Shown: piece by piece, positions 1 to 64,000 of the stretch | How the letters are laid out: every line of letters begins with the position of its first letter | Position numbering within the stretch: the stretch's first letter is position 1 | Assembly (NCBI GenBank): GCA_016788585.1 | Contig: JAEURP010000007.1 | Location: 1-64,000, forward strand | Direction of reading: 5' to 3' | Origin: Chthonomonas sp. | Lineage (GTDB): Bacteria; Armatimonadota; Fimbriimonadia; Fimbriimonadales; Fimbriimonadaceae | Length of the DNA stretch: 64,000 nt | Notes under the pieces: generated by a model | Database searches by the model: none | The model's input: the letters and a program-made list of their open reading frames with translations, nothing else | Told to the model about the DNA's origin: nothing | Position numbers and translations under genes: made by a program

Positions 1-3
1 TGC

Positions 4-137
4 GGTCTTTGGTCTATGGTCTATGGTCTATGGTCTATGGTCTATGGTCTATGGTCTATGGTCTATGGTCTATGGTCTATGGTCTATGGTCTATGGTCTA
101 TGGTCTATGGTCTATGGTCTATGGTCTATGGTCTATT
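4..137. repeat. Heptanucleotide tandem repeat (GGTCTAT)x18 plus one degenerate unit; the array begins exactly at the stop codon of the adjacent minus-strand gene and may continue beyond the window edge
   Basis: Direct reading: perfect 7-nt units from 11 to 136; ORF-track entry 9..536 (MVYGLWS repeated) is just its translation. Confidence 0.95.
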
Positions 138-546
138 GATAGACTTCCTCGTCTGGATCGACTTCGTACGGGGCTTTGTGCTCGCGCATGTGCTTATGGG
201 CCAGAGTGTCGACGAGTCTTCGAGTCTGCCTTTGAATTTGATTTAGTTCTAGTAGTGCCGAGTCGTACTCACTTTGGTCTACCTCGTACAATCTGGGTGT
301 TATCTCCAGTAGGGTTTCCAATTCCGCGGCAGATCCAAGCGCAATGCGCAGGAAGCGAGCGAAGTCACTATCTGTTCCTCTCGCAGAGCCTTCAGCGATG
401 TTCTGCGGAATCGAAACGGCGGCTCGCCTCGCTTGCGATATCAGCCCGTACTTCTCACTTGATGGCAATTTCCCATAGAGCTTATGGATTCGGACAGACA
501 AGTCGCAACCATTCTTCCAAACTTGAAGGTCCTTGAAGTTGCCCAT
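133..546 (-). CDS. Four-helix-bundle protein (23S rRNA intervening-sequence protein family, TIGR02436-like)
   Basis: 137-aa ORF; motif KDLxVWK...Y..P..EKYGL.SQ.RRAA.SIP.NIAEG..R....DF..FL.IALGS..ELET is characteristic of this family; stop codon TAG lies in the first unit of the heptamer array. Confidence 0.6.
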   Translation of the reverse strand: MGNFKDLQVWKNGCDLSVRIHKLYGKLPSSEKYGLISQARRAAVSIPQNIAEGSARGTDSDFARFLRIALGSAAELETLLEITPRLYEVDQSEYDSALLELNQIQRQTRRLVDTLAHKHMREHKAPYEVDPDEEVYQ

Positions 547-590
547 TTGGGCAATATATCAGATTGCATTGGCTCGGCTGCATTCCTTCA

Positions 591-625
591 ACCATCGACC
601 ATAGGCCATCGACCATCGACGATTG
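591..625. repeat. Short heptamer tandem repeat (ACCATCG-like x5), 45-80 nt upstream of the four-helix-bundle gene start and upstream of glgP
   Basis: Direct reading: accatcg accatag gccatcg accatcg acgattg. Confidence 0.7.
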
Positions 626-677
626 GTAATTTCCCCCAGCAAATCCGACCCCATCCTGCCAATAATAAGGGCATTCC

Positions 678-3239
678 ATGCGCCAGCTTAAGTACGCCCA
701 CTCGTTTGAAGTCGTCTCGAACCTGCCCGAGCATCTGCAGAGCTTGCAGAAGCTCGCGATGAATTTTCGGTGGACGTGGGATTTGGAGGCGCAGTTTGTG
801 TTTCGCGAGGTAGATGCGGCGCTATGGGAGGCAGTCGAGCACAATCCGCTGAGGCTGCTGCGGCGGCTGAGTCCAGAGCGGCAGCAACGACTTGCCAGTG
901 ATAAGCTCTTTTTGAACCAATTGAAGGCAGCTGAGGAGAGCCTCGACCAGTACATGGGGGCACAGACTTGGTTTGATGTGGCCTATCCCGGTGAACGTGA
1001 GCGCACGATGGTGGCCTACTTTTGTGCCGAGTTTGGCCTGAGCGAGTGCTTACCCATCTACTCTGGCGGTCTTGGCCTCTTGGCGGGCGATCACTTGAAG
1101 GCGGCGAGCGACCTCGGAATCCCGCTCGTTGGTGTTGGATTGCTTTATTCGCGGGGCTACTTTCGGCAGGCGCTCACCGAAGACGGCTGGCAGAAAGAAA
1201 CCTATCCGCAATACGACTTCTATCAATATCCACTGACTTTGGTGCGAGGGGCCGACGAGCAGCCGCTTCAGGTTCGGGTGGACTTTCCCGACCGCGCCGT
1301 GACTGTGCAAGTTTGGAAAGCCCAAGTTGGGCGGGTCGAGCTTTACCTGCTCGACTCCAATATTCTTGCCAATGCGCCCATTGATCAGGGCATCACAGAC
1401 AACCTTTATGGAGGTGATGAGCATATGCGGATCCGCCAGGAAATGGTGCTTGGCATCGGCGGCTTGAAGGCCTTGACGGCACTTGGGATCAAACCCAGCG
1501 TTTGCCATATGAACGAAGGGCACGCGGCATTCTTGACGCTGGAGCGGCTCCGCATGTTTATGGAGGAGCACAACGTGGACCTGAAGACGGCCCGACAGGT
1601 GACGGTCGCGGGCAATGTCTTCACGACTCATACGCCTGTTCCAGCGGGATTCGACGTCTTCCAACCCGAGTTGTTGGAGCAGTACCTGTTGCGAAAGACG
1701 CAGGCCGTTGGTCTCGATTTTGACGACTTTCTTGCCTATGGACGGATGAACCCCGAAGACCCGGCCGAGCCCTTCAACATGGCCATTTTGGCGATGACGG
1801 GGGCGAACTACGTAAATGGCGTGAGCAAACTTCATGCAGAGGTGAGCCGCGAGATGTTCGCCGATCGCTGGGATGACTTCACGGTGAACGAAGTGCCGAT
1901 CGATGCGGTGACCAATGGCGTTCATACGGGCACGTGGATGGGTGAACGGATGGCAACGCTGCTGAGCAAGCACTTGGGTGAGGGGTGGAAGGATGATCCG
2001 AGCTCGGAAGCGGTCTGGGACGAAGTGGCAACGATTCCCGACGAAGAACTATGGGAGTTACGGGAAGATTCTCGGGGCGACTTCGTTCGTTACGTACGAA
2101 GAAGGGTTTTGAAGACTCTGCAGAAGGGCCGCGCAGGACGCACTGAGCAGTCTGAGGCAGGAACTCTCCTCGATCCTCGCATTCTTACAATCGGTTTTGC
2201 CCGACGATTTGCGACCTACAAGCGTGCGACGCTCTTGTTCTCTGATCGCGAACGGCTCAAGCGAATCTTGCAGCATCCCGAGCGACCCGTCCAGTTTGTT
2301 TTTGCTGGCAAGAGTCACCCGAAAGATGATGGCGGCAAGAAACTGATTCAGGACATTACGAACTTCATCAAGGCGGAGGGCGGAGCTCCTCGGATGGTCT
2401 TCTTGGAAGACTATGACATCGATGTCGCTCGACATTTGGTGCAAGGTGTGGACGTTTGGCTCAATAACCCGCGGCGACCAATGGAGGCGAGTGGGACCAG
2501 TGGCATGAAAGTGGTGCCAAATGGGGGATTAAACTGCTCAGTTCTCGATGGCTGGTGGGCCGAAGGCTATGAGCCGGGCAATGGTTGGGCCATTGGCGAC
2601 GGAGGGGAAGACACCGACACCGGACGCCAAGACTGGGAAGAGAGTCGGGCTCTCTATCAATTGATCGAGCAAGACCTCGCTCCGCTCTTCTACAACCGCA
2701 ACGAGACCGGAATTCCAGTTGGCTGGGTGAAAATGATGCGACAGAGTATGCAGCAACTGGCCCCAATGTTTAGCACGGCACGTATGGTTCGCGAGTACAC
2801 CGACCGCTTCTATATGCCGGCAAATCGCTCCTATTACAACTTGTTGGAGAACGGCTGCGCTAAGGCAAAGGAAGCACTGGTCTGGCGCAAGCGCGTTCGG
2901 GAAGCTTGGCCCAGCGTCGCGCTTCGGTCGGTTCGCGACACCGCACATGCCCAGCATGTAATGGGTGATGAGCTCACCATTACGGCTACGGTAGAACTGG
3001 GGGCGCTCTCGCCTAGCGAGGTTAAGGTTCAGGCGATCGTTGGAACCGTCGGCCCAAACCGCGACTTGGTCGACACCACGGTTTATGAAATGGCGGACAA
3101 GGGAAATGGCGAGTTTGAAGTGACCTTGCCTTGTCGCGAACCGGGGCACCACGGCTATGTGTGCCGCATCGTTCCATTCAATGAGAATGTTCGAGCGGCG
3201 ACCGAGCTGCCAGTAGCAAGCTGGCAGCACGTCGGATAG
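678..3239 (+). CDS. glgP: Alpha-glucan (glycogen/maltodextrin) phosphorylase, GlgP family with DUF3417-type N-terminus
   Basis: 853-aa ORF; N-terminal WTWD/EAQFVFREVD...LW motif and length typical of the bacterial alpha-glucan phosphorylase subfamily; ATG at 678, TAG stop. Confidence 0.88.
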   Translation: MRQLKYAHSFEVVSNLPEHLQSLQKLAMNFRWTWDLEAQFVFREVDAALWEAVEHNPLRLLRRLSPERQQRLASDKLFLNQLKAAEESLDQYMGAQTWFDVAYPGERERTMVAYFCAEFGLSECLPIYSGGLGLLAGDHLKAASDLGIPLVGVGLLYSRGYFRQALTEDGWQKETYPQYDFYQYPLTLVRGADEQPLQVRVDFPDRAVTVQVWKAQVGRVELYLLDSNILANAPIDQGITDNLYGGDEHMRIRQEMVLGIGGLKALTALGIKPSVCHMNEGHAAFLTLERLRMFMEEHNVDLKTARQVTVAGNVFTTHTPVPAGFDVFQPELLEQYLLRKTQAVGLDFDDFLAYGRMNPEDPAEPFNMAILAMTGANYVNGVSKLHAEVSREMFADRWDDFTVNEVPIDAVTNGVHTGTWMGERMATLLSKHLGEGWKDDPSSEAVWDEVATIPDEELWELREDSRGDFVRYVRRRVLKTLQKGRAGRTEQSEAGTLLDPRILTIGFARRFATYKRATLLFSDRERLKRILQHPERPVQFVFAGKSHPKDDGGKKLIQDITNFIKAEGGAPRMVFLEDYDIDVARHLVQGVDVWLNNPRRPMEASGTSGMKVVPNGGLNCSVLDGWWAEGYEPGNGWAIGDGGEDTDTGRQDWEESRALYQLIEQDLAPLFYNRNETGIPVGWVKMMRQSMQQLAPMFSTARMVREYTDRFYMPANRSYYNLLENGCAKAKEALVWRKRVREAWPSVALRSVRDTAHAQHVMGDELTITATVELGALSPSEVKVQAIVGTVGPNRDLVDTTVYEMADKGNGEFEVTLPCREPGHHGYVCRIVPFNENVRAATELPVASWQHVG

Positions 3240-3246
3240 CGCCGGT

Positions 3247-4599
3247 TTACTTCCCGGGCAGGGGTGGCGGCCCGGATTTTTTGGGTGCCGGAGTCGAAGC
3301 TGGCGTTGCTTCTGACTCGATTTGCTTTCGCTCATTTGCTGGCTTCGGGCCTTCGACAACGCCGTCGAGCGGTCCGGCGAAGAGCTTGGCGGCCAAGATG
3401 GTCTGGATCACTTGGGTGATCTGGTTCGCCGTCTCACCAGGGGCGTTACCACCGCCGCTGATGTTGATGAGCTTGGCCTGACCGAGGGCTCGGGCAATCT
3501 CCGGAGCAATCGTCGGGAGCATTTCAAGTTGCTTGAGCGCGAGGTACTGCTCGCCACCTTCGCGCATCGCCTCATTCACTTTGCGGATTCCCTCGGCCTG
3601 GGCTTCGGCAATCCGTCGAATCTTGAGCGCTTCGGCATCGGCGGCGGCGCTAGCGGCAACGATCATTTGTTCGGCGTCGGCTTTGGCGCTGGCGATTTGG
3701 GTCGCGAGGAGTTCCGCCTCGCGTTGAGTGGCGAGGGCGGTTTGCCGCTTGGCTTCCGCCTCAGCGACAACGACGGCGTTTTCTGCGCGACGCTGTTCGA
3801 GATCTCGGGTGCGGTCGCTAATCGCTTGCTCGGCCGTCAGCTGAGCTTCTCTAGAGCGGCGCTCTTGGTCGGCTTGCACGATGTCGGCATTGGCTTTTGC
3901 TTCGAGGGCGGTCTGGCGTCGGCGAGCCTCGGCGACCTCACTTTGCACATCCTTGATGTTCAAGGAGTTAAAGACCAATCCAAGGTCTTGTAGTTCGCGG
4001 GAGCAGGCACTCTTGATGATGATCGCGAGGCGATCATCGTCCTCGCTGGTAGCGAGCGTGTGGTCGATGGAGGCTGGCATGTTCGCGGCTCGGGTCGCAG
4101 CGGATCGGTTAAAGAGTTCGTCGTGATGAAGGAGGTTGATCGCGCGGCGCCCCGTGGAACTCAGGAGGTCGACAAGAATCGAGTTTTGCTCGACCTCGCC
4201 CTTACTGAAGAACTTGTTGGCCGCAGTCTTGATCATCTCATTCGTGTCGCCAATACTAACGATCGCGCTGGCCAGCACGCGGACCTTAATCGGCTTTGTG
4301 CGGCCCTGCTCGTCCACGTCGGCAGTTTGGTCGGCAATGTCGAGGTCGATGTTGATCGCCTTGCTCGGAATGGTAGTGGCAGTCGTTAGGACCGGAATTT
4401 CGACCGCTTTGCCAGGGCCGCGGAAGGTGTTCGTTTTGCCGCCGAACCAACTCACCAAGCGGATGGTTCCCGCATCGACCGTCGTCAAGAAGCGACTGAT
4501 GATGAACGGAATAAAGAGGACAGCAGCGACGATTAGGCCAATCAGGACAAAAAGGGGCGGCAAATTCATGCCGTCAGCCTGAGCAAACAATTGGTTCAT
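3247..4599 (-). CDS. Flotillin-like SPFH/band-7 membrane protein
   Basis: 450 aa; N-terminal TM helix, SPFH core, long Ala/Glu/Gln/Arg-rich coiled-coil (EAEAKRQTALATQREAELL...) typical of flotillin/YqiK. Confidence 0.8.
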   Translation of the reverse strand: MNQLFAQADGMNLPPLFVLIGLIVAAVLFIPFIISRFLTTVDAGTIRLVSWFGGKTNTFRGPGKAVEIPVLTTATTIPSKAINIDLDIADQTADVDEQGRTKPIKVRVLASAIVSIGDTNEMIKTAANKFFSKGEVEQNSILVDLLSSTGRRAINLLHHDELFNRSAATRAANMPASIDHTLATSEDDDRLAIIIKSACSRELQDLGLVFNSLNIKDVQSEVAEARRRQTALEAKANADIVQADQERRSREAQLTAEQAISDRTRDLEQRRAENAVVVAEAEAKRQTALATQREAELLATQIASAKADAEQMIVAASAAADAEALKIRRIAEAQAEGIRKVNEAMREGGEQYLALKQLEMLPTIAPEIARALGQAKLINISGGGNAPGETANQITQVIQTILAAKLFAGPLDGVVEGPKPANERKQIESEATPASTPAPKKSGPPPLPGK

Positions 4600-4689
4600 T
4601 TCCTTATGACAATCTTAGCTGATTGCCAGAGCTAGATACGGGGGAGACCTGGTTTGGTTGCGATGGTCCTAACAAGAGCTCTCGCAAAA

Positions 4690-5316
4690 TTAGGTCTCGC
4701 GGATGACGACGCAAGTTCCTTTTGCTTCGTTGATCTGGGCGACAACGACCTGCTCGCCCTTTCGTACGGTAACGCCGCGCTCGAGTTCAAGCGGATCCAA
4801 AGTGGCGAGCAACTGCTTGATTTCGCCATCTACATTCACGCGGATCAAGCCTCGACCGCTCTCATCAAAGTTCGAGATTGCTTCCGCTGGTTGAGCCAAT
4901 TGTCCTTGGAGACCTTCGCTGGGTTTGCTGGCAAAGCTCAACACGAGCCTCATGATGGGGCGAATGAGGAGAAAAGTGAATAAGATTCCGCCGAAGAAGG
5001 CGGCGGTCCAAATGAGTGGGCCAGTAAGCCGATCTTTGAGGAAGATACCGGTTGCGCCCATGGCAAGAGCCATGGAGAAGAGATTTACCGGAGAGAAGAG
5101 AAGGGGCAGCCCGTGAAGGATCGAATCTCCAAAACCGTGGCCATCGGTGTGTCCATGACCATGATGTCCGTCTGCGATGTGACCGCCGTGGTCGGAAGCA
5201 TGGCCATGCCCGTCTCCGTGGGCGTGGCCGCCGTCACCGTGACCATGCATGAGGCCGAGCCCCATCATGGCGATGAATCCGACTAAGCCGACCAGAAACA
5301 GAATTTCGAAGACCAC
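4690..5316 (-). CDS. NfeD-like membrane protein with C-terminal OB/beta-barrel domain; carries a 40-aa His/Gly/Asp-rich insert
   Basis: N-terminal TM helices; C-terminal GRGLIRVNVDGEIKQL...GEQVVVAQINEAKGTCVVI resembles NfeD C-domain; directly upstream of flotillin (classic NfeD-SPFH pairing); GTG start. Confidence 0.6.
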   Translation of the reverse strand: MVFEILFLVGLVGFIAMMGLGLMHGHGDGGHAHGDGHGHASDHGGHIADGHHGHGHTDGHGFGDSILHGLPLLFSPVNLFSMALAMGATGIFLKDRLTGPLIWTAAFFGGILFTFLLIRPIMRLVLSFASKPSEGLQGQLAQPAEAISNFDESGRGLIRVNVDGEIKQLLATLDPLELERGVTVRKGEQVVVAQINEAKGTCVVIRET

Positions 5317-5327
5317 GCTTCGCTATT

Positions 5328-5942
5328 CTAACTCGCAGCGTCGGCAAAAATCAGGCGAACGCACGACGCAAGCCTTCCATCGAGGGTGTCCGGCAGGACC
5401 TCAAGGGCAAAGGCCATTCGCGTTGGCTCGGTTGCAGACTCCAGTCGAACGACGTCACCGGCGGAAAGGTCGGCAGCGGTAAGGACCTTGGCTCCGCCAG
5501 CGCTTTGATCCAGTAGCAGGGAAGGAACGCCGTTCAAGGTGATCTTCTCTTCGCTCTTTATCCTTCCTTGGTCTCGCCGATTGTGGGCGACGGGCTGCTT
5601 GACACGCTTTAGCGTGAGAACGCGGGTCTTCGAATCTCGGTCGACAACCTGTGTGCGGAAGGTGAACGCCTCTCCAAAGCCTGGGGCTTCGACATAGACC
5701 TGGTCCCCGGTTCTTAGCGCCACGTAAGCGCCCTGAGCCATGGGGGCCTCAATTTGATAGCCGCGACTTGTTTCCCCGATGAATCGGGCCCGGAGAACAC
5801 CCCGTTCTGTTCGAAGCCGCCAAAAGGTCTTGGGCTGAAAGATGGGTTCTGGCCTACGTCGTCTCGCGATCAGAGTCGCAATGACGACGGCGACGGCCCA
5901 AAGGCCGAAAAACCAAAGACTAAGTTGTAGTTCGCTAACCAT
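5328..5942 (-). CDS. Membrane-anchored PilZ-domain protein (putative c-di-GMP receptor)
   Basis: N-terminal TM helix; C-terminal RRDQGR (RRxxxR) followed 22 aa later by DQSAGG (DxSxGG), the canonical PilZ c-di-GMP binding motifs. Confidence 0.55.
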   Translation of the reverse strand: MVSELQLSLWFFGLWAVAVVIATLIARRRRPEPIFQPKTFWRLRTERGVLRARFIGETSRGYQIEAPMAQGAYVALRTGDQVYVEAPGFGEAFTFRTQVVDRDSKTRVLTLKRVKQPVAHNRRDQGRIKSEEKITLNGVPSLLLDQSAGGAKVLTAADLSAGDVVRLESATEPTRMAFALEVLPDTLDGRLASCVRLIFADAAS

Positions 5943-5957
5943 GTCCGCTACTCGCGG

Positions 5958-7415
5958 TCACTTCTCGTTGTCAAAGGCTTTCTCTGCATCGGTATAGGCC
6001 CTAAGGGCCTCACCTAAGCTGATCGTTGCCTCGTCACCGGTCTCGGGATTTCCGGACCGTGTGAATGAGAAGATCTCCGCTGCAGCTTGAGTGAGCAATT
6101 TTTGGGCCAGAACCCTTTGCTCGTGGCTTTGACGATGATTTTCTGGTACGCGTGCCGTTTCGAGGACCCCATCAAGACCTTCGCACGACTTAAAAACGCG
6201 CTGGGCCCGATTCACAACGGCTTGGTTGCCCGGCTGGAGCCGTCCCAATCGCAGGACCTCACGAAGTTCGGCTGCGAGCCGGTCGATCGCCCTTCGGCTA
6301 ACGGCAACGAGTCGCGTATAGACGTCAGCGGTGCCAGCGTCGTCGGTGGGCGGCATCGTGCTCATTAGTCGGCGGGCCTCTGCCGTGTCACCCTCCAGAC
6401 CGACGGTGACGGCCAAAGAAGCCTGCACTGCAGGCTTGGACTCTCGACTGAGCACCGTCATAAAAGCCTCACGGGCTTGCTGGTAAAGGCCTCGGAGGAG
6501 CGCGACATTGCCTTTGAGCTCTAAGATTTCGAGGCTGTCGGGATTCCGAGCCTGCGCCTCTTGAAGCTCCTCAGCGGCCCGGTCTGCCTCGCCCAGGGCC
6601 AGTAAACAGCGAATGTGAGCGAGCCTGAAACTCTGCTCGCCGGGCCAGATAAGGAGCGCCCGGCGGCACTCATCGACTGCCTCGTTATTTTTGCCTAGCC
6701 GAATCAGAGTGTCGATCAATAGCTTCCTGATGGGAAGTTCATTGGGTGCTTGGTCGACCGCTTCCCAGAGCACCGTGACCGCCTCTGCCGATTGCTTGGC
6801 GGCAATGAGCGCATCGACTTGGGAAAGCAGGGCGCCGGCGTCTGGTGCGACAGTTGGCGTGACGGGATCGGGCGTGGTGATCGTGCCCTCGCTGGGGTTG
6901 GGATCAGGCACCGCGACCTTTCGGACGTGGTCCTTGAAGAGGTTTTGACGAAGCTCGAAGCCCCATGATCGTGCTAGAGCCTGTTCGGCTTGAATGCGGC
7001 TATTGACTCCGCCTACCTCCGCCCGTGTTTCCAGAGTCTTGGTCCAAGCCGGCTTTCGTTGCCCAGTTCGGTAGACGCTGATGATGGTCCCGAGTAGGTC
7101 CTTCTCGGACTTCACGATGATCGTAACCCAAAATGGCGCCTTTAGCGCTCGGGCGACCGCTTCCATCTGCTCCTGAGTGGGCTCGAAAACACCCTCCGGA
7201 GCCAAGCGATTGTAGATGGCGTCCCGAAACTGCGGATCATTGTAAGACCACACGATCGGGTTGAGTGTGAAGACGGTACTGAATTCCTGAGAGACGGCGA
7301 TCGCGATGTCGCTCACCGCATCTTGGGGGACCTTTTGGTGGATCAGGAGGGCAGGCTCTTGCGCTACGGCAATCCCCGGCAGGATGAGCATTCCGAGCAG
7401 AAACTGGCGAAGCAT
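5958..7415 (-). CDS. Secreted TPR-repeat protein
   Basis: Signal-peptide-like MLRQFLLGMLILPGIAVAQ if ATG at 7415 is used (track ORF extends to a TTG at 7448); TPR-like helical repeats in C-terminal half. Confidence 0.5.
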   Translation of the reverse strand: MLRQFLLGMLILPGIAVAQEPALLIHQKVPQDAVSDIAIAVSQEFSTVFTLNPIVWSYNDPQFRDAIYNRLAPEGVFEPTQEQMEAVARALKAPFWVTIIVKSEKDLLGTIISVYRTGQRKPAWTKTLETRAEVGGVNSRIQAEQALARSWGFELRQNLFKDHVRKVAVPDPNPSEGTITTPDPVTPTVAPDAGALLSQVDALIAAKQSAEAVTVLWEAVDQAPNELPIRKLLIDTLIRLGKNNEAVDECRRALLIWPGEQSFRLAHIRCLLALGEADRAAEELQEAQARNPDSLEILELKGNVALLRGLYQQAREAFMTVLSRESKPAVQASLAVTVGLEGDTAEARRLMSTMPPTDDAGTADVYTRLVAVSRRAIDRLAAELREVLRLGRLQPGNQAVVNRAQRVFKSCEGLDGVLETARVPENHRQSHEQRVLAQKLLTQAAAEIFSFTRSGNPETGDEATISLGEALRAYTDAEKAFDNEK

Positions 7416-7417
7416 GC

Positions 7418-8665
7418 TTAGCCTAATGACTTCAGGGCCTGTTGGCAAGCCTGGAGAGCGCTTCTGAGTGTTGGGCTGTCAGGACTTGCCTGGACTTGCG
7501 CTGTGAAGTATCGGACAGCGTTTTCGTAAGCACGCTTCGCGTCGGCCCTGCGGCCCAGTCGCTGATAGCATTGCCCAAGCCGCTGGTTGGTGCTTGCCGG
7601 TTCGGCACCCGCCGCCAAGGCGTCTTCATAGGCCTTTGCTGCCTTGGCGTAGTCACCGGAATTGAAAAACTGTCGAGCTCGGATTGTATGGTCGCGCCAT
7701 GTGGGACCCGAATCGCCAATGACCTCGCTACCGCCCACCTGCGTGGTGTTGCCCGGCGTGGGGCGAATATCCACAGTGCCGGGGTTCGATTGGGTCGTCG
7801 GCTGGGGATCACTTTGCGTTGGAGTCGGATCCGGATCCTGTTGAGAATTTGTTGAGTTGCTGTTCGATCCCGAAGGATTTTGATTCACCGGCGTGAGGTT
7901 CATCGGCGGGCGGAGCGGTCCGATTCCACCCTCGACCTCATCGGTTCGTCCGTTAGAGGACGGGTTTGGCAGTTGGTTGTTACTACCTGGGCGGTTTGTT
8001 GACGCAGTAGTATTCGGTCCGGTCGTTGGTTGCTGTGCGGCGGCTTGCTGGCGCAGTCTCTCGTATTCCTCGCGACTCACTTCCTTCGCTTGGGGCAATG
8101 GATCACTGGGCTTTTGCTGGCCCGAAGTTGTCCCCGGCGTATTGACCACATTGTTGACGATGGGCTCCTTGACGGTTGCGGCTTGAGCCCGATTGATCAT
8201 GAGGGCAGAAGTTATGCCGATACATGCGACCAGTGCGGTCGCTGCCACTGCGGCACCAAGGGCGGCTCGCTTGTTCGGGGTGACCGGGGTTGGCGCCTCG
8301 CTTAGCATTCGGCGTACATGCTCGACCTTGATTCGATCAAGCGGAGAATTGGGACTAAGTTCCGCAACTCGCTCGTAGCATGCCAAGGCATCGGCCAGCT
8401 TTCCTTGGCGCTCCAATGCGTCCCCCTTTAGGGAGAGCGCTTGCACGTGGCTTGGGTCGGCCTCTAGAGCTTCACAGGCGACCAGAAAGGCTTCATCCGA
8501 TCGTCCATCGCCCAGCAGTCTCAATCCGTTCTCGACCAATTCATTGTTGGCCTCTCTCGCATCAGCTAGGGCCTCTTCGGGCAGGGCATGCCCACAGGAC
8601 CGGCAAAATTGACTGTCCAGCGTATTGGGCTTTTCACACTCGGAACACGTTACCAATAGCATCAC
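7418..8665 (-). CDS. Zinc-ribbon / TPR / single-TM protein with Pro-Thr-Gln-rich extracytoplasmic low-complexity region (anti-sigma-like architecture)
   Basis: N-terminal CSECEKP...CRSCGH zinc ribbon, TPR repeats, TM helix AALGAAVAATALVACIGITSALMI, then PT/Q-rich segment and C-terminal TPRs. Confidence 0.55.
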   Translation of the reverse strand: MMLLVTCSECEKPNTLDSQFCRSCGHALPEEALADAREANNELVENGLRLLGDGRSDEAFLVACEALEADPSHVQALSLKGDALERQGKLADALACYERVAELSPNSPLDRIKVEHVRRMLSEAPTPVTPNKRAALGAAVAATALVACIGITSALMINRAQAATVKEPIVNNVVNTPGTTSGQQKPSDPLPQAKEVSREEYERLRQQAAAQQPTTGPNTTASTNRPGSNNQLPNPSSNGRTDEVEGGIGPLRPPMNLTPVNQNPSGSNSNSTNSQQDPDPTPTQSDPQPTTQSNPGTVDIRPTPGNTTQVGGSEVIGDSGPTWRDHTIRARQFFNSGDYAKAAKAYEDALAAGAEPASTNQRLGQCYQRLGRRADAKRAYENAVRYFTAQVQASPDSPTLRSALQACQQALKSLG

Positions 8666-8685
8666 CTCAGATTGAACGTTCTTAG

Positions 8686-9216
8686 CTACCGGACGAGTTT
8701 ACCTTTGTAGTCCGTTCGCCTCCCACGATTTGTTTCTTCATGATAAACCTCAGCGAGGCCCTCGTAGGCATAACTGGCACGAACTCTAGCAATCTTACGG
8801 CAAGCTTGGTGCAGGATATTGAGGACGGCTTGTTTGCTGGTTCCTCGTATTTCGCCGATTTCTTCGAAGGTTTTGCCTGCCATTCGGTAGCCGATGATCT
8901 CCTTCTGTCGGTGAGTGAGCTTGGCTCTACGGAACAAGTACGCCCATTCTTTCTTCAGGAGATAGAGTTGGCTGGCGGGCGGTGGCGGCAAAAGAAGCTT
9001 GGCGTCGCGTTGGTGCGCCGCGCTGAGCTTGCAGCGAAATGAGTCCTCGGTGTAGTGTGGCCTTTGAGGATCTCGCGGAATCGAGCGCAGAATAGAGTCG
9101 GCTAGGCGGGATAGTTCAAAGGAAGTCAAAGGGGCGCTCCAAGAATGGTAGACATGCGTATACCATAATGGAGCCACGTCGCGTTTCGTCAACCGACTTT
9201 TACACGTCAAATGCAA
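8686..9216 (-). CDS. Sigma-70 region-4-like HTH protein (no recognisable region 2)
   Basis: C-terminal LTHRQKEIIGYRMAGKTFEEIGEIRGTSKQAVLNILHQACRKI is a sigma-70 r4 / LuxR-type HTH; immediately upstream of the zinc-ribbon/TM protein. Confidence 0.5.
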   Translation of the reverse strand: MHLTCKSRLTKRDVAPLWYTHVYHSWSAPLTSFELSRLADSILRSIPRDPQRPHYTEDSFRCKLSAAHQRDAKLLLPPPPASQLYLLKKEWAYLFRRAKLTHRQKEIIGYRMAGKTFEEIGEIRGTSKQAVLNILHQACRKIARVRASYAYEGLAEVYHEETNRGRRTDYKGKLVR

Positions 9217-9236
9217 GTCACGACATAATTGTTTTC

Positions 9237-10319
9237 ATGGCGACGGCTGACTTGACAACCCCCCTTTACGATGCTCACTTGAGGTTGAACGCGCGCATGG
9301 TGCCGTTTGCCGGATATAGCATGCCAGTGCAATACGAGAGCGTGATCGCGGAAAGCAAGGCCGTTCGCGAGGGCGCTGGGATGTTCGATGTGAGCCATAT
9401 GGCTCGCTTAAGGATCAGTGGCGCGCGCGCGATGGAGTATCTGGAATGGGTCACCACAAATGACGTCGCTAAGATTCCGCACGGCGATGGCCACTACTCG
9501 CTCCTGCCAAACTTTGAAGGCGGAGTGGTGGACGACATCATCGTCTACAAGATCAACGACGAGGACTTCGGCATGGTGGTTAATGCGAGTAACCATGCCA
9601 AGGACGTTGCGTGGCTGAAATCACAGAACAGCTTTGGCGTCGAGATTCAAGACGACACCGACGCCACAGCGATGATTGCCGTTCAAGGGCCCAAGGCGAC
9701 CGAGATCTTGGCGGGATTAGCAACTGACCCTGAGTTGCTGAAATCGAAGGATATGTTCGGCTCGCTCAGAACCGAAATCGCAGGTGTTCCGTGCTTTGCA
9801 GCGAGGAGCGGTTACACGGGTGAGGATGGATTCGAAATTATTTGCGATGGAACTCGCGCCGAAGCCGTTTGGAATTCGTTGCTGCAGGCGGGCGTGGCTC
9901 CCTGCGGATTGGGCTCGCGCGACGTGCTTCGGGTGGAGGCTGGCTTGCCGCTCTATGGGCACGAACTGAATGACGAAATGTCACCGCTCTGTGCTGGCCT
10001 GGGCTGGGTCATTAGTAAAGAGAAGGACTTTATTGGCTCGGACAAGATGAAAGCCGTTCGTGAATCGGGCGCGCCCCTCAAGTTGGTCGGCGTGAAGCTA
10101 GACGGCAAGCGATTGCCACAAATCGATATGGCTGTCATGGTCGATGGAAAGGAAGTCGGCAAGGTCAGCAGTGGTATTTACTCACCGCTGTTAGAGTGTG
10201 GTTTGGCTTTTGCCTTCATCTCGCCAGGGGTTGCACTCAACACGCCATGTACGATCGACATGCGAGGCAAGGCGGAGCCCGGCATGATCGTCAGCAAGCG
10301 GTTCTTCAAGCGCGCCTAG
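9237..10319 (+). CDS. gcvT: Glycine cleavage system T protein (aminomethyltransferase)
   Basis: TPLYD.H...GARMVPFAGYSMPVQY and overall GcvT-like sequence; ATG at 9237 preferred over upstream in-frame start at 9168. Confidence 0.9.
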   Translation: MATADLTTPLYDAHLRLNARMVPFAGYSMPVQYESVIAESKAVREGAGMFDVSHMARLRISGARAMEYLEWVTTNDVAKIPHGDGHYSLLPNFEGGVVDDIIVYKINDEDFGMVVNASNHAKDVAWLKSQNSFGVEIQDDTDATAMIAVQGPKATEILAGLATDPELLKSKDMFGSLRTEIAGVPCFAARSGYTGEDGFEIICDGTRAEAVWNSLLQAGVAPCGLGSRDVLRVEAGLPLYGHELNDEMSPLCAGLGWVISKEKDFIGSDKMKAVRESGAPLKLVGVKLDGKRLPQIDMAVMVDGKEVGKVSSGIYSPLLECGLAFAFISPGVALNTPCTIDMRGKAEPGMIVSKRFFKRA

Positions 10320-11305
10320 AGCGATTTCGTTGCGCGGTCGATGATTTGCGCCCACGTTTGATTGCGGATTTCTTCCTTCGTTGGGGGGCGTTGTCGGCGT
10401 ACAGCCGCATCAAAATTGCGCTCAAGGTCCGTACGAGCTTCTTCCACTATATCGAGAATCGCTCGACTACTTTCGATTCGAGGCGCTTCGACGATCTTTG
10501 TCCATCTGGAACTGTCGCTTCCCGAGGCTGAGACTTTGCCGAGCGCGTTCTCACCGTACACGCTGAGCTGAGCATCAATCGTCAGCGTTTGGCGGCGATC
10601 GTCATATCGGACGTCGATTCGGGCGGAGAGCGTCGCGCGTCCAGATCGGTTGTAGTCGAGGTACTTGGCCCGAGACCTTCGGGTCAGTTCATCTTCAATA
10701 TCATTCTCGATTTCCCGCTTGGATCGAAAATTGATTTTTGAACTCGTAAGCGTCACACCGACATCGCCGTACTCCACGAGCAGTTCGTCGTCTGTGAACT
10801 TGGGGTCGTACTCGAGTACTTCGGTGGGCGCCATAGAGAGCCCGGCAGTCAGCTCCTCCAACTTGGCTGGTGGCAGGAGTAGCGCAACCTTAGCTTGGCC
10901 CTGAAGTGCAAAGATGCCAATTCCTCGTGTTTCGATCACCGAGAGGTTCCAATCCTCGATTCGCCCCTCGTGGTAGTAGGTGACCGCTTCATCAGGGAAG
11001 GGTTTGAGGATTTCGGTGAGGGGAACGGGCTGGGAATAGCCTAGGCGAATCGCTGTGACTTTTGCTTTGTCGCCACGACCATCGAGCAGGGCATCGACTC
11101 GGAACGGCGTCCCTTCCACGACCTTTACGTTGAGCGCTTCGGGCCGCACCGCGCCCTTCTCGGTACCAAAGGTGCGCTTAATATCGGCATCGGTCGTCGC
11201 TCCTATTCGGATGCCAGACCAACTGATGCCGATGAACCGGTCGATAGGCTCGGGCACCAATGGAGTCGCGCCAACGAGGCCAGCAAGGAGCAAGGCAAAT
11301 TTCAT
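10316..11305 (-). CDS. Hypothetical secreted protein
   Basis: 329-aa ORF with N-terminal signal-peptide-like MKFALLLAGLVGA; no recognisable domain. Confidence 0.45.
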   Translation of the reverse strand: MKFALLLAGLVGATPLVPEPIDRFIGISWSGIRIGATTDADIKRTFGTEKGAVRPEALNVKVVEGTPFRVDALLDGRGDKAKVTAIRLGYSQPVPLTEILKPFPDEAVTYYHEGRIEDWNLSVIETRGIGIFALQGQAKVALLLPPAKLEELTAGLSMAPTEVLEYDPKFTDDELLVEYGDVGVTLTSSKINFRSKREIENDIEDELTRRSRAKYLDYNRSGRATLSARIDVRYDDRRQTLTIDAQLSVYGENALGKVSASGSDSSRWTKIVEAPRIESSRAILDIVEEARTDLERNFDAAVRRQRPPTKEEIRNQTWAQIIDRATKSL

Positions 11306-11366
11306 GATCGTATTTTGGACGGCTCACAAGATTGCCGGGAAACATGGAATAGAAAATCTGTAAGGA

Positions 11367-12023
11367 TTGGCTATGTCGGAACAGGCGGAAGTAAAGGTCG
11401 AAGAGAAGGCCAAGAAAGGCGGTGGCAAGATGATCATCATCGCCGTCTTGGCATTGGCGATGGCAGGTGGTGGCTATTTTGGAATGGCCTCTAAGAAGGG
11501 CCCGGAGAAGCCAAAGGGTCCTGAACTGGGCGACATGGTTGAAATGACGCCAGAGTTCATTGTGAACTTGAGGGAACGCGAGGTGTTCTTGCGCGCATCA
11601 GTTTCGTTCCAACTGGACAAAAACAACAAAGATGTTCACCTTGGGGGTGATGGTGGGGGGCACGGGGGAGCCTCCGCGCCATCCCCCGAAATGACGGCCT
11701 TGCGCGATGCGATCACGGAGCGTCTTAGCACTCTGAGCGTGAACGACATTAAACGCGCCGACTTCTATGCCCGCTTGCGCCGGGTCTTGGCCGACGACGC
11801 TAATCGGGTTTTGGCGTTGCTCAGCCACAAGGAGGATGCCGCCGCCGACAAGAAGGGCGATAAGAAAAAGGAGGACGACCACGGTCATGCTGAGCCGCCC
11901 AAGAAGGCGAGCCTTTACTCGGTCGTACTCGATCCATCGAAGCTGGAGCATCCCGATTGGGATAGTGACAAGGGCCCGATTCTGAAGGTCTACATCACGA
12001 GTTTCGCAACTCAGAGGGAGTAG
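11367..12023 (+). CDS. FliL-like single-TM protein (tentative)
   Basis: Short charged N-terminus, TM helix, then PEFIVNLRE...ASVSFQLD resembling FliL core; not in a flagellar operon. Confidence 0.35.
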   Translation: MAMSEQAEVKVEEKAKKGGGKMIIIAVLALAMAGGGYFGMASKKGPEKPKGPELGDMVEMTPEFIVNLREREVFLRASVSFQLDKNNKDVHLGGDGGGHGGASAPSPEMTALRDAITERLSTLSVNDIKRADFYARLRRVLADDANRVLALLSHKEDAAADKKGDKKKEDDHGHAEPPKKASLYSVVLDPSKLEHPDWDSDKGPILKVYITSFATQRE

Positions 12024-12181
12024 CAGTTTGCGGGTGGCGGGTTCCGTGTTGGACATGCCGGACTAGTCCTACTGGTCTGACCGTTTTGGTCCGGGGCCTG
12101 AAACCCGAGACCCGAATCCCGGCTAAACTTAAAGCCCGGGGCGCTTTCAGTGTCGCAGGCGGCGCGGGTTCCAGCACCGCT

Positions 12182-14395
12182 ATGGCCTCGCCGTATGAGA
12201 TTTCGCACACTTGGGAAGAGCCCGATGGGCTCACCGAGTTGCTGAATGACATTCGGCAACAGAGGCCAGATGCGGACGTCCGAAAGATTCGCTACGCGTA
12301 TTTCATCGCCGAAGACGCCCATTCTGGCCAAACTCGAGCGACCGGCGACCCCTATATCACGCACCCGCTCGCCGTCACGAATATCCTTGCCCATCTGCGG
12401 ATGGACGACGACACGATCTGTGCGGCCCTGCTTCATGACACGGTCGAGGATTGCAAGGGCATCACGACCGAAAAGATTCGGGAGGACTTTGGCGAAGAGG
12501 TAGCGATGCTGGTCGAAGGAGTGACAAAGCTCAGTTTTAAGACCCTCGACGAGAACAATGAGCGACAGAAGAAGGCGGCTGAAACGGACCGTGCGGCCGA
12601 GAACCTCCGCAAAATGCTGCTTGCGATGGCCAAAGATGTTCGCGTGATGGTCATCAAACTCGCCGACCGGCTGCACAACATGCAGACCTTGGAAGGCCAC
12701 AAAGACCCGGCCAAACGAATCCGAATCAGCCAAGAAACACTTGATATTTTCGCCCCATTGGCGGCGCGGCTAGGCATTTGGCAAGTCAAGTGGCAATTGG
12801 AGGATCTCGCTTTTAAGTTCCTGCATCCCAAGGAATACAAGGAGATTCAGGACATGGTCGTCAAGACGAGGACCGACCGGGAAGCCGAGCTCAACGAGGC
12901 GATTCACATCGTCAAAGATGAACTGATCAAACGTGGGGTCAAGGTTGTGGAAGTTCAGGGGCGGCCCAAGCACCTCTTCAGCATCTTCAACAAGATTGTC
13001 ATTCACGGTTTCCGATTTGAGGACATTCTCGATCTCATCGCGATGCGCATTGTCGTGGCATCGAAAGACGACTGCTACGTTGCCCTAGGTGTTGTGAATG
13101 GGCTTTGGGTGCCAATGCAGGAGCACTTCGCCGATTACATCGCGCGGCCCAAGCCCAATGGTTATCAGTCATTGCATATCAAGGTGATTGGACCCCGCGG
13201 CGAGCCGCTGGAGATTCAGATTCGCACGAAAGAGATGCACGACGTCGCCGAGATGGGTGTCGCGGCCCACTACGCCTACAAAGAGGGCGCCAATGCGGTT
13301 GATCAGCGCTTTGCGAACCTGAGGCAGCAACTTTTCGATTGGTCTAGCGACTACCGGACGTCGTCGGACTTCTTGCGCAATTTGAGTACAGACCTGTTCA
13401 GCGAGCAGGTCTTTGTCTTTACTCCCAAGGGTGAGGTCCTAGATCTGCCCAAGAATTCCACGCCAGTAGACTTTGCTTTTCGGGTGCATACAAACCTTGG
13501 TTTGCGCCTCGTTGGCGCGAAAGTCGGGGGGCAGATCGTGCCCCTCGATCATCAACTCAAGAACGGTGACATTGTGGAGGTCATTACGCGAAGTAATGCC
13601 CAGCCAAGTCTTGATTGGCTTCAATTCACTGCCAGTCCCAGCGCAAAAAGCAAACTCAGGAGCTACTTTAGGACCCGTCGGCGCGATGAGAATGTGGCCC
13701 AGGGTAAGGAACTCGTTGAGCGTGAGCTAAAGAGCCGAAAGCTCGACCCTAAGCTCTATTTGGGCGAGAAACTCACGGGTGTCATCGGGCAGATCAAGGA
13801 CTGCCGGACATCAGAAGACATTTTTGCCAAAGTGGGCGAAGGGTTAGTGAGCGCGATTAGCGTGGTCGATAAGATGCGACCGCCCACCCAAACAAAGGGT
13901 GAGCGAGGCCCGAACAAGGCCAGAGAGACCGGGGTGCTGAGCGTGGTTGGCGGGCTCGACTCGGTGAGCATGCGGCGTGCGAAGTGTTGCGATCCCATCC
14001 CAGGCGAGGATGTTGTGGGATACGTGACGCGGGGCCGCGGCATCATGATTCATCGTGCCGCCTGCACGAACGCCCTGGCTTATGAGCAATCTGACCCCGA
14101 GCGCCTGATTCCTATCGACTGGAAACCCGATGGTTCGGGCGTCTTCCGCGTAAACCTCAAGATCGTGACTCTGGAGCGGCAGGGCCTGCTTGCCGATGTT
14201 TCGAACATGATCGCCGAGGCGCGGGCAAACATTGTCGGCATGAAGGTGCGTCCATTGCCGAATACAACCTTTGAGTGGGATATTTCGGTCGAAGTGCGGG
14301 ATATTGAGCATCTGAACTTCGTGCTGAACAAGGTTTCTAACCTTAGTGATGTGTTCAGCATCTTGCGGGTCCACGGAAGGACGGGCTCGCGTTGA
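12182..14395 (+). CDS. relA: Bifunctional (p)ppGpp synthetase/hydrolase RelA/SpoT
   Basis: HD domain (HD...LHDTVED), RelA_SpoT synthetase region, TGS and C-terminal ACT domain; ATG at 12182 preferred. Confidence 0.9.
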   Translation: MASPYEISHTWEEPDGLTELLNDIRQQRPDADVRKIRYAYFIAEDAHSGQTRATGDPYITHPLAVTNILAHLRMDDDTICAALLHDTVEDCKGITTEKIREDFGEEVAMLVEGVTKLSFKTLDENNERQKKAAETDRAAENLRKMLLAMAKDVRVMVIKLADRLHNMQTLEGHKDPAKRIRISQETLDIFAPLAARLGIWQVKWQLEDLAFKFLHPKEYKEIQDMVVKTRTDREAELNEAIHIVKDELIKRGVKVVEVQGRPKHLFSIFNKIVIHGFRFEDILDLIAMRIVVASKDDCYVALGVVNGLWVPMQEHFADYIARPKPNGYQSLHIKVIGPRGEPLEIQIRTKEMHDVAEMGVAAHYAYKEGANAVDQRFANLRQQLFDWSSDYRTSSDFLRNLSTDLFSEQVFVFTPKGEVLDLPKNSTPVDFAFRVHTNLGLRLVGAKVGGQIVPLDHQLKNGDIVEVITRSNAQPSLDWLQFTASPSAKSKLRSYFRTRRRDENVAQGKELVERELKSRKLDPKLYLGEKLTGVIGQIKDCRTSEDIFAKVGEGLVSAISVVDKMRPPTQTKGERGPNKARETGVLSVVGGLDSVSMRRAKCCDPIPGEDVVGYVTRGRGIMIHRAACTNALAYEQSDPERLIPIDWKPDGSGVFRVNLKIVTLERQGLLADVSNMIAEARANIVGMKVRPLPNTTFEWDISVEVRDIEHLNFVLNKVSNLSDVFSILRVHGRTGSR

Positions 14396-14826
14396 GAGCA
14401 ATCGTCCAGCGCGTGGCCTGGGCGCGGGTGTCGGTGAATGGCAACTTGATCGGGCAATGCGGTTCGGGTTTGCTGGTTTTGGCAGGCGCCCATCGAGAGG
14501 ACACCGCTACCAACGCGGTGAGACTGGCGGATCGGTTGGTCAAGCTTCGGATCTTCAATGATGCCGATGGCAAGATGAACCTCGCGCTTGGAGAAGGGCA
14601 GGGAATGTTGGTGGTGTCGAACTTCACCGTTTATGGGGAGACGGCTAAAAACCGTCGGCCCAGCTTTACTGAATCAGCGCCATATGAAAAAGGACAAGAG
14701 CTGATTGAGCACTTAGTCGCCGAATTGAGAAAGGCAGGGATTTCTGTTGAAACGGGTGAGTTTGGAGCAGATATGCAGGTTGAGCTCCTCAACGATGGGC
14801 CGGTCACGGTGATTGTGGAGGGTTGA
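14392..14826 (+). CDS. dtd: D-aminoacyl-tRNA deacylase
   Basis: MRAIVQRV..A.V.V.G...G.I..GLLVL.G and ~145 aa length typical of Dtd; 4-nt overlap with relA. Confidence 0.85.
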   Translation: MRAIVQRVAWARVSVNGNLIGQCGSGLLVLAGAHREDTATNAVRLADRLVKLRIFNDADGKMNLALGEGQGMLVVSNFTVYGETAKNRRPSFTESAPYEKGQELIEHLVAELRKAGISVETGEFGADMQVELLNDGPVTVIVEG

Positions 14827-14852
14827 CTCCTAGCCGTTGAGGAGTACACATT

Positions 14853-15299
14853 TTACGCTTCGGACTTCGGGGGCCAAGGAAGCATGGCGACGAGCGTACC
14901 AACGCTGATAAGGCCAAACAGAATTGGCCCTCCGATCAAGGCGATTGGTAAAAAGTAGCTTATGTGGTAGGAGTCGCCGGAAGTCGGCGGCCGAATTCGA
15001 GCCATGCTCTGCAGAATATCGATGTGTCCACTGATGGCGAAGAGCGTTCCCCAAGACGCATTCGAGACGATGACGAGAAGTCCATTCCACTGCTTGCGAG
15101 TTAGAAAGAGTCCAGCTAGGAAAAGGCTCTGTGCGCAGCGAACAACGTAGTCGATCTTGCCATTCTCATCGAAATAGAAAGGCGGTTGAAGATCTCGAAT
15201 TTCACTCAAGTGCCACGCAACGATTGCCAAAGTGGTTAGTCCGTAGATTGCAAAAAGGCGACATCGAGATACGAGTGGAAATGGACTGCTCTTACTCAA
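14853..15299 (-). CDS. Hypothetical integral membrane protein
   Basis: 148 aa, 3-4 predicted TM helices. Confidence 0.4.
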   Translation of the reverse strand: MSKSSPFPLVSRCRLFAIYGLTTLAIVAWHLSEIRDLQPPFYFDENGKIDYVVRCAQSLFLAGLFLTRKQWNGLLVIVSNASWGTLFAISGHIDILQSMARIRPPTSGDSYHISYFLPIALIGGPILFGLISVGTLVAMLPWPPKSEA

Positions 15300-15410
15300 C
15301 GAAACACCGTTCTGCCTGAGCCTACCCCCGCACTCTGGGAATAAAATTCCTCGCGTCGGGTGGCGGACTGAAGTCCACCCTCCTTTCGGTAGGCAGTAAA
15401 CTCAATCCTC

Positions 15411-16874
15411 ATGGCGAACTACGTGCTCAGCGTCGGGATGGAGGTGCATGCCGAACTCCTCACCGAATCCAAGATGTTTTGCCGATGCCAAGTGGCATTC
15501 GGCGGTGAGCCCAATTCGCGCGTCTGCCCCGTGTGCTTAGGCTTGCCGGGTGCGTTGCCGGTCCCGAATAAGCACGCGATCGAGCTTGTCATGAAGACCG
15601 CGTTGGCGCTCAACTGCACGATCGCCCGCGACAGCGTCTTCCATCGTAAGAATTACTTCTATCCCGACCTTCCGAAGGGCTACCAGATCAGCCAGTATGG
15701 CGAGACCAACCCGATTGGCTACCACGGCTGGATCGATATCCCAACCGAAGGAGGCAAGACCAAGCGCATCAAGATCGCTCGTGTTCACCTCGAAGAGGAC
15801 ACCGGAAAGCTCATGCACCTTCCGGGTGGCGGCAGCGGAGTGGACCTTAACCGCGCTGGCGTACCGCTCATGGAGATCGTGACCGCGTTTCCACCCGACA
15901 TCGAGAGCCCCGAAGAAGCCAAAGAGTACGGTGAGAGGTTAAGGCAACTCCTTGTTTACCTCGGTGTATGTGACGGCAAGATGGAAGAAGGCAGCATGCG
16001 CGCTGAACCCAACCCATCCGTCCGCCCCGAAGGCTCCGAAACCTACGGCGTCAAGACAGAGCTCAAGAACCTCGGCAGCTTCCGTTCGGTCTTCGGAGGC
16101 GTCGAATTCGAGCGCAATCGCCAGATCGCTGTCCTGGAAGAAGGCGGCGAAGTCTACCAAGAAACCCGCGGCTGGAACGAGGACACCCAAGCCAGCTACG
16201 TAATGCGCGTGAAGGAGTCGGAGAACGACTACCGCTACTTCCCGTGCCCCGACCTGATGCCGATGCACTTCGACGACGCCATGATCGAACGCGTGCGGGC
16301 CACGATAGGAGAATTGCCGATAGCCAAGTGGCAACGGTACCAAAGCGAATTTGGTCTCAGCGAATACGACGCAGGAGTCTTGACCGCCGAACGCCCTTGG
16401 GCCGAGTTCTTTGAAGCCTGCGTCAGGGAAGGCGCCGACCCAAAGGCCGCATGCAACTGGATGAACTCCGACTTCGCCCGCCTCCTCAACGAGACCGGTC
16501 AAAGCGTAGTCGCCCACGAGGGGCGGACCCTCAGCCGAGTCACGCCCAAGCACATCGCCGAACTCACGACCCTCATTGCAAACGGAACGATTAACGGCAA
16601 GATCGGCAAGCAAGTCTTTGGCGACATGTTTGAGTCTGGTCATATGCCAAAGGCGATTGTGGAAGCGGCTGGATTGACTCAGGTAAGCGATACCGGACAG
16701 GTGGACACATGGGCGGCTGAAGTTTGCGCGGAAAATCCCGATGTTATTGAAAAGTATCGCAATGGGCAAACCAATGTGATTGGCTTCCTCGTCGGACAGT
16801 TAATGAAGAAAAGCCAAGGTCGCGCCAATCCGCAACTTGCGCAAGAAGCGATCCGTAAGGCTTTAGGGGAGTAG
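15411..16874 (+). CDS. gatB: Asp-tRNA(Asn)/Glu-tRNA(Gln) amidotransferase subunit B
   Basis: N-terminal Y.L.VG.EVH.EL.T..K.FC.C...[18 protein letters not shown] and [17 protein letters not shown] are GatB signatures. Confidence 0.9.
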
Positions 16875-16881
16875 TGGCCCA

Positions 16882-17424
16882 ATGAGATTGGTATTAGCAG
16901 TTTGTGCGCTGGTGATCGCGACTTGTTCGTGGGGGAAGGACCCACGCCAAGATGCGATTTGGGGGGCCATCGACGATGCGATGATCCACTACATCGATCA
17001 CCACTTTCATGAAGGTGACTTTCCTCGAGCGATTCAAGCCCTCCGATTTCGATACGCCATGTATCCAGATGACTGGGAAGCCATGTCAGACCTTGGATGG
17101 CTCCTCGAGAGCACGGAGCGCGAAGACGAAGCGCTCGCCATGTACATGAAGTATCGGCGCGACTACTCGACCCGGCGCGACGCCGCATATTCGGTCGTGC
17201 AGTATTGGTTCAAGAAGAAGTCCTACGCCAAAATCCCGGCATTGGTGGAGCCCGAACTTGCCAAAAAGCCACACCCCAACATGTATCGCTGGCTCGCCCA
17301 TGCTTACGACCGACTGGGTCGCTATGCCGATTCGATTCGCGTTTGGGATGCCTTGATTGCCCTCGTTCCCAGCGACGCTCAGGCGAAGAATAATCGCGCC
17401 AAGGTTCTCGGCAAAATCAAGTAG
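16882..17424 (+). CDS. Secreted TPR-like protein
   Basis: Signal peptide MRLVLAVCALVIATCS; helical repeat content. Confidence 0.45.
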   Translation: MRLVLAVCALVIATCSWGKDPRQDAIWGAIDDAMIHYIDHHFHEGDFPRAIQALRFRYAMYPDDWEAMSDLGWLLESTEREDEALAMYMKYRRDYSTRRDAAYSVVQYWFKKKSYAKIPALVEPELAKKPHPNMYRWLAHAYDRLGRYADSIRVWDALIALVPSDAQAKNNRAKVLGKIK

Positions 17425-17676
17425 GTGGAAGTTCGAGTCCAGCCACGAAGTTCACAATCCAAGGTTGTGGTAGATGGCGGCGGGCTCAAGGTCTACACAA
17501 ACGCAGCCCCGGTCGATGGCGAAGCTAATGAGGCGGTCATTGCCCTTCTGAGCAAAGCTCTCGGCGTTCCAAAATCCGCCATTTCGATCGCTCGTGGCGC
17601 GACAGGTAGAAAGAAGAAGATCATCGTGGAGGGCCTCAGCGACGAGCAAATCTTGGCCCGGGTAACGTCTAGCTAG
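17425..17676 (+). CDS. DUF167 (YggU/UPF0235) family protein
   Basis: 83 aa; V.V.P.S..KVV..GG.LKV....AP.DG.AN.A....L...L...KS...I..G..GR.K...VEGL family pattern; GTG start overlapping upstream stop. Confidence 0.7.
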   Translation: MEVRVQPRSSQSKVVVDGGGLKVYTNAAPVDGEANEAVIALLSKALGVPKSAISIARGATGRKKKIIVEGLSDEQILARVTSS

Positions 17677-17678
17677 AA

Positions 17679-18506
17679 ATGGACCCGAACCGCACCCAGA
17701 GCCTCGACCCGAACAAGACGATGATGGGCACCATGCCCACCATCAATGCCACCCAGGTCGTTAAGCCGGTCCAGTGCCCGGTCTGCAAGTCTTTTAACCC
17801 CGCCGGGGTGATGTTTTGCGTGGATTGTGGCCTGATTTTTGATCGGGCTTTGCCCGACGACGCCTTCGGCGCGCCAACGGTTCAGATGCCGGTGCTGGTG
17901 GATGAAGCAGGAAGAGAGCATGTACTGAGACCGGGTGAGAATGTGCTTGGCCGCCAGGGCGACATCGTGCTGGATGATTCGCGAATCTCCCGCCGTCACG
18001 CGGCGATCATGGTCGGCGACACGCTCACCGTCACCGATCTTGGTTCTACTAATGGCACGAAACTGAATGATGTCGCGCTCTCGGACTCGCAACTGATGCA
18101 GCCGGGAAGTGTCATCTCTCTCGGCGGCTTCAAGCTCACGCTATCGATGCCCGGGATAGCGGCAAAGACCGCCATGCCCATTGGCGGACAAACGCTACAA
18201 GGCTCTGCGCCCAGCATCGCGGCGACCGCTCACTTGGTTGAAGGCGACAACCGTTATCCTCTTCAACTCGGCCCGAACACCTTCGGCCGCCGCGATTCCA
18301 ATGCCATCGTCATTTCGGATGCCTATGTTAGTGGCGCACATGGACTGATCGAACTGGAAGATGACGCAGCCTATATCACCGACCTTGGTTCAACAAATGG
18401 CACGATGCTCAATGATGCCAAACTTGGCGCCAACATGCGGACCCGTATGGAGCCTGACGATGTGATCCGCCTTGGTAGCCTGGAGTTCCGGATTGATCGC
18501 GGCTAA
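17679..18506 (+). CDS. Zinc-ribbon + tandem FHA-domain protein
   Basis: CPVCKSFNP...CVDCG zinc ribbon, then two FHA domains (GR....I.L.D..ISRRHA.I.....TDLGSTNGT.LN twice). Confidence 0.75.
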   Translation: MDPNRTQSLDPNKTMMGTMPTINATQVVKPVQCPVCKSFNPAGVMFCVDCGLIFDRALPDDAFGAPTVQMPVLVDEAGREHVLRPGENVLGRQGDIVLDDSRISRRHAAIMVGDTLTVTDLGSTNGTKLNDVALSDSQLMQPGSVISLGGFKLTLSMPGIAAKTAMPIGGQTLQGSAPSIAATAHLVEGDNRYPLQLGPNTFGRRDSNAIVISDAYVSGAHGLIELEDDAAYITDLGSTNGTMLNDAKLGANMRTRMEPDDVIRLGSLEFRIDRG

Positions 18507-19101
18507 GGTTTTAGCTGGCAAGACAATACTGTTTTCCGGCGACCCGGATGCACTGGGCCCATTAGTCCGCACCATCAAACGCGCTGGAGCAACTACCGTA
18601 TGGTGGGGTGAAAAGCCGACCGAGGCAAAGTGGCTCTTCGACTGGTGCATGAAGGTCGACTTCAAGAAGCTGGACTCGCTCGAACTGGCTATGGTCAGGT
18701 TACGAAAGAAGTACGGTCACCTGCACGGGGCGGTCAATATGCCCGAAGCTCCAAATCCGGTCAAGTTCTTGGAGAGCAGTCGCCAGCAGTGGGAGGTAAT
18801 AGGGCCGTCAGTCGCCGATCTTGCCATGCAGACCAAGGTTCAAGTTGGGAAGATGCTTGAAACAGGCGGAGGCATTATTCTCACGGCCCTAAGTTACATT
18901 GAGGAAAGCCCAATCGAAGCTGTATGGATCACTGCCATTCAGGAGGTAGCGACGCAAATCGACTTCCAATATGCTGAAAACAGCGTGCGAGCCTTCAATT
19001 TCTACGATTCGACGGACGATGAAATGGTGAACTACCTTGCGGGCATCGGAGTACCTGAATTGAACATGAGTTACGCCGATGACGTAGTTCCTAATTCCTA
19101 A
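18472..19101 (+). CDS. Hypothetical protein (possible Rossmann-like N-terminus); start uncertain, overlaps FHA gene by 35 nt
   Basis: 209-aa ORF, GKTILFSGD...GA resembles a nucleotide-binding N-terminus; no catalytic motifs recognised. Confidence 0.35.
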   Translation: MVAWSSGLIAAKVLAGKTILFSGDPDALGPLVRTIKRAGATTVWWGEKPTEAKWLFDWCMKVDFKKLDSLELAMVRLRKKYGHLHGAVNMPEAPNPVKFLESSRQQWEVIGPSVADLAMQTKVQVGKMLETGGGIILTALSYIEESPIEAVWITAIQEVATQIDFQYAENSVRAFNFYDSTDDEMVNYLAGIGVPELNMSYADDVVPNS

Positions 19102-19123
19102 TTCTTAGCTTTAGATTTCGTAC

Positions 19124-19139
19124 CTGCGCAGGTACAATT
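19124..19139. promoter_or_regulatory. Perfect 16-bp palindrome GTACCTGCGCAGGTAC between convergently ending/starting genes (terminator stem or operator)
   Basis: Direct reading; 5 nt upstream of the deacetylase GTG start. Confidence 0.4.
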
Positions 19140-19144
19140 TAAGC

Positions 19145-19882
19145 GTGGCTCTCCCCCTCTTGCTTGGCTTCATGCTGCTCCCGCCGCCGAAGCCGGTGGA
19201 CTCGCTCGATATTCCGGATCGGTATCGAGGGCGGATCGTGTTGGTGCAGCCCAAGCAATTCAGTGAAAAGGTGGTAGCGCTCACGTTCGATGACGGCCCC
19301 GACCCCAAGGTCACAGCACAGATTTTGAAGACGCTGAAAAAGAATGACGCCAAAGCGACCTTTTTCATCTTGGGGCAGAACGCGCACTATTATCCAGAGA
19401 CGGTGAAGCTCATCGCTGCCCAAGGCCACGCGATCGGCCAGCATAGCTGGTCGCACGCCGCCAAAGCCGATGCCAAGAAGGCTGAAGTCGAGTTCACAAA
19501 GACGAACTCGTTGCTCAAGAACCTGATCGGCTACCGACCGGTGATGTATCGCCCGCCCTATGGCATCACCAAGAACGGCATGACGGCTCTTGCTCTAAAA
19601 GAGAACGACGCGGTCATTCTCTGGACGAGAATCGCCAACGACACAATGACCAAGAGCCCGGCTAAGGTAAACCTCAATGTCGGTACACCCGGTCCCGGTG
19701 AAATCGTGCTGATGCACGATGGGTATGGCAAGACGTGGACGGCAGAGGCCTTACCGCGCATCATTAAGCGCCTGAAGAACAAGGGCTACAAGTTTGTGAC
19801 CGTTCCAGAAATGCTTCGCAAGTGGGATCAGTACCTAAACGTTCACCCAGATCGCGGGGCCACCAAGCCCTGGCACCTATGA
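19145..19882 (+). CDS. Polysaccharide deacetylase (NodB homology domain), secreted
   Basis: Signal peptide then VALTFDDGP...HS.SH motifs of CE4 deacetylases. Confidence 0.8.
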   Translation: MALPLLLGFMLLPPPKPVDSLDIPDRYRGRIVLVQPKQFSEKVVALTFDDGPDPKVTAQILKTLKKNDAKATFFILGQNAHYYPETVKLIAAQGHAIGQHSWSHAAKADAKKAEVEFTKTNSLLKNLIGYRPVMYRPPYGITKNGMTALALKENDAVILWTRIANDTMTKSPAKVNLNVGTPGPGEIVLMHDGYGKTWTAEALPRIIKRLKNKGYKFVTVPEMLRKWDQYLNVHPDRGATKPWHL

Positions 19883-20863
19883 CCGGCTCGGGGACACGGT
19901 CTGCAGAGTCTGGCAGCTTTCGATTGCGGCTCTGGCAATAGCGACGGCCCGCAGGCCATCCAGTGCCGTCACCGGAGCTTCGCGCGCACCCGTGCAAGTC
20001 TCGACAAACGCTCGTCCTTGGTTGTAATAGGGGTCGTCCACTGGCAGCATCGGTGACTCCAATTGTGTGTTCTCTTCCGTATGTCTTCGTACGGTCGGCG
20101 TCTTGCGAGAGTCGAATTCGATCATGCCCTTGTCGCCGCAGACTTCGATCGTCGTCCTGAATCCACTGGGGTCGAGCCACGTCGCCTCGACGTGAGCAAT
20201 CGCGCCCGATTCAAACTCTAAGGTCGTTAACGCATAGTCGCCCGGCTTGCCTTCGAGCGCTCCCGGGTTGGTCAGGCGAACCGATCGTGACGTGACGAAT
20301 CGCACCTCACCCAATGTCCAGCGCAACCAATCGAAATCATGCACTGCCAGGTCGAGCAGTACGCCGCCAGAGCGAGATGCATCTTGAAACCACCCAGCGC
20401 TACCCACTGGAGCCTTACCACCGCGGCGCGTGCGCGCGGTAACCGGGTTGCCAACCGCTCCTCCAGCAACCAACTCGTGGGCCTTCTTGAAGTCGGGGAA
20501 GTACCGAACAACTTGCGCGGGCATCAGAACCACACCTGCCTTCTCGGCTGCCTCCAGCATTTCGGCGCACTGGGCCACGTTCAGCGCCATCGGCTTCTCG
20601 CACAGCACGTGCCGGCCTGCCGCAATTGCCTTTAGGGTAACGGAATGGTGCGCATCCGTCGGTAAGCAAACATCCACGGCGTCTGCCCAGTTCAAGAGTT
20701 CGTCATAGGAAGTCGCAGGAGATAGGCCATGCGTCGAAGCAAAAGCCTCGGCGCGAGCGGGATCAAGTTCAAAGAACTTGAGTTCGACGTCGGGCATGTT
20801 CTTCCAATGCCGGGTGTGCACATTGCCCATCCCGCCCGCGCCGACAACCCCGATCCGTAACAT
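19877..20863 (-). CDS. Gfo/Idh/MocA family NAD(P)-dependent oxidoreductase
   Basis: N-terminal [13 protein letters not shown] Rossmann motif and family-typical length/organisation. Confidence 0.8.
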   Translation of the reverse strand: MLRIGVVGAGGMGNVHTRHWKNMPDVELKFFELDPARAEAFASTHGLSPATSYDELLNWADAVDVCLPTDAHHSVTLKAIAAGRHVLCEKPMALNVAQCAEMLEAAEKAGVVLMPAQVVRYFPDFKKAHELVAGGAVGNPVTARTRRGGKAPVGSAGWFQDASRSGGVLLDLAVHDFDWLRWTLGEVRFVTSRSVRLTNPGALEGKPGDYALTTLEFESGAIAHVEATWLDPSGFRTTIEVCGDKGMIEFDSRKTPTVRRHTEENTQLESPMLPVDDPYYNQGRAFVETCTGAREAPVTALDGLRAVAIARAAIESCQTLQTVSPSRS

Positions 20864-22209
20864 CAGTCCGAAAGTGTACTAGGTTGCTCAGTCTGCCGCG
20901 CTGCTACCAATCCCATGGCTAAACCCGCGATCGCGGCGACGGCTGAAGCGATCAATATTCCGAGTTTGGCGGGCCCAAGCAATGTCCCGTCCTTAAAGGC
21001 AAGCATCGCGATGAACATGGACATCGTAAACCCAATTCCCGCGAGCAATCCAGCCGAACAAAGCCAAAGCCATGAGACGCCAGCGGGAAGCCGGCTCAAG
21101 CCGAGTTTCACCGTCAGCAAACTGGCGCCAATGATTCCGACGGGCTTTCCCGCGACCAATGCAAGCGCAATCCCAAACATGACCGATTGGCTCTCTGCAC
21201 CTGCCCCGTTCGTATTGATCACCACACCGGCATTGGCGAGGGCGAACAGCGGCATGATGACGTAGGCCATCCAAGGGTGAATCGCCATCTGCGCTCTAAC
21301 CACCGGCGGCAGGAGCTCGCGTTGAGCCACTCGCAACTGCTTCAAGCGCGAGGCCATGCGGCTCTCATCGTCGGTGTGGTCCGAGTCGAAGAGTCGCTTA
21401 GTGGCGCGAACGACGATATCCATTGGATTCTCGCGCAGTTGCATCGATCGCACGGGGGTGATCAGGCCGAGCGTAACGCCTGCTAACGTAGGATGGACAC
21501 CTGCCCAATACAAGCCAGACCATGTGACCAAGCCCGGAATCACATAAGCCAACGCTGCCCCTGTCCCGATGCGCTGCAATCCAAGAACCAACAAAATTCC
21601 GAGTCCTGCCACCAAGAACCCGATGGCATTCAGACCCGACGAGTAGAAGAGCGCGATCACCAGCACGGCGATGATGTCGTCGATGATCGCGAGCGCGAGC
21701 AAAAAGACCCGCGCATTCGATGGGACTCGCTTACCCAAAAGAGCTAGAATCCCAACCGCAAAGGCGATATCCGTCGCCGTTGGAATCGCCCAGCCCGCCC
21801 GCTTGGCAGGATCAGCATTCATGGCAACGTAAATCAAGGCCGGAACAGCAACGCCACCCACCGCTGCCGCAAGAGGCAAGATGGCTTGCTTGGCGTCGCT
21901 CAACGCCCCTTCATGGATTTCGCGCCGAATCTCCATGCCGACGACTAGGAAGAAGATGGTCATCAACCCATCGTTGATCCAGAAGTGAAGGGACCGGTTG
22001 AACTCAAATGTCCCGACCTGAATGCCAATCGGCATATGCCAAAAGTCGTGATACGAGCCAGACCAAGGGGAGTTGGCCCAAAACAAAGCCGCGATTGCCG
22101 CGACCAGAAGGACCACGCCGCTAGCCGCCTCCACATGCAGGAAGCGCTCTAAGGTTCCAAAGGCGCGCTCGGCAAGGCGTTGGGCTCGGGGCAGATTCGT
22201 CTCGGGCAT
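20863..22209 (-). CDS. nhaA: Na+/H+ antiporter NhaA
   Basis: 448 aa polytopic membrane protein with NhaA-typical ALAIIDDI...conserved Asp pair and 12-TM layout. Confidence 0.85.
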
Positions 22210-22305
22210 AGGATTCCTCGCGCGGCGGCCCGACCAACGCTATCCTGCCCGCCAAGGGCGGACACCCAAACTCTAACTTACCTCTTTTTTGGTCAGCTCC
22301 AATGG

Positions 22306-22332
22306 TTGACATATGATACACATGTCTACTAT
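22306..22332 (+). promoter_or_regulatory. Sigma-70-like promoter candidate for the phage head module (TTGACA-15-TACTAT)
   Basis: Direct reading; spacer slightly short (15 nt). Confidence 0.3.
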
Positions 22333-22344
22333 TGCTATGTTCGC

Positions 22345-23163
22345 ATGACAATGACCCAAAACATTCTTAATCGCCGCGCGGCTGCTGCTGGCCCAGGCTA
22401 TCTCGGCGCGCGGAGCCATCTCGATGACCTTCGTCGCCAGAATCTCGTCCAAGAGTTCCGCGACGCCGGCCAAGATCCGCCCGACTATCTTCAACAAGCC
22501 CACGACTGGATCGAGAGGGAAGCCAAGCTCTTCGAAGCCGGCGACTTTCCCGACAAAGGCGTGAGCATCACCCAAGAAGACCTGAAGGAAATTGAATCCG
22601 AGTTCGATCTGCCGGTCCCGGTGCTGATCGAGCACGCTCAGAACCCTCTCGAACTCGGCTACCTTACTGCGGTTCGGGCCGAAGGCAACGAACTCTTCGG
22701 AACGGTGGCACTGACACCCGAGGCCGACGCCCTCATCCGTCGTTGCGGCGCAAAGTCGCTTTCCCTCGGTCTAACACCCGACCTCAAAGCGATTCGCGAG
22801 GTCAGCCTCGTGCAAAACCCGCGCATCAGCGACGCCCAACTCTTCCGCGCCGGACACCTCCTTCCCTCAATCAATGCCGAGGCGCACACCGAGAAGATGG
22901 TCCGCGAGGGCCGCTTGCTCCCGAGCCAGGCTCCCTTCGCCAAAGCGCTCCTGGAGTGCCCGAAATCGGTCGAGTTCGAGGGCGCGATGAAGCCGGTTCA
23001 GCAACTCATCATCGAGTTCCTCAATCGCATGCCGTGCTTCAAGCTCTACGGCGCGGTCGCTCCCGCCAGCATCGTCAACAGCACCCTCACCAACGAGGAG
23101 CTCGACTTCTATCAACGCTACTTCCCGGGCCTCAAGCCGGAAGACATTCTCCAACACAGATAA
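22345..23163 (+). CDS. Phage prohead protease (HK97/S78-like; Mu gpI-like) with C-terminal scaffold-like extension
   Basis: DLPVPVLIEHAQNPLELGYLTAVRAEGNELFGTVALT matches the vpvl.nHd...iG......ed.GL motif of HK97-family prohead proteases; helical C-terminal half; ATG at 22345 avoids overlap with nhaA. Confidence 0.6.
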   Translation: MTMTQNILNRRAAAAGPGYLGARSHLDDLRRQNLVQEFRDAGQDPPDYLQQAHDWIEREAKLFEAGDFPDKGVSITQEDLKEIESEFDLPVPVLIEHAQNPLELGYLTAVRAEGNELFGTVALTPEADALIRRCGAKSLSLGLTPDLKAIREVSLVQNPRISDAQLFRAGHLLPSINAEAHTEKMVREGRLLPSQAPFAKALLECPKSVEFEGAMKPVQQLIIEFLNRMPCFKLYGAVAPASIVNSTLTNEELDFYQRYFPGLKPEDILQHR

Positions 23164-23167
23164 GAAA

Positions 23168-23608
23168 ATGCCAGCCCTATCAAAACCCTTTGAATCCCTC
23201 GAAAGGCCCGGTCTCGTGGTCTCCTACAAGCTCTCCAATGTCGCCGTTTGGAAGGGCGCGCTACTCGGCGTCAATAGCAGCGGCTTCGCCGTGCCCATGG
23301 CGCATGGCACGGCGAACCTCCGGTTCATCGGCGTCGCTAACGAGTCGGTGAACAATGCCTCGGGCAGCGCCGGCGATAAGTCGGTGAATGTCACGAAAGC
23401 GGGTTCGTTCGTCTTCACACCGAACTCCGGCTATACCCCGGCCCAAGGCGATCTCGGCGCGGAAGTTTACGCTGTGAACGATAACCAAGTCCAAATCGTG
23501 ACGACCGGCCTGACCTCCGCCTACAAGATCGGCACGGTCAGCGCCCTCGAAACGACCTCCACTGGCAGCGCGGGCGTCCGCGTTCGCATCGACCGCTACT
23601 CCCTCTAA
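23168..23608 (+). CDS. Phage head-associated protein (decoration or scaffold candidate), function unknown
   Basis: 146-aa Gly/Ser/Thr/Val-rich beta-type protein encoded between protease and major capsid gene, same strand, 4-nt spacing. Confidence 0.4.
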   Translation: MPALSKPFESLERPGLVVSYKLSNVAVWKGALLGVNSSGFAVPMAHGTANLRFIGVANESVNNASGSAGDKSVNVTKAGSFVFTPNSGYTPAQGDLGAEVYAVNDNQVQIVTTGLTSAYKIGTVSALETTSTGSAGVRVRIDRYSL

Positions 23609-23614
23609 ACCACT

Positions 23615-24529
23615 ATGCCACTTACCAGAAGCGATATTCCTGAGCTTATGCTTGCCGGTCTCAAGACCGAATTCGACCTTGCCTACCGCGCCCAAGTCTC
23701 GAACAGCGCGGTCGAGCAGATCGCGACCGTCATCTCGACCACGCTGCCCGTGCAGAAGTACGGCTGGCTCGGCTTCTCGCCGCCGATGCGCGAGTTCATT
23801 GACGAACGCCAGCCGCTCGGCCTTTCCTCGCAATCCACCTCGATCGAGGACAAGGTTTTCGAGTCCACCCTCGCCGTTCAGCGCAAGGCGATCGAGGACG
23901 ACCAGTTCGACCTCATCCGCCTGCGCATCCAAGAGATGGCGTCGCGCGTGGCCCTGCACCGTCACCAGATGGTTGTCGAGTCGCTCGCCAATGGCAATGC
24001 CGGCACGATTTACGACGGCAATGCCTACTTCGCCGAGCGCACGGTGGGCGCGAACACCTTCTCGAACCTCTCGACCGATGCGCTCGATGCAACAGCAATC
24101 CGTGATGCGGTGAGTGCAATGATGAGCGTGCGCGACGAGACCAACTCGCCGATGGGCATCACGCCCGACACGCTGCTCGTCGGCCCCAGCCTCATGTGGA
24201 CGGCGATGGAGCTCGTGCAGAGCCCGGTCGTGGTCTCCGGCGGCGCCGCGCCGAGCTATCTCAATGTCTTCCAAGGCAAGCTCAAGGTCATCGTCTCGCC
24301 CTTCCTCACCGGCGACCACGCTGACAAGTGGTTTGTGCTCGACACCAGCCGCCCCGTCCGCCCGATCATCATGCAACAGCGCAGCGACGTTCCGGTGGAG
24401 TTCACCGCCCTCGAATCAGGCTCGGGTTCGGAGTCCGCTTTCATGCGCGATCTCTACATGTACGGCGTGCGCGGGCGATACAACGTCGGCTACGGCCTAT
24501 GGCAACTCGCCTACGGCGGTGGTTTCTGA
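23615..24529 (+). CDS. Major capsid protein, Mu gpT-like (HK97 fold)
   Basis: 304 aa; overall resemblance to Mu-like prophage major head subunit gpT (PF10124) by eye, including the characteristic C-terminal ...YGLWQ...GGGF end; follows the prohead protease. Confidence 0.65.
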   Translation: MPLTRSDIPELMLAGLKTEFDLAYRAQVSNSAVEQIATVISTTLPVQKYGWLGFSPPMREFIDERQPLGLSSQSTSIEDKVFESTLAVQRKAIEDDQFDLIRLRIQEMASRVALHRHQMVVESLANGNAGTIYDGNAYFAERTVGANTFSNLSTDALDATAIRDAVSAMMSVRDETNSPMGITPDTLLVGPSLMWTAMELVQSPVVVSGGAAPSYLNVFQGKLKVIVSPFLTGDHADKWFVLDTSRPVRPIIMQQRSDVPVEFTALESGSGSESAFMRDLYMYGVRGRYNVGYGLWQLAYGGGF

Positions 24530-24786
24530 TGAATGTGGACCTCACCGTTCTGCTGGGCGGGGTGGTCACGGGAATCTTGGCATTGGCTCGCATCACGTTG
24601 AACCAGCACAAGGCTCTTGTGGATCGCTTCGTCTCGTTCGTTGAGGCTTCCGTGAGGCGGCAAGAAACTTCGGCCGAGCAGGTCGCGCAAGCGTTGCGCG
24701 ACCTGGCCGAGGGCACTCGGGAGAATACGATGACCTTGCGCCGAATGGGCGAACAGCTCGGCGTCCACTTTCGCAAGGGGGCGTAA
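24529..24786 (+). CDS. Small single-TM protein in capsid module
   Basis: 85 aa, ATG overlaps capsid-gene stop (TGATG); TM helix LTVLLGGVVTGILALARI followed by charged helix. Confidence 0.45.
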   Translation: MNVDLTVLLGGVVTGILALARITLNQHKALVDRFVSFVEASVRRQETSAEQVAQALRDLAEGTRENTMTLRRMGEQLGVHFRKGA

Positions 24787-25188
24787 ATGGCGCTATCAGT
24801 CCTGGTCGCCGATATTCAGGCGCGCGCCAACGTCCACGACTCAGCTTACGAGACTGAGATTGATGAGGTTGTGGCGCGCCTCCTGCCCGTCGTCTCCTAC
24901 GCGCTTCGTCCGGAGGCTCTTGCCTCCGGCGACGCCGGGCTGCAGGCCGTGCTTGATGATGGAGCCGCCGACGTGATCGCGGGCACGTTCCTGGCTCAAC
25001 ATTACCGCCGCCCGGAGCTGCTGCTGTCGGTCATCGTCGGCGACCTCCAACTCTTCCCCCGCCGATTTGAAAGTGTTGCCGACCCAAGCGGTTTGATCGC
25101 CCAAGGTTGGCTCAAGCTAAAGCCCTGGCTCAAGCCCGACTCCACAGCCCCTGTCCTCGCCGCGAGCGGCAAAGGAGTTCCGTCATGA
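24787..25188 (+). CDS. Phage head-tail connector (gp6-like adaptor) candidate
   Basis: 133 aa; N-terminal LVADIQARANVHDSAYETEIDEVVARLLPVV resembles gp6-like connector N-termini; translationally coupled (TAAATG). Confidence 0.35.
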   Translation: MALSVLVADIQARANVHDSAYETEIDEVVARLLPVVSYALRPEALASGDAGLQAVLDDGAADVIAGTFLAQHYRRPELLLSVIVGDLQLFPRRFESVADPSGLIAQGWLKLKPWLKPDSTAPVLAASGKGVPS

Positions 25189-25493
25189 GTGTCCTCATCG
25201 AGCGTCTGTCCGACTCGCTGGAAGTCTTCGGCGAGCCGATTTTGATCGAAGACGAACCTGCCCAAGCCTTCGTCCGCGTCTACTCGGCCGCCGAAGCGCG
25301 CCTCTATCTTGAAGAAGCCGTCATCACCGCCGCCTCCCGCCCCATCCGCGGCTTCTTCGTCTTAGCTGATACCGTCGCGGCCATCGGCAATACGATCGAA
25401 TGGCTTGGCGAAACCTACGAAATCGCCTTCATCCGCCGCTACCGCATCAGCGGCGCGGACGTGGGACTGGGCCTGATCGCAGTCCTACCGTAG
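25185..25493 (+). CDS. Small phage head-completion-like protein
   Basis: 102 aa, ATGA overlap with upstream gene; last gene of the module. Confidence 0.35.
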   Translation: MSVLIERLSDSLEVFGEPILIEDEPAQAFVRVYSAAEARLYLEEAVITAASRPIRGFFVLADTVAAIGNTIEWLGETYEIAFIRRYRISGADVGLGLIAVLP

Positions 25494-25626
25494 CTCCCTC
25501 CTCTCCCCTTGCGGGAGAGGAAGTTCGAGGAGTTCCGCGCGATAGCAAGGGAAGCTCGAACAGGAGAGGGGTTTCTCGCTTTGACCTCACCCCTAACCCC
25601 TCTCCTCCGCCACCCGCTACCCGCGA
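25494..25626. terminator. Two GC-rich hairpins between convergent capsid module and gspE-like gene (bidirectional termination region)
   Basis: cctctcccc-ttgc-gggagagg and aggagagggg...cccctctcct inverted repeats read directly. Confidence 0.45.
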
Positions 25627-26892
25627 TCACGCCATCGCTTGCGTATGCACCGCCCGAATCACCTCATCCGGAACCGTCCACCCGTTCAGAACCTTGTACT
25701 TGCCGTCCTCCAGCATGGTTCTAAAGCCTTGCTTTTTGGCCGCTTCGTCAATCGCGACATAGGAACCGCCCGAGGCGATCGCATGCTTGAAGTCGAGCGT
25801 GCCCATGAGGAGCTCGAAAACACCAACACGGCCCTTGAGACCAGTGCCGCGGCACTCGGCGCAGCCTTTGCCCTTCGCGCACTTGGCGCGCTCTAAATCG
25901 GCGGGCGTGATGCGAAGCATCTTAATCTCGTCTTCGGTGAGCTTGTAGGGCTCAAGGCACTTCTGACAGTTCAAGCGGATGAGCCGCTGAGCCAGAATCG
26001 CGACGGTGACGCCGGCGATGAGATACGGCTCCGCGCCCATGTCCACCATACGCCCGATGGTCTCCATCGAGTTATTGGTGTGGAGCGTGCTGAGGACCAA
26101 GTGGCCGGTAAGCGCGGCTTGTATGCCAATCGCGAGCGACTCGGGGTCGCGCATTTCGCCGACCATCATCACGTCGGGGTCTTGGCGAAGGAACGACCGC
26201 ATGACGCGAGGGAAGGGAAGCTTCTCGGTCACCTGCACCTGACCGACGTCCTTGTCGAATTCGTATTCGATTGGGTCTTCGACCGTCACAATGTTGCGCG
26301 TCTTGCTGTCCAGCGTAAGCAGGGAAGCGTAGAGCGTCGAGGTCTTGCCGCTACCCGTCGGGCCGGTGACCAAAACCAGGCCATAGGGAACCGAGATCGC
26401 CTTCTGCCAATTGCGCAAGAGATCCTCGGGCATGCCGAGCTTGAGAAGGTCGACCTTCATTGCGCCCGGGTCGAGAATACGCATGACGATCTTCTCGCCG
26501 TTCAGACAGGGCACACACGAGCACCGGGCCGAGAGCCGCCGCCCCATGAACTCCATGTCGATACGGCCGTCCTGCGTCTCGCGATTCTCGTCAATCCGCA
26601 TGCCAGCCGCCAGCTTAAGCCGCGCGACGACGTTCATCGCATGCTCGGGAGGCAACTGACCGCCGTCAATCAGGATGCCGTCTTGGCGGAAACGAATCTT
26701 GAGCTGATCACGCTCTGGCTGAAGGTGAATATCGCTCGTGCCCATTTCGAGGGCTTGGATGAAGATATTGTCAACGATACCGACCGCCAACGACATCTCA
26801 TCGCCGCCCATATCGCGGGCGCTACCGGCTTCTCGAAGAACGAGCCGGAACTTCTTCCCGGCTCCATAGTTAAAGCTGTCGTTGTACGTCAT
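25627..26892 (-). CDS. GspE/PilB-family secretion ATPase (lacks N1 domain; has C-terminal CxxC...CxxC zinc motif)
   Basis: Walker A GPTGSGKTST, Asp/His boxes, tetracysteine CQKC...CAEC; 421 aa. Confidence 0.85.
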   Translation of the reverse strand: MTYNDSFNYGAGKKFRLVLREAGSARDMGGDEMSLAVGIVDNIFIQALEMGTSDIHLQPERDQLKIRFRQDGILIDGGQLPPEHAMNVVARLKLAAGMRIDENRETQDGRIDMEFMGRRLSARCSCVPCLNGEKIVMRILDPGAMKVDLLKLGMPEDLLRNWQKAISVPYGLVLVTGPTGSGKTSTLYASLLTLDSKTRNIVTVEDPIEYEFDKDVGQVQVTEKLPFPRVMRSFLRQDPDVMMVGEMRDPESLAIGIQAALTGHLVLSTLHTNNSMETIGRMVDMGAEPYLIAGVTVAILAQRLIRLNCQKCLEPYKLTEDEIKMLRITPADLERAKCAKGKGCAECRGTGLKGRVGVFELLMGTLDFKHAIASGGSYVAIDEAAKKQGFRTMLEDGKYKVLNGWTVPDEVIRAVHTQAMA

Positions 26893-27248
26893 GGCTTAAC
26901 GAAAAGGTACGCCGCGACGCACACGAGGAATCCTGCGAAGATCTTCCTCATGAGCGCAGGGTCGAGACCGAGCGCCAGTTTACTACCGGCATACGCTCCA
27001 CCGAACAGCCCCAGCGCGATCCATGCGCCCTTGAGGAGGTCAATCTGCTCCTTCTCCCAATAGTTCTTGACCGCGAGGAGCCCAACGGGCGCCAGCAACA
27101 CGATCAAACTCGTGCCTTGCGCCTTCTGCTGGGTCATCTGAAAAGCAAAAATCAGGAGCGGCACAATGATGATGCCGCCCCCGATTCCAAAGAGTCCGCT
27201 GCTTACGCCCGCCACAAGGCCGATCAGCACACAGAGAAAAATCTCCAT
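26889..27248 (-). CDS. Half-size TauE/SafE (TSUP, DUF81) membrane protein
   Basis: 119 aa, 4 TM; GLFGIGGGIIIVPLL motif; 4-nt overlap with gspE-like start. Confidence 0.6.
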   Translation of the reverse strand: MEIFLCVLIGLVAGVSSGLFGIGGGIIIVPLLIFAFQMTQQKAQGTSLIVLLAPVGLLAVKNYWEKEQIDLLKGAWIALGLFGGAYAGSKLALGLDPALMRKIFAGFLVCVAAYLFVKP

Positions 27249-27271
27249 GTGCCGAGCGTACCTAAGAGCCC

Positions 27272-28867
27272 TTACTCGTCAATAGCGCCGAAGTTGGCGA
27301 TGATGATGTCGATATCGCCAGCATCGACTTCACCGCTAACATCTACATCGGAGTTTGGATTGCCATTACCGACGGGCCAAATCGCGCCGAAGTCGGCGAT
27401 GACTTGATCGATGTCGGCGGCGTCCACTTCGCCAGAGGTGTCGACGTCCCCATTAACAAGTGCCACTGCACCGATATTGATATCGGTCGGAGTCGCGCTA
27501 CCAGGAACGGTTACGTTGACGGTCTTCTTCAAGAAAGAAGCCCCGTCGAACACAATCGTGTATTGGTTCGTCGCCCCAGCCGGAGGTACGTTTGGCAAGA
27601 TCACGCGAACCGACGACGAGGTCGAAGCTGTGCCAACCAAGAGGCCGCCATGAGTGATTGGCATTACGCCAGAGAAGACTTGATAGGTGATCGCTCTCTG
27701 ATAGGCCATCGCACCCACATCTTGAAGGTTGACCGTCCCCACAAAGTCCTGTCCCTGCACAGCGATGCCCAAAGCAATATTGCTAATACGGGATGGGCTG
27801 ACAGCTCCTTGAGTTCCGACCGGTCCAGAGACCGCAGTCGACGTTCCCGGCGCCGTGGATCGCCACAGGTTGTGGGTGCTCGAGCCTACGTGAGGGTTAG
27901 CATAGACGGCCCCAATTCCATTCAACTGTGCTGCCGTCGTGGCCGTGGTGGCTCCCCCATTGTTGTACTGCTGCCCCATCCAGAATGTCTGATCGGTTGG
28001 GACCGTTGGAAACGCCGTGCTGACACCGGTTCGCCAAACAAAGCTACCCGCGGTATGGGATGAAACATAGGTGTGTCCCGTGAGCCATGTCCCTGGGTCG
28101 AAAACTCCCGTCGGACCAGGGGTCCCAGTTCCCTGCAAATGGAAGCGGATGAGGCTCTGGAAGGTGGCAGCGGCACCTGTTCGGGTCGCCCAGTTGACGG
28201 CTGTAATCTGCTGACCAGCGTAGCCTGGCATCGGAGTGACGTCATCGTAAATCGCGGTCGTATAGGCCGGCACATCCGCATCCTGCGCGCCGCCAAGTGC
28301 GGTCAGCGTTGTCTGCGTACCCGTCGCGTAGCACTGATAGATATAGAACCTTCCAGTTTGGACCGGTGACCCAACTGGGATCCCAGAGAGTTGGAAATCG
28401 ATGCCGGTCGTCGTGGCTTCTTCAGGATAAACGCCGCCGACTAGGGCCACGTCGTTCACGTACTCAAGGGTCCAGGTGGAGCCATTGAGAATAAAGCACC
28501 CTTTGAGGGTCGAGGCTGCTGTTCGAGTTCCTGGTGTTACCGGGCCATAGCTGTTGGTGAGACCAAACTCGTGGTATAGGGTCGGGTAATTGGCGTGCTT
28601 CAGTCGGACTTTCTTGGCAGAGGCAAGAGTGCCTGACCCATCGACGGTACCAGCGTGGACTGTTACAACATCGCCCAACACATAGCTGCTCCGTGCGGCC
28701 TGGGTAACGGAAGTGTTCCCGCTGAAGCCTGCCGGGCCCGAAAAGAAGCCAGCGGTCATGCGCCAGCCGTCGTTGGTTGCATTTGCAAGGCCAGGGATCG
28801 CGGTCGCAACGAGGCCTGCGACCAATGGCAGAGATCGATATCGAATAATCATAAGAGTCCGAGGCAT
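27272..28867 (-). CDS. Secreted beta-rich protein with C-terminal dockerin-type tandem Ca-binding repeat (paralogue A)
   Basis: Signal peptide; C-terminus VNGDVDTSGEVDAADIDQVIADFG...DVDVSGEVDAGDIDIIIANFGAIDE = two dockerin type-I-like DxDxSGxVDxxDID loops. Confidence 0.65.
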   Translation of the reverse strand: MPRTLMIIRYRSLPLVAGLVATAIPGLANATNDGWRMTAGFFSGPAGFSGNTSVTQAARSSYVLGDVVTVHAGTVDGSGTLASAKKVRLKHANYPTLYHEFGLTNSYGPVTPGTRTAASTLKGCFILNGSTWTLEYVNDVALVGGVYPEEATTTGIDFQLSGIPVGSPVQTGRFYIYQCYATGTQTTLTALGGAQDADVPAYTTAIYDDVTPMPGYAGQQITAVNWATRTGAAATFQSLIRFHLQGTGTPGPTGVFDPGTWLTGHTYVSSHTAGSFVWRTGVSTAFPTVPTDQTFWMGQQYNNGGATTATTAAQLNGIGAVYANPHVGSSTHNLWRSTAPGTSTAVSGPVGTQGAVSPSRISNIALGIAVQGQDFVGTVNLQDVGAMAYQRAITYQVFSGVMPITHGGLLVGTASTSSSVRVILPNVPPAGATNQYTIVFDGASFLKKTVNVTVPGSATPTDINIGAVALVNGDVDTSGEVDAADIDQVIADFGAIWPVGNGNPNSDVDVSGEVDAGDIDIIIANFGAIDE

Positions 28868-28928
28868 TGGATAGCCTGAAGTTCTTTATACAGGACTCTT
28901 TCTAAAATCGCTAACTTTTAGTCGAAAA

Positions 28929-30044
28929 TTACTCGTCTACGGCACCGAAATTGGCAATCACCAGATCAATGTCCGCCGCGTCCACTTCGCCACTGAGGTC
29001 GAGATCGGCGAATTCGTTGCCTACGCCAGGAAAGACCTGCCCAAACGAGGCGATGACTTCATCGATGTCGGCGGCATCCACTTCTCCTGAACCGTCGACA
29101 TCGCCATTGGTTAGCGCGACAGTTCCAATATCAATCGACTCTGGCATCACACTAGGCGGCACCGGTACCTGCACCAAGATAGTCTTGTGCAGGAAGGGCT
29201 GCCCGCCAATTCGGATAGAAATAGGGTTTGTAGTACCCGTTGGCAATACGGCTGGAACGGTAAGCCAAAACGCATCTGTCGCCGCCAAGTTGCTCATGCT
29301 AATCGCTTCCGAGGCGAACGTGACGCTTCCCGAAATCGCCGTGACTTGGATGGTACGCCCATGGGCCATGGGCGTGATCACATCGTTCAGCGTGATACGG
29401 CCATGAAAGTCCTGCCCAGGGATACCCAACGACAGAGCGAGATTCCCGTATTCGTAGGCTCCGGGGGGATTGTTGCTGTAGATGAGATCTGAGGCTGCGC
29501 TACTGCGAAAGACGTTCGCATCCGAGGTGCCGCGAGCAACCGTGCCCGGCATGATCCCCATCTCATTGAGCTGGGATACCGTTGCCATGCCATTTCCGTT
29601 GGAATCATTGTCGAGGGCAATGCCAACATAGAACTTCGAGGCAGGTACAGACAAGTCCCCACCGGCCGTGCTGAAGATGGCGTTTTCTGTCGAGTAACCG
29701 GCCATCCGAATAGCATCCCCGGTGAAGGCGGTGGTTCCCAGGTAGGTGCCCAGGGTAGAGCCTGGCCCGTTGGCCTCCCAGAACCGAATCCTCGGGCGAA
29801 AGCTCACATCGGCAAGATTGTAATTGTAAAACGTGGAGGCGATTGCTGTGACTTCGCGACCTGCATAAAGGCTCATCGCCGTAACATCGTCGGCGAGCGT
29901 TTTGGTGATTGGAGTGGTCCCGGATTGGGCAAACGAGGGGTACAAGCAGTCGTCGGCCATGGGCTCAGACTGATAGACCCAATAGGGAGACTGGGCCAGC
30001 CCAATCGCTGGCAACACACACAAGCTCAGTAGAAGCAGTCGCAT
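28929..30044 (-). CDS. Secreted protein with C-terminal dockerin-type repeat (paralogue B)
   Basis: Signal peptide MRLLLLSLCVLPAIGLAQ (ATG 30044; alternative TTG 30086); C-terminal TNGDVDGSGEVDAADIDEVIASFG...DLDLSGEVDAADIDLVIANFGAVDE. Confidence 0.65.
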   Translation of the reverse strand: MRLLLLSLCVLPAIGLAQSPYWVYQSEPMADDCLYPSFAQSGTTPITKTLADDVTAMSLYAGREVTAIASTFYNYNLADVSFRPRIRFWEANGPGSTLGTYLGTTAFTGDAIRMAGYSTENAIFSTAGGDLSVPASKFYVGIALDNDSNGNGMATVSQLNEMGIMPGTVARGTSDANVFRSSAASDLIYSNNPPGAYEYGNLALSLGIPGQDFHGRITLNDVITPMAHGRTIQVTAISGSVTFASEAISMSNLAATDAFWLTVPAVLPTGTTNPISIRIGGQPFLHKTILVQVPVPPSVMPESIDIGTVALTNGDVDGSGEVDAADIDEVIASFGQVFPGVGNEFADLDLSGEVDAADIDLVIANFGAVDE

Positions 30045-30091
30045 CTGAAAAAGGTTCAACGAAATCCTTTGCACCGATCGTGCCAAAGATT

Positions 30092-30117
30092 GGGGGCGTC
30101 ACAGTAATGACGCCCCC
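30092..30117 (-). terminator. Rho-independent terminator candidate after paralogue C (GGGGGCGTCA-loop-TGACGCCCCC, T-stretch on minus strand)
   Basis: Perfect 10-bp stem read directly; followed by AATCTTT on the coding strand. Confidence 0.5.
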
Positions 30118-30174
30118 AAGATCAATTAAGTTCAAGCTGGGGCTAGTCTCAGGACTGAAACCCCAGTTCAAACA

Positions 30175-31344
30175 TCAAACGTCGTCGACAGCGCCGAAGT
30201 TGGCAATAACGATGTCGATATCTGCAGCATCCACTTCACCATTGATGTCGCAGTCGGAATTAGCAGCTGCATCGGTTTCCGCAGAGATCACGGCACCGAA
30301 GTCAGCGATCACCTGATCGATGTCAGCCGCGTCGACTTCACCCGAGCCATCGCAGTCGCCATTTGTCAACGCAACATCGGGAACCACGATTGCAACGGGA
30401 GCATCGTTCGGAGCTGCTGGAATCGTCACGTCGAACTTTCGCTTCAAGAACTGACCGCCGTCCATGGTGATGGTGACGGGGTTTGAGGCGCCAATAGGGA
30501 GGCGAGCTGGGCATCGTATGGCCAATGCACCTACGTTTGGACCTGCAGCAGCATAGGTGAAGATGTAGTAACCGGCAAGAATAACATTGCCGGCAGCAAC
30601 CGTAATGTTAATGGTCTTGGCATAGGCGGGCGAAACTACGTCGTTCATCGTCATGTTGAAGTTGTAGTTTTGCGACATCAGACCAAAGTCCATATCCAAC
30701 GTGTCGCCAGCTGGAAGGAGGCTCTGTACGCCATTTCCTGCTACGATCGCTTGGAACCAGCTACCTGGGGTGTTGGTGGTGTAGATCGCATCGGTGCTCG
30801 GCGCGAAGAACCCCGAGTTAGCAACCGCCTTTCCTAATGCCATTAGGTTGAGGTCTGCATCAGTGGCACCGGTCGTGTTGGCATTGTTGTCATACACCCA
30901 ACCCGCCCAGAACTTTCCGCTCGCTGGAACCAACACGTTGTTGGCGACCGTTGGAGCAAATGCATAGTAGTTGTTGCCGGGAACAAAGGAAATCGCCGCA
31001 AACGAGAAGCCGGGGCCTAAGGTTGCAGGATCGTTAATGCCAGTTGGTCCAACAGTTGTTCCGTCAGCTTGGTGCATGCGGTATCGAGGGCGGCAGCTAA
31101 TCGCCGCGCCACCAGTGTTTACCGTGTTCCAAGCGATATAGCGAATTGGCTGACCTGCCCACATAGGATCGATATTGATGTCGTCGGTGACGTACTTCGT
31201 GATCGGGCCCGCACCAGCAACGGCGCCGCCATTAATGACCGATCCGTTGGTCGCCCCTACAGCGGAAACGTAAAAGACGCCCTGAGCGTGCGCAAGGCTC
31301 CCAATAAGGAGTGCGCCCAAAGCGGTTAGAGTGAGTTTGTTCAT
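30175..31344 (-). CDS. Secreted protein with C-terminal dockerin-type repeat (paralogue C)
   Basis: Signal peptide MNKLTLTALGALLIGSLAHAQ with GAGGA RBS; C-terminal TNGDCDGSGEVDAADIDQVIADFG...DCDINGEVDAADIDIVIANFGAVDDV. Confidence 0.65.
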   Translation of the reverse strand: MNKLTLTALGALLIGSLAHAQGVFYVSAVGATNGSVINGGAVAGAGPITKYVTDDINIDPMWAGQPIRYIAWNTVNTGGAAISCRPRYRMHQADGTTVGPTGINDPATLGPGFSFAAISFVPGNNYYAFAPTVANNVLVPASGKFWAGWVYDNNANTTGATDADLNLMALGKAVANSGFFAPSTDAIYTTNTPGSWFQAIVAGNGVQSLLPAGDTLDMDFGLMSQNYNFNMTMNDVVSPAYAKTINITVAAGNVILAGYYIFTYAAAGPNVGALAIRCPARLPIGASNPVTITMDGGQFLKRKFDVTIPAAPNDAPVAIVVPDVALTNGDCDGSGEVDAADIDQVIADFGAVISAETDAAANSDCDINGEVDAADIDIVIANFGAVDDV

Positions 31345-31483
31345 GGATATCCTCAATTTCTGACAGACTTCGGCGCGCCAGATAGGCCACCGATAGTGAC
31401 CTCTACTATAACTCAAGTTCATCCTAAGTGTATGACAATTCTATGAGGAATTGAGAAGTCCCGGCCAAATACCAGCGAAAACC

Positions 31484-31510
31484 TAAAGCTATTCCACATC
31501 CTGCCGATAA
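31484..31510 (+). promoter_or_regulatory. Sigma-28 (FliA) class promoter: TAAA-N15-GCCGATAA upstream of flagellin
   Basis: Exact match to the consensus with 15-nt spacer, 40 nt upstream of fliC GTG start; RBS GGAGAG. Confidence 0.75.
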
Positions 31511-31550
31511 TCTCACACAGGAAATCACCAGATTTGCTACGGAGAGCAAC

Positions 31551-32972
31551 GTGAGTCTACGGATCAATACAAACATTACGGCCCTCAGCGCGTTGCGCAG
31601 CCTCAACAGCACAACTGAGGCGATGAGCCGACAGATTTCGCGCCTGAGTACGGGCCTGCGAATCAACAATGCCGCCGACGACCCGGCTGGCCTGATCATC
31701 AGCGAAAACCTGCGCACCCAGATGCTCGGTATCGACCAGGCCACCCGCAATGCCCAGGACGCCGTAAACATGGCCAAGACAGCCGAAGCCGCCCTGGAAG
31801 AGGTTCAGACCCTCATCCGCAACATGCGCGGCCTCGCCGTCCACTCGGCGAATACCGCGGTTGTGGACGCCAATATGCTTCAGGCTAACCAAGCGCAGAT
31901 TCGAAACGCCATTCAATCCATCAACCGAATTGCCTCGCAAACCAGTTGGGGCACCCGCCAACTCCTCGATGGCTCCGCCGGCGCCCAGGCCAACGTGACC
32001 AATGGCGCCGCTGTGGGCAGCATTTATATGGGTGGGATGTTCAATGGCGAGTCGGTGGCAACCGGCCCAATCACCATGACCCGGGTGACCGCGGGTGAGC
32101 GCGCCGCCGTCAGCCTCGGCAACACATTCGCCAGCGTTAACGCAATCGTTCCGACCCCGGGCGCTTTCGTCATCAATGGCTTCAGCTTCAGCACAGACGG
32201 TGCAGAGTCGGTCCAATCGCTCCTCGCGAAGATCAACGCCATGTCGAGTTCGACGGGGGTCACCGCGCAGTTCAATGGCGGTTCGATCCAACTGACCGCC
32301 GGCGAGTTTGGCTCTAGGCATGCAGTGAACTTCTTTGATCCCTCGAACATCCTGCACACGGCCAGTAGCGCGACTGATACGGGAGTGGATGCAGTGTTCG
32401 ATGTTTCGATGAACACGGACGCCGGCATTCAAACCGCGACGTTCACCGGCGACGGCCTACGATTGCGCGATGGCTACGGCAACATCATCTTGCTCACGGA
32501 GCAAGGCAATGCCACGGCTGGTGTTCAATCCGTCGGAATGATGACCGCCGGATCGGTTAACTTCCACATCGGAGCAGGTTCAAATCAGTCGGTTGCTTAT
32601 TCGCTGCCCAATGCCTACGCGAACCGCCTCGGCACTGGCGTCATCGCGAACATGGACCTTTCGCAAGTCGATGTGACCACCCAAACGGGCGCACAACAGG
32701 CAATTCAAATCATTGATGCCGCAGTGTCCCAACTCGGTCAATGGCGAGGCGATCTCGGTTCGTTTCAGGTCAACTTCCTTGAGTCAACGATCCGGTCACT
32801 CGGCGTAGTCAAAGAAAACCTAGCCGCCTCCGAGAGCCAAATCCGTGACGCAGACATGGCGATGGAGATGACCAGCTACACGAAGTACCAAATCCTGCAG
32901 CAAAGTGGCATGGCAATGTTGGCTCAAGCGAATCAAGCCCCTACAAATGTTCTGCAACTCCTCCAACAATAG
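31551..32972 (+). CDS. fliC: Flagellin
   Basis: N-terminal LRINTNITALSALRSLN...LSTGLRINNAADDPAGL and C-terminal conserved flagellin D0/D1 segments; GTG start. Confidence 0.9.
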   Translation: MSLRINTNITALSALRSLNSTTEAMSRQISRLSTGLRINNAADDPAGLIISENLRTQMLGIDQATRNAQDAVNMAKTAEAALEEVQTLIRNMRGLAVHSANTAVVDANMLQANQAQIRNAIQSINRIASQTSWGTRQLLDGSAGAQANVTNGAAVGSIYMGGMFNGESVATGPITMTRVTAGERAAVSLGNTFASVNAIVPTPGAFVINGFSFSTDGAESVQSLLAKINAMSSSTGVTAQFNGGSIQLTAGEFGSRHAVNFFDPSNILHTASSATDTGVDAVFDVSMNTDAGIQTATFTGDGLRLRDGYGNIILLTEQGNATAGVQSVGMMTAGSVNFHIGAGSNQSVAYSLPNAYANRLGTGVIANMDLSQVDVTTQTGAQQAIQIIDAAVSQLGQWRGDLGSFQVNFLESTIRSLGVVKENLAASESQIRDADMAMEMTSYTKYQILQQSGMAMLAQANQAPTNVLQLLQQ

Positions 32973-33003
32973 AGAATAGGAAGTCATTCTTCATAAGATC
33001 CTC

Positions 33004-33031
33004 GGCGCGGACCAAGTCCGCGCCATTTTTT
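33004..33031 (+). terminator. Rho-independent terminator after fliC
   Basis: GGCGCGGAC-caag-TCCGCGCC followed by ATTTTTT. Confidence 0.75.
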
Positions 33032-33051
33032 CGTCCCAAGGAGGGTGGACT

Positions 33052-34062
33052 TTAGTCCGCTGACGGCAAGGGCTTCAAGAACTCAAAAATCGAAGGCTGC
33101 TTCCCGTTCACCACAACCTCGGCAATCTTGGTTTCTGCGCCCCAAGGACCACCGTCTCGGCGAGCCCGTCGAATGCTCGGATAGCTAAACCCGGCGATAG
33201 TCTTGTAGCCGCTGTACTCGACCTCAATCCTCGACACTGGGCCGAACCAAATATCCTCAAAGTCGAGGCCGATGATTCGGTTAGCTGAGTCGACGCGAAC
33301 GCGGGTCACGATGTCGCCATCGACCATCGTAAATCCATCGCTCTCCGGCCGAACCGGCTTGCCCCCGCCGCCCACTGCGATGAATAGGGGGTTGCGGTTC
33401 GCCTGGGCGCGAAACTCGCGTCGCTCGCCCGGGTGAACGGCAAAGTTAGCGTTCTTATCGCCTTCCACATAGGTGCCATTTCCAGCAATGAAGTAGGAGA
33501 CTCCGGCGTCCCATTGCTCCCAGTGCGCAAAGCGGTCTAGCCCCCAATAAGCACCTTTGGTCTTCCAAATCTTGGCGGTGCCACTATCGGAGTACGGGGT
33601 CTCGATTGTCCACTCGACCTTTGCACCCTGCTTGCTACCATGGGCGATTAGCATGGCTTTGTGCCTGCGGATCGCTTCGTCTTGTTCGGCCCGAGTGACG
33701 AACGGAACAGGGCGACGCTGCCGGAAGTAACTGGCCTGGTTTGCAAGAAACGTTGTCCGACATCCATCGGATGCAAACAAGTAGATCTTGCCCTCGACCA
33801 CGGCCCAGCGCTCGGGCGAGCCCTTGCCGGTCGTCGCCCCCATCTTGCCGCAAGCGCCGCCATTCTGCACGCCATAGCTATAGGGGTCGCGTTTGAATAG
33901 CTCGAGGTGGTCTTGGCTGGCGAATCGGTAAGTGTGGCGTCCAAGTGTTGAACTGAGTTCGGGTTCGCCCGGTACCTCTCGGCCCTGAATCAGGTCAATT
34001 GGGTCGAGTCCGTTGAGGACGAGTGGAAGTTGAGAGGTGAGGACGAGTGACGTTAATATCAT
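33052..34062 (-). CDS. Hypothetical secreted protein
   Basis: 336 aa with signal peptide MILTSLVLTSQLPLVLNG; no recognisable domain. Confidence 0.45.
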   Translation of the reverse strand: MILTSLVLTSQLPLVLNGLDPIDLIQGREVPGEPELSSTLGRHTYRFASQDHLELFKRDPYSYGVQNGGACGKMGATTGKGSPERWAVVEGKIYLFASDGCRTTFLANQASYFRQRRPVPFVTRAEQDEAIRRHKAMLIAHGSKQGAKVEWTIETPYSDSGTAKIWKTKGAYWGLDRFAHWEQWDAGVSYFIAGNGTYVEGDKNANFAVHPGERREFRAQANRNPLFIAVGGGGKPVRPESDGFTMVDGDIVTRVRVDSANRIIGLDFEDIWFGPVSRIEVEYSGYKTIAGFSYPSIRRARRDGGPWGAETKIAEVVVNGKQPSIFEFLKPLPSAD

Positions 34063-34613
34063 GATTTCTCCATTTCGGCTTTGATAGAGGTGAGAAGCTC
34101 GCCCCAGGCCGAGCGCAGTCCGTCGGCCTCATCGCGAGTTTGAATTCGGTTATGAGTCAAGGTGATTCCGGTCTTGCCGTTCTTCTCGGAAAAGGCAATA
34201 TCAACGTCGGTCGGGGTCGCAATACCATCGGTTTGCCATTTGTAACGAAGGTCTTTCGCCTCACGATCGCGCACCAACTGGCTTTGCGAATCGGCACCAA
34301 CGATGGACTTCAGCCGCTCGTAGACTTCGGCAATTGGCTTTGCGACCGACTTCGTAACGCAGATGTTGTAGCCTTCGGGTCGCCCGTCCTTCTGAACGAT
34401 GCCTTGCGACGCTTCCCATTCGACCCAGATGGTCACCGACCACCAGATGTGGCCCTTGTTCTCTTCGTAAATCCAGTGCAGGGCATCCCGGCGTGTCCCG
34501 GCGAACTCCGGCTTCTGTGCGAGTCGCTGGTTCCATTCTGCTAAAGTCGCTCCGGTCGCAGCCTTGCATTCGGTATCGGTCACAGGATGATCAGATTGAA
34601 GGGTGACTTTCAT
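34059..34613 (-). CDS. Hypothetical protein (possibly SRPBCC/AHSA1-like fold)
   Basis: 184-aa ORF, 4-nt overlaps with both neighbours suggesting operon with tetR-like gene. Confidence 0.35.
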   Translation of the reverse strand: MKVTLQSDHPVTDTECKAATGATLAEWNQRLAQKPEFAGTRRDALHWIYEENKGHIWWSVTIWVEWEASQGIVQKDGRPEGYNICVTKSVAKPIAEVYERLKSIVGADSQSQLVRDREAKDLRYKWQTDGIATPTDVDIAFSEKNGKTGITLTHNRIQTRDEADGLRSAWGELLTSIKAEMEKS

Positions 34614-35266
34614 AGGGTCTTTTCTCCGTCGCTCGCATGTCGAAATCGGCTCGGCTTCGCCCAGTTAGTCCCGTCCTCCACCATGCGGTCGACGTAGTCA
34701 CGCAGGTGAGCGATTGCGTTGTCATAGGGATCGATCGTGCGGTAGGTGCGAGCAAGCATTATCGCCCCTTCCATAACGGACAAAATGTACTCCGAGAGGC
34801 CTGGAATATCGATTTCGGCGGGCAGTCGTCCCGCCGCCAGAGTCAAGTTCCTGGCGACCTCGTCTGTCCATTGAACAAAGTTCTCCTTCAGTAGCTCGCG
34901 CACCCGCGGGTGGCTGTTGGTGACCTCCAGGGCCAAGTTACCAATAGGGCAACCTTGGTCATAAGCGGTCAGAAGAAGCATCTGGCGATAGCCGTCAAGG
35001 ATGCCAAAGACGCGCTCAAGCGGATCGTCAATCCGTTCATACACCGGCTGCAACAGGCCCTCGTAGATGTTGTCGCGATACCACTCCAACACCGCGATGA
35101 GCAAATCTTCTTTGGTAGGGAAGAAGTAGTACAGGCTGCCCGGCCGAACCCCCGCCACTCGCACAATCTCCGCGACGCCCGTCGCGCCGTAGCCCTGCAA
35201 TAAGAAGAGATCCCTTGCTGTTTCGATCAGCAAATCTCTCGTCCCTGTTCCTGTTTCGTTTCCCAT
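34610..35266 (-). CDS. TetR family transcriptional regulator
   Basis: GVAEIVRVAGVRPGSLYYFFPTKEDLL is the TetR N-terminal HTH signature; ATG at 35266 preferred. Confidence 0.85.
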   Translation of the reverse strand: MGNETGTGTRDLLIETARDLFLLQGYGATGVAEIVRVAGVRPGSLYYFFPTKEDLLIAVLEWYRDNIYEGLLQPVYERIDDPLERVFGILDGYRQMLLLTAYDQGCPIGNLALEVTNSHPRVRELLKENFVQWTDEVARNLTLAAGRLPAEIDIPGLSEYILSVMEGAIMLARTYRTIDPYDNAIAHLRDYVDRMVEDGTNWAKPSRFRHASDGEKTL

Positions 35267-35268
35267 GA

Positions 35269-35284
35269 TTGAGCGATCACTCAA
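35269..35284. promoter_or_regulatory. Near-palindromic operator candidate TTGAGCGATCACTCAA immediately upstream of the tetR start codon
   Basis: 14/16 positions self-complementary; position consistent with autoregulation. Confidence 0.4.
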
Positions 35285-35362
35285 CAGTATATCATGGTTT
35301 TTGGTTTTGGGGTTCAGGTCGTTAAACGCCAAATACTCAACCCAGAAACCAAAAGCAGACGC

Positions 35363-36139
35363 TCAATCACATAGTGAATACCAGGTGCCCGTCCAAGCAT
35401 TCGGGTCATTCGAAGCCTCACCAGAGCGCCGGCCTTCCGGGTTTACGCGCTGCTCATCAAACTTTCCCGCGCCGGTCGTCGCCCTCGCGCTGCCGTCGGC
35501 GAAGATCACGGTCCCTCCAATTGAGCTCCAGCGGCGGAAATAGTCGCCTGGAGCAGGGCAGTCGTAGCCGTAACGATCGCATGCGGTTGCTACCACCTGG
35601 CGCGAAAAGAAGGGCATCATCTCTGTGCGCATCATTCGCGTGTTGCTGGGTTCCTCCATGCTTCCCAAGGTCACTGCGCGGTTAAAATCGAGAACGTAGC
35701 CATTCTGAACCGAGTAATTTTGGGCCACTGTAAAGACGCAGCTGGTGAACCGGTAAGAAGTGCCATACGCTTCGAAGTACGACTTCTTGCCGCGAAGCCA
35801 AGCAGGAAGGGTCGACCGGTTTAGGTAAGGGCCCCCCGCGTCGGTTGGACTGCCGAAGATCTGCTTGTTCTTGGCGTAGGGAAGCACCCATACCTCGACA
35901 CCGCGGTGCAATGGCCCCGGAGGATTGATCTCGTCATACGCCGAGAAGATCGGCATGCCGTCGTCATTGTCGCTCGTGTACATCATCGTCGCGATGCCAA
36001 TTTGCCGGCCATTGCTGAGGCAAGCCGTTCGCTTGGCCGCTTCTCTGGCTTGCGCGAAGACAGGGAAGAGAATGGCCGCGAGAATCGCGATGATCGCGAT
36101 CACGACCAGAAGCTCGATAAGGGTGAATGCTCGTTTCAT
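35363..36139 (-). CDS. DUF1559 (H-X9-DG) protein with prepilin-type N-terminal cleavage/methylation domain
   Basis: [29 protein letters not shown]-terminus; C-terminal [12 protein letters not shown] (H-X9-DG-type motif). Confidence 0.8.
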
Positions 36140-36329
36140 GGTGATTCAAAGTGAAAGCCACCCACGCTTTACAGCGGAGGTGGCTTGAGATTCTCACCAC
36201 TTCCACAGTGCCTACGCCGGTATGAGCCGGATCAGGTCCTAGGGTCCGCAGATTTCTCTCTGCATCTCAGCCGCCTTCGCGACACCCCTTGCGGATTGCT
36301 TTCAACACTAAGAGTACCTTGCAGAAAGG

Positions 36330-37295
36330 CTACTTCTTGATGAGGGTTTTTTCGACTGCCCGACTGAGCTTGTACAACTTCGGTTGTAGCTTGTCGAGAG
36401 CGCTAATGGGCCAGCGAGGCTTGGCGATTGAAGCATCCGAGTAGTTCACCTTAGCCTTGTTCAGAGGCATTCGCACGGGGCGGTGGTGCGTTCGGAACAA
36501 GTGATCCCAAACGGCCCAACCCCAGAATCCGACCACCGCTTGATTAGTGATCGGTCGCCAGTGGTGCATCAGGTGAAAACCGTAGACGTGTCGCACCAAT
36601 CCGCCCCAGCGGCGGTTTTCCATCGCTGGCTTCCAATAACGATCGAAAGGAAGATGAAGTACGGCATGCCAAAGCTCGTAAGCGGCATAGGCAAATGTCG
36701 CACTGAACAGCATGGCAGCAATGACCGGCTGACCAGGGAAAAACCACTTGATCGGGATCGCAATCAGCCCTACGAAGATCAGGAAGAACGCGCTGATCGC
36801 AAAGGGCGGAAACTGCATGGATTCCTCTTGGTGTTCATGCTCGATCGGGTATTCGCTGTGAACCTCGACAAATTTGTCGGGATCTCTCTTGCTAACTGGC
36901 GCCTTTACATTGGTCAGCCCGTGGTGTTCCGCATGGCAGTGATGCATGATTCCCAAGAAGGGAAGTACGGCTGAGTGAAGTAAGTAGCGATGATAGAGGA
37001 ACTCAAACAAGCTAAGGGGAATGCCGAAGGCGAATGTCCAAGCGACCAGCATCCAGGGCTGCGCAAATTCGCTTCGGAACATATCGGGCCGTAGCCAGTA
37101 AAACAACCCAAGGGCCGCCACGAGTTGGGCGCTAGTTATCCAATAGAATGGGCCGAAATTGAAGCGGCCTGCTGCCAATTCGTGGTCGTGATCGTGCTCG
37201 TGATGATGCTGATGTTCCTCCAGCAATTCCTCAAAAGTAAGGAGATCGGCCTTTTCTTCCTGCTGGCCTGATTTTTGAAGTTCTTCCGTGAGCAC
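36330..37295 (-). CDS. Fatty acid hydroxylase / sterol desaturase superfamily membrane protein
   Basis: Three His boxes (HRYLLH, HHCHAEHHG, HLMHHW) in polytopic membrane protein; His-rich N-terminus HQHHHEHDHDHE. Confidence 0.7.
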   Translation of the reverse strand: MLTEELQKSGQQEEKADLLTFEELLEEHQHHHEHDHDHELAAGRFNFGPFYWITSAQLVAALGLFYWLRPDMFRSEFAQPWMLVAWTFAFGIPLSLFEFLYHRYLLHSAVLPFLGIMHHCHAEHHGLTNVKAPVSKRDPDKFVEVHSEYPIEHEHQEESMQFPPFAISAFFLIFVGLIAIPIKWFFPGQPVIAAMLFSATFAYAAYELWHAVLHLPFDRYWKPAMENRRWGGLVRHVYGFHLMHHWRPITNQAVVGFWGWAVWDHLFRTHHRPVRMPLNKAKVNYSDASIAKPRWPISALDKLQPKLYKLSRAVEKTLIKK

Positions 37296-37331
37296 GTGAG
37301 AAATAACGATACCAGCTTGCGAAAAGCACCG

Positions 37332-38177
37332 TTAGGGCTTGATTTGAAAGTAGTGATCGAGTGCCCTCGCCAGCGAGGGCATTTGCCCAGTTATTGCCGA
37401 AAACTTGCTGGAATCGAGGGCAGAGTAGGCAGGTCGTTTTGCTGGAGTTAGGTACTCGCTGGTCGAAATCGCGCGGCGCGTTCCTTTGGGCTCGGGAAGT
37501 CGTTCGTGGATTCGCATCGAAAGGTCATACCAAGTCATTACCTCGGAGCCGGCTGCATGAAAGATCCCAGGCGGCGGGGAACTTTCGGCCAGCACAATGG
37601 CTGCCTCGGCCAGAAATGGCGCGTAGGTAGGCGTCCCGGTTTGGTCTGAGACAATGGCAAGGTCATCATCCTTGCGAGCGACCATCGTATTCAAGAAGTT
37701 CTTGCCGTGGGGGCCAATGAGCCAACTGGTGCGCAAGATCCAGGCGTAGGCGCCAGAACTCAGCACTGCTTCTTCACCTTGTCGCTTTGACTGGCCGTAG
37801 GCGCCAATCGGGTTGACGGCGTCTTCTTCGGTGTATGGCTTAGTCCCATCGCCGCCAAACACATAGTCAGTGCTGAAGTGCATGAGCTTCACGCCGCTCA
37901 TCGCGCACGCTTGTGCAAGGTAGCCGACGCCTAGTCCGTTCGTCATAAAGGCGGCATCGGGTTCGCTTTCAGCTTTGTCCACCGCTGTGAATGCCGCACA
38001 ATTAATGATGAGGTCGATCTCGCCAAAGTCGCCAGCCATGATTTTTCCACTGCTGACCGGATCAGCGATGTCGAATTCCGGGTGCCCTAAAGCGGTTACC
38101 TGGTGCCCACGGTGTTGCGCATCGGAAACAATTTCTTGGCCCAACATGCCGCCCGCCCCGGTCACCAAGATTCTCAA
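37332..38177 (-). CDS. rfbD: dTDP-4-dehydrorhamnose reductase
   Basis: ILVTGAGGMLG Rossmann start and RmlD-like body; conserved region begins at a TTG at ~38177 (track ORF extends to 38324 through non-conserved sequence). Confidence 0.7.
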   Translation of the reverse strand: MRILVTGAGGMLGQEIVSDAQHRGHQVTALGHPEFDIADPVSSGKIMAGDFGEIDLIINCAAFTAVDKAESEPDAAFMTNGLGVGYLAQACAMSGVKLMHFSTDYVFGGDGTKPYTEEDAVNPIGAYGQSKRQGEEAVLSSGAYAWILRTSWLIGPHGKNFLNTMVARKDDDLAIVSDQTGTPTYAPFLAEAAIVLAESSPPPGIFHAAGSEVMTWYDLSMRIHERLPEPKGTRRAISTSEYLTPAKRPAYSALDSSKFSAITGQMPSLARALDHYFQIKP

Positions 38178-40390
38178 CTGCCAACCTGCAAATCGAAGTG
38201 GAGCTCTCCTGACCGACTCGGAAGCCGAGTGGCGGCGAGTGGTCGTCCGAGGTCGTCGAAGAGGACGCCATTTGCTTGCCCAAGCTGAGGGGTCAGCCGC
38301 GAATGCCCAAACATGAGGACGCACCGCTGATTGTCGGGCAATTCAAGGACGCCGGCAAATCCGCCTTTACTGATGTCGACCGATTGCCCACGCCAAACAA
38401 TGCGCGACCCTTGCATGATCGGCCCGTTTGGAATCTTCTTCAAGAGTTCCGAGAACTCGGCGTTCTTCCTCGGGTCGGCGATCAGAATCATGCGGTTAAG
38501 GTTCGTCGGCAGAGCAGCTCCTGCAGTGCGCGGCCGCGCTCCTAATAGTTGTTCGCCCATTTCTTCATCTCCGCCGCGAACCCAGGTTCGCCCTTGCATC
38601 GAACGACGGAGGTTCGGAGCGTAAGACGCTGAATCCACATTCCTCATGATTCGGTGCCAGGGATCAAAGGTAATCGCTCTTGGCCGAAACGGGACCTGGA
38701 CTTTAAGCACTTCGCTGGACTTTCCGCTACTCAAGGGGAGCTTTATGAGCTGAGATTCTCCTTTGTCTCCTTCGACTAGAGCCTCCAGTCTCAGGCGGTA
38801 CGGCGTTCCGTTAAAGCGCAGCGTTCCGGCTACTTCCCAGCCCGCCTTCGACTGATTCAAGCTCGTGTCCGTAATTTCGAATTCGGAATAGCCGGGTTTG
38901 CGCAACCACTGATCGAAGAACCACCGTATATCGCGCTTGGAGACACGAATGACGATCCGCTCAAAGTCCTCCCACTCACCCGTCTTGCCCGGCTGGTGCT
39001 CACGGAGCCAAGTGCGAATCGACTCCTTCATGGCAACCTCGCCAATCTCGTGCTCAAGCATGTCGAGTACGAGTCCTCCTCGACCATAGCCAATCGCCGA
39101 AGCTGAACTCCCCGTTTCAGCACCAGCGGTCGCGGCTGCCTGAGCCTTGAATACAGGCATACCGAGTGGAATATCTCGAAAGGCGAGGCGGAGATCGGCA
39201 CGATTACCGGGCACGCCTTCTCGGAAATAATACTGCTCGAAGTAAGAAGCGAAGCTCTCGTTCCAGAGCGACCGCAAGTAGGTGTTGGGAATCACTCCGC
39301 CAAAAAAGGTGTGGGCGGTTTCGTGTGGGTCGATGTCGGGAAGCCAGCCCTTGGCGTAGGTCGCAAACGAATAGGCTTCGAGCGCCCCTCCTACCATTCG
39401 GCTGGAGATTAGCGAGCCCCAGGAAGGGTAGGGCCACTTGGCCAGAGTTTCATAGAACCCGATGATTCCCGCGTTTACCTCGTTCTGAATTACAAACTCC
39501 TCTGGGACCTCATCGATTGCGGCTGTCCAGAAGGTCTTGGTTCCATATTTGTCGAGCCGAATCTTGTAGCGGCCCGATGCCGCAGATAAGACAGAGATGG
39601 GAATCTGGTTGTCCCAGGTGGTGACTCGCAACCCATTCTCAAGCGTTTCCTTGATTCGTGCTCCATGCCCAAAGCTCCGCCAGTCGGGTGGGCTGATGAT
39701 CGTCGTCTTGCACTTGGACGCTTGGCGGGCAAGGGAGGGCCACCAACATGCACCCGATAGCATCATTTCGTCCGAGCGCATTTTCCCTTCCATTTCGGGC
39801 TTATCTAGCACTGCTTCATAGGTGAATTTGAGAGCGAATTGGTCGCCCGAGGGCCTGAGAATGCTTACTGTGCCCGCGGCTTGGTTGTACTTGACGATTT
39901 GGTCGCTGCCATTCTTGACTTGGGTAACGCGCCATTCGGGTCCCAAGCGAACTTGGAACGACTTCTGTGCTGGCCCGGTCGACCGAAAAGTCACCGTATC
40001 TTCGATCATAACCTTGGAGGCGGCAGGATCCATTCGGATCACAAAGTCGTGGGTATCTAGGTGCAGGCCAAAGTCGTACCGTTCTTCCACCTTACTGCCG
40101 AGCCCATCTGGCTTCCACTCGAAGACCTGCTCACCGATGTCCTCGCACGTCATTTCGGTTGAAAACACCGCGTACTTTCGTTGACCGTCTGCATCGCTTA
40201 GCTCGTGGGCGGTCCAGCCAGAACGGCCACCGCCATAGACGCCGCCGGTCCTCAGAAAATCAAAGGCAGTCGGCCGCACAGCATCCGGTCTAGAGAGGGC
40301 TAACAGTGCAGCGACATCGCGTTTGGCGGCAAGTTCGTTCAATCGCTCTAGGTTTGCGGATTGGGGAAGAAGCAGGGAAAGTAGGTCCAT
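38174..40390 (-). CDS. M1 family zinc aminopeptidase (PepN-like)
   Basis: HETAH...LWNESFASYFE matches the M1 HExxH-(X17/18)-E zinc site; 738 aa. Confidence 0.75.
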   Translation of the reverse strand: MDLLSLLLPQSANLERLNELAAKRDVAALLALSRPDAVRPTAFDFLRTGGVYGGGRSGWTAHELSDADGQRKYAVFSTEMTCEDIGEQVFEWKPDGLGSKVEERYDFGLHLDTHDFVIRMDPAASKVMIEDTVTFRSTGPAQKSFQVRLGPEWRVTQVKNGSDQIVKYNQAAGTVSILRPSGDQFALKFTYEAVLDKPEMEGKMRSDEMMLSGACWWPSLARQASKCKTTIISPPDWRSFGHGARIKETLENGLRVTTWDNQIPISVLSAASGRYKIRLDKYGTKTFWTAAIDEVPEEFVIQNEVNAGIIGFYETLAKWPYPSWGSLISSRMVGGALEAYSFATYAKGWLPDIDPHETAHTFFGGVIPNTYLRSLWNESFASYFEQYYFREGVPGNRADLRLAFRDIPLGMPVFKAQAAATAGAETGSSASAIGYGRGGLVLDMLEHEIGEVAMKESIRTWLREHQPGKTGEWEDFERIVIRVSKRDIRWFFDQWLRKPGYSEFEITDTSLNQSKAGWEVAGTLRFNGTPYRLRLEALVEGDKGESQLIKLPLSSGKSSEVLKVQVPFRPRAITFDPWHRIMRNVDSASYAPNLRRSMQGRTWVRGGDEEMGEQLLGARPRTAGAALPTNLNRMILIADPRKNAEFSELLKKIPNGPIMQGSRIVWRGQSVDISKGGFAGVLELPDNQRCVLMFGHSRLTPQLGQANGVLFDDLGRPLAATRLPSRSGELHFDLQVGS

Positions 40391-40431
40391 GGCAAAGCGC
40401 GGTCGGCTTGCATCATAATACTGATTCCAGC

Positions 40432-40508
40432 GGCGAGGTAGCTCAGGTGGTTAGAGCAACGGACTCATAACCCGTAGGTCGCGGGTTCGACTCCCGCCCT
40501 CGCTACCA
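40432..40508 (+). tRNA. tRNA-Met (anticodon CAT); could alternatively be tRNA-Ile2 (lysidine) or initiator
   Basis: Cloverleaf readable by eye: acceptor GGCGAGG/CCTCGCT, D-arm GCTC-AGGTGGTTA-GAGC, anticodon loop CTCATAA, T-arm GCGGG-TTCGACT-CCCGC, 3' ACCA. Confidence 0.8.
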
Positions 40509-40531
40509 TCTCTCCCTTCGCGCCTCGTCTC

Positions 40532-41269
40532 TCAGCCCGTAACTCCGCCAAACTTCCTCAGCCGCGATTGATACTCAATCACACCCGCGAAGAGGTCTTC
40601 TTGCTTAAACTCCGGCCAGGTGGTATCGGTCACAACGAGTTCCGCATAGGCCGCCTGGTAGATCAAAAAATTGCTCCAGCGCATTTCGCCCGCTGTCCGC
40701 AAAATCATGTCGGGGTCGGGAACTTCTGGCAAGTACATCTTCCGTGACAAACAAGCCTCATCAACCTCATCCGCGGGTACGCCCGACTTAATCAGGTCCC
40801 GAACCGCGTCCACGATCTCGGCTCGGCCGCCGTAGTTCACCGCGAGCGTGAACGTGATTCCCGTATTCGCCGCCGTCGTCTCAACCGCGAACTGAAACGC
40901 CTCTTGGAGCGAAGCAGGGAGTTCCTTCAGTCGCCCCGCGACCTTCAGCCGCACATTGTTGCGCATCATGGTCGGCACCTCGTCGCGCGTGGACTTCTCA
41001 ATCAGCTGCATCAGCCCCGCCACTTCATCGTCGCTTCGTCGCCAGTTTTCTGAGGAGAAGGCATAAACCGTCAGGTAGCGAATGCCTAAGTCGCTGCAAT
41101 CGAGCAATGCCGTGCGAAGGGTCTTGTAGCCTTTGTGATGCCCCCAAAGCCGCGCAAACCCTTGCGCCTTGGCGAAACGCCCATTACCATCCATGATCAT
41201 GCCGATATGAACCGGCAAGCGGTCGAGATTAACACCTGCAGCTTTGGCTTTGGTTTGGATGGGATTCAA
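40532..41269 (-). CDS. uppS: Undecaprenyl-diphosphate synthase (isoprenyl transferase)
   Basis: IMDGNGRFAK...YLTVYAFSSENWRR motifs; TTG start at 41269. Confidence 0.88.
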   Translation of the reverse strand: MNPIQTKAKAAGVNLDRLPVHIGMIMDGNGRFAKAQGFARLWGHHKGYKTLRTALLDCSDLGIRYLTVYAFSSENWRRSDDEVAGLMQLIEKSTRDEVPTMMRNNVRLKVAGRLKELPASLQEAFQFAVETTAANTGITFTLAVNYGGRAEIVDAVRDLIKSGVPADEVDEACLSRKMYLPEVPDPDMILRTAGEMRWSNFLIYQAAYAELVVTDTTWPEFKQEDLFAGVIEYQSRLRKFGGVTG

Positions 41270-41274
41270 GATTC

Positions 41275-41385
41275 TGTTAGGATTTGTTAGGGTTTGTTTG
41301 GGTCGTTAGGTTTGTTCGGGTCACTTTGCAAAAGGAGTAGCTTCCAGTCCTAACCACCCGAACTAATCCGAACCAACCCTAACGG
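41275..41385. repeat. GT-rich repeat element (GTTAGG[G/A]TTTG-type units) with partial inverted copy (CCTAAC...CCCTAAC) in the frr-uppS intergenic region
   Basis: Direct reading: ctgttaggatttgttagggtttgtttgggtcgttaggtttgttcggg ... gtcctaaccacccgaactaatccgaaccaaccctaacgg. Confidence 0.6.
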
Positions 41386-41388
41386 AGA

Positions 41389-41943
41389 TCAGACTTCCAT
41401 CAACTCAGCTTCTTTCTTCTTCTGGTGAGCGTGAGCTTCTTCGACATACTTGTCGGTCGACTTCTGAATCTTGCTCTCGAAGCCCTTCAGTTCGTCCTCG
41501 TTGATTTCCTTTGCCTTAAGCTTCGCCTGCACGTGATGAATGGCGTCACGGCGCACGTTTCGAATCGCGATAATCGCTTCCTCAGTCCGTCCGCTCACCT
41601 GTTTCGCCATTTCCTTGCGGCGGTCTTCGGTCATCTGCGGCAGGATGAGGCGGATCGCGGTGCCGTCATTGGTTGGGTTGATACCCAAATCGCTCTTCAA
41701 AATCGCCTTCTCGATCGCGCCAAACATGCTTTTGTCCCAAGGGGTAATCGCAATCATGCGCGGCTCGGGGACGCTGATATTAGCGACCTGGCTAATCGGC
41801 GATTCAGCGCCGTAATAGTCAACCGTAATGCGCTCCAGCATCGCCGGGTTCGCCCGCCCCGTGCGATAAGTCGCAAAGTCGTGCAACATCGCATCAATCG
41901 CGGCCTTCATTCGCCGCTCAGCATCTTGAATCAATTCGTCCAT
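41389..41943 (-). CDS. frr: Ribosome recycling factor
   Basis: RRF-typical sequence throughout; ATG at 41943 preferred (longer track ORF merely translates the GT-rich repeat as NPNKPNKK). Confidence 0.88.
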   Translation of the reverse strand: MDELIQDAERRMKAAIDAMLHDFATYRTGRANPAMLERITVDYYGAESPISQVANISVPEPRMIAITPWDKSMFGAIEKAILKSDLGINPTNDGTAIRLILPQMTEDRRKEMAKQVSGRTEEAIIAIRNVRRDAIHHVQAKLKAKEINEDELKGFESKIQKSTDKYVEEAHAHQKKKEAELMEV

Positions 41944-41946
41944 GGT

Positions 41947-42031
41947 TTTTTTGTTTGGTTTGTTAGGATTTGCCAGGGTTCGTTCGGTTTGTCCGTTATT
42001 CCCCAATTCCTAATTCTAAACTCCTAATTCC
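41947..42031. repeat. Second copy of the GT-rich element (tttgttaggatttgccagggttcgttcggtttg) followed by CT-rich cctaattc repeats, in the pyrH-frr intergenic region
   Basis: Shares tgttaggatttg core with 41275-41385. Confidence 0.55.
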
Positions 42032-42757
42032 TCATTCTCCAGCAACTACCGTCCCAACTGGTTCGCCAAGAACAGCCTGCAGCATTGCGTCCTTCTGATT
42101 CAAGTCTAACACGACCAGTGGAAGCTCATGTTCCCGGCACATCGTAAAGGCGGTCATGTCCATCACCGCGAGTTGCTTGCTCATCACTTCGCCATAGCCG
42201 ACCTTCTCGTAACGCTTGGCATCGGCGTGCTTGCGAGGGTCTTTGTCATAGACGCCATCCACCTTGGTCGCTTTAATTAAGGCATCAGCGTGAATCTCTA
42301 GTGCGCGCAAAACGCCCGCTGTGTCGGTCGTAAAGTAGGGATTGCCGGTGCCGCTCGCGAATACAACGATGCGCCCCTTTTCGAGGTGGCGAATGGCGCG
42401 CCTCACGATGAACGGCTCGGCGACCTGGCTCACGGTTATCGCGCTTTGCACCCGCGCCGCAACGCCATATTTCTCAATGGCGTTTTGCAGGGCGAGGCCA
42501 TTGATGACCGTACCCATCATGCCCATCTGATCAGCCACGCTGCGGTCGAATCCGCCCTGCTGGCTAAAGGCATCGCCTCGAATAAAGTTGCCGCCACCGA
42601 CTACCACCGCGACCTGAACGCCCGCATTCGCAACCGCAACAATCTCACCGGCAATTCGGTTCAAGGTCGTGGCATCAAGCCCAAATCCGGCGTCTCCGGC
42701 GAGCATTTCGCCACTAATCTTCAGGAGTACGCGCTTGAATTTGGGGGTGCCGGACAT
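42032..42757 (-). CDS. pyrH: UMP kinase
   Basis: KRVLLKISGE...GGG..FRG and overall PyrH sequence; ATG at 42757 preferred. Confidence 0.9.
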   Translation of the reverse strand: MSGTPKFKRVLLKISGEMLAGDAGFGLDATTLNRIAGEIVAVANAGVQVAVVVGGGNFIRGDAFSQQGGFDRSVADQMGMMGTVINGLALQNAIEKYGVAARVQSAITVSQVAEPFIVRRAIRHLEKGRIVVFASGTGNPYFTTDTAGVLRALEIHADALIKATKVDGVYDKDPRKHADAKRYEKVGYGEVMSKQLAVMDMTAFTMCREHELPLVVLDLNQKDAMLQAVLGEPVGTVVAGE

Positions 42758-42806
42758 CGCGATAGATTGTAGCTTACAAACTCCCAACCTGTCGTAGAAT
42801 TAGGGC

Positions 42807-44039
42807 ATGTCTAAGTTTTGGGTTTCGTGCCTCTGTGTTTGTGCCACGCTCTCGGCCAGCGCGATCGGGCCGCGCGTTGCCATCGTTGCCGCTGCCACCA
42901 ACACGGCTAACGAACAAACGAACACTCGCTTCACCGATCCACGCGATATGCTCGTAAATGACGGTCGTTTCAGTAGCGTGACGATTATCAGCACCACACA
43001 GTACGGTGGTGGCTTTACGCCGACCCTTATCGACCTCCTTCAATATGACGCGATCCTCCACTGGACCAATGACTCGAACGAAGACAGCGTCGGCCTGGGC
43101 AATAGCTTTGCTGACTATGTGGACGCAGGAGGCGGCGTAGTCGTGTCGGTTTTTGCTAACACTTCGACCAATGTCATGCGTTACCTGCGCGGTCGATGGC
43201 AGACCGGAAATTACGAGATCATTCCCGCCGCAGGCACCCATACGGAAGGTCCGGTCGCCGGTACCCCGGGCACTGAGGGGTACATCCATATGGCAACGCC
43301 AATTGTTCCGGCTCACCCCATTTTCCAAGGAGTTGGCGACGTGCGGCTGTGGTGGAAGACGACGACTCAGGGTCTCCGCTGGGGCGCCCATCGACCCACA
43401 AATACCAACGTCCACCTTTGGGGGCAGAAAATCGCGCTGTGGGACGACGGTAAGACCGCGGTTGCCCTGCACAACGACCACCCCAACCGCGTGGATTTGG
43501 GCATTCACCCGGTGTCCGACGCCGTTGCATTAGCCTACTATGATCGCACAAGCGACGCTGGAAAGCTGATCGCGAACTCGCTTCTGTATTCGGCAGGAAT
43601 CGCGATTGCCGTTGATTTGAGCCTCGGCGATACGGTGAGCCCGATGGCGGCATCCCGCAGCATTGACTACACAGTAAAGCAAGGAGATATTGTTCGGAAG
43701 ATTGGGACGGTGCAATTACCTACGGTGCCAGAGGCTCCCGCAAGGATCTACCTGCTGCGATCACTGACCGGCCCAATCACGATCGAGTTCGATGGCGCCT
43801 CCTATCTTCGGAAGAAAGTGCACGCAGTTCATGCGGGCAGTGACCTGAATCTCGGACCCGTTGTATTGACGAACGGTGACCCTGACAATAGCGGTGAAGT
43901 CGATGCCGCTGATATTGACGCTGTCATTGCCAACTTCGGATCAACGAATGACGGTAGCACCGACGTGGACGCGTCTGGGGAAGTTGATGCCGCCGATATC
44001 GATATCGTGATTTCCAACTTTGGCAGCGTCAACGAATAA
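42807..44039 (+). CDS. Secreted ThuA/class-I-glutamine-amidotransferase-like protein with C-terminal dockerin-type repeat (paralogue D)
   Basis: N-terminal signal peptide; DAILHWTND...GGGVVVSVF ThuA-like; C-terminal TNGDPDNSGEVDAADIDAVIANFG...DVDASGEVDAADIDIVISNFGSVNE. Confidence 0.6.
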   Translation: MSKFWVSCLCVCATLSASAIGPRVAIVAAATNTANEQTNTRFTDPRDMLVNDGRFSSVTIISTTQYGGGFTPTLIDLLQYDAILHWTNDSNEDSVGLGNSFADYVDAGGGVVVSVFANTSTNVMRYLRGRWQTGNYEIIPAAGTHTEGPVAGTPGTEGYIHMATPIVPAHPIFQGVGDVRLWWKTTTQGLRWGAHRPTNTNVHLWGQKIALWDDGKTAVALHNDHPNRVDLGIHPVSDAVALAYYDRTSDAGKLIANSLLYSAGIAIAVDLSLGDTVSPMAASRSIDYTVKQGDIVRKIGTVQLPTVPEAPARIYLLRSLTGPITIEFDGASYLRKKVHAVHAGSDLNLGPVVLTNGDPDNSGEVDAADIDAVIANFGSTNDGSTDVDASGEVDAADIDIVISNFGSVNE

Positions 44040-44126
44040 GTTCACATTCTTGTGGGCGGAAGGTCCCTACACAGTAATTTTCCTGTAGTCTTACTGTAAC
44101 CGTAGCAATGCGGTTCAGAGGACAAC

Positions 44127-45992
44127 ATGAAGAAAATCGCTAGCCTATGCCTTCTGCTAGGCTTAATGAACATAGTCCAGGCGCAGCTCACCGTTCCCAA
44201 AGGTGCGACAGTGAATGGTCATGGACAGACCCTTTTGGACACAAGCGCCGCTAAGGCCAAGTGTGTCGCCGACTCCAGTGTAACCGGTGGATATCGAATG
44301 AGCCTCCGCTGGCTGGAATGGGCAATTTATACAGTACCGAATGGCAAGACCAGCATCGGCGCTGTTCAAGTCTGCCACTGGAAATGCAAGGGTGGCAAGC
44401 ACACGCACGCTGCCGAGTGCATCGAAGGTGGATGCTATACAAAGTGCACCGATAAGCATTTGGTAACGCTTGATTCTTCCAGAAGCACTGAGGACACTGT
44501 TTCGACAGCAGTGGCGAGCGAATCAGCGATCGAGCACTGCATCGAGGTCAGCGCCGAAGCTGGAATTGAGATTGGTCCGGTCAGCCTTGGCGGTAGTGTA
44601 ACGGGAAGCAAAACTACCTCACAGACTAAGTCGATCGAGAACAGCATTTCTGCGGCCATCGGGGCCTCGCAAACCGGTACCGTCAATATTGATGTCGAGC
44701 ACTTCAACACCGTGTGCTGCACCAAGACAACGCGAGTCTATGGCTTCTACCAATATGAAGTTCATGTCGTAGCTTTGGTGAAGGAGCATGATTACTACGC
44801 AGATAGCTGGATCATCGGTCTTGGCAAGGCGGGCGTACTGCCGAGCGGCGGTTTGAAACTCATTGGAGATAGCCGCGTGGTCGCTGGTCCAAGCGACACG
44901 ATCGTCGCCACTTACCAGATTCCAAGCAATGAGCCACTCAGTGAAAAGCCTGAGACGATTTGCAAATGCGTACCCGCGCCAGTCACGACACCAAATGGCA
45001 GTGGAAGTAGCGGTGGAAGCAAAGACCCATTGGATGATCAAGGTAGCTTGCCGCGCGGAACCTCTCGATTCAAAGTGACTCCAAAAGACGATGAAGAGTA
45101 CGTCGTCCGTAACCCCTACAATGGCCCCCTATTGGTGGATTACGGCCCATTCAAGACGGTTCTTGAGCCAAAGGGCGAAGTCACTATTCCGAAGGGCAAG
45201 GACACTTCCGTCGTCGTAAAGAACTCAAAGGGCGAGCCCTTGCTCGGCATCCTCATCGACTACGGCTACAACTTCTTGACGCGAAATGGGAATCCGCCCA
45301 TGAGATCTCCTGGTCCAACCGATTCGACGCCGCCCATGATCATGCCAATCGAAGGTGGCGCGGTCAATTTCGGTGGACTCACTCCCGTAAATCTAACCGG
45401 CCCCAACCTTGGGTTGCCCAAGTTCAACGGCCAGTTCGAAGGCATCAAGTTCTCGGGACTCACTTCGGGATGCTTACCGGTCATGGGATCGAGTACGCCA
45501 ATTCTGGAGTTCGTCGGCCACTGGCCCAAGGGTTCCCAATTACAGATCACGGAAGGCACGAAAGCAAGCGGTGCTCAGTGCATGTTTGAAGTGCGAAAGG
45601 GCAACGAAGTTGTTCGTTCATTTGGGCGGTTCACTGGTGTTCAAGGCATGAGCAACCCGACGATCAATGTCGTTAATCCGAGCGGCCAAGTCATTGGAAG
45701 CACAAAGATGAGTACTGATCCGGTCGGATTCGAGACGAAAATTTCGCCTGAGTCTGGCAAGGTGGGAACCGAAGCCACGATGACTGTGAACTGTCAGCCG
45801 GTTCAAGCGGTGCTTAGTTTGGATGGAACGGAAGCTCAAAACTCCCTTCGGCTGGTCTTCGACTACTCGAACAGCGGCGGCGCCACCGGCCCCAAGACGG
45901 CCAATGTTCCGGCCAACGGAATCGTCACGGTCAAAATCAAACGAGGCGAGGTTGGTGAATACGCCGTTGGAGTCGGGATGGAGATCCGATAG
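44127..45992 (+). CDS. Secreted Cys-rich beta-type protein, possible aerolysin/ETX-like insertion segment (speculative)
   Basis: Signal peptide MKKIASLCLLLGLMNIVQAQ; Cys-rich N-domain; Ser/Thr-rich alternating stretch IEIGPVSLGGSVTGSKTTSQTKSIENSISAAIGASQTGTVNIDV. Confidence 0.45.
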   Translation: MKKIASLCLLLGLMNIVQAQLTVPKGATVNGHGQTLLDTSAAKAKCVADSSVTGGYRMSLRWLEWAIYTVPNGKTSIGAVQVCHWKCKGGKHTHAAECIEGGCYTKCTDKHLVTLDSSRSTEDTVSTAVASESAIEHCIEVSAEAGIEIGPVSLGGSVTGSKTTSQTKSIENSISAAIGASQTGTVNIDVEHFNTVCCTKTTRVYGFYQYEVHVVALVKEHDYYADSWIIGLGKAGVLPSGGLKLIGDSRVVAGPSDTIVATYQIPSNEPLSEKPETICKCVPAPVTTPNGSGSSGGSKDPLDDQGSLPRGTSRFKVTPKDDEEYVVRNPYNGPLLVDYGPFKTVLEPKGEVTIPKGKDTSVVVKNSKGEPLLGILIDYGYNFLTRNGNPPMRSPGPTDSTPPMIMPIEGGAVNFGGLTPVNLTGPNLGLPKFNGQFEGIKFSGLTSGCLPVMGSSTPILEFVGHWPKGSQLQITEGTKASGAQCMFEVRKGNEVVRSFGRFTGVQGMSNPTINVVNPSGQVIGSTKMSTDPVGFETKISPESGKVGTEATMTVNCQPVQAVLSLDGTEAQNSLRLVFDYSNSGGATGPKTANVPANGIVTVKIKRGEVGEYAVGVGMEIR

Positions 45993-47648
45993 CTACCGGA
46001 TATTGAAGTACTTTGCCGCCGGATGGTGAATGACGATCGCGCTGGTGCTCTGCTCGGGCACCAGCATAAACTCCTCGCTTAGCTCGATTCCGATTCGGCC
46101 GGGATCGAGCAACTCGAACAGCTTTGCTTGATCCTCTAGGTTAGGGCAAGCGGGATAGCCGAACGAGTATCGCGCGCCTTGATACTTAACCCCAAAGAGC
46201 CCCTTAATATCGGCTGGGTCGTTGTGGCCTATTCCCATCTCAGCGCGCATCAGTTTGTGCCAGTACTCGGCAAGGGCCTCGGCCGTCTCAACACCCATGC
46301 CGTGTACGAAAAGATAATCCTGAAACTCGCCCCTTGCGAACAGCGCGCGCTCGGCATCACTTACCGCCGATCCAACCGTCACAATACTGAACCCGGCGAC
46401 ATCCATCTCGGAATCACCGACCGGGCGGAAGAAATCGGCGAGGCACTGCCGGCGACCATCGCGTTGGCGAGGAAAGTTGAATCGAAGCCGCTCAGTTTTC
46501 TTGTCGTCCTCGAAAATGACGAGGTCGTTTCCTTCGCTTTGCGCCCAAAAGTATCCCCAAGCTACCTTTGGCGTCAAGACGGTAGCCAGCTCTCTTTGTA
46601 GCCGATTGAAGGTGGGTCGTGCCTCTTGCTCCAGATAGGCATTGAACCCAGGGTTGTCCATGCCATCCGGACGCTTAAATTGCCACTGCCCGCGCCAGAG
46701 CGCGGTCAAGTTGATGTACTTGTAAATCTCAAAGATGTCGAATTTGTCGCGAACCCGCGAGCCATAGAAGGGAAGGACCGGAATGCTCTCGGCGGCCTCG
46801 ATATCGCTCTTGACGCCCTGATATTCGTAGAGATCGGGATCGAGTTCATCTGTCCGGTGGCTGCGAGTCCGCTCGCCGCGATCGGCAATCTCCACGGACT
46901 CACCGCTGCCAATCTGCTCCATCAGCCGCAGACCCTCAAAAGCATCCTGTGCGTAGTGAACTTGGCCACGATAGATGTCGCGTAAGTCCTCTTCGACGTA
47001 GCCGCGGGTCAGGGCCGCGCCGCCAAGGATGACGGGAATTTCGGCTAGGCCCCGTTCGTTCATTTCGAGCAGGTTGTCCTTCATGATCACCGTGCTCTTC
47101 ACGAGCAGCCCGCTCATGCCAATGACCTGGCACTGGTTCGCCGCGCACTGGTCGAGAATGTTGTTGATCGGCTGCTTAATGCCAATATTCACCACCCGAT
47201 AACCATTGTTCGAAAGGATGATGTCGACGAGGTTTTTGCCAATGTCGTGAACATCGCCGGCGACGGTCGCCAATAGGATAGAGCCCTTTTCGGCTCCCTC
47301 AACTTTCTCCATCAATGGCTCAAGCTGAGCTACTGCGGCTTTCATCACCTCAGCGCTTTGGAGAACGAATGGCAATTGCATCTTGCCTGCGCCAAATAAC
47401 TCGCCAACAGTCTTCATACCGTCGAGAAGAATCTCGTTGATGATCGTCAGCGGTTCATACGTCTTGAGCGCATCCTGTATGTGCCGGTCAAGGTTCTTCT
47501 TGACGCCGTCGATGATGTGCTTTTTCAGCTTGTCTTCGACACTGAGGGCGGCAAACGCATCTTCGCTGTCATTCGTTGCGCGCACGCCCTCGAACCGCTT
47601 CATGAGTTCGATGAGCGGATCGTATGTCACGCGCTTCTCGTCTGCCAC
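45993..47648 (-). CDS. metH: Methionine synthase C-terminal half only (B12-binding cap + cobalamin-binding + AdoMet activation domains); start uncertain
   Basis: DVHDIGKN...GMSGLL (B12 DxHxxG...SxL...GG motifs) and C-terminal reactivation domain; no Hcy/pterin-binding domains; GTG at 47648 proposed, track ORF runs on through the G-rich repeat to 47858. Confidence 0.65.
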   Translation of the reverse strand: MADEKRVTYDPLIELMKRFEGVRATNDSEDAFAALSVEDKLKKHIIDGVKKNLDRHIQDALKTYEPLTIINEILLDGMKTVGELFGAGKMQLPFVLQSAEVMKAAVAQLEPLMEKVEGAEKGSILLATVAGDVHDIGKNLVDIILSNNGYRVVNIGIKQPINNILDQCAANQCQVIGMSGLLVKSTVIMKDNLLEMNERGLAEIPVILGGAALTRGYVEEDLRDIYRGQVHYAQDAFEGLRLMEQIGSGESVEIADRGERTRSHRTDELDPDLYEYQGVKSDIEAAESIPVLPFYGSRVRDKFDIFEIYKYINLTALWRGQWQFKRPDGMDNPGFNAYLEQEARPTFNRLQRELATVLTPKVAWGYFWAQSEGNDLVIFEDDKKTERLRFNFPRQRDGRRQCLADFFRPVGDSEMDVAGFSIVTVGSAVSDAERALFARGEFQDYLFVHGMGVETAEALAEYWHKLMRAEMGIGHNDPADIKGLFGVKYQGARYSFGYPACPNLEDQAKLFELLDPGRIGIELSEEFMLVPEQSTSAIVIHHPAAKYFNIR

Positions 47649-47670
47649 AGGTTCAATTGTACTTAGTTTC

Positions 47671-47747
47671 GGGTGTGGGGTCTGGGGTGTAGGGTTTGGG
47701 GTGTGGGGTGTGGGGTGTGGGGTGTGGGGTATGGGGTATGGGGTATG
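47671..47747. repeat. G-rich heptamer tandem repeat (GGGTGTG/GGGTATG-type x11) between folB and metH-like gene; G-quadruplex-capable on plus strand
   Basis: Direct reading of 11 consecutive 7-mers each starting GGG(G). Confidence 0.9.
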
Positions 47748-47773
47748 GCGAGCGCGACCCCCCAACCCCAAAC

Positions 47774-48142
47774 TTACCGATTCACGGTCACGCTCACACC
47801 CGCGTCCGCCGCAATGTACGAAATTGGGGGCTTTACCTTCGCCAGAGTCACGGTGCAAACTCGCACTCGCTCGTCACTCAGAAGTATGGCCTCAGCCACG
47901 CGCTGAGCGACAAACTCCATGAGGCGATGCTTGTCTTTGGTCGCGACGGACACGGTGAGCGCAGTTAACGTGCCGTAGTCAATCGTTGCGTCGAGCTCAT
48001 CGCGGTGGTTCCCATCCCCCGCCACTCGAAGATCAAGGTCTAGGGTGTAGCGATGCCCAATCTCCTGCTCCTCGGCAGAGCAACCGTGATACGCGTAGAA
48101 CTCAATCCCACGCACAAAAAGGCGATAAGAGTGGGCTTCCAT
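47774..48142 (-). CDS. folB: 7,8-Dihydroneopterin aldolase
   Basis: 122 aa; FV.GIEFYAYHG...E.E.GQ.Y..DL.L pattern of FolB. Confidence 0.8.
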   Translation of the reverse strand: MEAHSYRLFVRGIEFYAYHGCSAEEQEIGHRYTLDLDLRVAGDGNHRDELDATIDYGTLTALTVSVATKDKHRLMEFVAQRVAEAILLSDERVRVCTVTLAKVKPPISYIAADAGVSVTVNR

Positions 48143-48244
48143 TCGACAAATTGTGACACGAGGCGAATCCGGCTACAGACCCACGGACTAGAGACTCACC
48201 GCCTTTACGAGGTACAATGGCCGAAACCTCGCGAAACCGATGAC

Positions 48245-48273
48245 GGGTGGCGCTCCGCCACCCATCTTTGTTT
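48245..48273 (+). terminator. Intrinsic-terminator-like hairpin in nusA 5' leader (GGGTGGCG-ctc-CGCCACCC + ATCTTTGTTT): candidate attenuator
   Basis: Direct reading, 22 nt upstream of nusA ATG, followed by AAGAGG RBS. Confidence 0.5.
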
Positions 48274-48294
48274 AAGAGGCAGGAAGTTACGGCA

Positions 48295-49377
48295 ATGGAT
48301 ATGGTTCAACAGCTTAATCAGATCGCCATCGAGCGGGACATCCCGGTCGAGGAGTTGTTCTTAGAGCTTGAGGAGTCACTCGCTGTCGCTTACAAGAAGT
48401 ACGTTAACGTTCCCAATGAGGTCGCCGTCGAAGTCAAGATGGACCGCCAGAACCTCACGAACATGTACGTCATGAAGGAGGTCGTTGGCGAGGTCATGAA
48501 CCAGGCCTTACATGTTGATGTTAGTACCGCCCGCAAGTCGCACCCCGATGCTGAAATTGGCGGATTTGTTCCAGTCAAGGTCAAGCCAGAACTTTTCGGA
48601 CGCATTGCGGCCCAAACCTTTAAGCAGGTTTTGACGCAAAAGATGCGTGAGGCCGAGCACCGCCGCGTCACTGGTGTCTTCGCTGAAAAGCAACACGACA
48701 TCGTCACTGGAACCGTAGTTCGCCGCGAAGAGCAGAACGTTTTCATCCAAGTCGAAAAGGTCGAGGCCAAACTCCCCCGATGGGAGCAAGTGCCGACTGA
48801 GCCCTATCGAATCAACGACACTCTGAAGGTTTATGTCCTGCGGGTCGAAGACGGACGCCGGGGCCTTGAAGTCATTGTCAGCCGTACTCATCCAAACCTC
48901 CTGCGCAAGCTGTTTGAACTTGAAGTGCCTGAAATTAAGGAGGGCATTATCGAAATCAAGAGCGTCGCTCGTGAGCCGGGCCAGCGCAGCAAAGTGTCTG
49001 TCAGCACAACGGATGAGCGTATCGATGCCGTTGGCGCATGCGTCGGGCCACGAGGTAGCCGAGTTCAAGCGATTGTCGATGAACTCTTCGATGAAAAGAT
49101 CGATATCGTCCCGTTTAGCGAGGATGCGAAGACCTACATCATTAACGCTCTCAGTCCGGCGAAGGTGAACACGATCAAGCTGAATGAGGAAGATCGCTCG
49201 GCTTATGTCATCGTGCCCGACATGCAACTCAGCCTCGCCATTGGCAAAGGCGGTCAGAATGTCCGCCTTGCGGCCAAGCTGACCGAGTGGAAGATCGATA
49301 TTCGCAGTGAAGCCCAGGCCGCCGCCGAAGGTGGCGTGGCACAACCGAAAGCAGCTCCGGCGGGCGGGGAGGCATGA
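48295..49377 (+). CDS. nusA: Transcription termination/antitermination factor NusA
   Basis: N-terminal domain, S1 and tandem KH domains recognisable; ATG at 48295 preferred. Confidence 0.9.
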   Translation: MDMVQQLNQIAIERDIPVEELFLELEESLAVAYKKYVNVPNEVAVEVKMDRQNLTNMYVMKEVVGEVMNQALHVDVSTARKSHPDAEIGGFVPVKVKPELFGRIAAQTFKQVLTQKMREAEHRRVTGVFAEKQHDIVTGTVVRREEQNVFIQVEKVEAKLPRWEQVPTEPYRINDTLKVYVLRVEDGRRGLEVIVSRTHPNLLRKLFELEVPEIKEGIIEIKSVAREPGQRSKVSVSTTDERIDAVGACVGPRGSRVQAIVDELFDEKIDIVPFSEDAKTYIINALSPAKVNTIKLNEEDRSAYVIVPDMQLSLAIGKGGQNVRLAAKLTEWKIDIRSEAQAAAEGGVAQPKAAPAGGEA

Positions 49378-49383
49378 CACAGC

Positions 49384-49602
49384 GTGCCTTTACGAACCTG
49401 CATCGCATGCCGTAAGAAAGGCGAACAGGCCACACTTTTTCGTGTTCGCGCTCGGGAAACCGAAGGGCGTGGAGCTTATTCATGCCGCAACGCCGCGTGC
49501 CTCGACAAGACCTTGAAGAGGCTAGCCCAGGCCCTTCGAACGACCATCTCTCCCGAGTACCGGGCTCGACTAACAGAACAGATAAATCATGTCATCCAAT
49601 AG
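49384..49602 (+). CDS. ylxR: YlxR/DUF448 family RNA-binding protein
   Basis: PLRTCIACRKK...LFRV signature; between nusA and infB as in the canonical operon. Confidence 0.8.
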   Translation: MPLRTCIACRKKGEQATLFRVRARETEGRGAYSCRNAACLDKTLKRLAQALRTTISPEYRARLTEQINHVIQ

Positions 49603-51523
49603 CATTGCCACACTAGCCAAAGAGTTCGAAATCACGCCAGGTCAAGTCACGTCAGTACTTTCCGAATTGGGCGTTCTGTTTGATGGCGACGAGTTTGTTG
49701 CTGAGGCCGACGAACTCAGCATTATCAAAGAAACGCTCGGTGAGCAAAGGGGCCAAAAGGTGCTCGTCCTTGCTCCGGGCGCTAATGTTCGGGACATTGC
49801 TGCCTCGCTGGACAAGCAGCCCCAAGACCTGATCAAGGACCTTTTGCTTAAGCACAAGACGCCTGCCCAACTCACTACCTCCCTGGCTCCCGAAGTGGCG
49901 GAGAAACTGGCGGGGGGCTACGGGTTTAGCATCAAGTGGCAAGTCGCCGAAACAAAGACTGAGGCTCCGAAGAAGTTGATCGCCTCGACGGCGGCAGTAA
50001 AACCCATCTCTGGCGCACAGCACCGCCCCCCGGTGGTCACCATCATGGGCCACGTCGATCACGGCAAGACGTCTCTGCTTGATTACATCCGCAAGACCCG
50101 CGTCGTCGACAAGGAGCATGGCGGAATCACCCAGCACATCGGCGCTTATCAGGTCGAACTTCCAGAAGGAAAGATCACGTTTCTCGACACCCCCGGCCAC
50201 GCCGCCTTCACAGCGATGCGCGCCCGAGGGGCCCAGGTCACCGATATTGCGATCCTCGTGGTTGCCGCCGACGACGGATTGATGCCGCAAACGCTTGAGG
50301 CGATCGGCCACATCAAGGCTGCTGGCGTGCCAATGGTTATCGCCATCAACAAGATCGACAAGCCAAGTGCGAATCCTGACAAGGTGATGCAAATGCTCAT
50401 GGCGCAAGAAGTTGTGGTTGAAGCCTACGGTGGGCAAGTAGGAAGCGTCAATGTGTCGGCGCTTACCGGCGAAGGAGTTCCTGCGCTGCTTGAGCGAATC
50501 CTTCTTGAAGCCGAGTTGCTCGACCTCAAAGCCGATCCACGCGGGGACTTCCGTGGGGTCGTCATCGAGGCGAAATTGGATAAGGGACGGGGTGCGGTCG
50601 CAACCATTCTCGTTCAAGAGGGCACGCTCAAGATCAGCGATTCGATCGTAGTGGGATCGGCTTTCGGAAAGATAAAGGCGATGACCGACTACACCGGGGC
50701 AAGTATCAAGGAAGCTGGCCCAAGCGTCCCAGTGGAGATTCTCGGGCTGAACGAAGTGCCGGGAGCGGGTGACAAGGTCGAGGCGGCTGAGAACGAAAAG
50801 GTGGCTCGTGCCATTGGCGAGCAACGCGCAACAGAAGCCCGCGATAAATCGCTGATGACCGGGAAGCGCAAGATTAGTCTCGGCGACCTTCGCCGCCAAA
50901 TGGACGAGGAAGACGTCAAGAACCTCAACCTCATTGTCAAGGCGGATGTACAGGGCTCTGTCGAAGCTGTTCGCGGGCTCCTCGAAAAGGTCAAGAACGA
51001 CGAGGTCGAGGTCAAGGTCATCTACGCTGGTGTGGGGCAGCCTTCCGAGTCCGATATCTTGTTGGCCAGCGCCGCCGGTGGAATCATTGTCGGTTTCAAC
51101 GTGAAGGCTGACGCCAAGACGAAGACCGAAGCCGAGCGGGCCAAGGTTGAGATTCGTTCCTACAATGTCATTTACGAACTGATCGAGGACATCGAAGCAG
51201 CTGTAAAGGGCATGCTTGCGCCGAAGTTCGAAGAACATGGTCTCGGCACGGCAGAAATCCGCCTGGTCTTCAAGCTCACACGCGCTGGGTTCGTGGCCGG
51301 GTCCTACGTCCAAGAGGGCATGATCAAGCGAGGTGCCGAATGTCGAGTTCGTCGGGCCGGCGAAATCGTTTACACCGGAAAGATCGACTCTCTCAAACAC
51401 ATCAAACAAGACGTCCGCGAAATGACGGCGGGACAAGAGTGCGGAATTCAGTTCGAGAACTGGACCGACTTCAAAGAAGGTGACCTCGTCGAGGCCTTTG
51501 AGATGGTCCAGATTATGGATTGA
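49589..51523 (+). CDS. infB: Translation initiation factor IF-2
   Basis: GTPase domain [17 protein letters not shown]...DTPGH, C-terminal IF2 domains; operon nusA-ylxR-infB. Confidence 0.92.
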
Positions 51524-51651
51524 TTAAGCTTCGCGATTGCATGAGCCTAGAGGATGTACCAGTTTTGTCGGAACTTGAGCTTTCCGGCGCACATGTTGCA
51601 GCCCGAATGCAATACAATTAGTTTCGTTCCAATCGGGATCAGGACTCGAAT

Positions 51652-52221
51652 ATGAAATCTCTATCATTTGCTTTGCTATTGGCTTTGGTGGCGGGAGCCC
51701 AAGCTCAAACGCGATCTTCGTTTACAAACGTTGGATCGATCACAGATATCGCTGTGACGAACTCAGGACTTTCCTACAATGTTTCGCTCTCTGGTACGCC
51801 AACAATCAACTACAGCGGCGACACCTACGAGATCGACTACATTGTTGGCTTCTGGGTCTTGTCCTCGACGGACATCTCGGTTTCTAACAGCGCAAGCGGT
51901 GCGTGGTCGACCAATAACAGCAATGCTGGTTCTGGCGGCATCGCTGGCTGGACAGTGAGCTACCAAAACTCACAGCGCATCGATCCGACCGAATCCAAGA
52001 CGTTTACATACAACCAGTTGAACAATGTCAACAATCGAATGTACGGCTTCTGGGTTCGCCTCGGCGATGAAGTGGGTCATGCCGACAAGAACGGTCACGG
52101 TAGCCACGCAAACTCAAAGGTGTATGTCACTGGTACCTGCGTTGTTCCTGAGCCAGGTACGATCGCAGCATTGAGTATCGGTGCAGCCGCCATGCTTCGC
52201 CGCCGACGCAAGGCCAAGTAA
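51652..52221 (+). CDS. PEP-CTERM domain secreted protein
   Basis: Signal peptide; C-terminus VVPEPGTIAALSIGAAAMLRRRRKAK = PEP motif + TM + basic tail. Confidence 0.8.
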   Translation: MKSLSFALLLALVAGAQAQTRSSFTNVGSITDIAVTNSGLSYNVSLSGTPTINYSGDTYEIDYIVGFWVLSSTDISVSNSASGAWSTNNSNAGSGGIAGWTVSYQNSQRIDPTESKTFTYNQLNNVNNRMYGFWVRLGDEVGHADKNGHGSHANSKVYVTGTCVVPEPGTIAALSIGAAAMLRRRRKAK

Positions 52222-52240
52222 TTCCTGGCGAGTAACAGAA

Positions 52241-52270
52241 GTCCGCGAGCGTTTCGCTCGCGGACTTTTT
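52241..52270 (+). terminator. Rho-independent terminator
   Basis: GTCCGCGAGCG-tttc-GCTCGCGGAC + TTTTT. Confidence 0.8.
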
Positions 52271-52361
52271 AGTCACTTTGAAAACGAGCTTTCCACAGGC
52301 ATCGTATGGCACTGGCCTACCCAAGTAAAGAAAGCTAGTATAGGTATTTCAACCTAATTTG

Positions 52362-52390
52362 TTGAGTAGGCGCAATTCTTGCGATATAAT
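52362..52390 (+). promoter_or_regulatory. Sigma-70 promoter TTGAGT-17-TATAAT for second PEP-CTERM gene
   Basis: Near-consensus hexamers with 17-nt spacer, followed by CAGGAG RBS and ATG at 52420. Confidence 0.65.
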
Positions 52391-52419
52391 GTGAATATTC
52401 CCAACAGGAGTTAATAAAG

Positions 52420-52956
52420 ATGAAGTCATTCTTTAGTGTTGTAGTACTATTAGCCAGCGCAGGCGCCTTCGCACAGAATTACAGTGCATTTTATAACGCG
52501 GGCCCAACATTTGTCGATGTCTCTGTAACAGGATTGAATCCGACCTATACGGTCAGTATCGGAGCCACTCCCACCGTTACGCTCGGCGGCACTACGTACA
52601 ATATCAAGGATGTTTTTGGCTTCTGGGTCTTGGGCGTCGATCCCGGCTCTGCGACAAATACTGCCACGGGTGTGTGGAGCCCAAATAATAACAATGCCGG
52701 TCCAAATTGGATCTTTGGCTGGAGCACGAATCCAAACACCGGTCTCACAGCCAATACGTCGAAGACGTTTACGTTCGATAGCCTTTCTGGAAATATTGAA
52801 TCGTTTGGCTTCCACGTTCGTTTGGTCGATGGTCAAGCCTATCAGGGCAATAACACGTTCTTCGTGAAGGGTTCGGCAGTGCCAGAACCAGCCACGATGG
52901 CTGCACTGGGGCTTGGGGTCGCGGCGCTGATTCGCCGCCGAAAGATCGCGAAGTAA
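52420..52956 (+). CDS. PEP-CTERM domain secreted protein (paralogue of 51652-52221)
   Basis: C-terminus AVPEPATMAALGLGVAALIRRRKIAK; shared GFWVL and Y.G...SFGFHVRL motifs with upstream paralogue. Confidence 0.8.
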   Translation: MKSFFSVVVLLASAGAFAQNYSAFYNAGPTFVDVSVTGLNPTYTVSIGATPTVTLGGTTYNIKDVFGFWVLGVDPGSATNTATGVWSPNNNNAGPNWIFGWSTNPNTGLTANTSKTFTFDSLSGNIESFGFHVRLVDGQAYQGNNTFFVKGSAVPEPATMAALGLGVAALIRRRKIAK

Positions 52957-52980
52957 AAGCTCTCTGATAATCTCCAGATA

Positions 52981-53010
52981 AGCCCACGGGTTACCGTGGG
53001 CTTATTTTTG
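52981..53010 (+). terminator. Rho-independent terminator
   Basis: AGCCCACGG-gtta-CCGTGGGCT + TATTTTTG. Confidence 0.8.
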
Positions 53011-53063
53011 TCTGACTGGCATGACCCGATTGCCTCGAATTGACGCATAATCCAACCCGGAGC

Positions 53064-53768
53064 ATGCTGCAGGTTAAAGACATCAACGTCTACTACGGGG
53101 CGATTCAAGCAATCAACAATGTGAGCTTGGAAGTTGAGAAGGGCGAAATCGTTGCGATCATCGGATCGAACGGCGCAGGGAAATCAACATTAATGAGGAC
53201 CCTCAGCGGACTGCTTCGTACTCGCAGTGGCGCGATTCGCTTTCTCGACGAGGACATTACTGATTTGGAGCCCGACGCCATCGTACGGAGGGGCATCAGC
53301 CAGTCTCCGGAAGGTCGCAAGATCTTTACAAACATGTCAGTTCACGAGAACCTGCTGATCGGTGCGACAACCCGCACGGATGCACAGGGCATTAAGGAAG
53401 ACATGGAGCATGTCCTCGAGCGATTTCCGAGGCTTCGCGAGCGGCTTAAGCAAAATGCCGGAACTCTAAGCGGAGGGGAGCAGCAAATGCTTGCGATTGG
53501 TCGAGCCCTCATGAGCCAACCCAAGCTCCTGCTCCTCGACGAACCAAGTATGGGGCTTGCGCCTAATCTGGTTGCGGAGATTTTTGACATCATCACGGAT
53601 GTGAAGGCCGAAGGCGTCACTGTTCTGGTGGTCGAGCAGAACGCCCACAAAGCTCTTGGCATCGCCGATCGTGCCTATGTTCTCGAAACGGGCTCATTGG
53701 TCCTTCAGGGCACAGGGCAAGAACTCCTCCACAGCGATAAGGTGCGCGAAGCGTACTTGGGCGGATGA
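53064..53768 (+). CDS. livF: ABC transporter ATP-binding protein, LivF-like (branched-chain amino acid type)
   Basis: MLQVKDINVYYG.IQA...GSNGAGKSTL, LSGGEQQML, LLLDEP motifs. Confidence 0.75.
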   Translation: MLQVKDINVYYGAIQAINNVSLEVEKGEIVAIIGSNGAGKSTLMRTLSGLLRTRSGAIRFLDEDITDLEPDAIVRRGISQSPEGRKIFTNMSVHENLLIGATTRTDAQGIKEDMEHVLERFPRLRERLKQNAGTLSGGEQQMLAIGRALMSQPKLLLLDEPSMGLAPNLVAEIFDIITDVKAEGVTVLVVEQNAHKALGIADRAYVLETGSLVLQGTGQELLHSDKVREAYLGG

Positions 53769-54385
53769 GACTCTTTCTGATCCGGCACGGCCAAACGGCT
53801 TGGAATGTCGAGCGACTGGCACAGGGCCATAGCGATATTCCCTTGGACGCTACTGGCGAAGACCAAGTGAGGCGCCTCGCGAAGGCATTCCATGAGCGAC
53901 GTTTGCACCGCGTGTATACGAGCGATCTCCAGAGATCCTACCGCACGGCCCTGCCGTTGTCAGAGGCTACTCGAGCCGAGCTCGTCTCGACCCCAGATCT
54001 GCGTGAACGAAGCTTCGGCGAGTGGGAAGGGAAGCCATACGAGGCCATTCGCGCTGGTGTCTTGGCAAGCGCTAGGCCGTCTCACGAATTCGTCCCGCCT
54101 GGGGGCGAGTCCATGGTGGCCGTTCGCACGAGGCTCGCCAATTGGCTATCGGGCCTGGATCTCGATCAAGGCAACTTAGCGATCGTTAGTCATGGTGGAT
54201 CTTGTTCATTATTGCTAGCGTTGCTTCTTAGGGCTGGCCCCGAGGCGAGCCGTTCATTCTCGTTTGCAAACACCGGCGTGACTGAACTCCATCGTCGCGA
54301 TGATGGCGAATTCAGAATGGTGACTTACAACTCGACCGATCACCTGCAGGAGGACCCTCGTGAAAGTTTCGGCGTCATTGGTTAG
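53765..54385 (+). CDS. Histidine phosphatase family protein (phosphoglycerate mutase-like)
   Basis: MRLFLIRHGQTAWN catalytic RHG motif; ATGA overlap with livF. Confidence 0.75.
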   Translation: MRLFLIRHGQTAWNVERLAQGHSDIPLDATGEDQVRRLAKAFHERRLHRVYTSDLQRSYRTALPLSEATRAELVSTPDLRERSFGEWEGKPYEAIRAGVLASARPSHEFVPPGGESMVAVRTRLANWLSGLDLDQGNLAIVSHGGSCSLLLALLLRAGPEASRSFSFANTGVTELHRRDDGEFRMVTYNSTDHLQEDPRESFGVIG

Positions 54386-55802
54386 GGCCTGGCCCGCCGC
54401 GCTTAGCGCACTGCTGCTCGCGCTCACCTACTGGCCGGCTAACTTAGCCCTTCTCACCTTCGTTGGCCTCGTGCCGTGGCTCTGGTCACTAAAGCAACCT
54501 GACGTGAATTGGAAGAGGAATGGCGCAATTTTTGCCCTGCTTTACTTTGCGTATCAAATGTCTTGGCTCCTCTTCTTTGCTGAGAAGTGGACCAACAGCT
54601 TCGCTCTAGCGGCTATCCCGTACACCTTCACGGTGGTCGCCCATGTGCCGTTCATAATCTTCCTCGCCTTCCTCATTCGCCGTTGCTATGAGAGGAACTG
54701 GCTTTGGGGGATTCCCTTTGTTTGGGCTTCTGTAGAGTTCATTCGCGCATCGCTTCCGTTTCTTGCCTTCCCCCATGCCCTATTGGCAACCCCTCTCGCC
54801 GTAGCGCCAAATCTGATCCAAACGGCATCGCTGGGCACGGTCTTCATGGTCTCAGCCTGGGTTGCCTTGATCAATGTCGTTTTGGTGGAGCTCTTCGATC
54901 GAGCCAATCCTCGACAGAATCTTGCCCTCGCCGGCATTGCTCTGGCGCTGGGGCTCTTCTCCGTAGATCGGCACAGCCAGTTACCCATTGCGAAAACCAA
55001 AGTTGTAACGATAGGCCAGTTGGGCGAAGATATGGCTTTTGGAAACCAAGCGACGGAAACCGCTCGGATCGCCACTGCCGTAGAAAAGACTTCAGCCGAG
55101 GCGGAGCTTCAAGGAGCCCAGTTACTGGTCATGCCCGAGGGCCTTGCGCCAGGTGGCTACGATCCCGAGAACCCCGATATTCCGTTCGCTCTCCCAAGCA
55201 TGCCATCAGTTTTCGGGCTTCAGCGAGCGTCAGATGGCAAGGTCTTTCAATCCGCCTTCGGCTTCGACGGAAAGTGGAGCCACGTCGACAAGACAAAGCT
55301 CGTTATCTTTGGTGAATACGTTCCGTTTCGAGAGATTCTTCCCGCGTTTAATCTGCCCACGCTTGACCTGCACCCGGGCTCAAAGGTTGGCACGATGACA
55401 ATTGATGGAACCAAGATCGCTCCAATGATCTGCTTCGAAGGCATGTTCTACGAAGTGGCGCAGCAACAGGCCCTAGACGGGGCGCAACTCATTGCCCTCA
55501 TGAGCATCGACGATTGGTACATGGATACCGGAATGCCCCGACAACTCTGGAATTCTGCCGTGTTTCGGTCAGTCGAGAGCGGCTTGCCATTGGTTCGGGC
55601 GGCGTCGCTTGGGTACTCGGGTTGGATCGACGCACGTGGCAATGTTCGTGCAATGCTGCCTCTTCGGGAGAGGCGGACTTTGCGGGCCGAGGTCCCCATA
55701 CCATCGGGATCGGACGCCTTTCCTTATCGCGGCTTCTTCCCCTACCTTTGCCTTCTAATATCGGCCTTCGTTTGGCTATGGCCAAGGAAAACCGGTGAGT
55801 GA
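54360..55802 (+). CDS. lnt: Apolipoprotein N-acyltransferase
   Basis: Polytopic N-terminal membrane domain plus C-terminal CN-hydrolase domain (VMPE...catalytic region); GTG start at 54360 uncertain. Confidence 0.7.
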   Translation: MKVSASLVRAWPAALSALLLALTYWPANLALLTFVGLVPWLWSLKQPDVNWKRNGAIFALLYFAYQMSWLLFFAEKWTNSFALAAIPYTFTVVAHVPFIIFLAFLIRRCYERNWLWGIPFVWASVEFIRASLPFLAFPHALLATPLAVAPNLIQTASLGTVFMVSAWVALINVVLVELFDRANPRQNLALAGIALALGLFSVDRHSQLPIAKTKVVTIGQLGEDMAFGNQATETARIATAVEKTSAEAELQGAQLLVMPEGLAPGGYDPENPDIPFALPSMPSVFGLQRASDGKVFQSAFGFDGKWSHVDKTKLVIFGEYVPFREILPAFNLPTLDLHPGSKVGTMTIDGTKIAPMICFEGMFYEVAQQQALDGAQLIALMSIDDWYMDTGMPRQLWNSAVFRSVESGLPLVRAASLGYSGWIDARGNVRAMLPLRERRTLRAEVPIPSGSDAFPYRGFFPYLCLLISAFVWLWPRKTGE

Positions 55803-56062
55803 CCTACGACGAACTCCTCGCTAAGTGCCGCGCCCTAGATGGCAAGACCCTCCAGACCAAGACCGGCAAGCCTTTTCGGGTCGGAATCTTTATGGACTGC
55901 CCATACTTCATTCCGCTAAGCACGGGCCTTGGGCGGAGCGATGGCCGCAAAGCCGCCGAGCGGTTTTTGGAGAGATGGAATCAAGGGCATAGCCCGAAGA
56001 CTTCGGACTATCGAGACGTGACAGTTAACGCCTCGTACTTCATCGGCGTGATGCTTGACTGA
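55799..56062 (+). CDS. Hypothetical protein
   Basis: 87-aa ORF, GTG start overlapping lnt stop. Confidence 0.35.
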   Translation: MTYDELLAKCRALDGKTLQTKTGKPFRVGIFMDCPYFIPLSTGLGRSDGRKAAERFLERWNQGHSPKTSDYRDVTVNASYFIGVMLD

Positions 56063-56097
56063 AAAGAGCCTCTTCGAAGTTGAAGAGGCTCTTTCCT
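56062..56097. terminator. Bidirectional rho-independent terminator between convergent genes (AAAGAGCCTCTTC-gaagtt-GAAGAGGCTCTTT)
   Basis: Perfect 13-bp inverted repeat flanked by A/T runs. Confidence 0.8.
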
Positions 56098-56117
56098 TCG
56101 AGACACGCTACCCGCGC

Positions 56118-58012
<1,895 letters not shown>

Positions 58013-58016
58013 TGCG

Positions 58017-58043
58017 TTGGCAGTATACCGCCGGGAGTGCTAA
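58017..58043. promoter_or_regulatory. Degenerate CIRCE (HrcA operator) TTGGCAGTA-N9-GAGTGCTAA immediately upstream of groES
   Basis: Right half 9/9, left half 6/9 to TTAGCACTC-N9-GAGTGCTAA; only 4 nt from groES ATG. Confidence 0.5.
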
Positions 58044-58052
58044 TAAGGCTAG

Positions 58053-58152
58053 TTTTCGGTGTTCAGTTTTCAGTGTTCGGTTTCACAGATTTCATGTTTG
58101 CGGCTCGCGTCTCCCCTCATCTCCAAACACCGAACACCGAACACCGAACACC
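58053..58152. repeat. Inverted heptamer repeats: (TTCGGTG-like)x3 ... ~40 nt ... (CACCGAA)x4, in groES upstream / GNAT upstream region
   Basis: Direct reading: ttttcggtgttcagttttcagtgttcggtttc ... aaacaccgaacaccgaacaccgaacacc. Confidence 0.85.
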
Positions 58153-58163
58153 ATAATAAACCT

Positions 58164-58763
58164 ATGCCTTGGATCGAACCCGTCACTCTCGAAGGCTCAA
58201 CCGTTCGCCTCATTCCCGCAGAACTAGCCCACGCTGAAGCGCTCCATGCAGCGTGCCCAAGCGATACCTTTGCGTACTTCGTCACGCTTCAACCCCAAGA
58301 CAGTTCGCTAGATGCTTTTCGCGATTACCTAAGCAAGCGAATTCAAGCCCTCAACATGGTCACTTTCGCTGTCCAAAATATTGAGACCGAAAGATTCATA
58401 GGAGAGACTGCGTTCATGGATATCCGCCCCGAAGCTCGCGGTCTCGAGATCGGCCTGACATGGTACGCCGAAGACTGCCGCGGAACCAAGGTCAATCCGG
58501 AATGCAAACTTCTGCTCCTGACCCATGCCTTCGAGGAATGCAACGCCCTCCGCGTGACCCTCAAGACCGACGCCCGAAACCTGCACAGCCAAGCCGCCAT
58601 CCGCAAGCTCGGCGCCCATTACGAAGGAACACTGCGACGCCATGGCATTCAGCCCAATGGCTTCATCCGTGACACTGCGTACTTCGGCATCACCGACCTC
58701 GACTGGCCGGAGGTAAAGGCAAGGATCCAGAGCCGCCTTCAATCCTTGAAGAATGCCAAATGA
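58164..58763 (+). CDS. GNAT family N-acetyltransferase (RimL/RimJ-like)
   Basis: GNAT fold signatures (…RNLHSQAAIRKLGAHYEGTLR…); ATG at 58164 after the repeat. Confidence 0.7.
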   Translation: MPWIEPVTLEGSTVRLIPAELAHAEALHAACPSDTFAYFVTLQPQDSSLDAFRDYLSKRIQALNMVTFAVQNIETERFIGETAFMDIRPEARGLEIGLTWYAEDCRGTKVNPECKLLLLTHAFEECNALRVTLKTDARNLHSQAAIRKLGAHYEGTLRRHGIQPNGFIRDTAYFGITDLDWPEVKARIQSRLQSLKNAK

Positions 58764-59167
58764 TAAGCCTCGTGGCTCACCAACCGCCAGACGAGTCGAG
58801 AAATCGTATCCGGCTTGCGATTCCACTTGCCGCTGCGGGTCCAATCGGCTTCGCGTAACGCTGTCCACTTGGCGCGGTCGGCCCGGAACTTCGCCAAGTG
58901 ATCAGCCCATTCAACCCGGGCGTAACCCTGAGCATCGAACTGCCGCCACGGATGGAGCAATGTAATACTCGGCGAGTCGCGTTCCATAAACGCTTCTGCG
59001 GCGATAAGCCACTGCTCTTGGCATGCTCGCAGATGACCAAGCGTTCGATGCCTGGATTCCTCACATCGCAGTGCGTCGGGTGCAGGTGCTTCAGGTGTCC
59101 AGGACTCGATCTGCGCGAGATGATCCCTCAAGCGCTGGAAGTAAGTTGCCCAAACCGCTTCATCCAC
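58739..59167 (-). CDS. DinB/YfiT-like (DinB_2) protein; start uncertain
   Basis: C-terminal HEAYHL motif; track ORF to 59296 would overlap the M14 gene by 120 nt, so a GTG at 59167 just below its stop is preferred. Confidence 0.4.
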   Translation of the reverse strand: MDEAVWATYFQRLRDHLAQIESWTPEAPAPDALRCEESRHRTLGHLRACQEQWLIAAEAFMERDSPSITLLHPWRQFDAQGYARVEWADHLAKFRADRAKWTALREADWTRSGKWNRKPDTISRLVWRLVSHEAYHLAFFKD

Positions 59168-59175
59168 CGAAACGG

Positions 59176-61755
59176 TTACCTCAACTTGTCCCAATTGGCC
59201 GCTGCGTTGAAGACCATTGGCCAAGACCCGTTCGTATGCTGACGCCACATGGGGTTGATCGCGAAGAGCAACACATTGCCCTTGCCAACTGGGCATTGAA
59301 TCACCGCCGCCCTGCCCGCAAGTTCCTCGCCTTGGGCGAGAGAGCCACTGACGAGTAGCCTGTTGATCGCCGCAAATCGCAACAGGGTTTGCGGTCTCGG
59401 ACCTTGGGGCTGTGGGGACGGGGGTTGCGCATCGCCCGGCTGAGACCGAGCTTGATGTGGCGCGCGCCCTTGAACCACGTCTGGATCATTTTCGTCGCCT
59501 CGGCCCGTTACTCGACCGCTCGTGCCGCCTCCTCGACCGCCGAACCCACCGCCTCCTACCGAGAGCAATGGTGTCTGCGAGAAGTACACGCCTACGGTGT
59601 CGTCGTAGGTAGCCATGATCGGATTGTCCTTCGCCGTGTTCTCGGCAAAGAAGACCCCGCCCGGCGCGAAGAGCTCGTTCGGCTCAGTCATCGAGACCCC
59701 GCTTACCAGGCCGTATTGGATTGGCACAGCGCAGGTGTCGGCCATGCAGATGAACAACCCCCCTTCATTCACAAACTTCTGCAGGTTAACCATGCCTTCA
59801 AGCTCGATCCCACCGCGAATGTTGTCGGTGGCCGTCTTCACGCCCTGCACGGTTGGCCCGCCCAAGTGAGGGAAGCCTTCAAGCGGCTTCCAAGGAATAG
59901 GTTCGCCGACGCTGGAAACGCCATTCACAATTGACTGCGCCGAGCCGCCGGTCGGCGACAAGATGATCACGTCGAACTTGCTCTTCAGATTAGCCGTGTC
60001 TCGCAGATCGTGCGTCGAGAGATACGTGTAGGGCACGCCCGCCGCCTCGAACGCCATGCGTACCCAGCCTTCGTCTTGTGTGCTCTGCCAGGTATGAACC
60101 AGCGCTATGCGTCCGTACTTCTTGGCTGGGAGAGGTTTCGGATCGGCCCACTTGGCGGGTACTGGCTTCTCCGTCTTACTCAATATTGTGGAGTCCTTCA
60201 CCCGCGTCACGTCCACATCGAAGAGGGGCCCGAGCGACCAGCCTGTGTCGTCGTACGGACTTGGGTCATCGGCGCGGTAGTACTGCTTGTCCAGCAACAT
60301 GTCGGCCATGCGGCAGTAGGGCTGATCCATCCGCACGACAAACGAGCCCTTGGCCAAAGTCTGCTCGCCGACTTTGAAATCTTCATTCAAGGTCGTGACT
60401 TCGACGCCCTGTCGGTTCAGAAGGGACCGAAGCTCACCCAAGTTCCATTCTCGACCCTTCTTCGGCGAAAGCACATAAGCTGCCGGCCCTTCGTTTTGCG
60501 GCTTCATGACGCTGCGCTTCGACTTGAGATAGTAATTCCAAAGGTACTTCTCGCCATTCGCCGCTAGGTTATGCATGCCGAGCAAGACGCCCGACTGCAT
60601 GAGATTCGTGTTGTTGCGCAGACTCCACCGCACGCTGCTGAGCGGTGGATTCGGCCGGAACCAAGCGCGCTGCGCCTGCTGGCCAACTTGAATCACTCGC
60701 GTATCGGCCCCGTTGCCGCCTTGGGTCTCATAAAACCGACCGATTGCGTTATGCCCATTTGCGATGTAGAAAGCGTAGTTCGGCGCCCAGCCATCGTAGA
60801 ATCCGTGCGTCCAAACTCCGGGTACGCCACGCTTGGTCATTTCGTTCACTTCGTTGTAGGCCATGAGGTGCCATTCGTCGATCGTGATTGGGTCGAGCCA
60901 CGCATTGTAAGGCCCTGTTCCGGTGCTGATGTAGAGGAAGGGAACCGACTCGTGGAGGTCGTGAAGAACCGTCGGGTGATACTGCAGCCAAGTCTGCATG
61001 AGGTTCTTGCTGAGGGCGAGCCCCATGCCGATGTTATCGCGATTGTTGTCGTGCGCCACGTATTGACCCCAGTAGAGCAGGGGAATTGCGGGCTTGGTCG
61101 GGTTCTTTTTGCGATAGAGGTAAGTGTCCACGTACCGGTCGCGGCCATCGGGGTCGAGCACCGGCGTTAGAATGACCACCGAGTTCTTGCGAATGTCCTG
61201 GATCATCGGCGTCTCGCTAACGGCGAGGCGATAAGCCAGCTCCAACAGCATCTCCGGTGGCCCCGCTTCTGGCGAGTGCATGCCGCCGGTAGCGTAATAG
61301 ATGGGCATGGCGTCTTTCGCGATCTGAGCCTTGGCCGCCTCATCCCACTTGCCCTGCTCGCCTAGGAGCCTAGGATCACCGATCATCGCGTTGGCCGCGG
61401 AAATCTTGTCGAGGCGCCTAAGATTCGCCTCATCGCTGATGATCACGGCGATCATCTCGCGCCCATCTTCGCTTCGTCCCATGCTCTGGACGGTCACGCG
61501 GTTAGATGCCTTGTCGAGAAGCCGCATGTAAGAATTGATCTCGTCAACGTGGTGCAGATGATTCGGCGCACCGATGATGTCGCCGAAGAACTTCATCGGA
61601 CTCGGTACCGTCCTGCTCGCCGGCAGGTGGTCCACCATCTCGGTCAAAAAGAACGGCTCGGTCGTGTACTGCTTGATCTTGGCCCCGTAGGCTTCGTCAT
61701 TCTGGGCCCAGGCTAGGGAGGAGAAGAGGAGAGCAATGAAGGCGACACGACGCAT
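59176..61755 (-). CDS. Secreted M14 family zinc carboxypeptidase-like protein with Gly/Pro-rich C-terminal region
   Basis: Signal peptide MRRVAFIALLFSSLAWAQ; HSPE (HxxE) zinc motif in N-terminal third; 859 aa. Confidence 0.6.
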   Translation of the reverse strand: MRRVAFIALLFSSLAWAQNDEAYGAKIKQYTTEPFFLTEMVDHLPASRTVPSPMKFFGDIIGAPNHLHHVDEINSYMRLLDKASNRVTVQSMGRSEDGREMIAVIISDEANLRRLDKISAANAMIGDPRLLGEQGKWDEAAKAQIAKDAMPIYYATGGMHSPEAGPPEMLLELAYRLAVSETPMIQDIRKNSVVILTPVLDPDGRDRYVDTYLYRKKNPTKPAIPLLYWGQYVAHDNNRDNIGMGLALSKNLMQTWLQYHPTVLHDLHESVPFLYISTGTGPYNAWLDPITIDEWHLMAYNEVNEMTKRGVPGVWTHGFYDGWAPNYAFYIANGHNAIGRFYETQGGNGADTRVIQVGQQAQRAWFRPNPPLSSVRWSLRNNTNLMQSGVLLGMHNLAANGEKYLWNYYLKSKRSVMKPQNEGPAAYVLSPKKGREWNLGELRSLLNRQGVEVTTLNEDFKVGEQTLAKGSFVVRMDQPYCRMADMLLDKQYYRADDPSPYDDTGWSLGPLFDVDVTRVKDSTILSKTEKPVPAKWADPKPLPAKKYGRIALVHTWQSTQDEGWVRMAFEAAGVPYTYLSTHDLRDTANLKSKFDVIILSPTGGSAQSIVNGVSSVGEPIPWKPLEGFPHLGGPTVQGVKTATDNIRGGIELEGMVNLQKFVNEGGLFICMADTCAVPIQYGLVSGVSMTEPNELFAPGGVFFAENTAKDNPIMATYDDTVGVYFSQTPLLSVGGGGFGGRGGGTSGRVTGRGDENDPDVVQGRAPHQARSQPGDAQPPSPQPQGPRPQTLLRFAAINRLLVSGSLAQGEELAGRAAVIQCPVGKGNVLLFAINPMWRQHTNGSWPMVFNAAANWDKLR

Positions 61756-61845
61756 GAGCTAGTTTCGCATAAAAATTCTGGAGTGCGGCGAGCAATCGCC
61801 GCTATTATCAGTGAAGGAAAAGCCGAGCCGGGCCAAGCCTAACGG

Positions 61846-62526
61846 CTATCCTAGGCGGTAGCCAACGCCGGTCTCGGTGCGTATTAGTCTCCCATGATTG
61901 GCAAGCAGCTTCTGACGAAGAGCTCCCATGTGCACGCGCAGCGTATGCGTAGATTCTAGATAGCCAGGTCCCCAGACTTCTGAAAGCAGGAAGCGGTGTG
62001 TCAGTACTTTGCCCGAATGTCGGGCCAAAACAGCGAGCAACTTATACTCGGTGGGGGTCAAACGCACTTCCTCATCGCCACATTCAACCCGCCGCGCCGA
62101 GAAGTCAATTCTAAGACCGTCGAGCTCGAAAGTCGCTTCATTCTCTATTGAAGTGTCTTTTGCATGGCGAAGTGCCACTCGAACTCTCGCCATGAGCTCC
62201 GGCACTGAAAATGGCTTCGTCACATAGTCATCGGCCCCCGCATCGAGCGCGAGAACCTTTTCATGCTCTTGCCCTCGGGCCGTAAGAATGATGATCGGTA
62301 CGGTAGTCCAGTCGCGTAGGCTGCGCAGTACCTCTAATCCGTCCTCATCAGGCAATCCCAGATCCAGCAGGACGACGTCCGGATTGACTCGCGCAATCTG
62401 ACGTTTTCCCTCCGCGGCGGAATCCGCTTCGATCCATTCGACATCCTCTGGCTCAATGCTCGCACGAAGAAATCGTCGGATCGGGGCTTCGTCATCAATA
62501 ATGACAATCCGTATGGGTTCAGCCAC
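61846..62526 (-). CDS. kdpE: OmpR-family response regulator, KdpE-like
   Basis: REC domain (IVIIDDE...D..LPD..G) + winged-helix C-terminus; overlaps upstream kinase gene by 8 nt. Confidence 0.85.
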   Translation of the reverse strand: MAEPIRIVIIDDEAPIRRFLRASIEPEDVEWIEADSAAEGKRQIARVNPDVVLLDLGLPDEDGLEVLRSLRDWTTVPIIILTARGQEHEKVLALDAGADDYVTKPFSVPELMARVRVALRHAKDTSIENEATFELDGLRIDFSARRVECGDEEVRLTPTEYKLLAVLARHSGKVLTHRFLLSEVWGPGYLESTHTLRVHMGALRQKLLANHGRLIRTETGVGYRLG

Positions 62527-63538
62527 GATCAGCCTCTTGGCTCAAAGGCAACCTCAGTGTCACTTGGGCGCCCTTGCCAGACAGATTGCCCGCCCCCATC
62601 GTGCCGCCATGCGATTCAACCACAGCTCTGCAAATGGCCAAGCCAAGTCCGGAGCCCTTTGGAGCTCTCCCTTTTGAAAAGCCAAGGCCGTCATCCTTGA
62701 CCATCAACTCTACGCAGTTTCCAGCTTGATTCGCTTGGACGTGCACAAGTGAGGCGGGACCGGCATGCCGAGCTGCATTCTCCAGCATGTTGATGAGCGC
62801 CTTCTCGACCAAAATGCCATCGGCAAAAAGCAGCGGCAATTCGGGTTCGATTTCTACCTTAACCGGTTCCTTGAAAAGCCCATCTGTTCGCTCAATAGCT
62901 GACTCTACCAAGTCTGAGACCGAGTGCCAATCCTTGAACAACTTGACCTTGCCGTCTTCAAACCGGCTCATGTCCAGGAGATTGCGTACTTGGCGTCCCA
63001 TTCGTTGTGACTCCTCCAAAATGGTCTCGGCCAAGACCTTAACGCGATCAGAGATATCTGGTTGCTGGATTAAGCCACTCGCAGCACCTTCGATACTAGC
63101 CAGGGGAGTTCTTAAGTCGTGAGAGACACTACTCAGCAGATCGCCCCGAATCTGCTCGGACCGGACGGCAACCGCGGCCGCTTGACGTGCGGCAACCTGC
63201 TCTCGCAACTGGATCGTGAGGCTACTAATAAGTAGACCAACGATTAGCATAACGCCAAACGTTACAAGGTACTGAACATCGTGCACCATCAAGCTGCCAG
63301 ACGGAGGCACAATGCTGATGTCAAAGGCCAATACCGCCAAGATCGAAGCGGCGGTTGCTGCTCGTGGTGTCGTCCGGCTCGCCACGTAGGTCACGCCGAG
63401 CAGATAGATCATCGCCACATTTGCATGATCCCAGGTTGATACGGTCAGTACACCGATCAATGTTGAGCACAGGGTCACCACCACCGCTAGGCCCATTCCG
63501 GCCCAGTCGGAGAGTGGTTGATCAGAGAACCTCAACAT
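62519..63538 (-). CDS. kdpD: KdpD-like sensor histidine kinase, C-terminal part (4-TM domain + HisKA + HATPase)
   Basis: ANVAMIYLLGV...FDISIVPPSGSLMVHDVQYLVTFGVML matches KdpD TM region; SHDLRTPL H-box; HATPase GLGLAICRAVVESHGG. Confidence 0.8.
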   Translation of the reverse strand: MLRFSDQPLSDWAGMGLAVVVTLCSTLIGVLTVSTWDHANVAMIYLLGVTYVASRTTPRAATAASILAVLAFDISIVPPSGSLMVHDVQYLVTFGVMLIVGLLISSLTIQLREQVAARQAAAVAVRSEQIRGDLLSSVSHDLRTPLASIEGAASGLIQQPDISDRVKVLAETILEESQRMGRQVRNLLDMSRFEDGKVKLFKDWHSVSDLVESAIERTDGLFKEPVKVEIEPELPLLFADGILVEKALINMLENAARHAGPASLVHVQANQAGNCVELMVKDDGLGFSKGRAPKGSGLGLAICRAVVESHGGTMGAGNLSGKGAQVTLRLPLSQEADRG

Positions 63539-63541
63539 GAA

Positions 63542-64000
63542 TCAATTGAGAAAGTACCGCACATTTGATACGATTACATTCTTTCGTCGGCCCAATGCTC
63601 GCTTCAACTGCTGGGCCACGTTCTCCTGAAGGAATCGGTGAAACCATTTAGTCGCGACAGCCTCCGCAACGATCACTGTGACAAGGCGATCCGGGTCTTC
63701 CTCCAGCATTTGATCCACGTAGTCGAGAATCGGGCTCAGGAGTGACCTGTACGGTGATTCGATGACGACAAGCGGCAAGCTCCCTGCGTACTTCTCCCAA
63801 TCATTGCGAATCTCCGGCACCGCATCGCGGTCCAGCGTCACGTGGAGACCACGCACATCACCGTGAAGGGAAGCCGCATAGTTGAGCGCGCTCAATACGC
63901 CACGGTGAACGCGGGGGACGAGAAGAATGACACTTTGTTCTCGAGCCTGCAGCGTAGCAGTCTCAGCGGGCCGCAGTTGCTCTGCAATTGCCTCGTACCG
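63542..64000 (-). CDS. kdpD: KdpD N-terminal part (Usp-like region), partial at window edge; separated from the kinase part by one in-frame TGA
   Basis: Open frame runs from window edge to TGA at 63542-63544; next in-frame codons are TTC then ATG 63538 starting the kinase ORF. Confidence 0.55.
   Translation of the reverse strand, partial: RYEAIAEQLRPAETATLQAREQSVILLVPRVHRGVLSALNYAASLHGDVRGLHVTLDRDAVPEIRNDWEKYAGSLPLVVIESPYRSLLSPILDYVDQMLEEDPDRLVTVIVAEAVATKWFHRFLQENVAQQLKRALGRRKNVIVSNVRYFLN

Follow-up and report, generated by a model that had tools for sequence, protein, structure and literature searches.

Within the window, i.e., the whole 64-kb stretch of DNA analysed here, which comes from a soil- or freshwater-dwelling, uncultured member of the Fimbriimonadaceae (Armatimonadota), folB and a metH-like gene follow each other on the minus strand. 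The spacer between the folB stop and the metH-like start is 125 nt long (47649..47773), and its inner 78 nt are occupied by a tandem array of heptanucleotides. The features of this locus are listed below with the evidence for each.

45993..47648, minus strand: metH-like gene, 551 aa, start codon GTG at 47648 (Pfam, identity to P0001, N-termini of homologues)
47656..47661, minus strand: -10-like hexamer TACAAT, 7 nt before the GTG (block conservation, TANNNT count in orthologous loci)
47671..47748, no strand assigned: heptanucleotide tandem array, 11 units (TRF, unit list, PQS and G4Hunter, identical copy in L098)
47729..47773, minus strand: predicted 45-nt stem-loop, about -23 kcal/mol, directly 3' of the folB stop (RNA fold)
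47749..47757, minus strand: 9-nt loop TCGCGCTCG between the arms (sequence, RNA fold)
47758..47773, minus strand: inverted partner arm GTTTGGGGTTGGGGGG (sequence, RNA-fold pairing with the first 2–3 array units)
47774..48142, minus strand: folB (dihydroneopterin aldolase, 122 aa), stop codon TAA at 47774..47776 (Pfam, synteny)

Read along the minus strand, the spacer thus starts after the TAA of folB with the arm GTTTGGGGTTGGGGGG and the loop TCGCGCTCG, continues with the array, (CCATACC..CCCCACA..)x11, and ends with GAAACTAAG, TACAAT, TGAACCT, and the GTG of the metH-like gene. The array has period 7, 11.1 copies, 90% matches, and a score of 114 in TRF. It contains eleven G-tracts, nine of four and two of three guanines, in agreement with the eleven consecutive G-initiated 7-mers described in an earlier, sequence-only reading of this DNA. 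That reading placed the array at 47649-47773; an array does lie there, but these are the limits of the whole spacer, and the array proper spans 47671..47748. On the plus strand, the units are, in order, GGGTGTG, GGGTCTG, GGGTGTA, GGGTTTG, (GGGTGTG)x4, and (GGGTATG)x3, or, in another phase, variants of the form GGGGTGT, GGGGTAT, and GGGGTCT. Hence, a block of four identical units is followed by a block of three, and the promoter-proximal units are degenerate. The partner arm begins immediately after the folB stop and consists of approximately two degenerate G-rich heptamers in the orientation opposite to that of the array. Since the plus strand of the array is G-rich (GGGTGTG type) and both flanking genes are encoded on the minus strand, for which the C/A-rich sequence (CCCCACA type) is the sense, the G-rich strand is the template for folB-direction transcripts, as had been noted before.

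Arrays with period 7 are over-represented in the window: nine were found at a TRF score of at least 30, compared to a mean of 1.2 in 20 dinucleotide-preserving shuffles of the window. The spacer 47649-47773 has no match to Rfam 15 at the gathering score; all Rfam matches in the window (a TPP riboswitch, a tRNA, and nhaA-I) lie outside it. As GGGGTGT resembles telomere units of ciliates, a telomere-like or contaminant origin was considered, and it was rejected, the array being situated between syntenic housekeeping genes with flanks conserved in relatives. The rest of the window is an ordinary chromosome, encoding NusA, IF2, GroESL, frr, uppS, GcvT, RelA/SpoT, GatB, NhaA, and flagellin.

The order of genes, NusA divergent from folB and folB followed by the metH-like gene, is present in relatives. 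The metH-like product contains the B12-binding cap, B12-binding, and reactivation (activation) domains and lacks the homocysteine and folate barrels, as assessed with Pfam, which confirms the earlier description of the gene as C-terminal-only. This is the normal state of MetH in Fimbriimonadaceae, and a deeper relative, L025, has a fused full-length enzyme. The annotated product P0001, from a “Chthonomonas sp.” MAG, is 551 aa long, 100% identical, and starts at the same GTG (47648).

An open frame of 621 aa runs through the array, reading HTPHPTPHTPNPTPQTPHPK, because stop codons are absent from the C/A-rich repeat when it is read in this frame. One could therefore suppose that the repeat is translated, starting from TTG 47858, as an HP/TP-rich N-terminal extension of the metH-like protein. 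Such an ORF would start inside folB, overlapping its last 85 nt. The homologues listed, at least 120 in number, are 540–813 aa long, mostly 550–600 aa, and cover 86–92% of the 621-aa ORF. The 14 N-termini inspected either follow the pattern M-x-[DE]-E-[KR]-x-[VC]-TYDPLIELM or are unrelated, miscalled extensions, and none of the 14 contains an HP/PT repeat. Relatives have a different, non-homologous sequence at the site. Homologue lengths and N-termini, compared at the sequence level, show that the array is untranslated, so that the long ORF is not real coding, exactly as the sequence-only reading had suspected; translation of the repeat is ruled out for practical purposes, and its probability is vanishingly small.

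Leaderless-type promoters, in which a TANNNT -10 box is situated a few nucleotides before the start codon, are known from Actinobacteria and Deinococcus. The metH-like start has this arrangement, TACAAT followed by 7 nt and GTG, and the hexamer is part of a block, AAGTACAATTGAAC[CT]TGTG, conserved in four related lineages. In 31 of 52 orthologous loci, a TANNNT motif occurs 5–10 nt before the start candidate, compared to 5.8 loci on average, and 13 at most, in 200 trials of the null model. In the loci without this motif, the upstream gene abuts the start, as read from the upstream sequences. Only 49 and 115 nt separate the metH-like genes of L112 and L110, respectively, from a divergent gene, and CCACAATTGA[AG]CCT still precedes the ATG. 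In the window as a whole, the same arrangement was observed for 15 of the 57 putative genes at an expectation of 5.5. These observations suggest that the metH-like gene has its own putative leaderless-type promoter with the -10 box immediately before the start. The idea that C/A-rich units serve as -35-like hexamers in phase with the -10 box was considered and rejected: the spacings, counted by hand, are 12 or 19 nt in this spacer and 15 nt at 58126, outside the range of 16–18 nt.

As the conserved TACAAT is only 7 nt from the GTG, the array, at about -23..-100, is upstream of the likely promoter core. If the putative promoter is the one used, the array would belong to the 3' trailer of folB and lie outside the 5' region of the metH-like mRNA. 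It had originally been assigned to the 5' region of the metH-like gene; this assignment is not supported, as the array precedes the conserved -10-like box.

In the predicted fold of the folB-direction RNA, the spacer is asymmetric: the 16-nt G-rich arm pairs with the first 2–3 units of the 78-nt array, and the remaining C-rich part of the array is unpaired. The folding energy of the window spacer is no better than that of shuffles with equal G-block/C-block composition (z ~0); because such shuffles pair too, the fold of the whole spacer is not significant. An intrinsic terminator was also considered and rejected. There is a stem, but CCCCACA repeats without a T-run come after it, and the terminator scan was negative here; in the absence of a U-tract after the stem, the stem-loop is not a canonical intrinsic terminator.

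The orthologous spacers of relatives have conserved flanks, ending in ...GTGAATCGGTA[AG] on one side and beginning with AAGTACAATTGAAC[CT]TGTG on the other. Between these flanks, each lineage has its own heptamer-armed inverted repeat, and in three related lineages its units are not G-rich. In L078, TTTTCAG TGTTCGG TGTTCGG TTTTCAG is followed by a 26-nt loop and CCGAAAA CTGAACA CTGAACA CCGAACA. The spacers of L079-L088 contain a GGAG-rich arm and then GAACTCC repeats, and those of L089-L097 and L001 contain a GGAGTTC-type arm, a 55-nt loop, and CGAACTC AAAACTC CGAACTC. The metH-like protein of L078 belongs to the same 90% cluster as that of the window, and the proteins of L079-97 and L001 belong to a cluster approximately 87% identical. 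In a BLAST comparison of the window with L078, the genes are 80–83% identical, and the alignment breaks exactly at 47664 and 47771. The relatives' spacers fold into long hairpins (-39.9 kcal/mol, z -3.5 for L078; -45.2 kcal/mol, z -3.6 for L089). Given the same flanks and architecture with different units, the feature retained here is the hairpin, with arms of heptamer periodicity, and not G-richness. One orthologous site in four lineages, of which one is G-rich, amounts to a natural experiment, which argues that the hairpin and the periodicity persist in such elements and the G-quadruplex (G4) does not.

The array belongs to a lineage-wide class: we found 40 arrays with period 7 in 495 kb of Fimbriimonadaceae loci. 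Other members in the window are as follows.

4-136: (GGTCTAT)x19, the longest array in the window (TRF)
35299-35354: further element of the same build
pyrH-frr spacer: further element of the same build
41270-41392: element between frr and uppS (fold of 41265-41400, z -4.7)
58045-58155: groES/GNAT intergenic element, TGTTCGG-type arm followed by AACACCG x4 (fold of 58040-58165, z -5.0)

The units are diverse, including, in the window and its relatives, GGTCTAT x19, AACACCG, AATTCCT, TCGGTGT x10, TTCGACT, and others. Paired arrays of relatives include (TCGGTGT)x10/(CCGAACA)x4, (GTCGAAA)n/(TTCGACT)x8, and (TGTCTTG)/(ACACAAG), among others. By a strict criterion, about one-half of the arrays with at least three copies have an inverted partner within 200 nt. 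The arms are polar, the 5' arm being G/T-rich and the 3' arm C/A-rich in 15 of 16 elements, so that every downstream gene has the C/A-rich strand as its sense strand. Presence of the elements varies: groES and groEL overlap (TAATG) in the window, but L109, with a GroEL that is 96% identical, has a 116-nt hairpin element between the two genes. A second locus, upstream of groES, has an alignable element in L109; in distant relatives, the neighbouring gene is a different one and the element is absent, and hence this locus is only partly informative about unit turnover.

In the literature searched, we found no paper dealing with heptamer arrays in Armatimonadota or with leaderless genes in this phylum; several systems from other bacteria bear comparison. 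The closest are the G-rich heptameric intergenic simple sequence repeats (SSRs) of Xanthomonas (GGGAATC) and Nostoc (GGGGA[C/T]T), which form G4s in vitro and for which no function was identified (Rehm et al., 2015, PLoS One; PMC4692102). Common features are a 7-nt unit with a tract of 3–4 guanines in many tandem copies, intergenic location between co-directional ORFs, at most 50 bp upstream, with the G-rich strand non-coding, frequent convergent inverted pairs able to form stem-loops, variation of length and sequence between related genomes at a retained site, and housekeeping neighbours. The folB/metH array fits the general definition of that class, a tandem 7-nt unit with G3-4 in at least two units of non-coding DNA (11.1 copies here), and also its placement, ending 23 nt before the GTG, with the G-rich template strand, co-directional genes, and the partner at 47758-47773. 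The polarity of the Fimbriimonadaceae elements corresponds to the same strand rule, by which the non-coding strand upstream of ORFs is the G-rich one (PMC4692102). On the other hand, the phylum here is Armatimonadota, and the unit is GGGGTGT, which does not fit the consensus GGGNATC or GGGGA(C/T)T; in our sample, only L006 has GGGGATC. The preference for four units described for those genomes is not matched by the 11 units here. Further, one unit dominates genome-wide in Xanthomonas and Nostoc, whereas in the 64 kb of the window and ~430 kb of its relatives, there is no single over-represented G-rich unit; each array has its own unit, mostly not G-rich, and for that reason G4 capability is not a property of the class here.

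In Haemophilus influenzae, the (ATCTTTC)n arrays of hmw1A/hmw2A pair with a G-rich arm to form a hairpin cleaved by RNase III, and a G-to-A mutant, in which the predicted G4 was removed and the hairpin kept, behaved as the wild type (Rapun-Araiz et al., 2025, NAR; PMC12721329). The persistence of the hairpin rather than the G4 in the folB/metH spacers agrees with this result. In both systems, a gene is preceded by a heptamer array that forms a long hairpin with a G-rich partner, the G-rich part is predicted to form a G4, and short-read assemblies break in the array. They differ in that the hmw array, which is phase-variable, is part of a 5'UTR that has been mapped and regulates an adhesin by way of RNase III. 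The gene next to the folB/metH array is a housekeeping one, the array precedes its putative -10 box, and variation of array length was not seen; besides, the G-rich element here is the complementary strand of the array together with the 16-nt arm. Finally, the cyanobacterial STRR heptamers and the TAACTGA direct repeats of Beggiatoaceae, Cyanobacteria, and Bacteroidetes (MacGregor, 2015; PMC4679880) are likewise tandem heptamers in intergenic DNA near start codons of free-living bacteria with no established function, but each of these families has one specific unit, the TAACTGA sets usually comprise 2–6 copies, and a hairpin partner does not form part of their description.

We consider it probable, on balance, that the folB/metH array is a non-coding member of the heptamer-hairpin class and that its G4 potential is incidental. 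One alternative is that opening of the duplex lets the G-rich template strand adopt one or two intramolecular G4s, and that these may block or modulate RNA polymerase arriving from folB or initiating at the metH-like promoter. The capacity to form G4s, asserted in the sequence-only reading, is borne out in silico. The array exceeds the canonical requirement of at least four G3+ tracts with loops of 1–7 nt, having 11 tracts with loops of 3–4 nt, and supplies the only two G3+N1-7 x4 matches on either strand of the 64 kb (47671-47694 and 47698-47722). Its region, with a mean G4Hunter score of 1.88 over 91 nt, is the highest and longest stretch in the window passing the threshold (25-nt windows, at least 1.5), and the minimum free energy of the G-rich strand, calculated with RNA parameters, is -75.3 kcal/mol when G4s are allowed and -37.9 kcal/mol without them. 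Oligonucleotides with the Xanthomonas and Nostoc heptamers do form G4s in vitro, but the authors of that study themselves identified no regulatory role (PMC4692102), and in hmw it was the hairpin that mattered (PMC12721329). Moreover, the orthologous spacers of three related lineages carry hairpins of non-G-rich heptamers, only about two of roughly 22 non-redundant heptamer arrays sampled in the family are G4-capable (the folB/metH array and (GGGGATC)x5 of L006), and the longest array of the window, (GGTCTAT)x19, has no G-tract. A G4 switch is hence unlikely, and the earlier proposal of modulation by a G4 finds no support in the comparative evidence; the G4 potential of the template strand looks like a by-product of the particular unit sequence. 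By analogy with (ATCTTTC)n upstream of H. influenzae hmw1A, where the RNA hairpin is cut by RNase III, the array might instead be a rheostat or contingency locus, whose heptamer copy number, either before the promoter or as part of a folB-metH transcript, would tune metH-like expression. It has the architecture of hmw, a heptamer SSR with a G-rich partner arm, and its blocks of identical units indicate recent slippage. A look-up of the exact FolB protein retrieved five contigs of the same population, 99.97–100% identical where compared. One of these spans the array, three end inside the perfect 4-unit block, and one ends before the array. Heterogeneity of length could explain the three interrupted contigs; so could a k-mer assembly break, as the 4-unit block is the place where a k=31 graph would break, and breaks of short-read assemblies in the array have also been noted for hmw (PMC12721329). 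The two assemblies that span the array, the window itself and L098, have the same 11 units; L098 is a separate assembly from the same population, with 99.97% identity over 3.5 kb. Spacer length did not vary in two related species, each represented by nine loci from different samples, and the heptamer hairpin upstream of groES is identical in six contigs. In a scan of metagenomes for copy-number variants, the closest match had 74% amino-acid identity. The check for copy-number variation recommended by the sequence-only reading thus revealed no difference within a species, in a limited, short-read sample of few populations to which the three broken contigs contribute no information. In addition, the flanking genes are housekeeping ones (folate, methionine) rather than surface or contingency genes, and the conserved -10-like box, since it follows the array, speaks against a 5'UTR location. 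We regard a rheostat as unlikely, too.

The elements might also be small non-autonomous mobile elements, palindromes of the MITE or REP type, inserted repeatedly in the folB/metH spacer and at other intergenic sites. The REP/BIME elements of E. coli are intergenic hairpins between co-directional genes and can act on mRNA 3' ends; they have conserved sequences, depend on a RAYT transposase, and show no tandem 7-nt periodicity. The folB/metH element resembles them in being an intergenic hairpin between co-directional genes and differs from them by its tandem 7-nt periodicity. The non-alignable inserts between conserved flanks in relatives and the variable presence of the elements, exemplified by the groES-groEL junction, are what one would expect from insertion, and the unit family of L078, TGTTCGG/CCGAACA, recurs in the element at 58051-58152 of the window and in L008. 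However, the loops are unrelated among elements with common arm units, and the arms in the folB/metH spacer are strongly asymmetric in length. In a non-systematic look, target-site duplications were not obvious in the spacers inspected, and no transposase or RAYT was found among approximately 24 ORFs of the window scanned against Pfam. Slippage accounts for the tandem periodicity better than transposition does, and we find a mobile element quite improbable.

The history and role of the array may be outlined as follows. The non-coding heptanucleotide SSR is the long 3' arm of a type of intergenic inverted-repeat (hairpin) element common in Fimbriimonadaceae. It probably grew by slipped-strand replication, given the blocks of four and three identical units beside older, degenerate ones. 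It occupies the gap between the folB stop and the -10-like box of the metH-like gene. A folB-direction transcript would then contain a G-rich/C-rich stem-loop directly past the stop codon, followed by approximately 55 nt of unpaired, C-rich, G-poor RNA. The element might serve as a 3'-end or intercistronic structure separating the expression of folB from the putative metH-like promoter. This specific role at the RNA level, as an end or an insulating structure before that promoter, is proposed only tentatively. A terminator or intercistronic role cannot explain all elements of the class, as some of them are located between divergently oriented genes (GNAT and groES). A neutral origin, e.g., slippage combined with quasipalindrome correction, would produce the same picture.

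On the practical side, ORF callers may read through heptamer arrays, and short-read assemblies break in them. The folB/metH array is one more G4-capable heptamer repeat of a kind known before from Xanthomonas and cyanobacteria. Its main value, however, is comparative, i.e., the turnover of units at one orthologous site among related lineages, and it draws attention to the abundance of heptamer arrays and of putative leaderless-type promoters in the phylum Armatimonadota. As a speculation that we hold to be possible, if rather doubtful, Fimbriimonadaceae, and perhaps some Planctomycetota (L033), may have a selected class of intergenic heptamer-armed hairpins, in which the architecture, the site, and the polarity are conserved, with the G/T-rich arm on the 5' side and the C/A-rich arm abutting the next start codon or -10 box, and the unit sequence turns over completely between genomes that are approximately 80% identical at the nucleotide level. 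If this is true, the G-rich folB/metH array would be an extreme, expanded member of the class, and the class would imply a sequence-independent constraint on periodicity and pairing, possibly imposed by a structure-specific RNA- or DNA-binding factor, by a platform for RNase III or Rho entry, or by an active mechanism homogenising the arms.

At the groES-groEL junction the window differs from two of the loci from other genomes. In the window the two genes overlap as TAATG (57704), whereas in L109, where GroEL is 96% identical, they are separated by a 116-nt hairpin element (1385..1500), and in L112 by a 113-nt hairpin element (1388..1500) with a period of about 10-11; each of these elements has one G-rich and one C/A-rich arm. 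Such elements are thus rapidly gained or lost, also within an operon. The upstream region of groES in the window is arranged as follows.

57704..58012, minus strand: groES
58017..58043, minus strand: TTAGCACTC-N9-TACTGCCAA, a CIRCE-like inverted repeat that lies 4 nt before the ATG of groES
58045..58155: heptamer-armed hairpin in the divergent groES/GNAT spacer
58164, plus strand: ATG of the GNAT acetyltransferase gene

The hairpin has an arm of the TGTTCGG/TTTTCAG type, a 42-nt loop and then four copies of AACACCG, and folds at -34 kcal/mol (z -5.0). Six contigs from the same population carry it in identical form, and it is kept in L109, where the arm is degenerate. Upstream of groES in L110, L112 and L113 lies TTTGGCACTC-N9-TACTGC[CT]AA, which is related to the CIRCE-like repeat of the window.

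Further repeat elements were found elsewhere in the window.

4..136: (GGTCTAT)x19 array, units 99% identical
35299..35354: inverted repeat TTTTGGTTTTGGGGTTCAG / CTCAACCCAGAAACCAAAA, 84% complementary, 18-nt loop
41270..41392: element with G/T and C/A arms, frr-uppS spacer
41953..42037: element with G/T and C/A arms, pyrH-frr spacer

The last two belong to the pyrH-frr-uppS cluster. For the frr-uppS spacer the folding energy is -50 kcal/mol (z -4.7). In the spacer between pyrH and frr, (AGGAATT)x4.7 gives way to a C/A-rich run that extends to the ATG of frr, and a Shine-Dalgarno sequence is absent there; at the matching position L089, a compared locus, has GGAGGA. The inverted repeat at 35299..35354 is flanked by two co-directional minus-strand genes. 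The (GGTCTAT)x19 array, the longest tandem array of the window, contains no G-tract and is directly followed by a short inverted copy, TG-ATAGAC; since it abuts the window start, it may continue beyond it.

Repeats were also observed in L033, a locus from Tepidisphaerales (Planctomycetota), at 6554..6688 and 7632..7751. One is an inverted heptamer pair, (GTGGGTT)x5 / (CACAACC)x11; the other, a perfect (CGCGAAGG)x15 array, lies at the locus end. Hence the phenomenon extends beyond Armatimonadota.

Fimbriimonadales STL-ARM1 (L025, 2170..5656) encodes a full-length, fused MetH with homocysteine and pterin barrels and the C-terminal half. Of the ORFs scanned in the window, none proved to be an N-terminal half. 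In L019, L022, L023 and L035 an apparent C-terminus of metF (methylenetetrahydrofolate reductase), assigned by eye from the sequence upstream of the match, directly precedes the split C-terminal metH gene. Neighboring and other annotated features are listed below.

20863..22209: NhaA antiporter gene, directly downstream of the nhaA-I RNA
22221..22267, minus strand: nhaA-I RNA
28929..30086, 30175..31422 and 42807..44039: three proteins of roughly 400 aa, weak C-terminal dockerin matches
36191..36299, minus strand: TPP riboswitch
40432..40505, plus strand: the one tRNA
44127..45992, plus strand: 621-aa protein, convergent with the metH-like gene (ends meet at 45992/45993)

The three RNAs are Rfam gathering-score matches. 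The 621-aa protein has a signal-peptide-like N-terminus and no Pfam match; relatives hold a syntenic 616-aa counterpart.

The -10-like hexamer TANNNT lies 5-9 nt before a start candidate in 15 of the 57 putative window genes, compared with 5.5 expected. Examples are:

15411: TAAACT+8+ATG
19145: TACAAT+6+GTG
42807: TAGAAT+6+ATG

This excess suggests that a sizeable share of genes in this Armatimonadota genome is leaderless.
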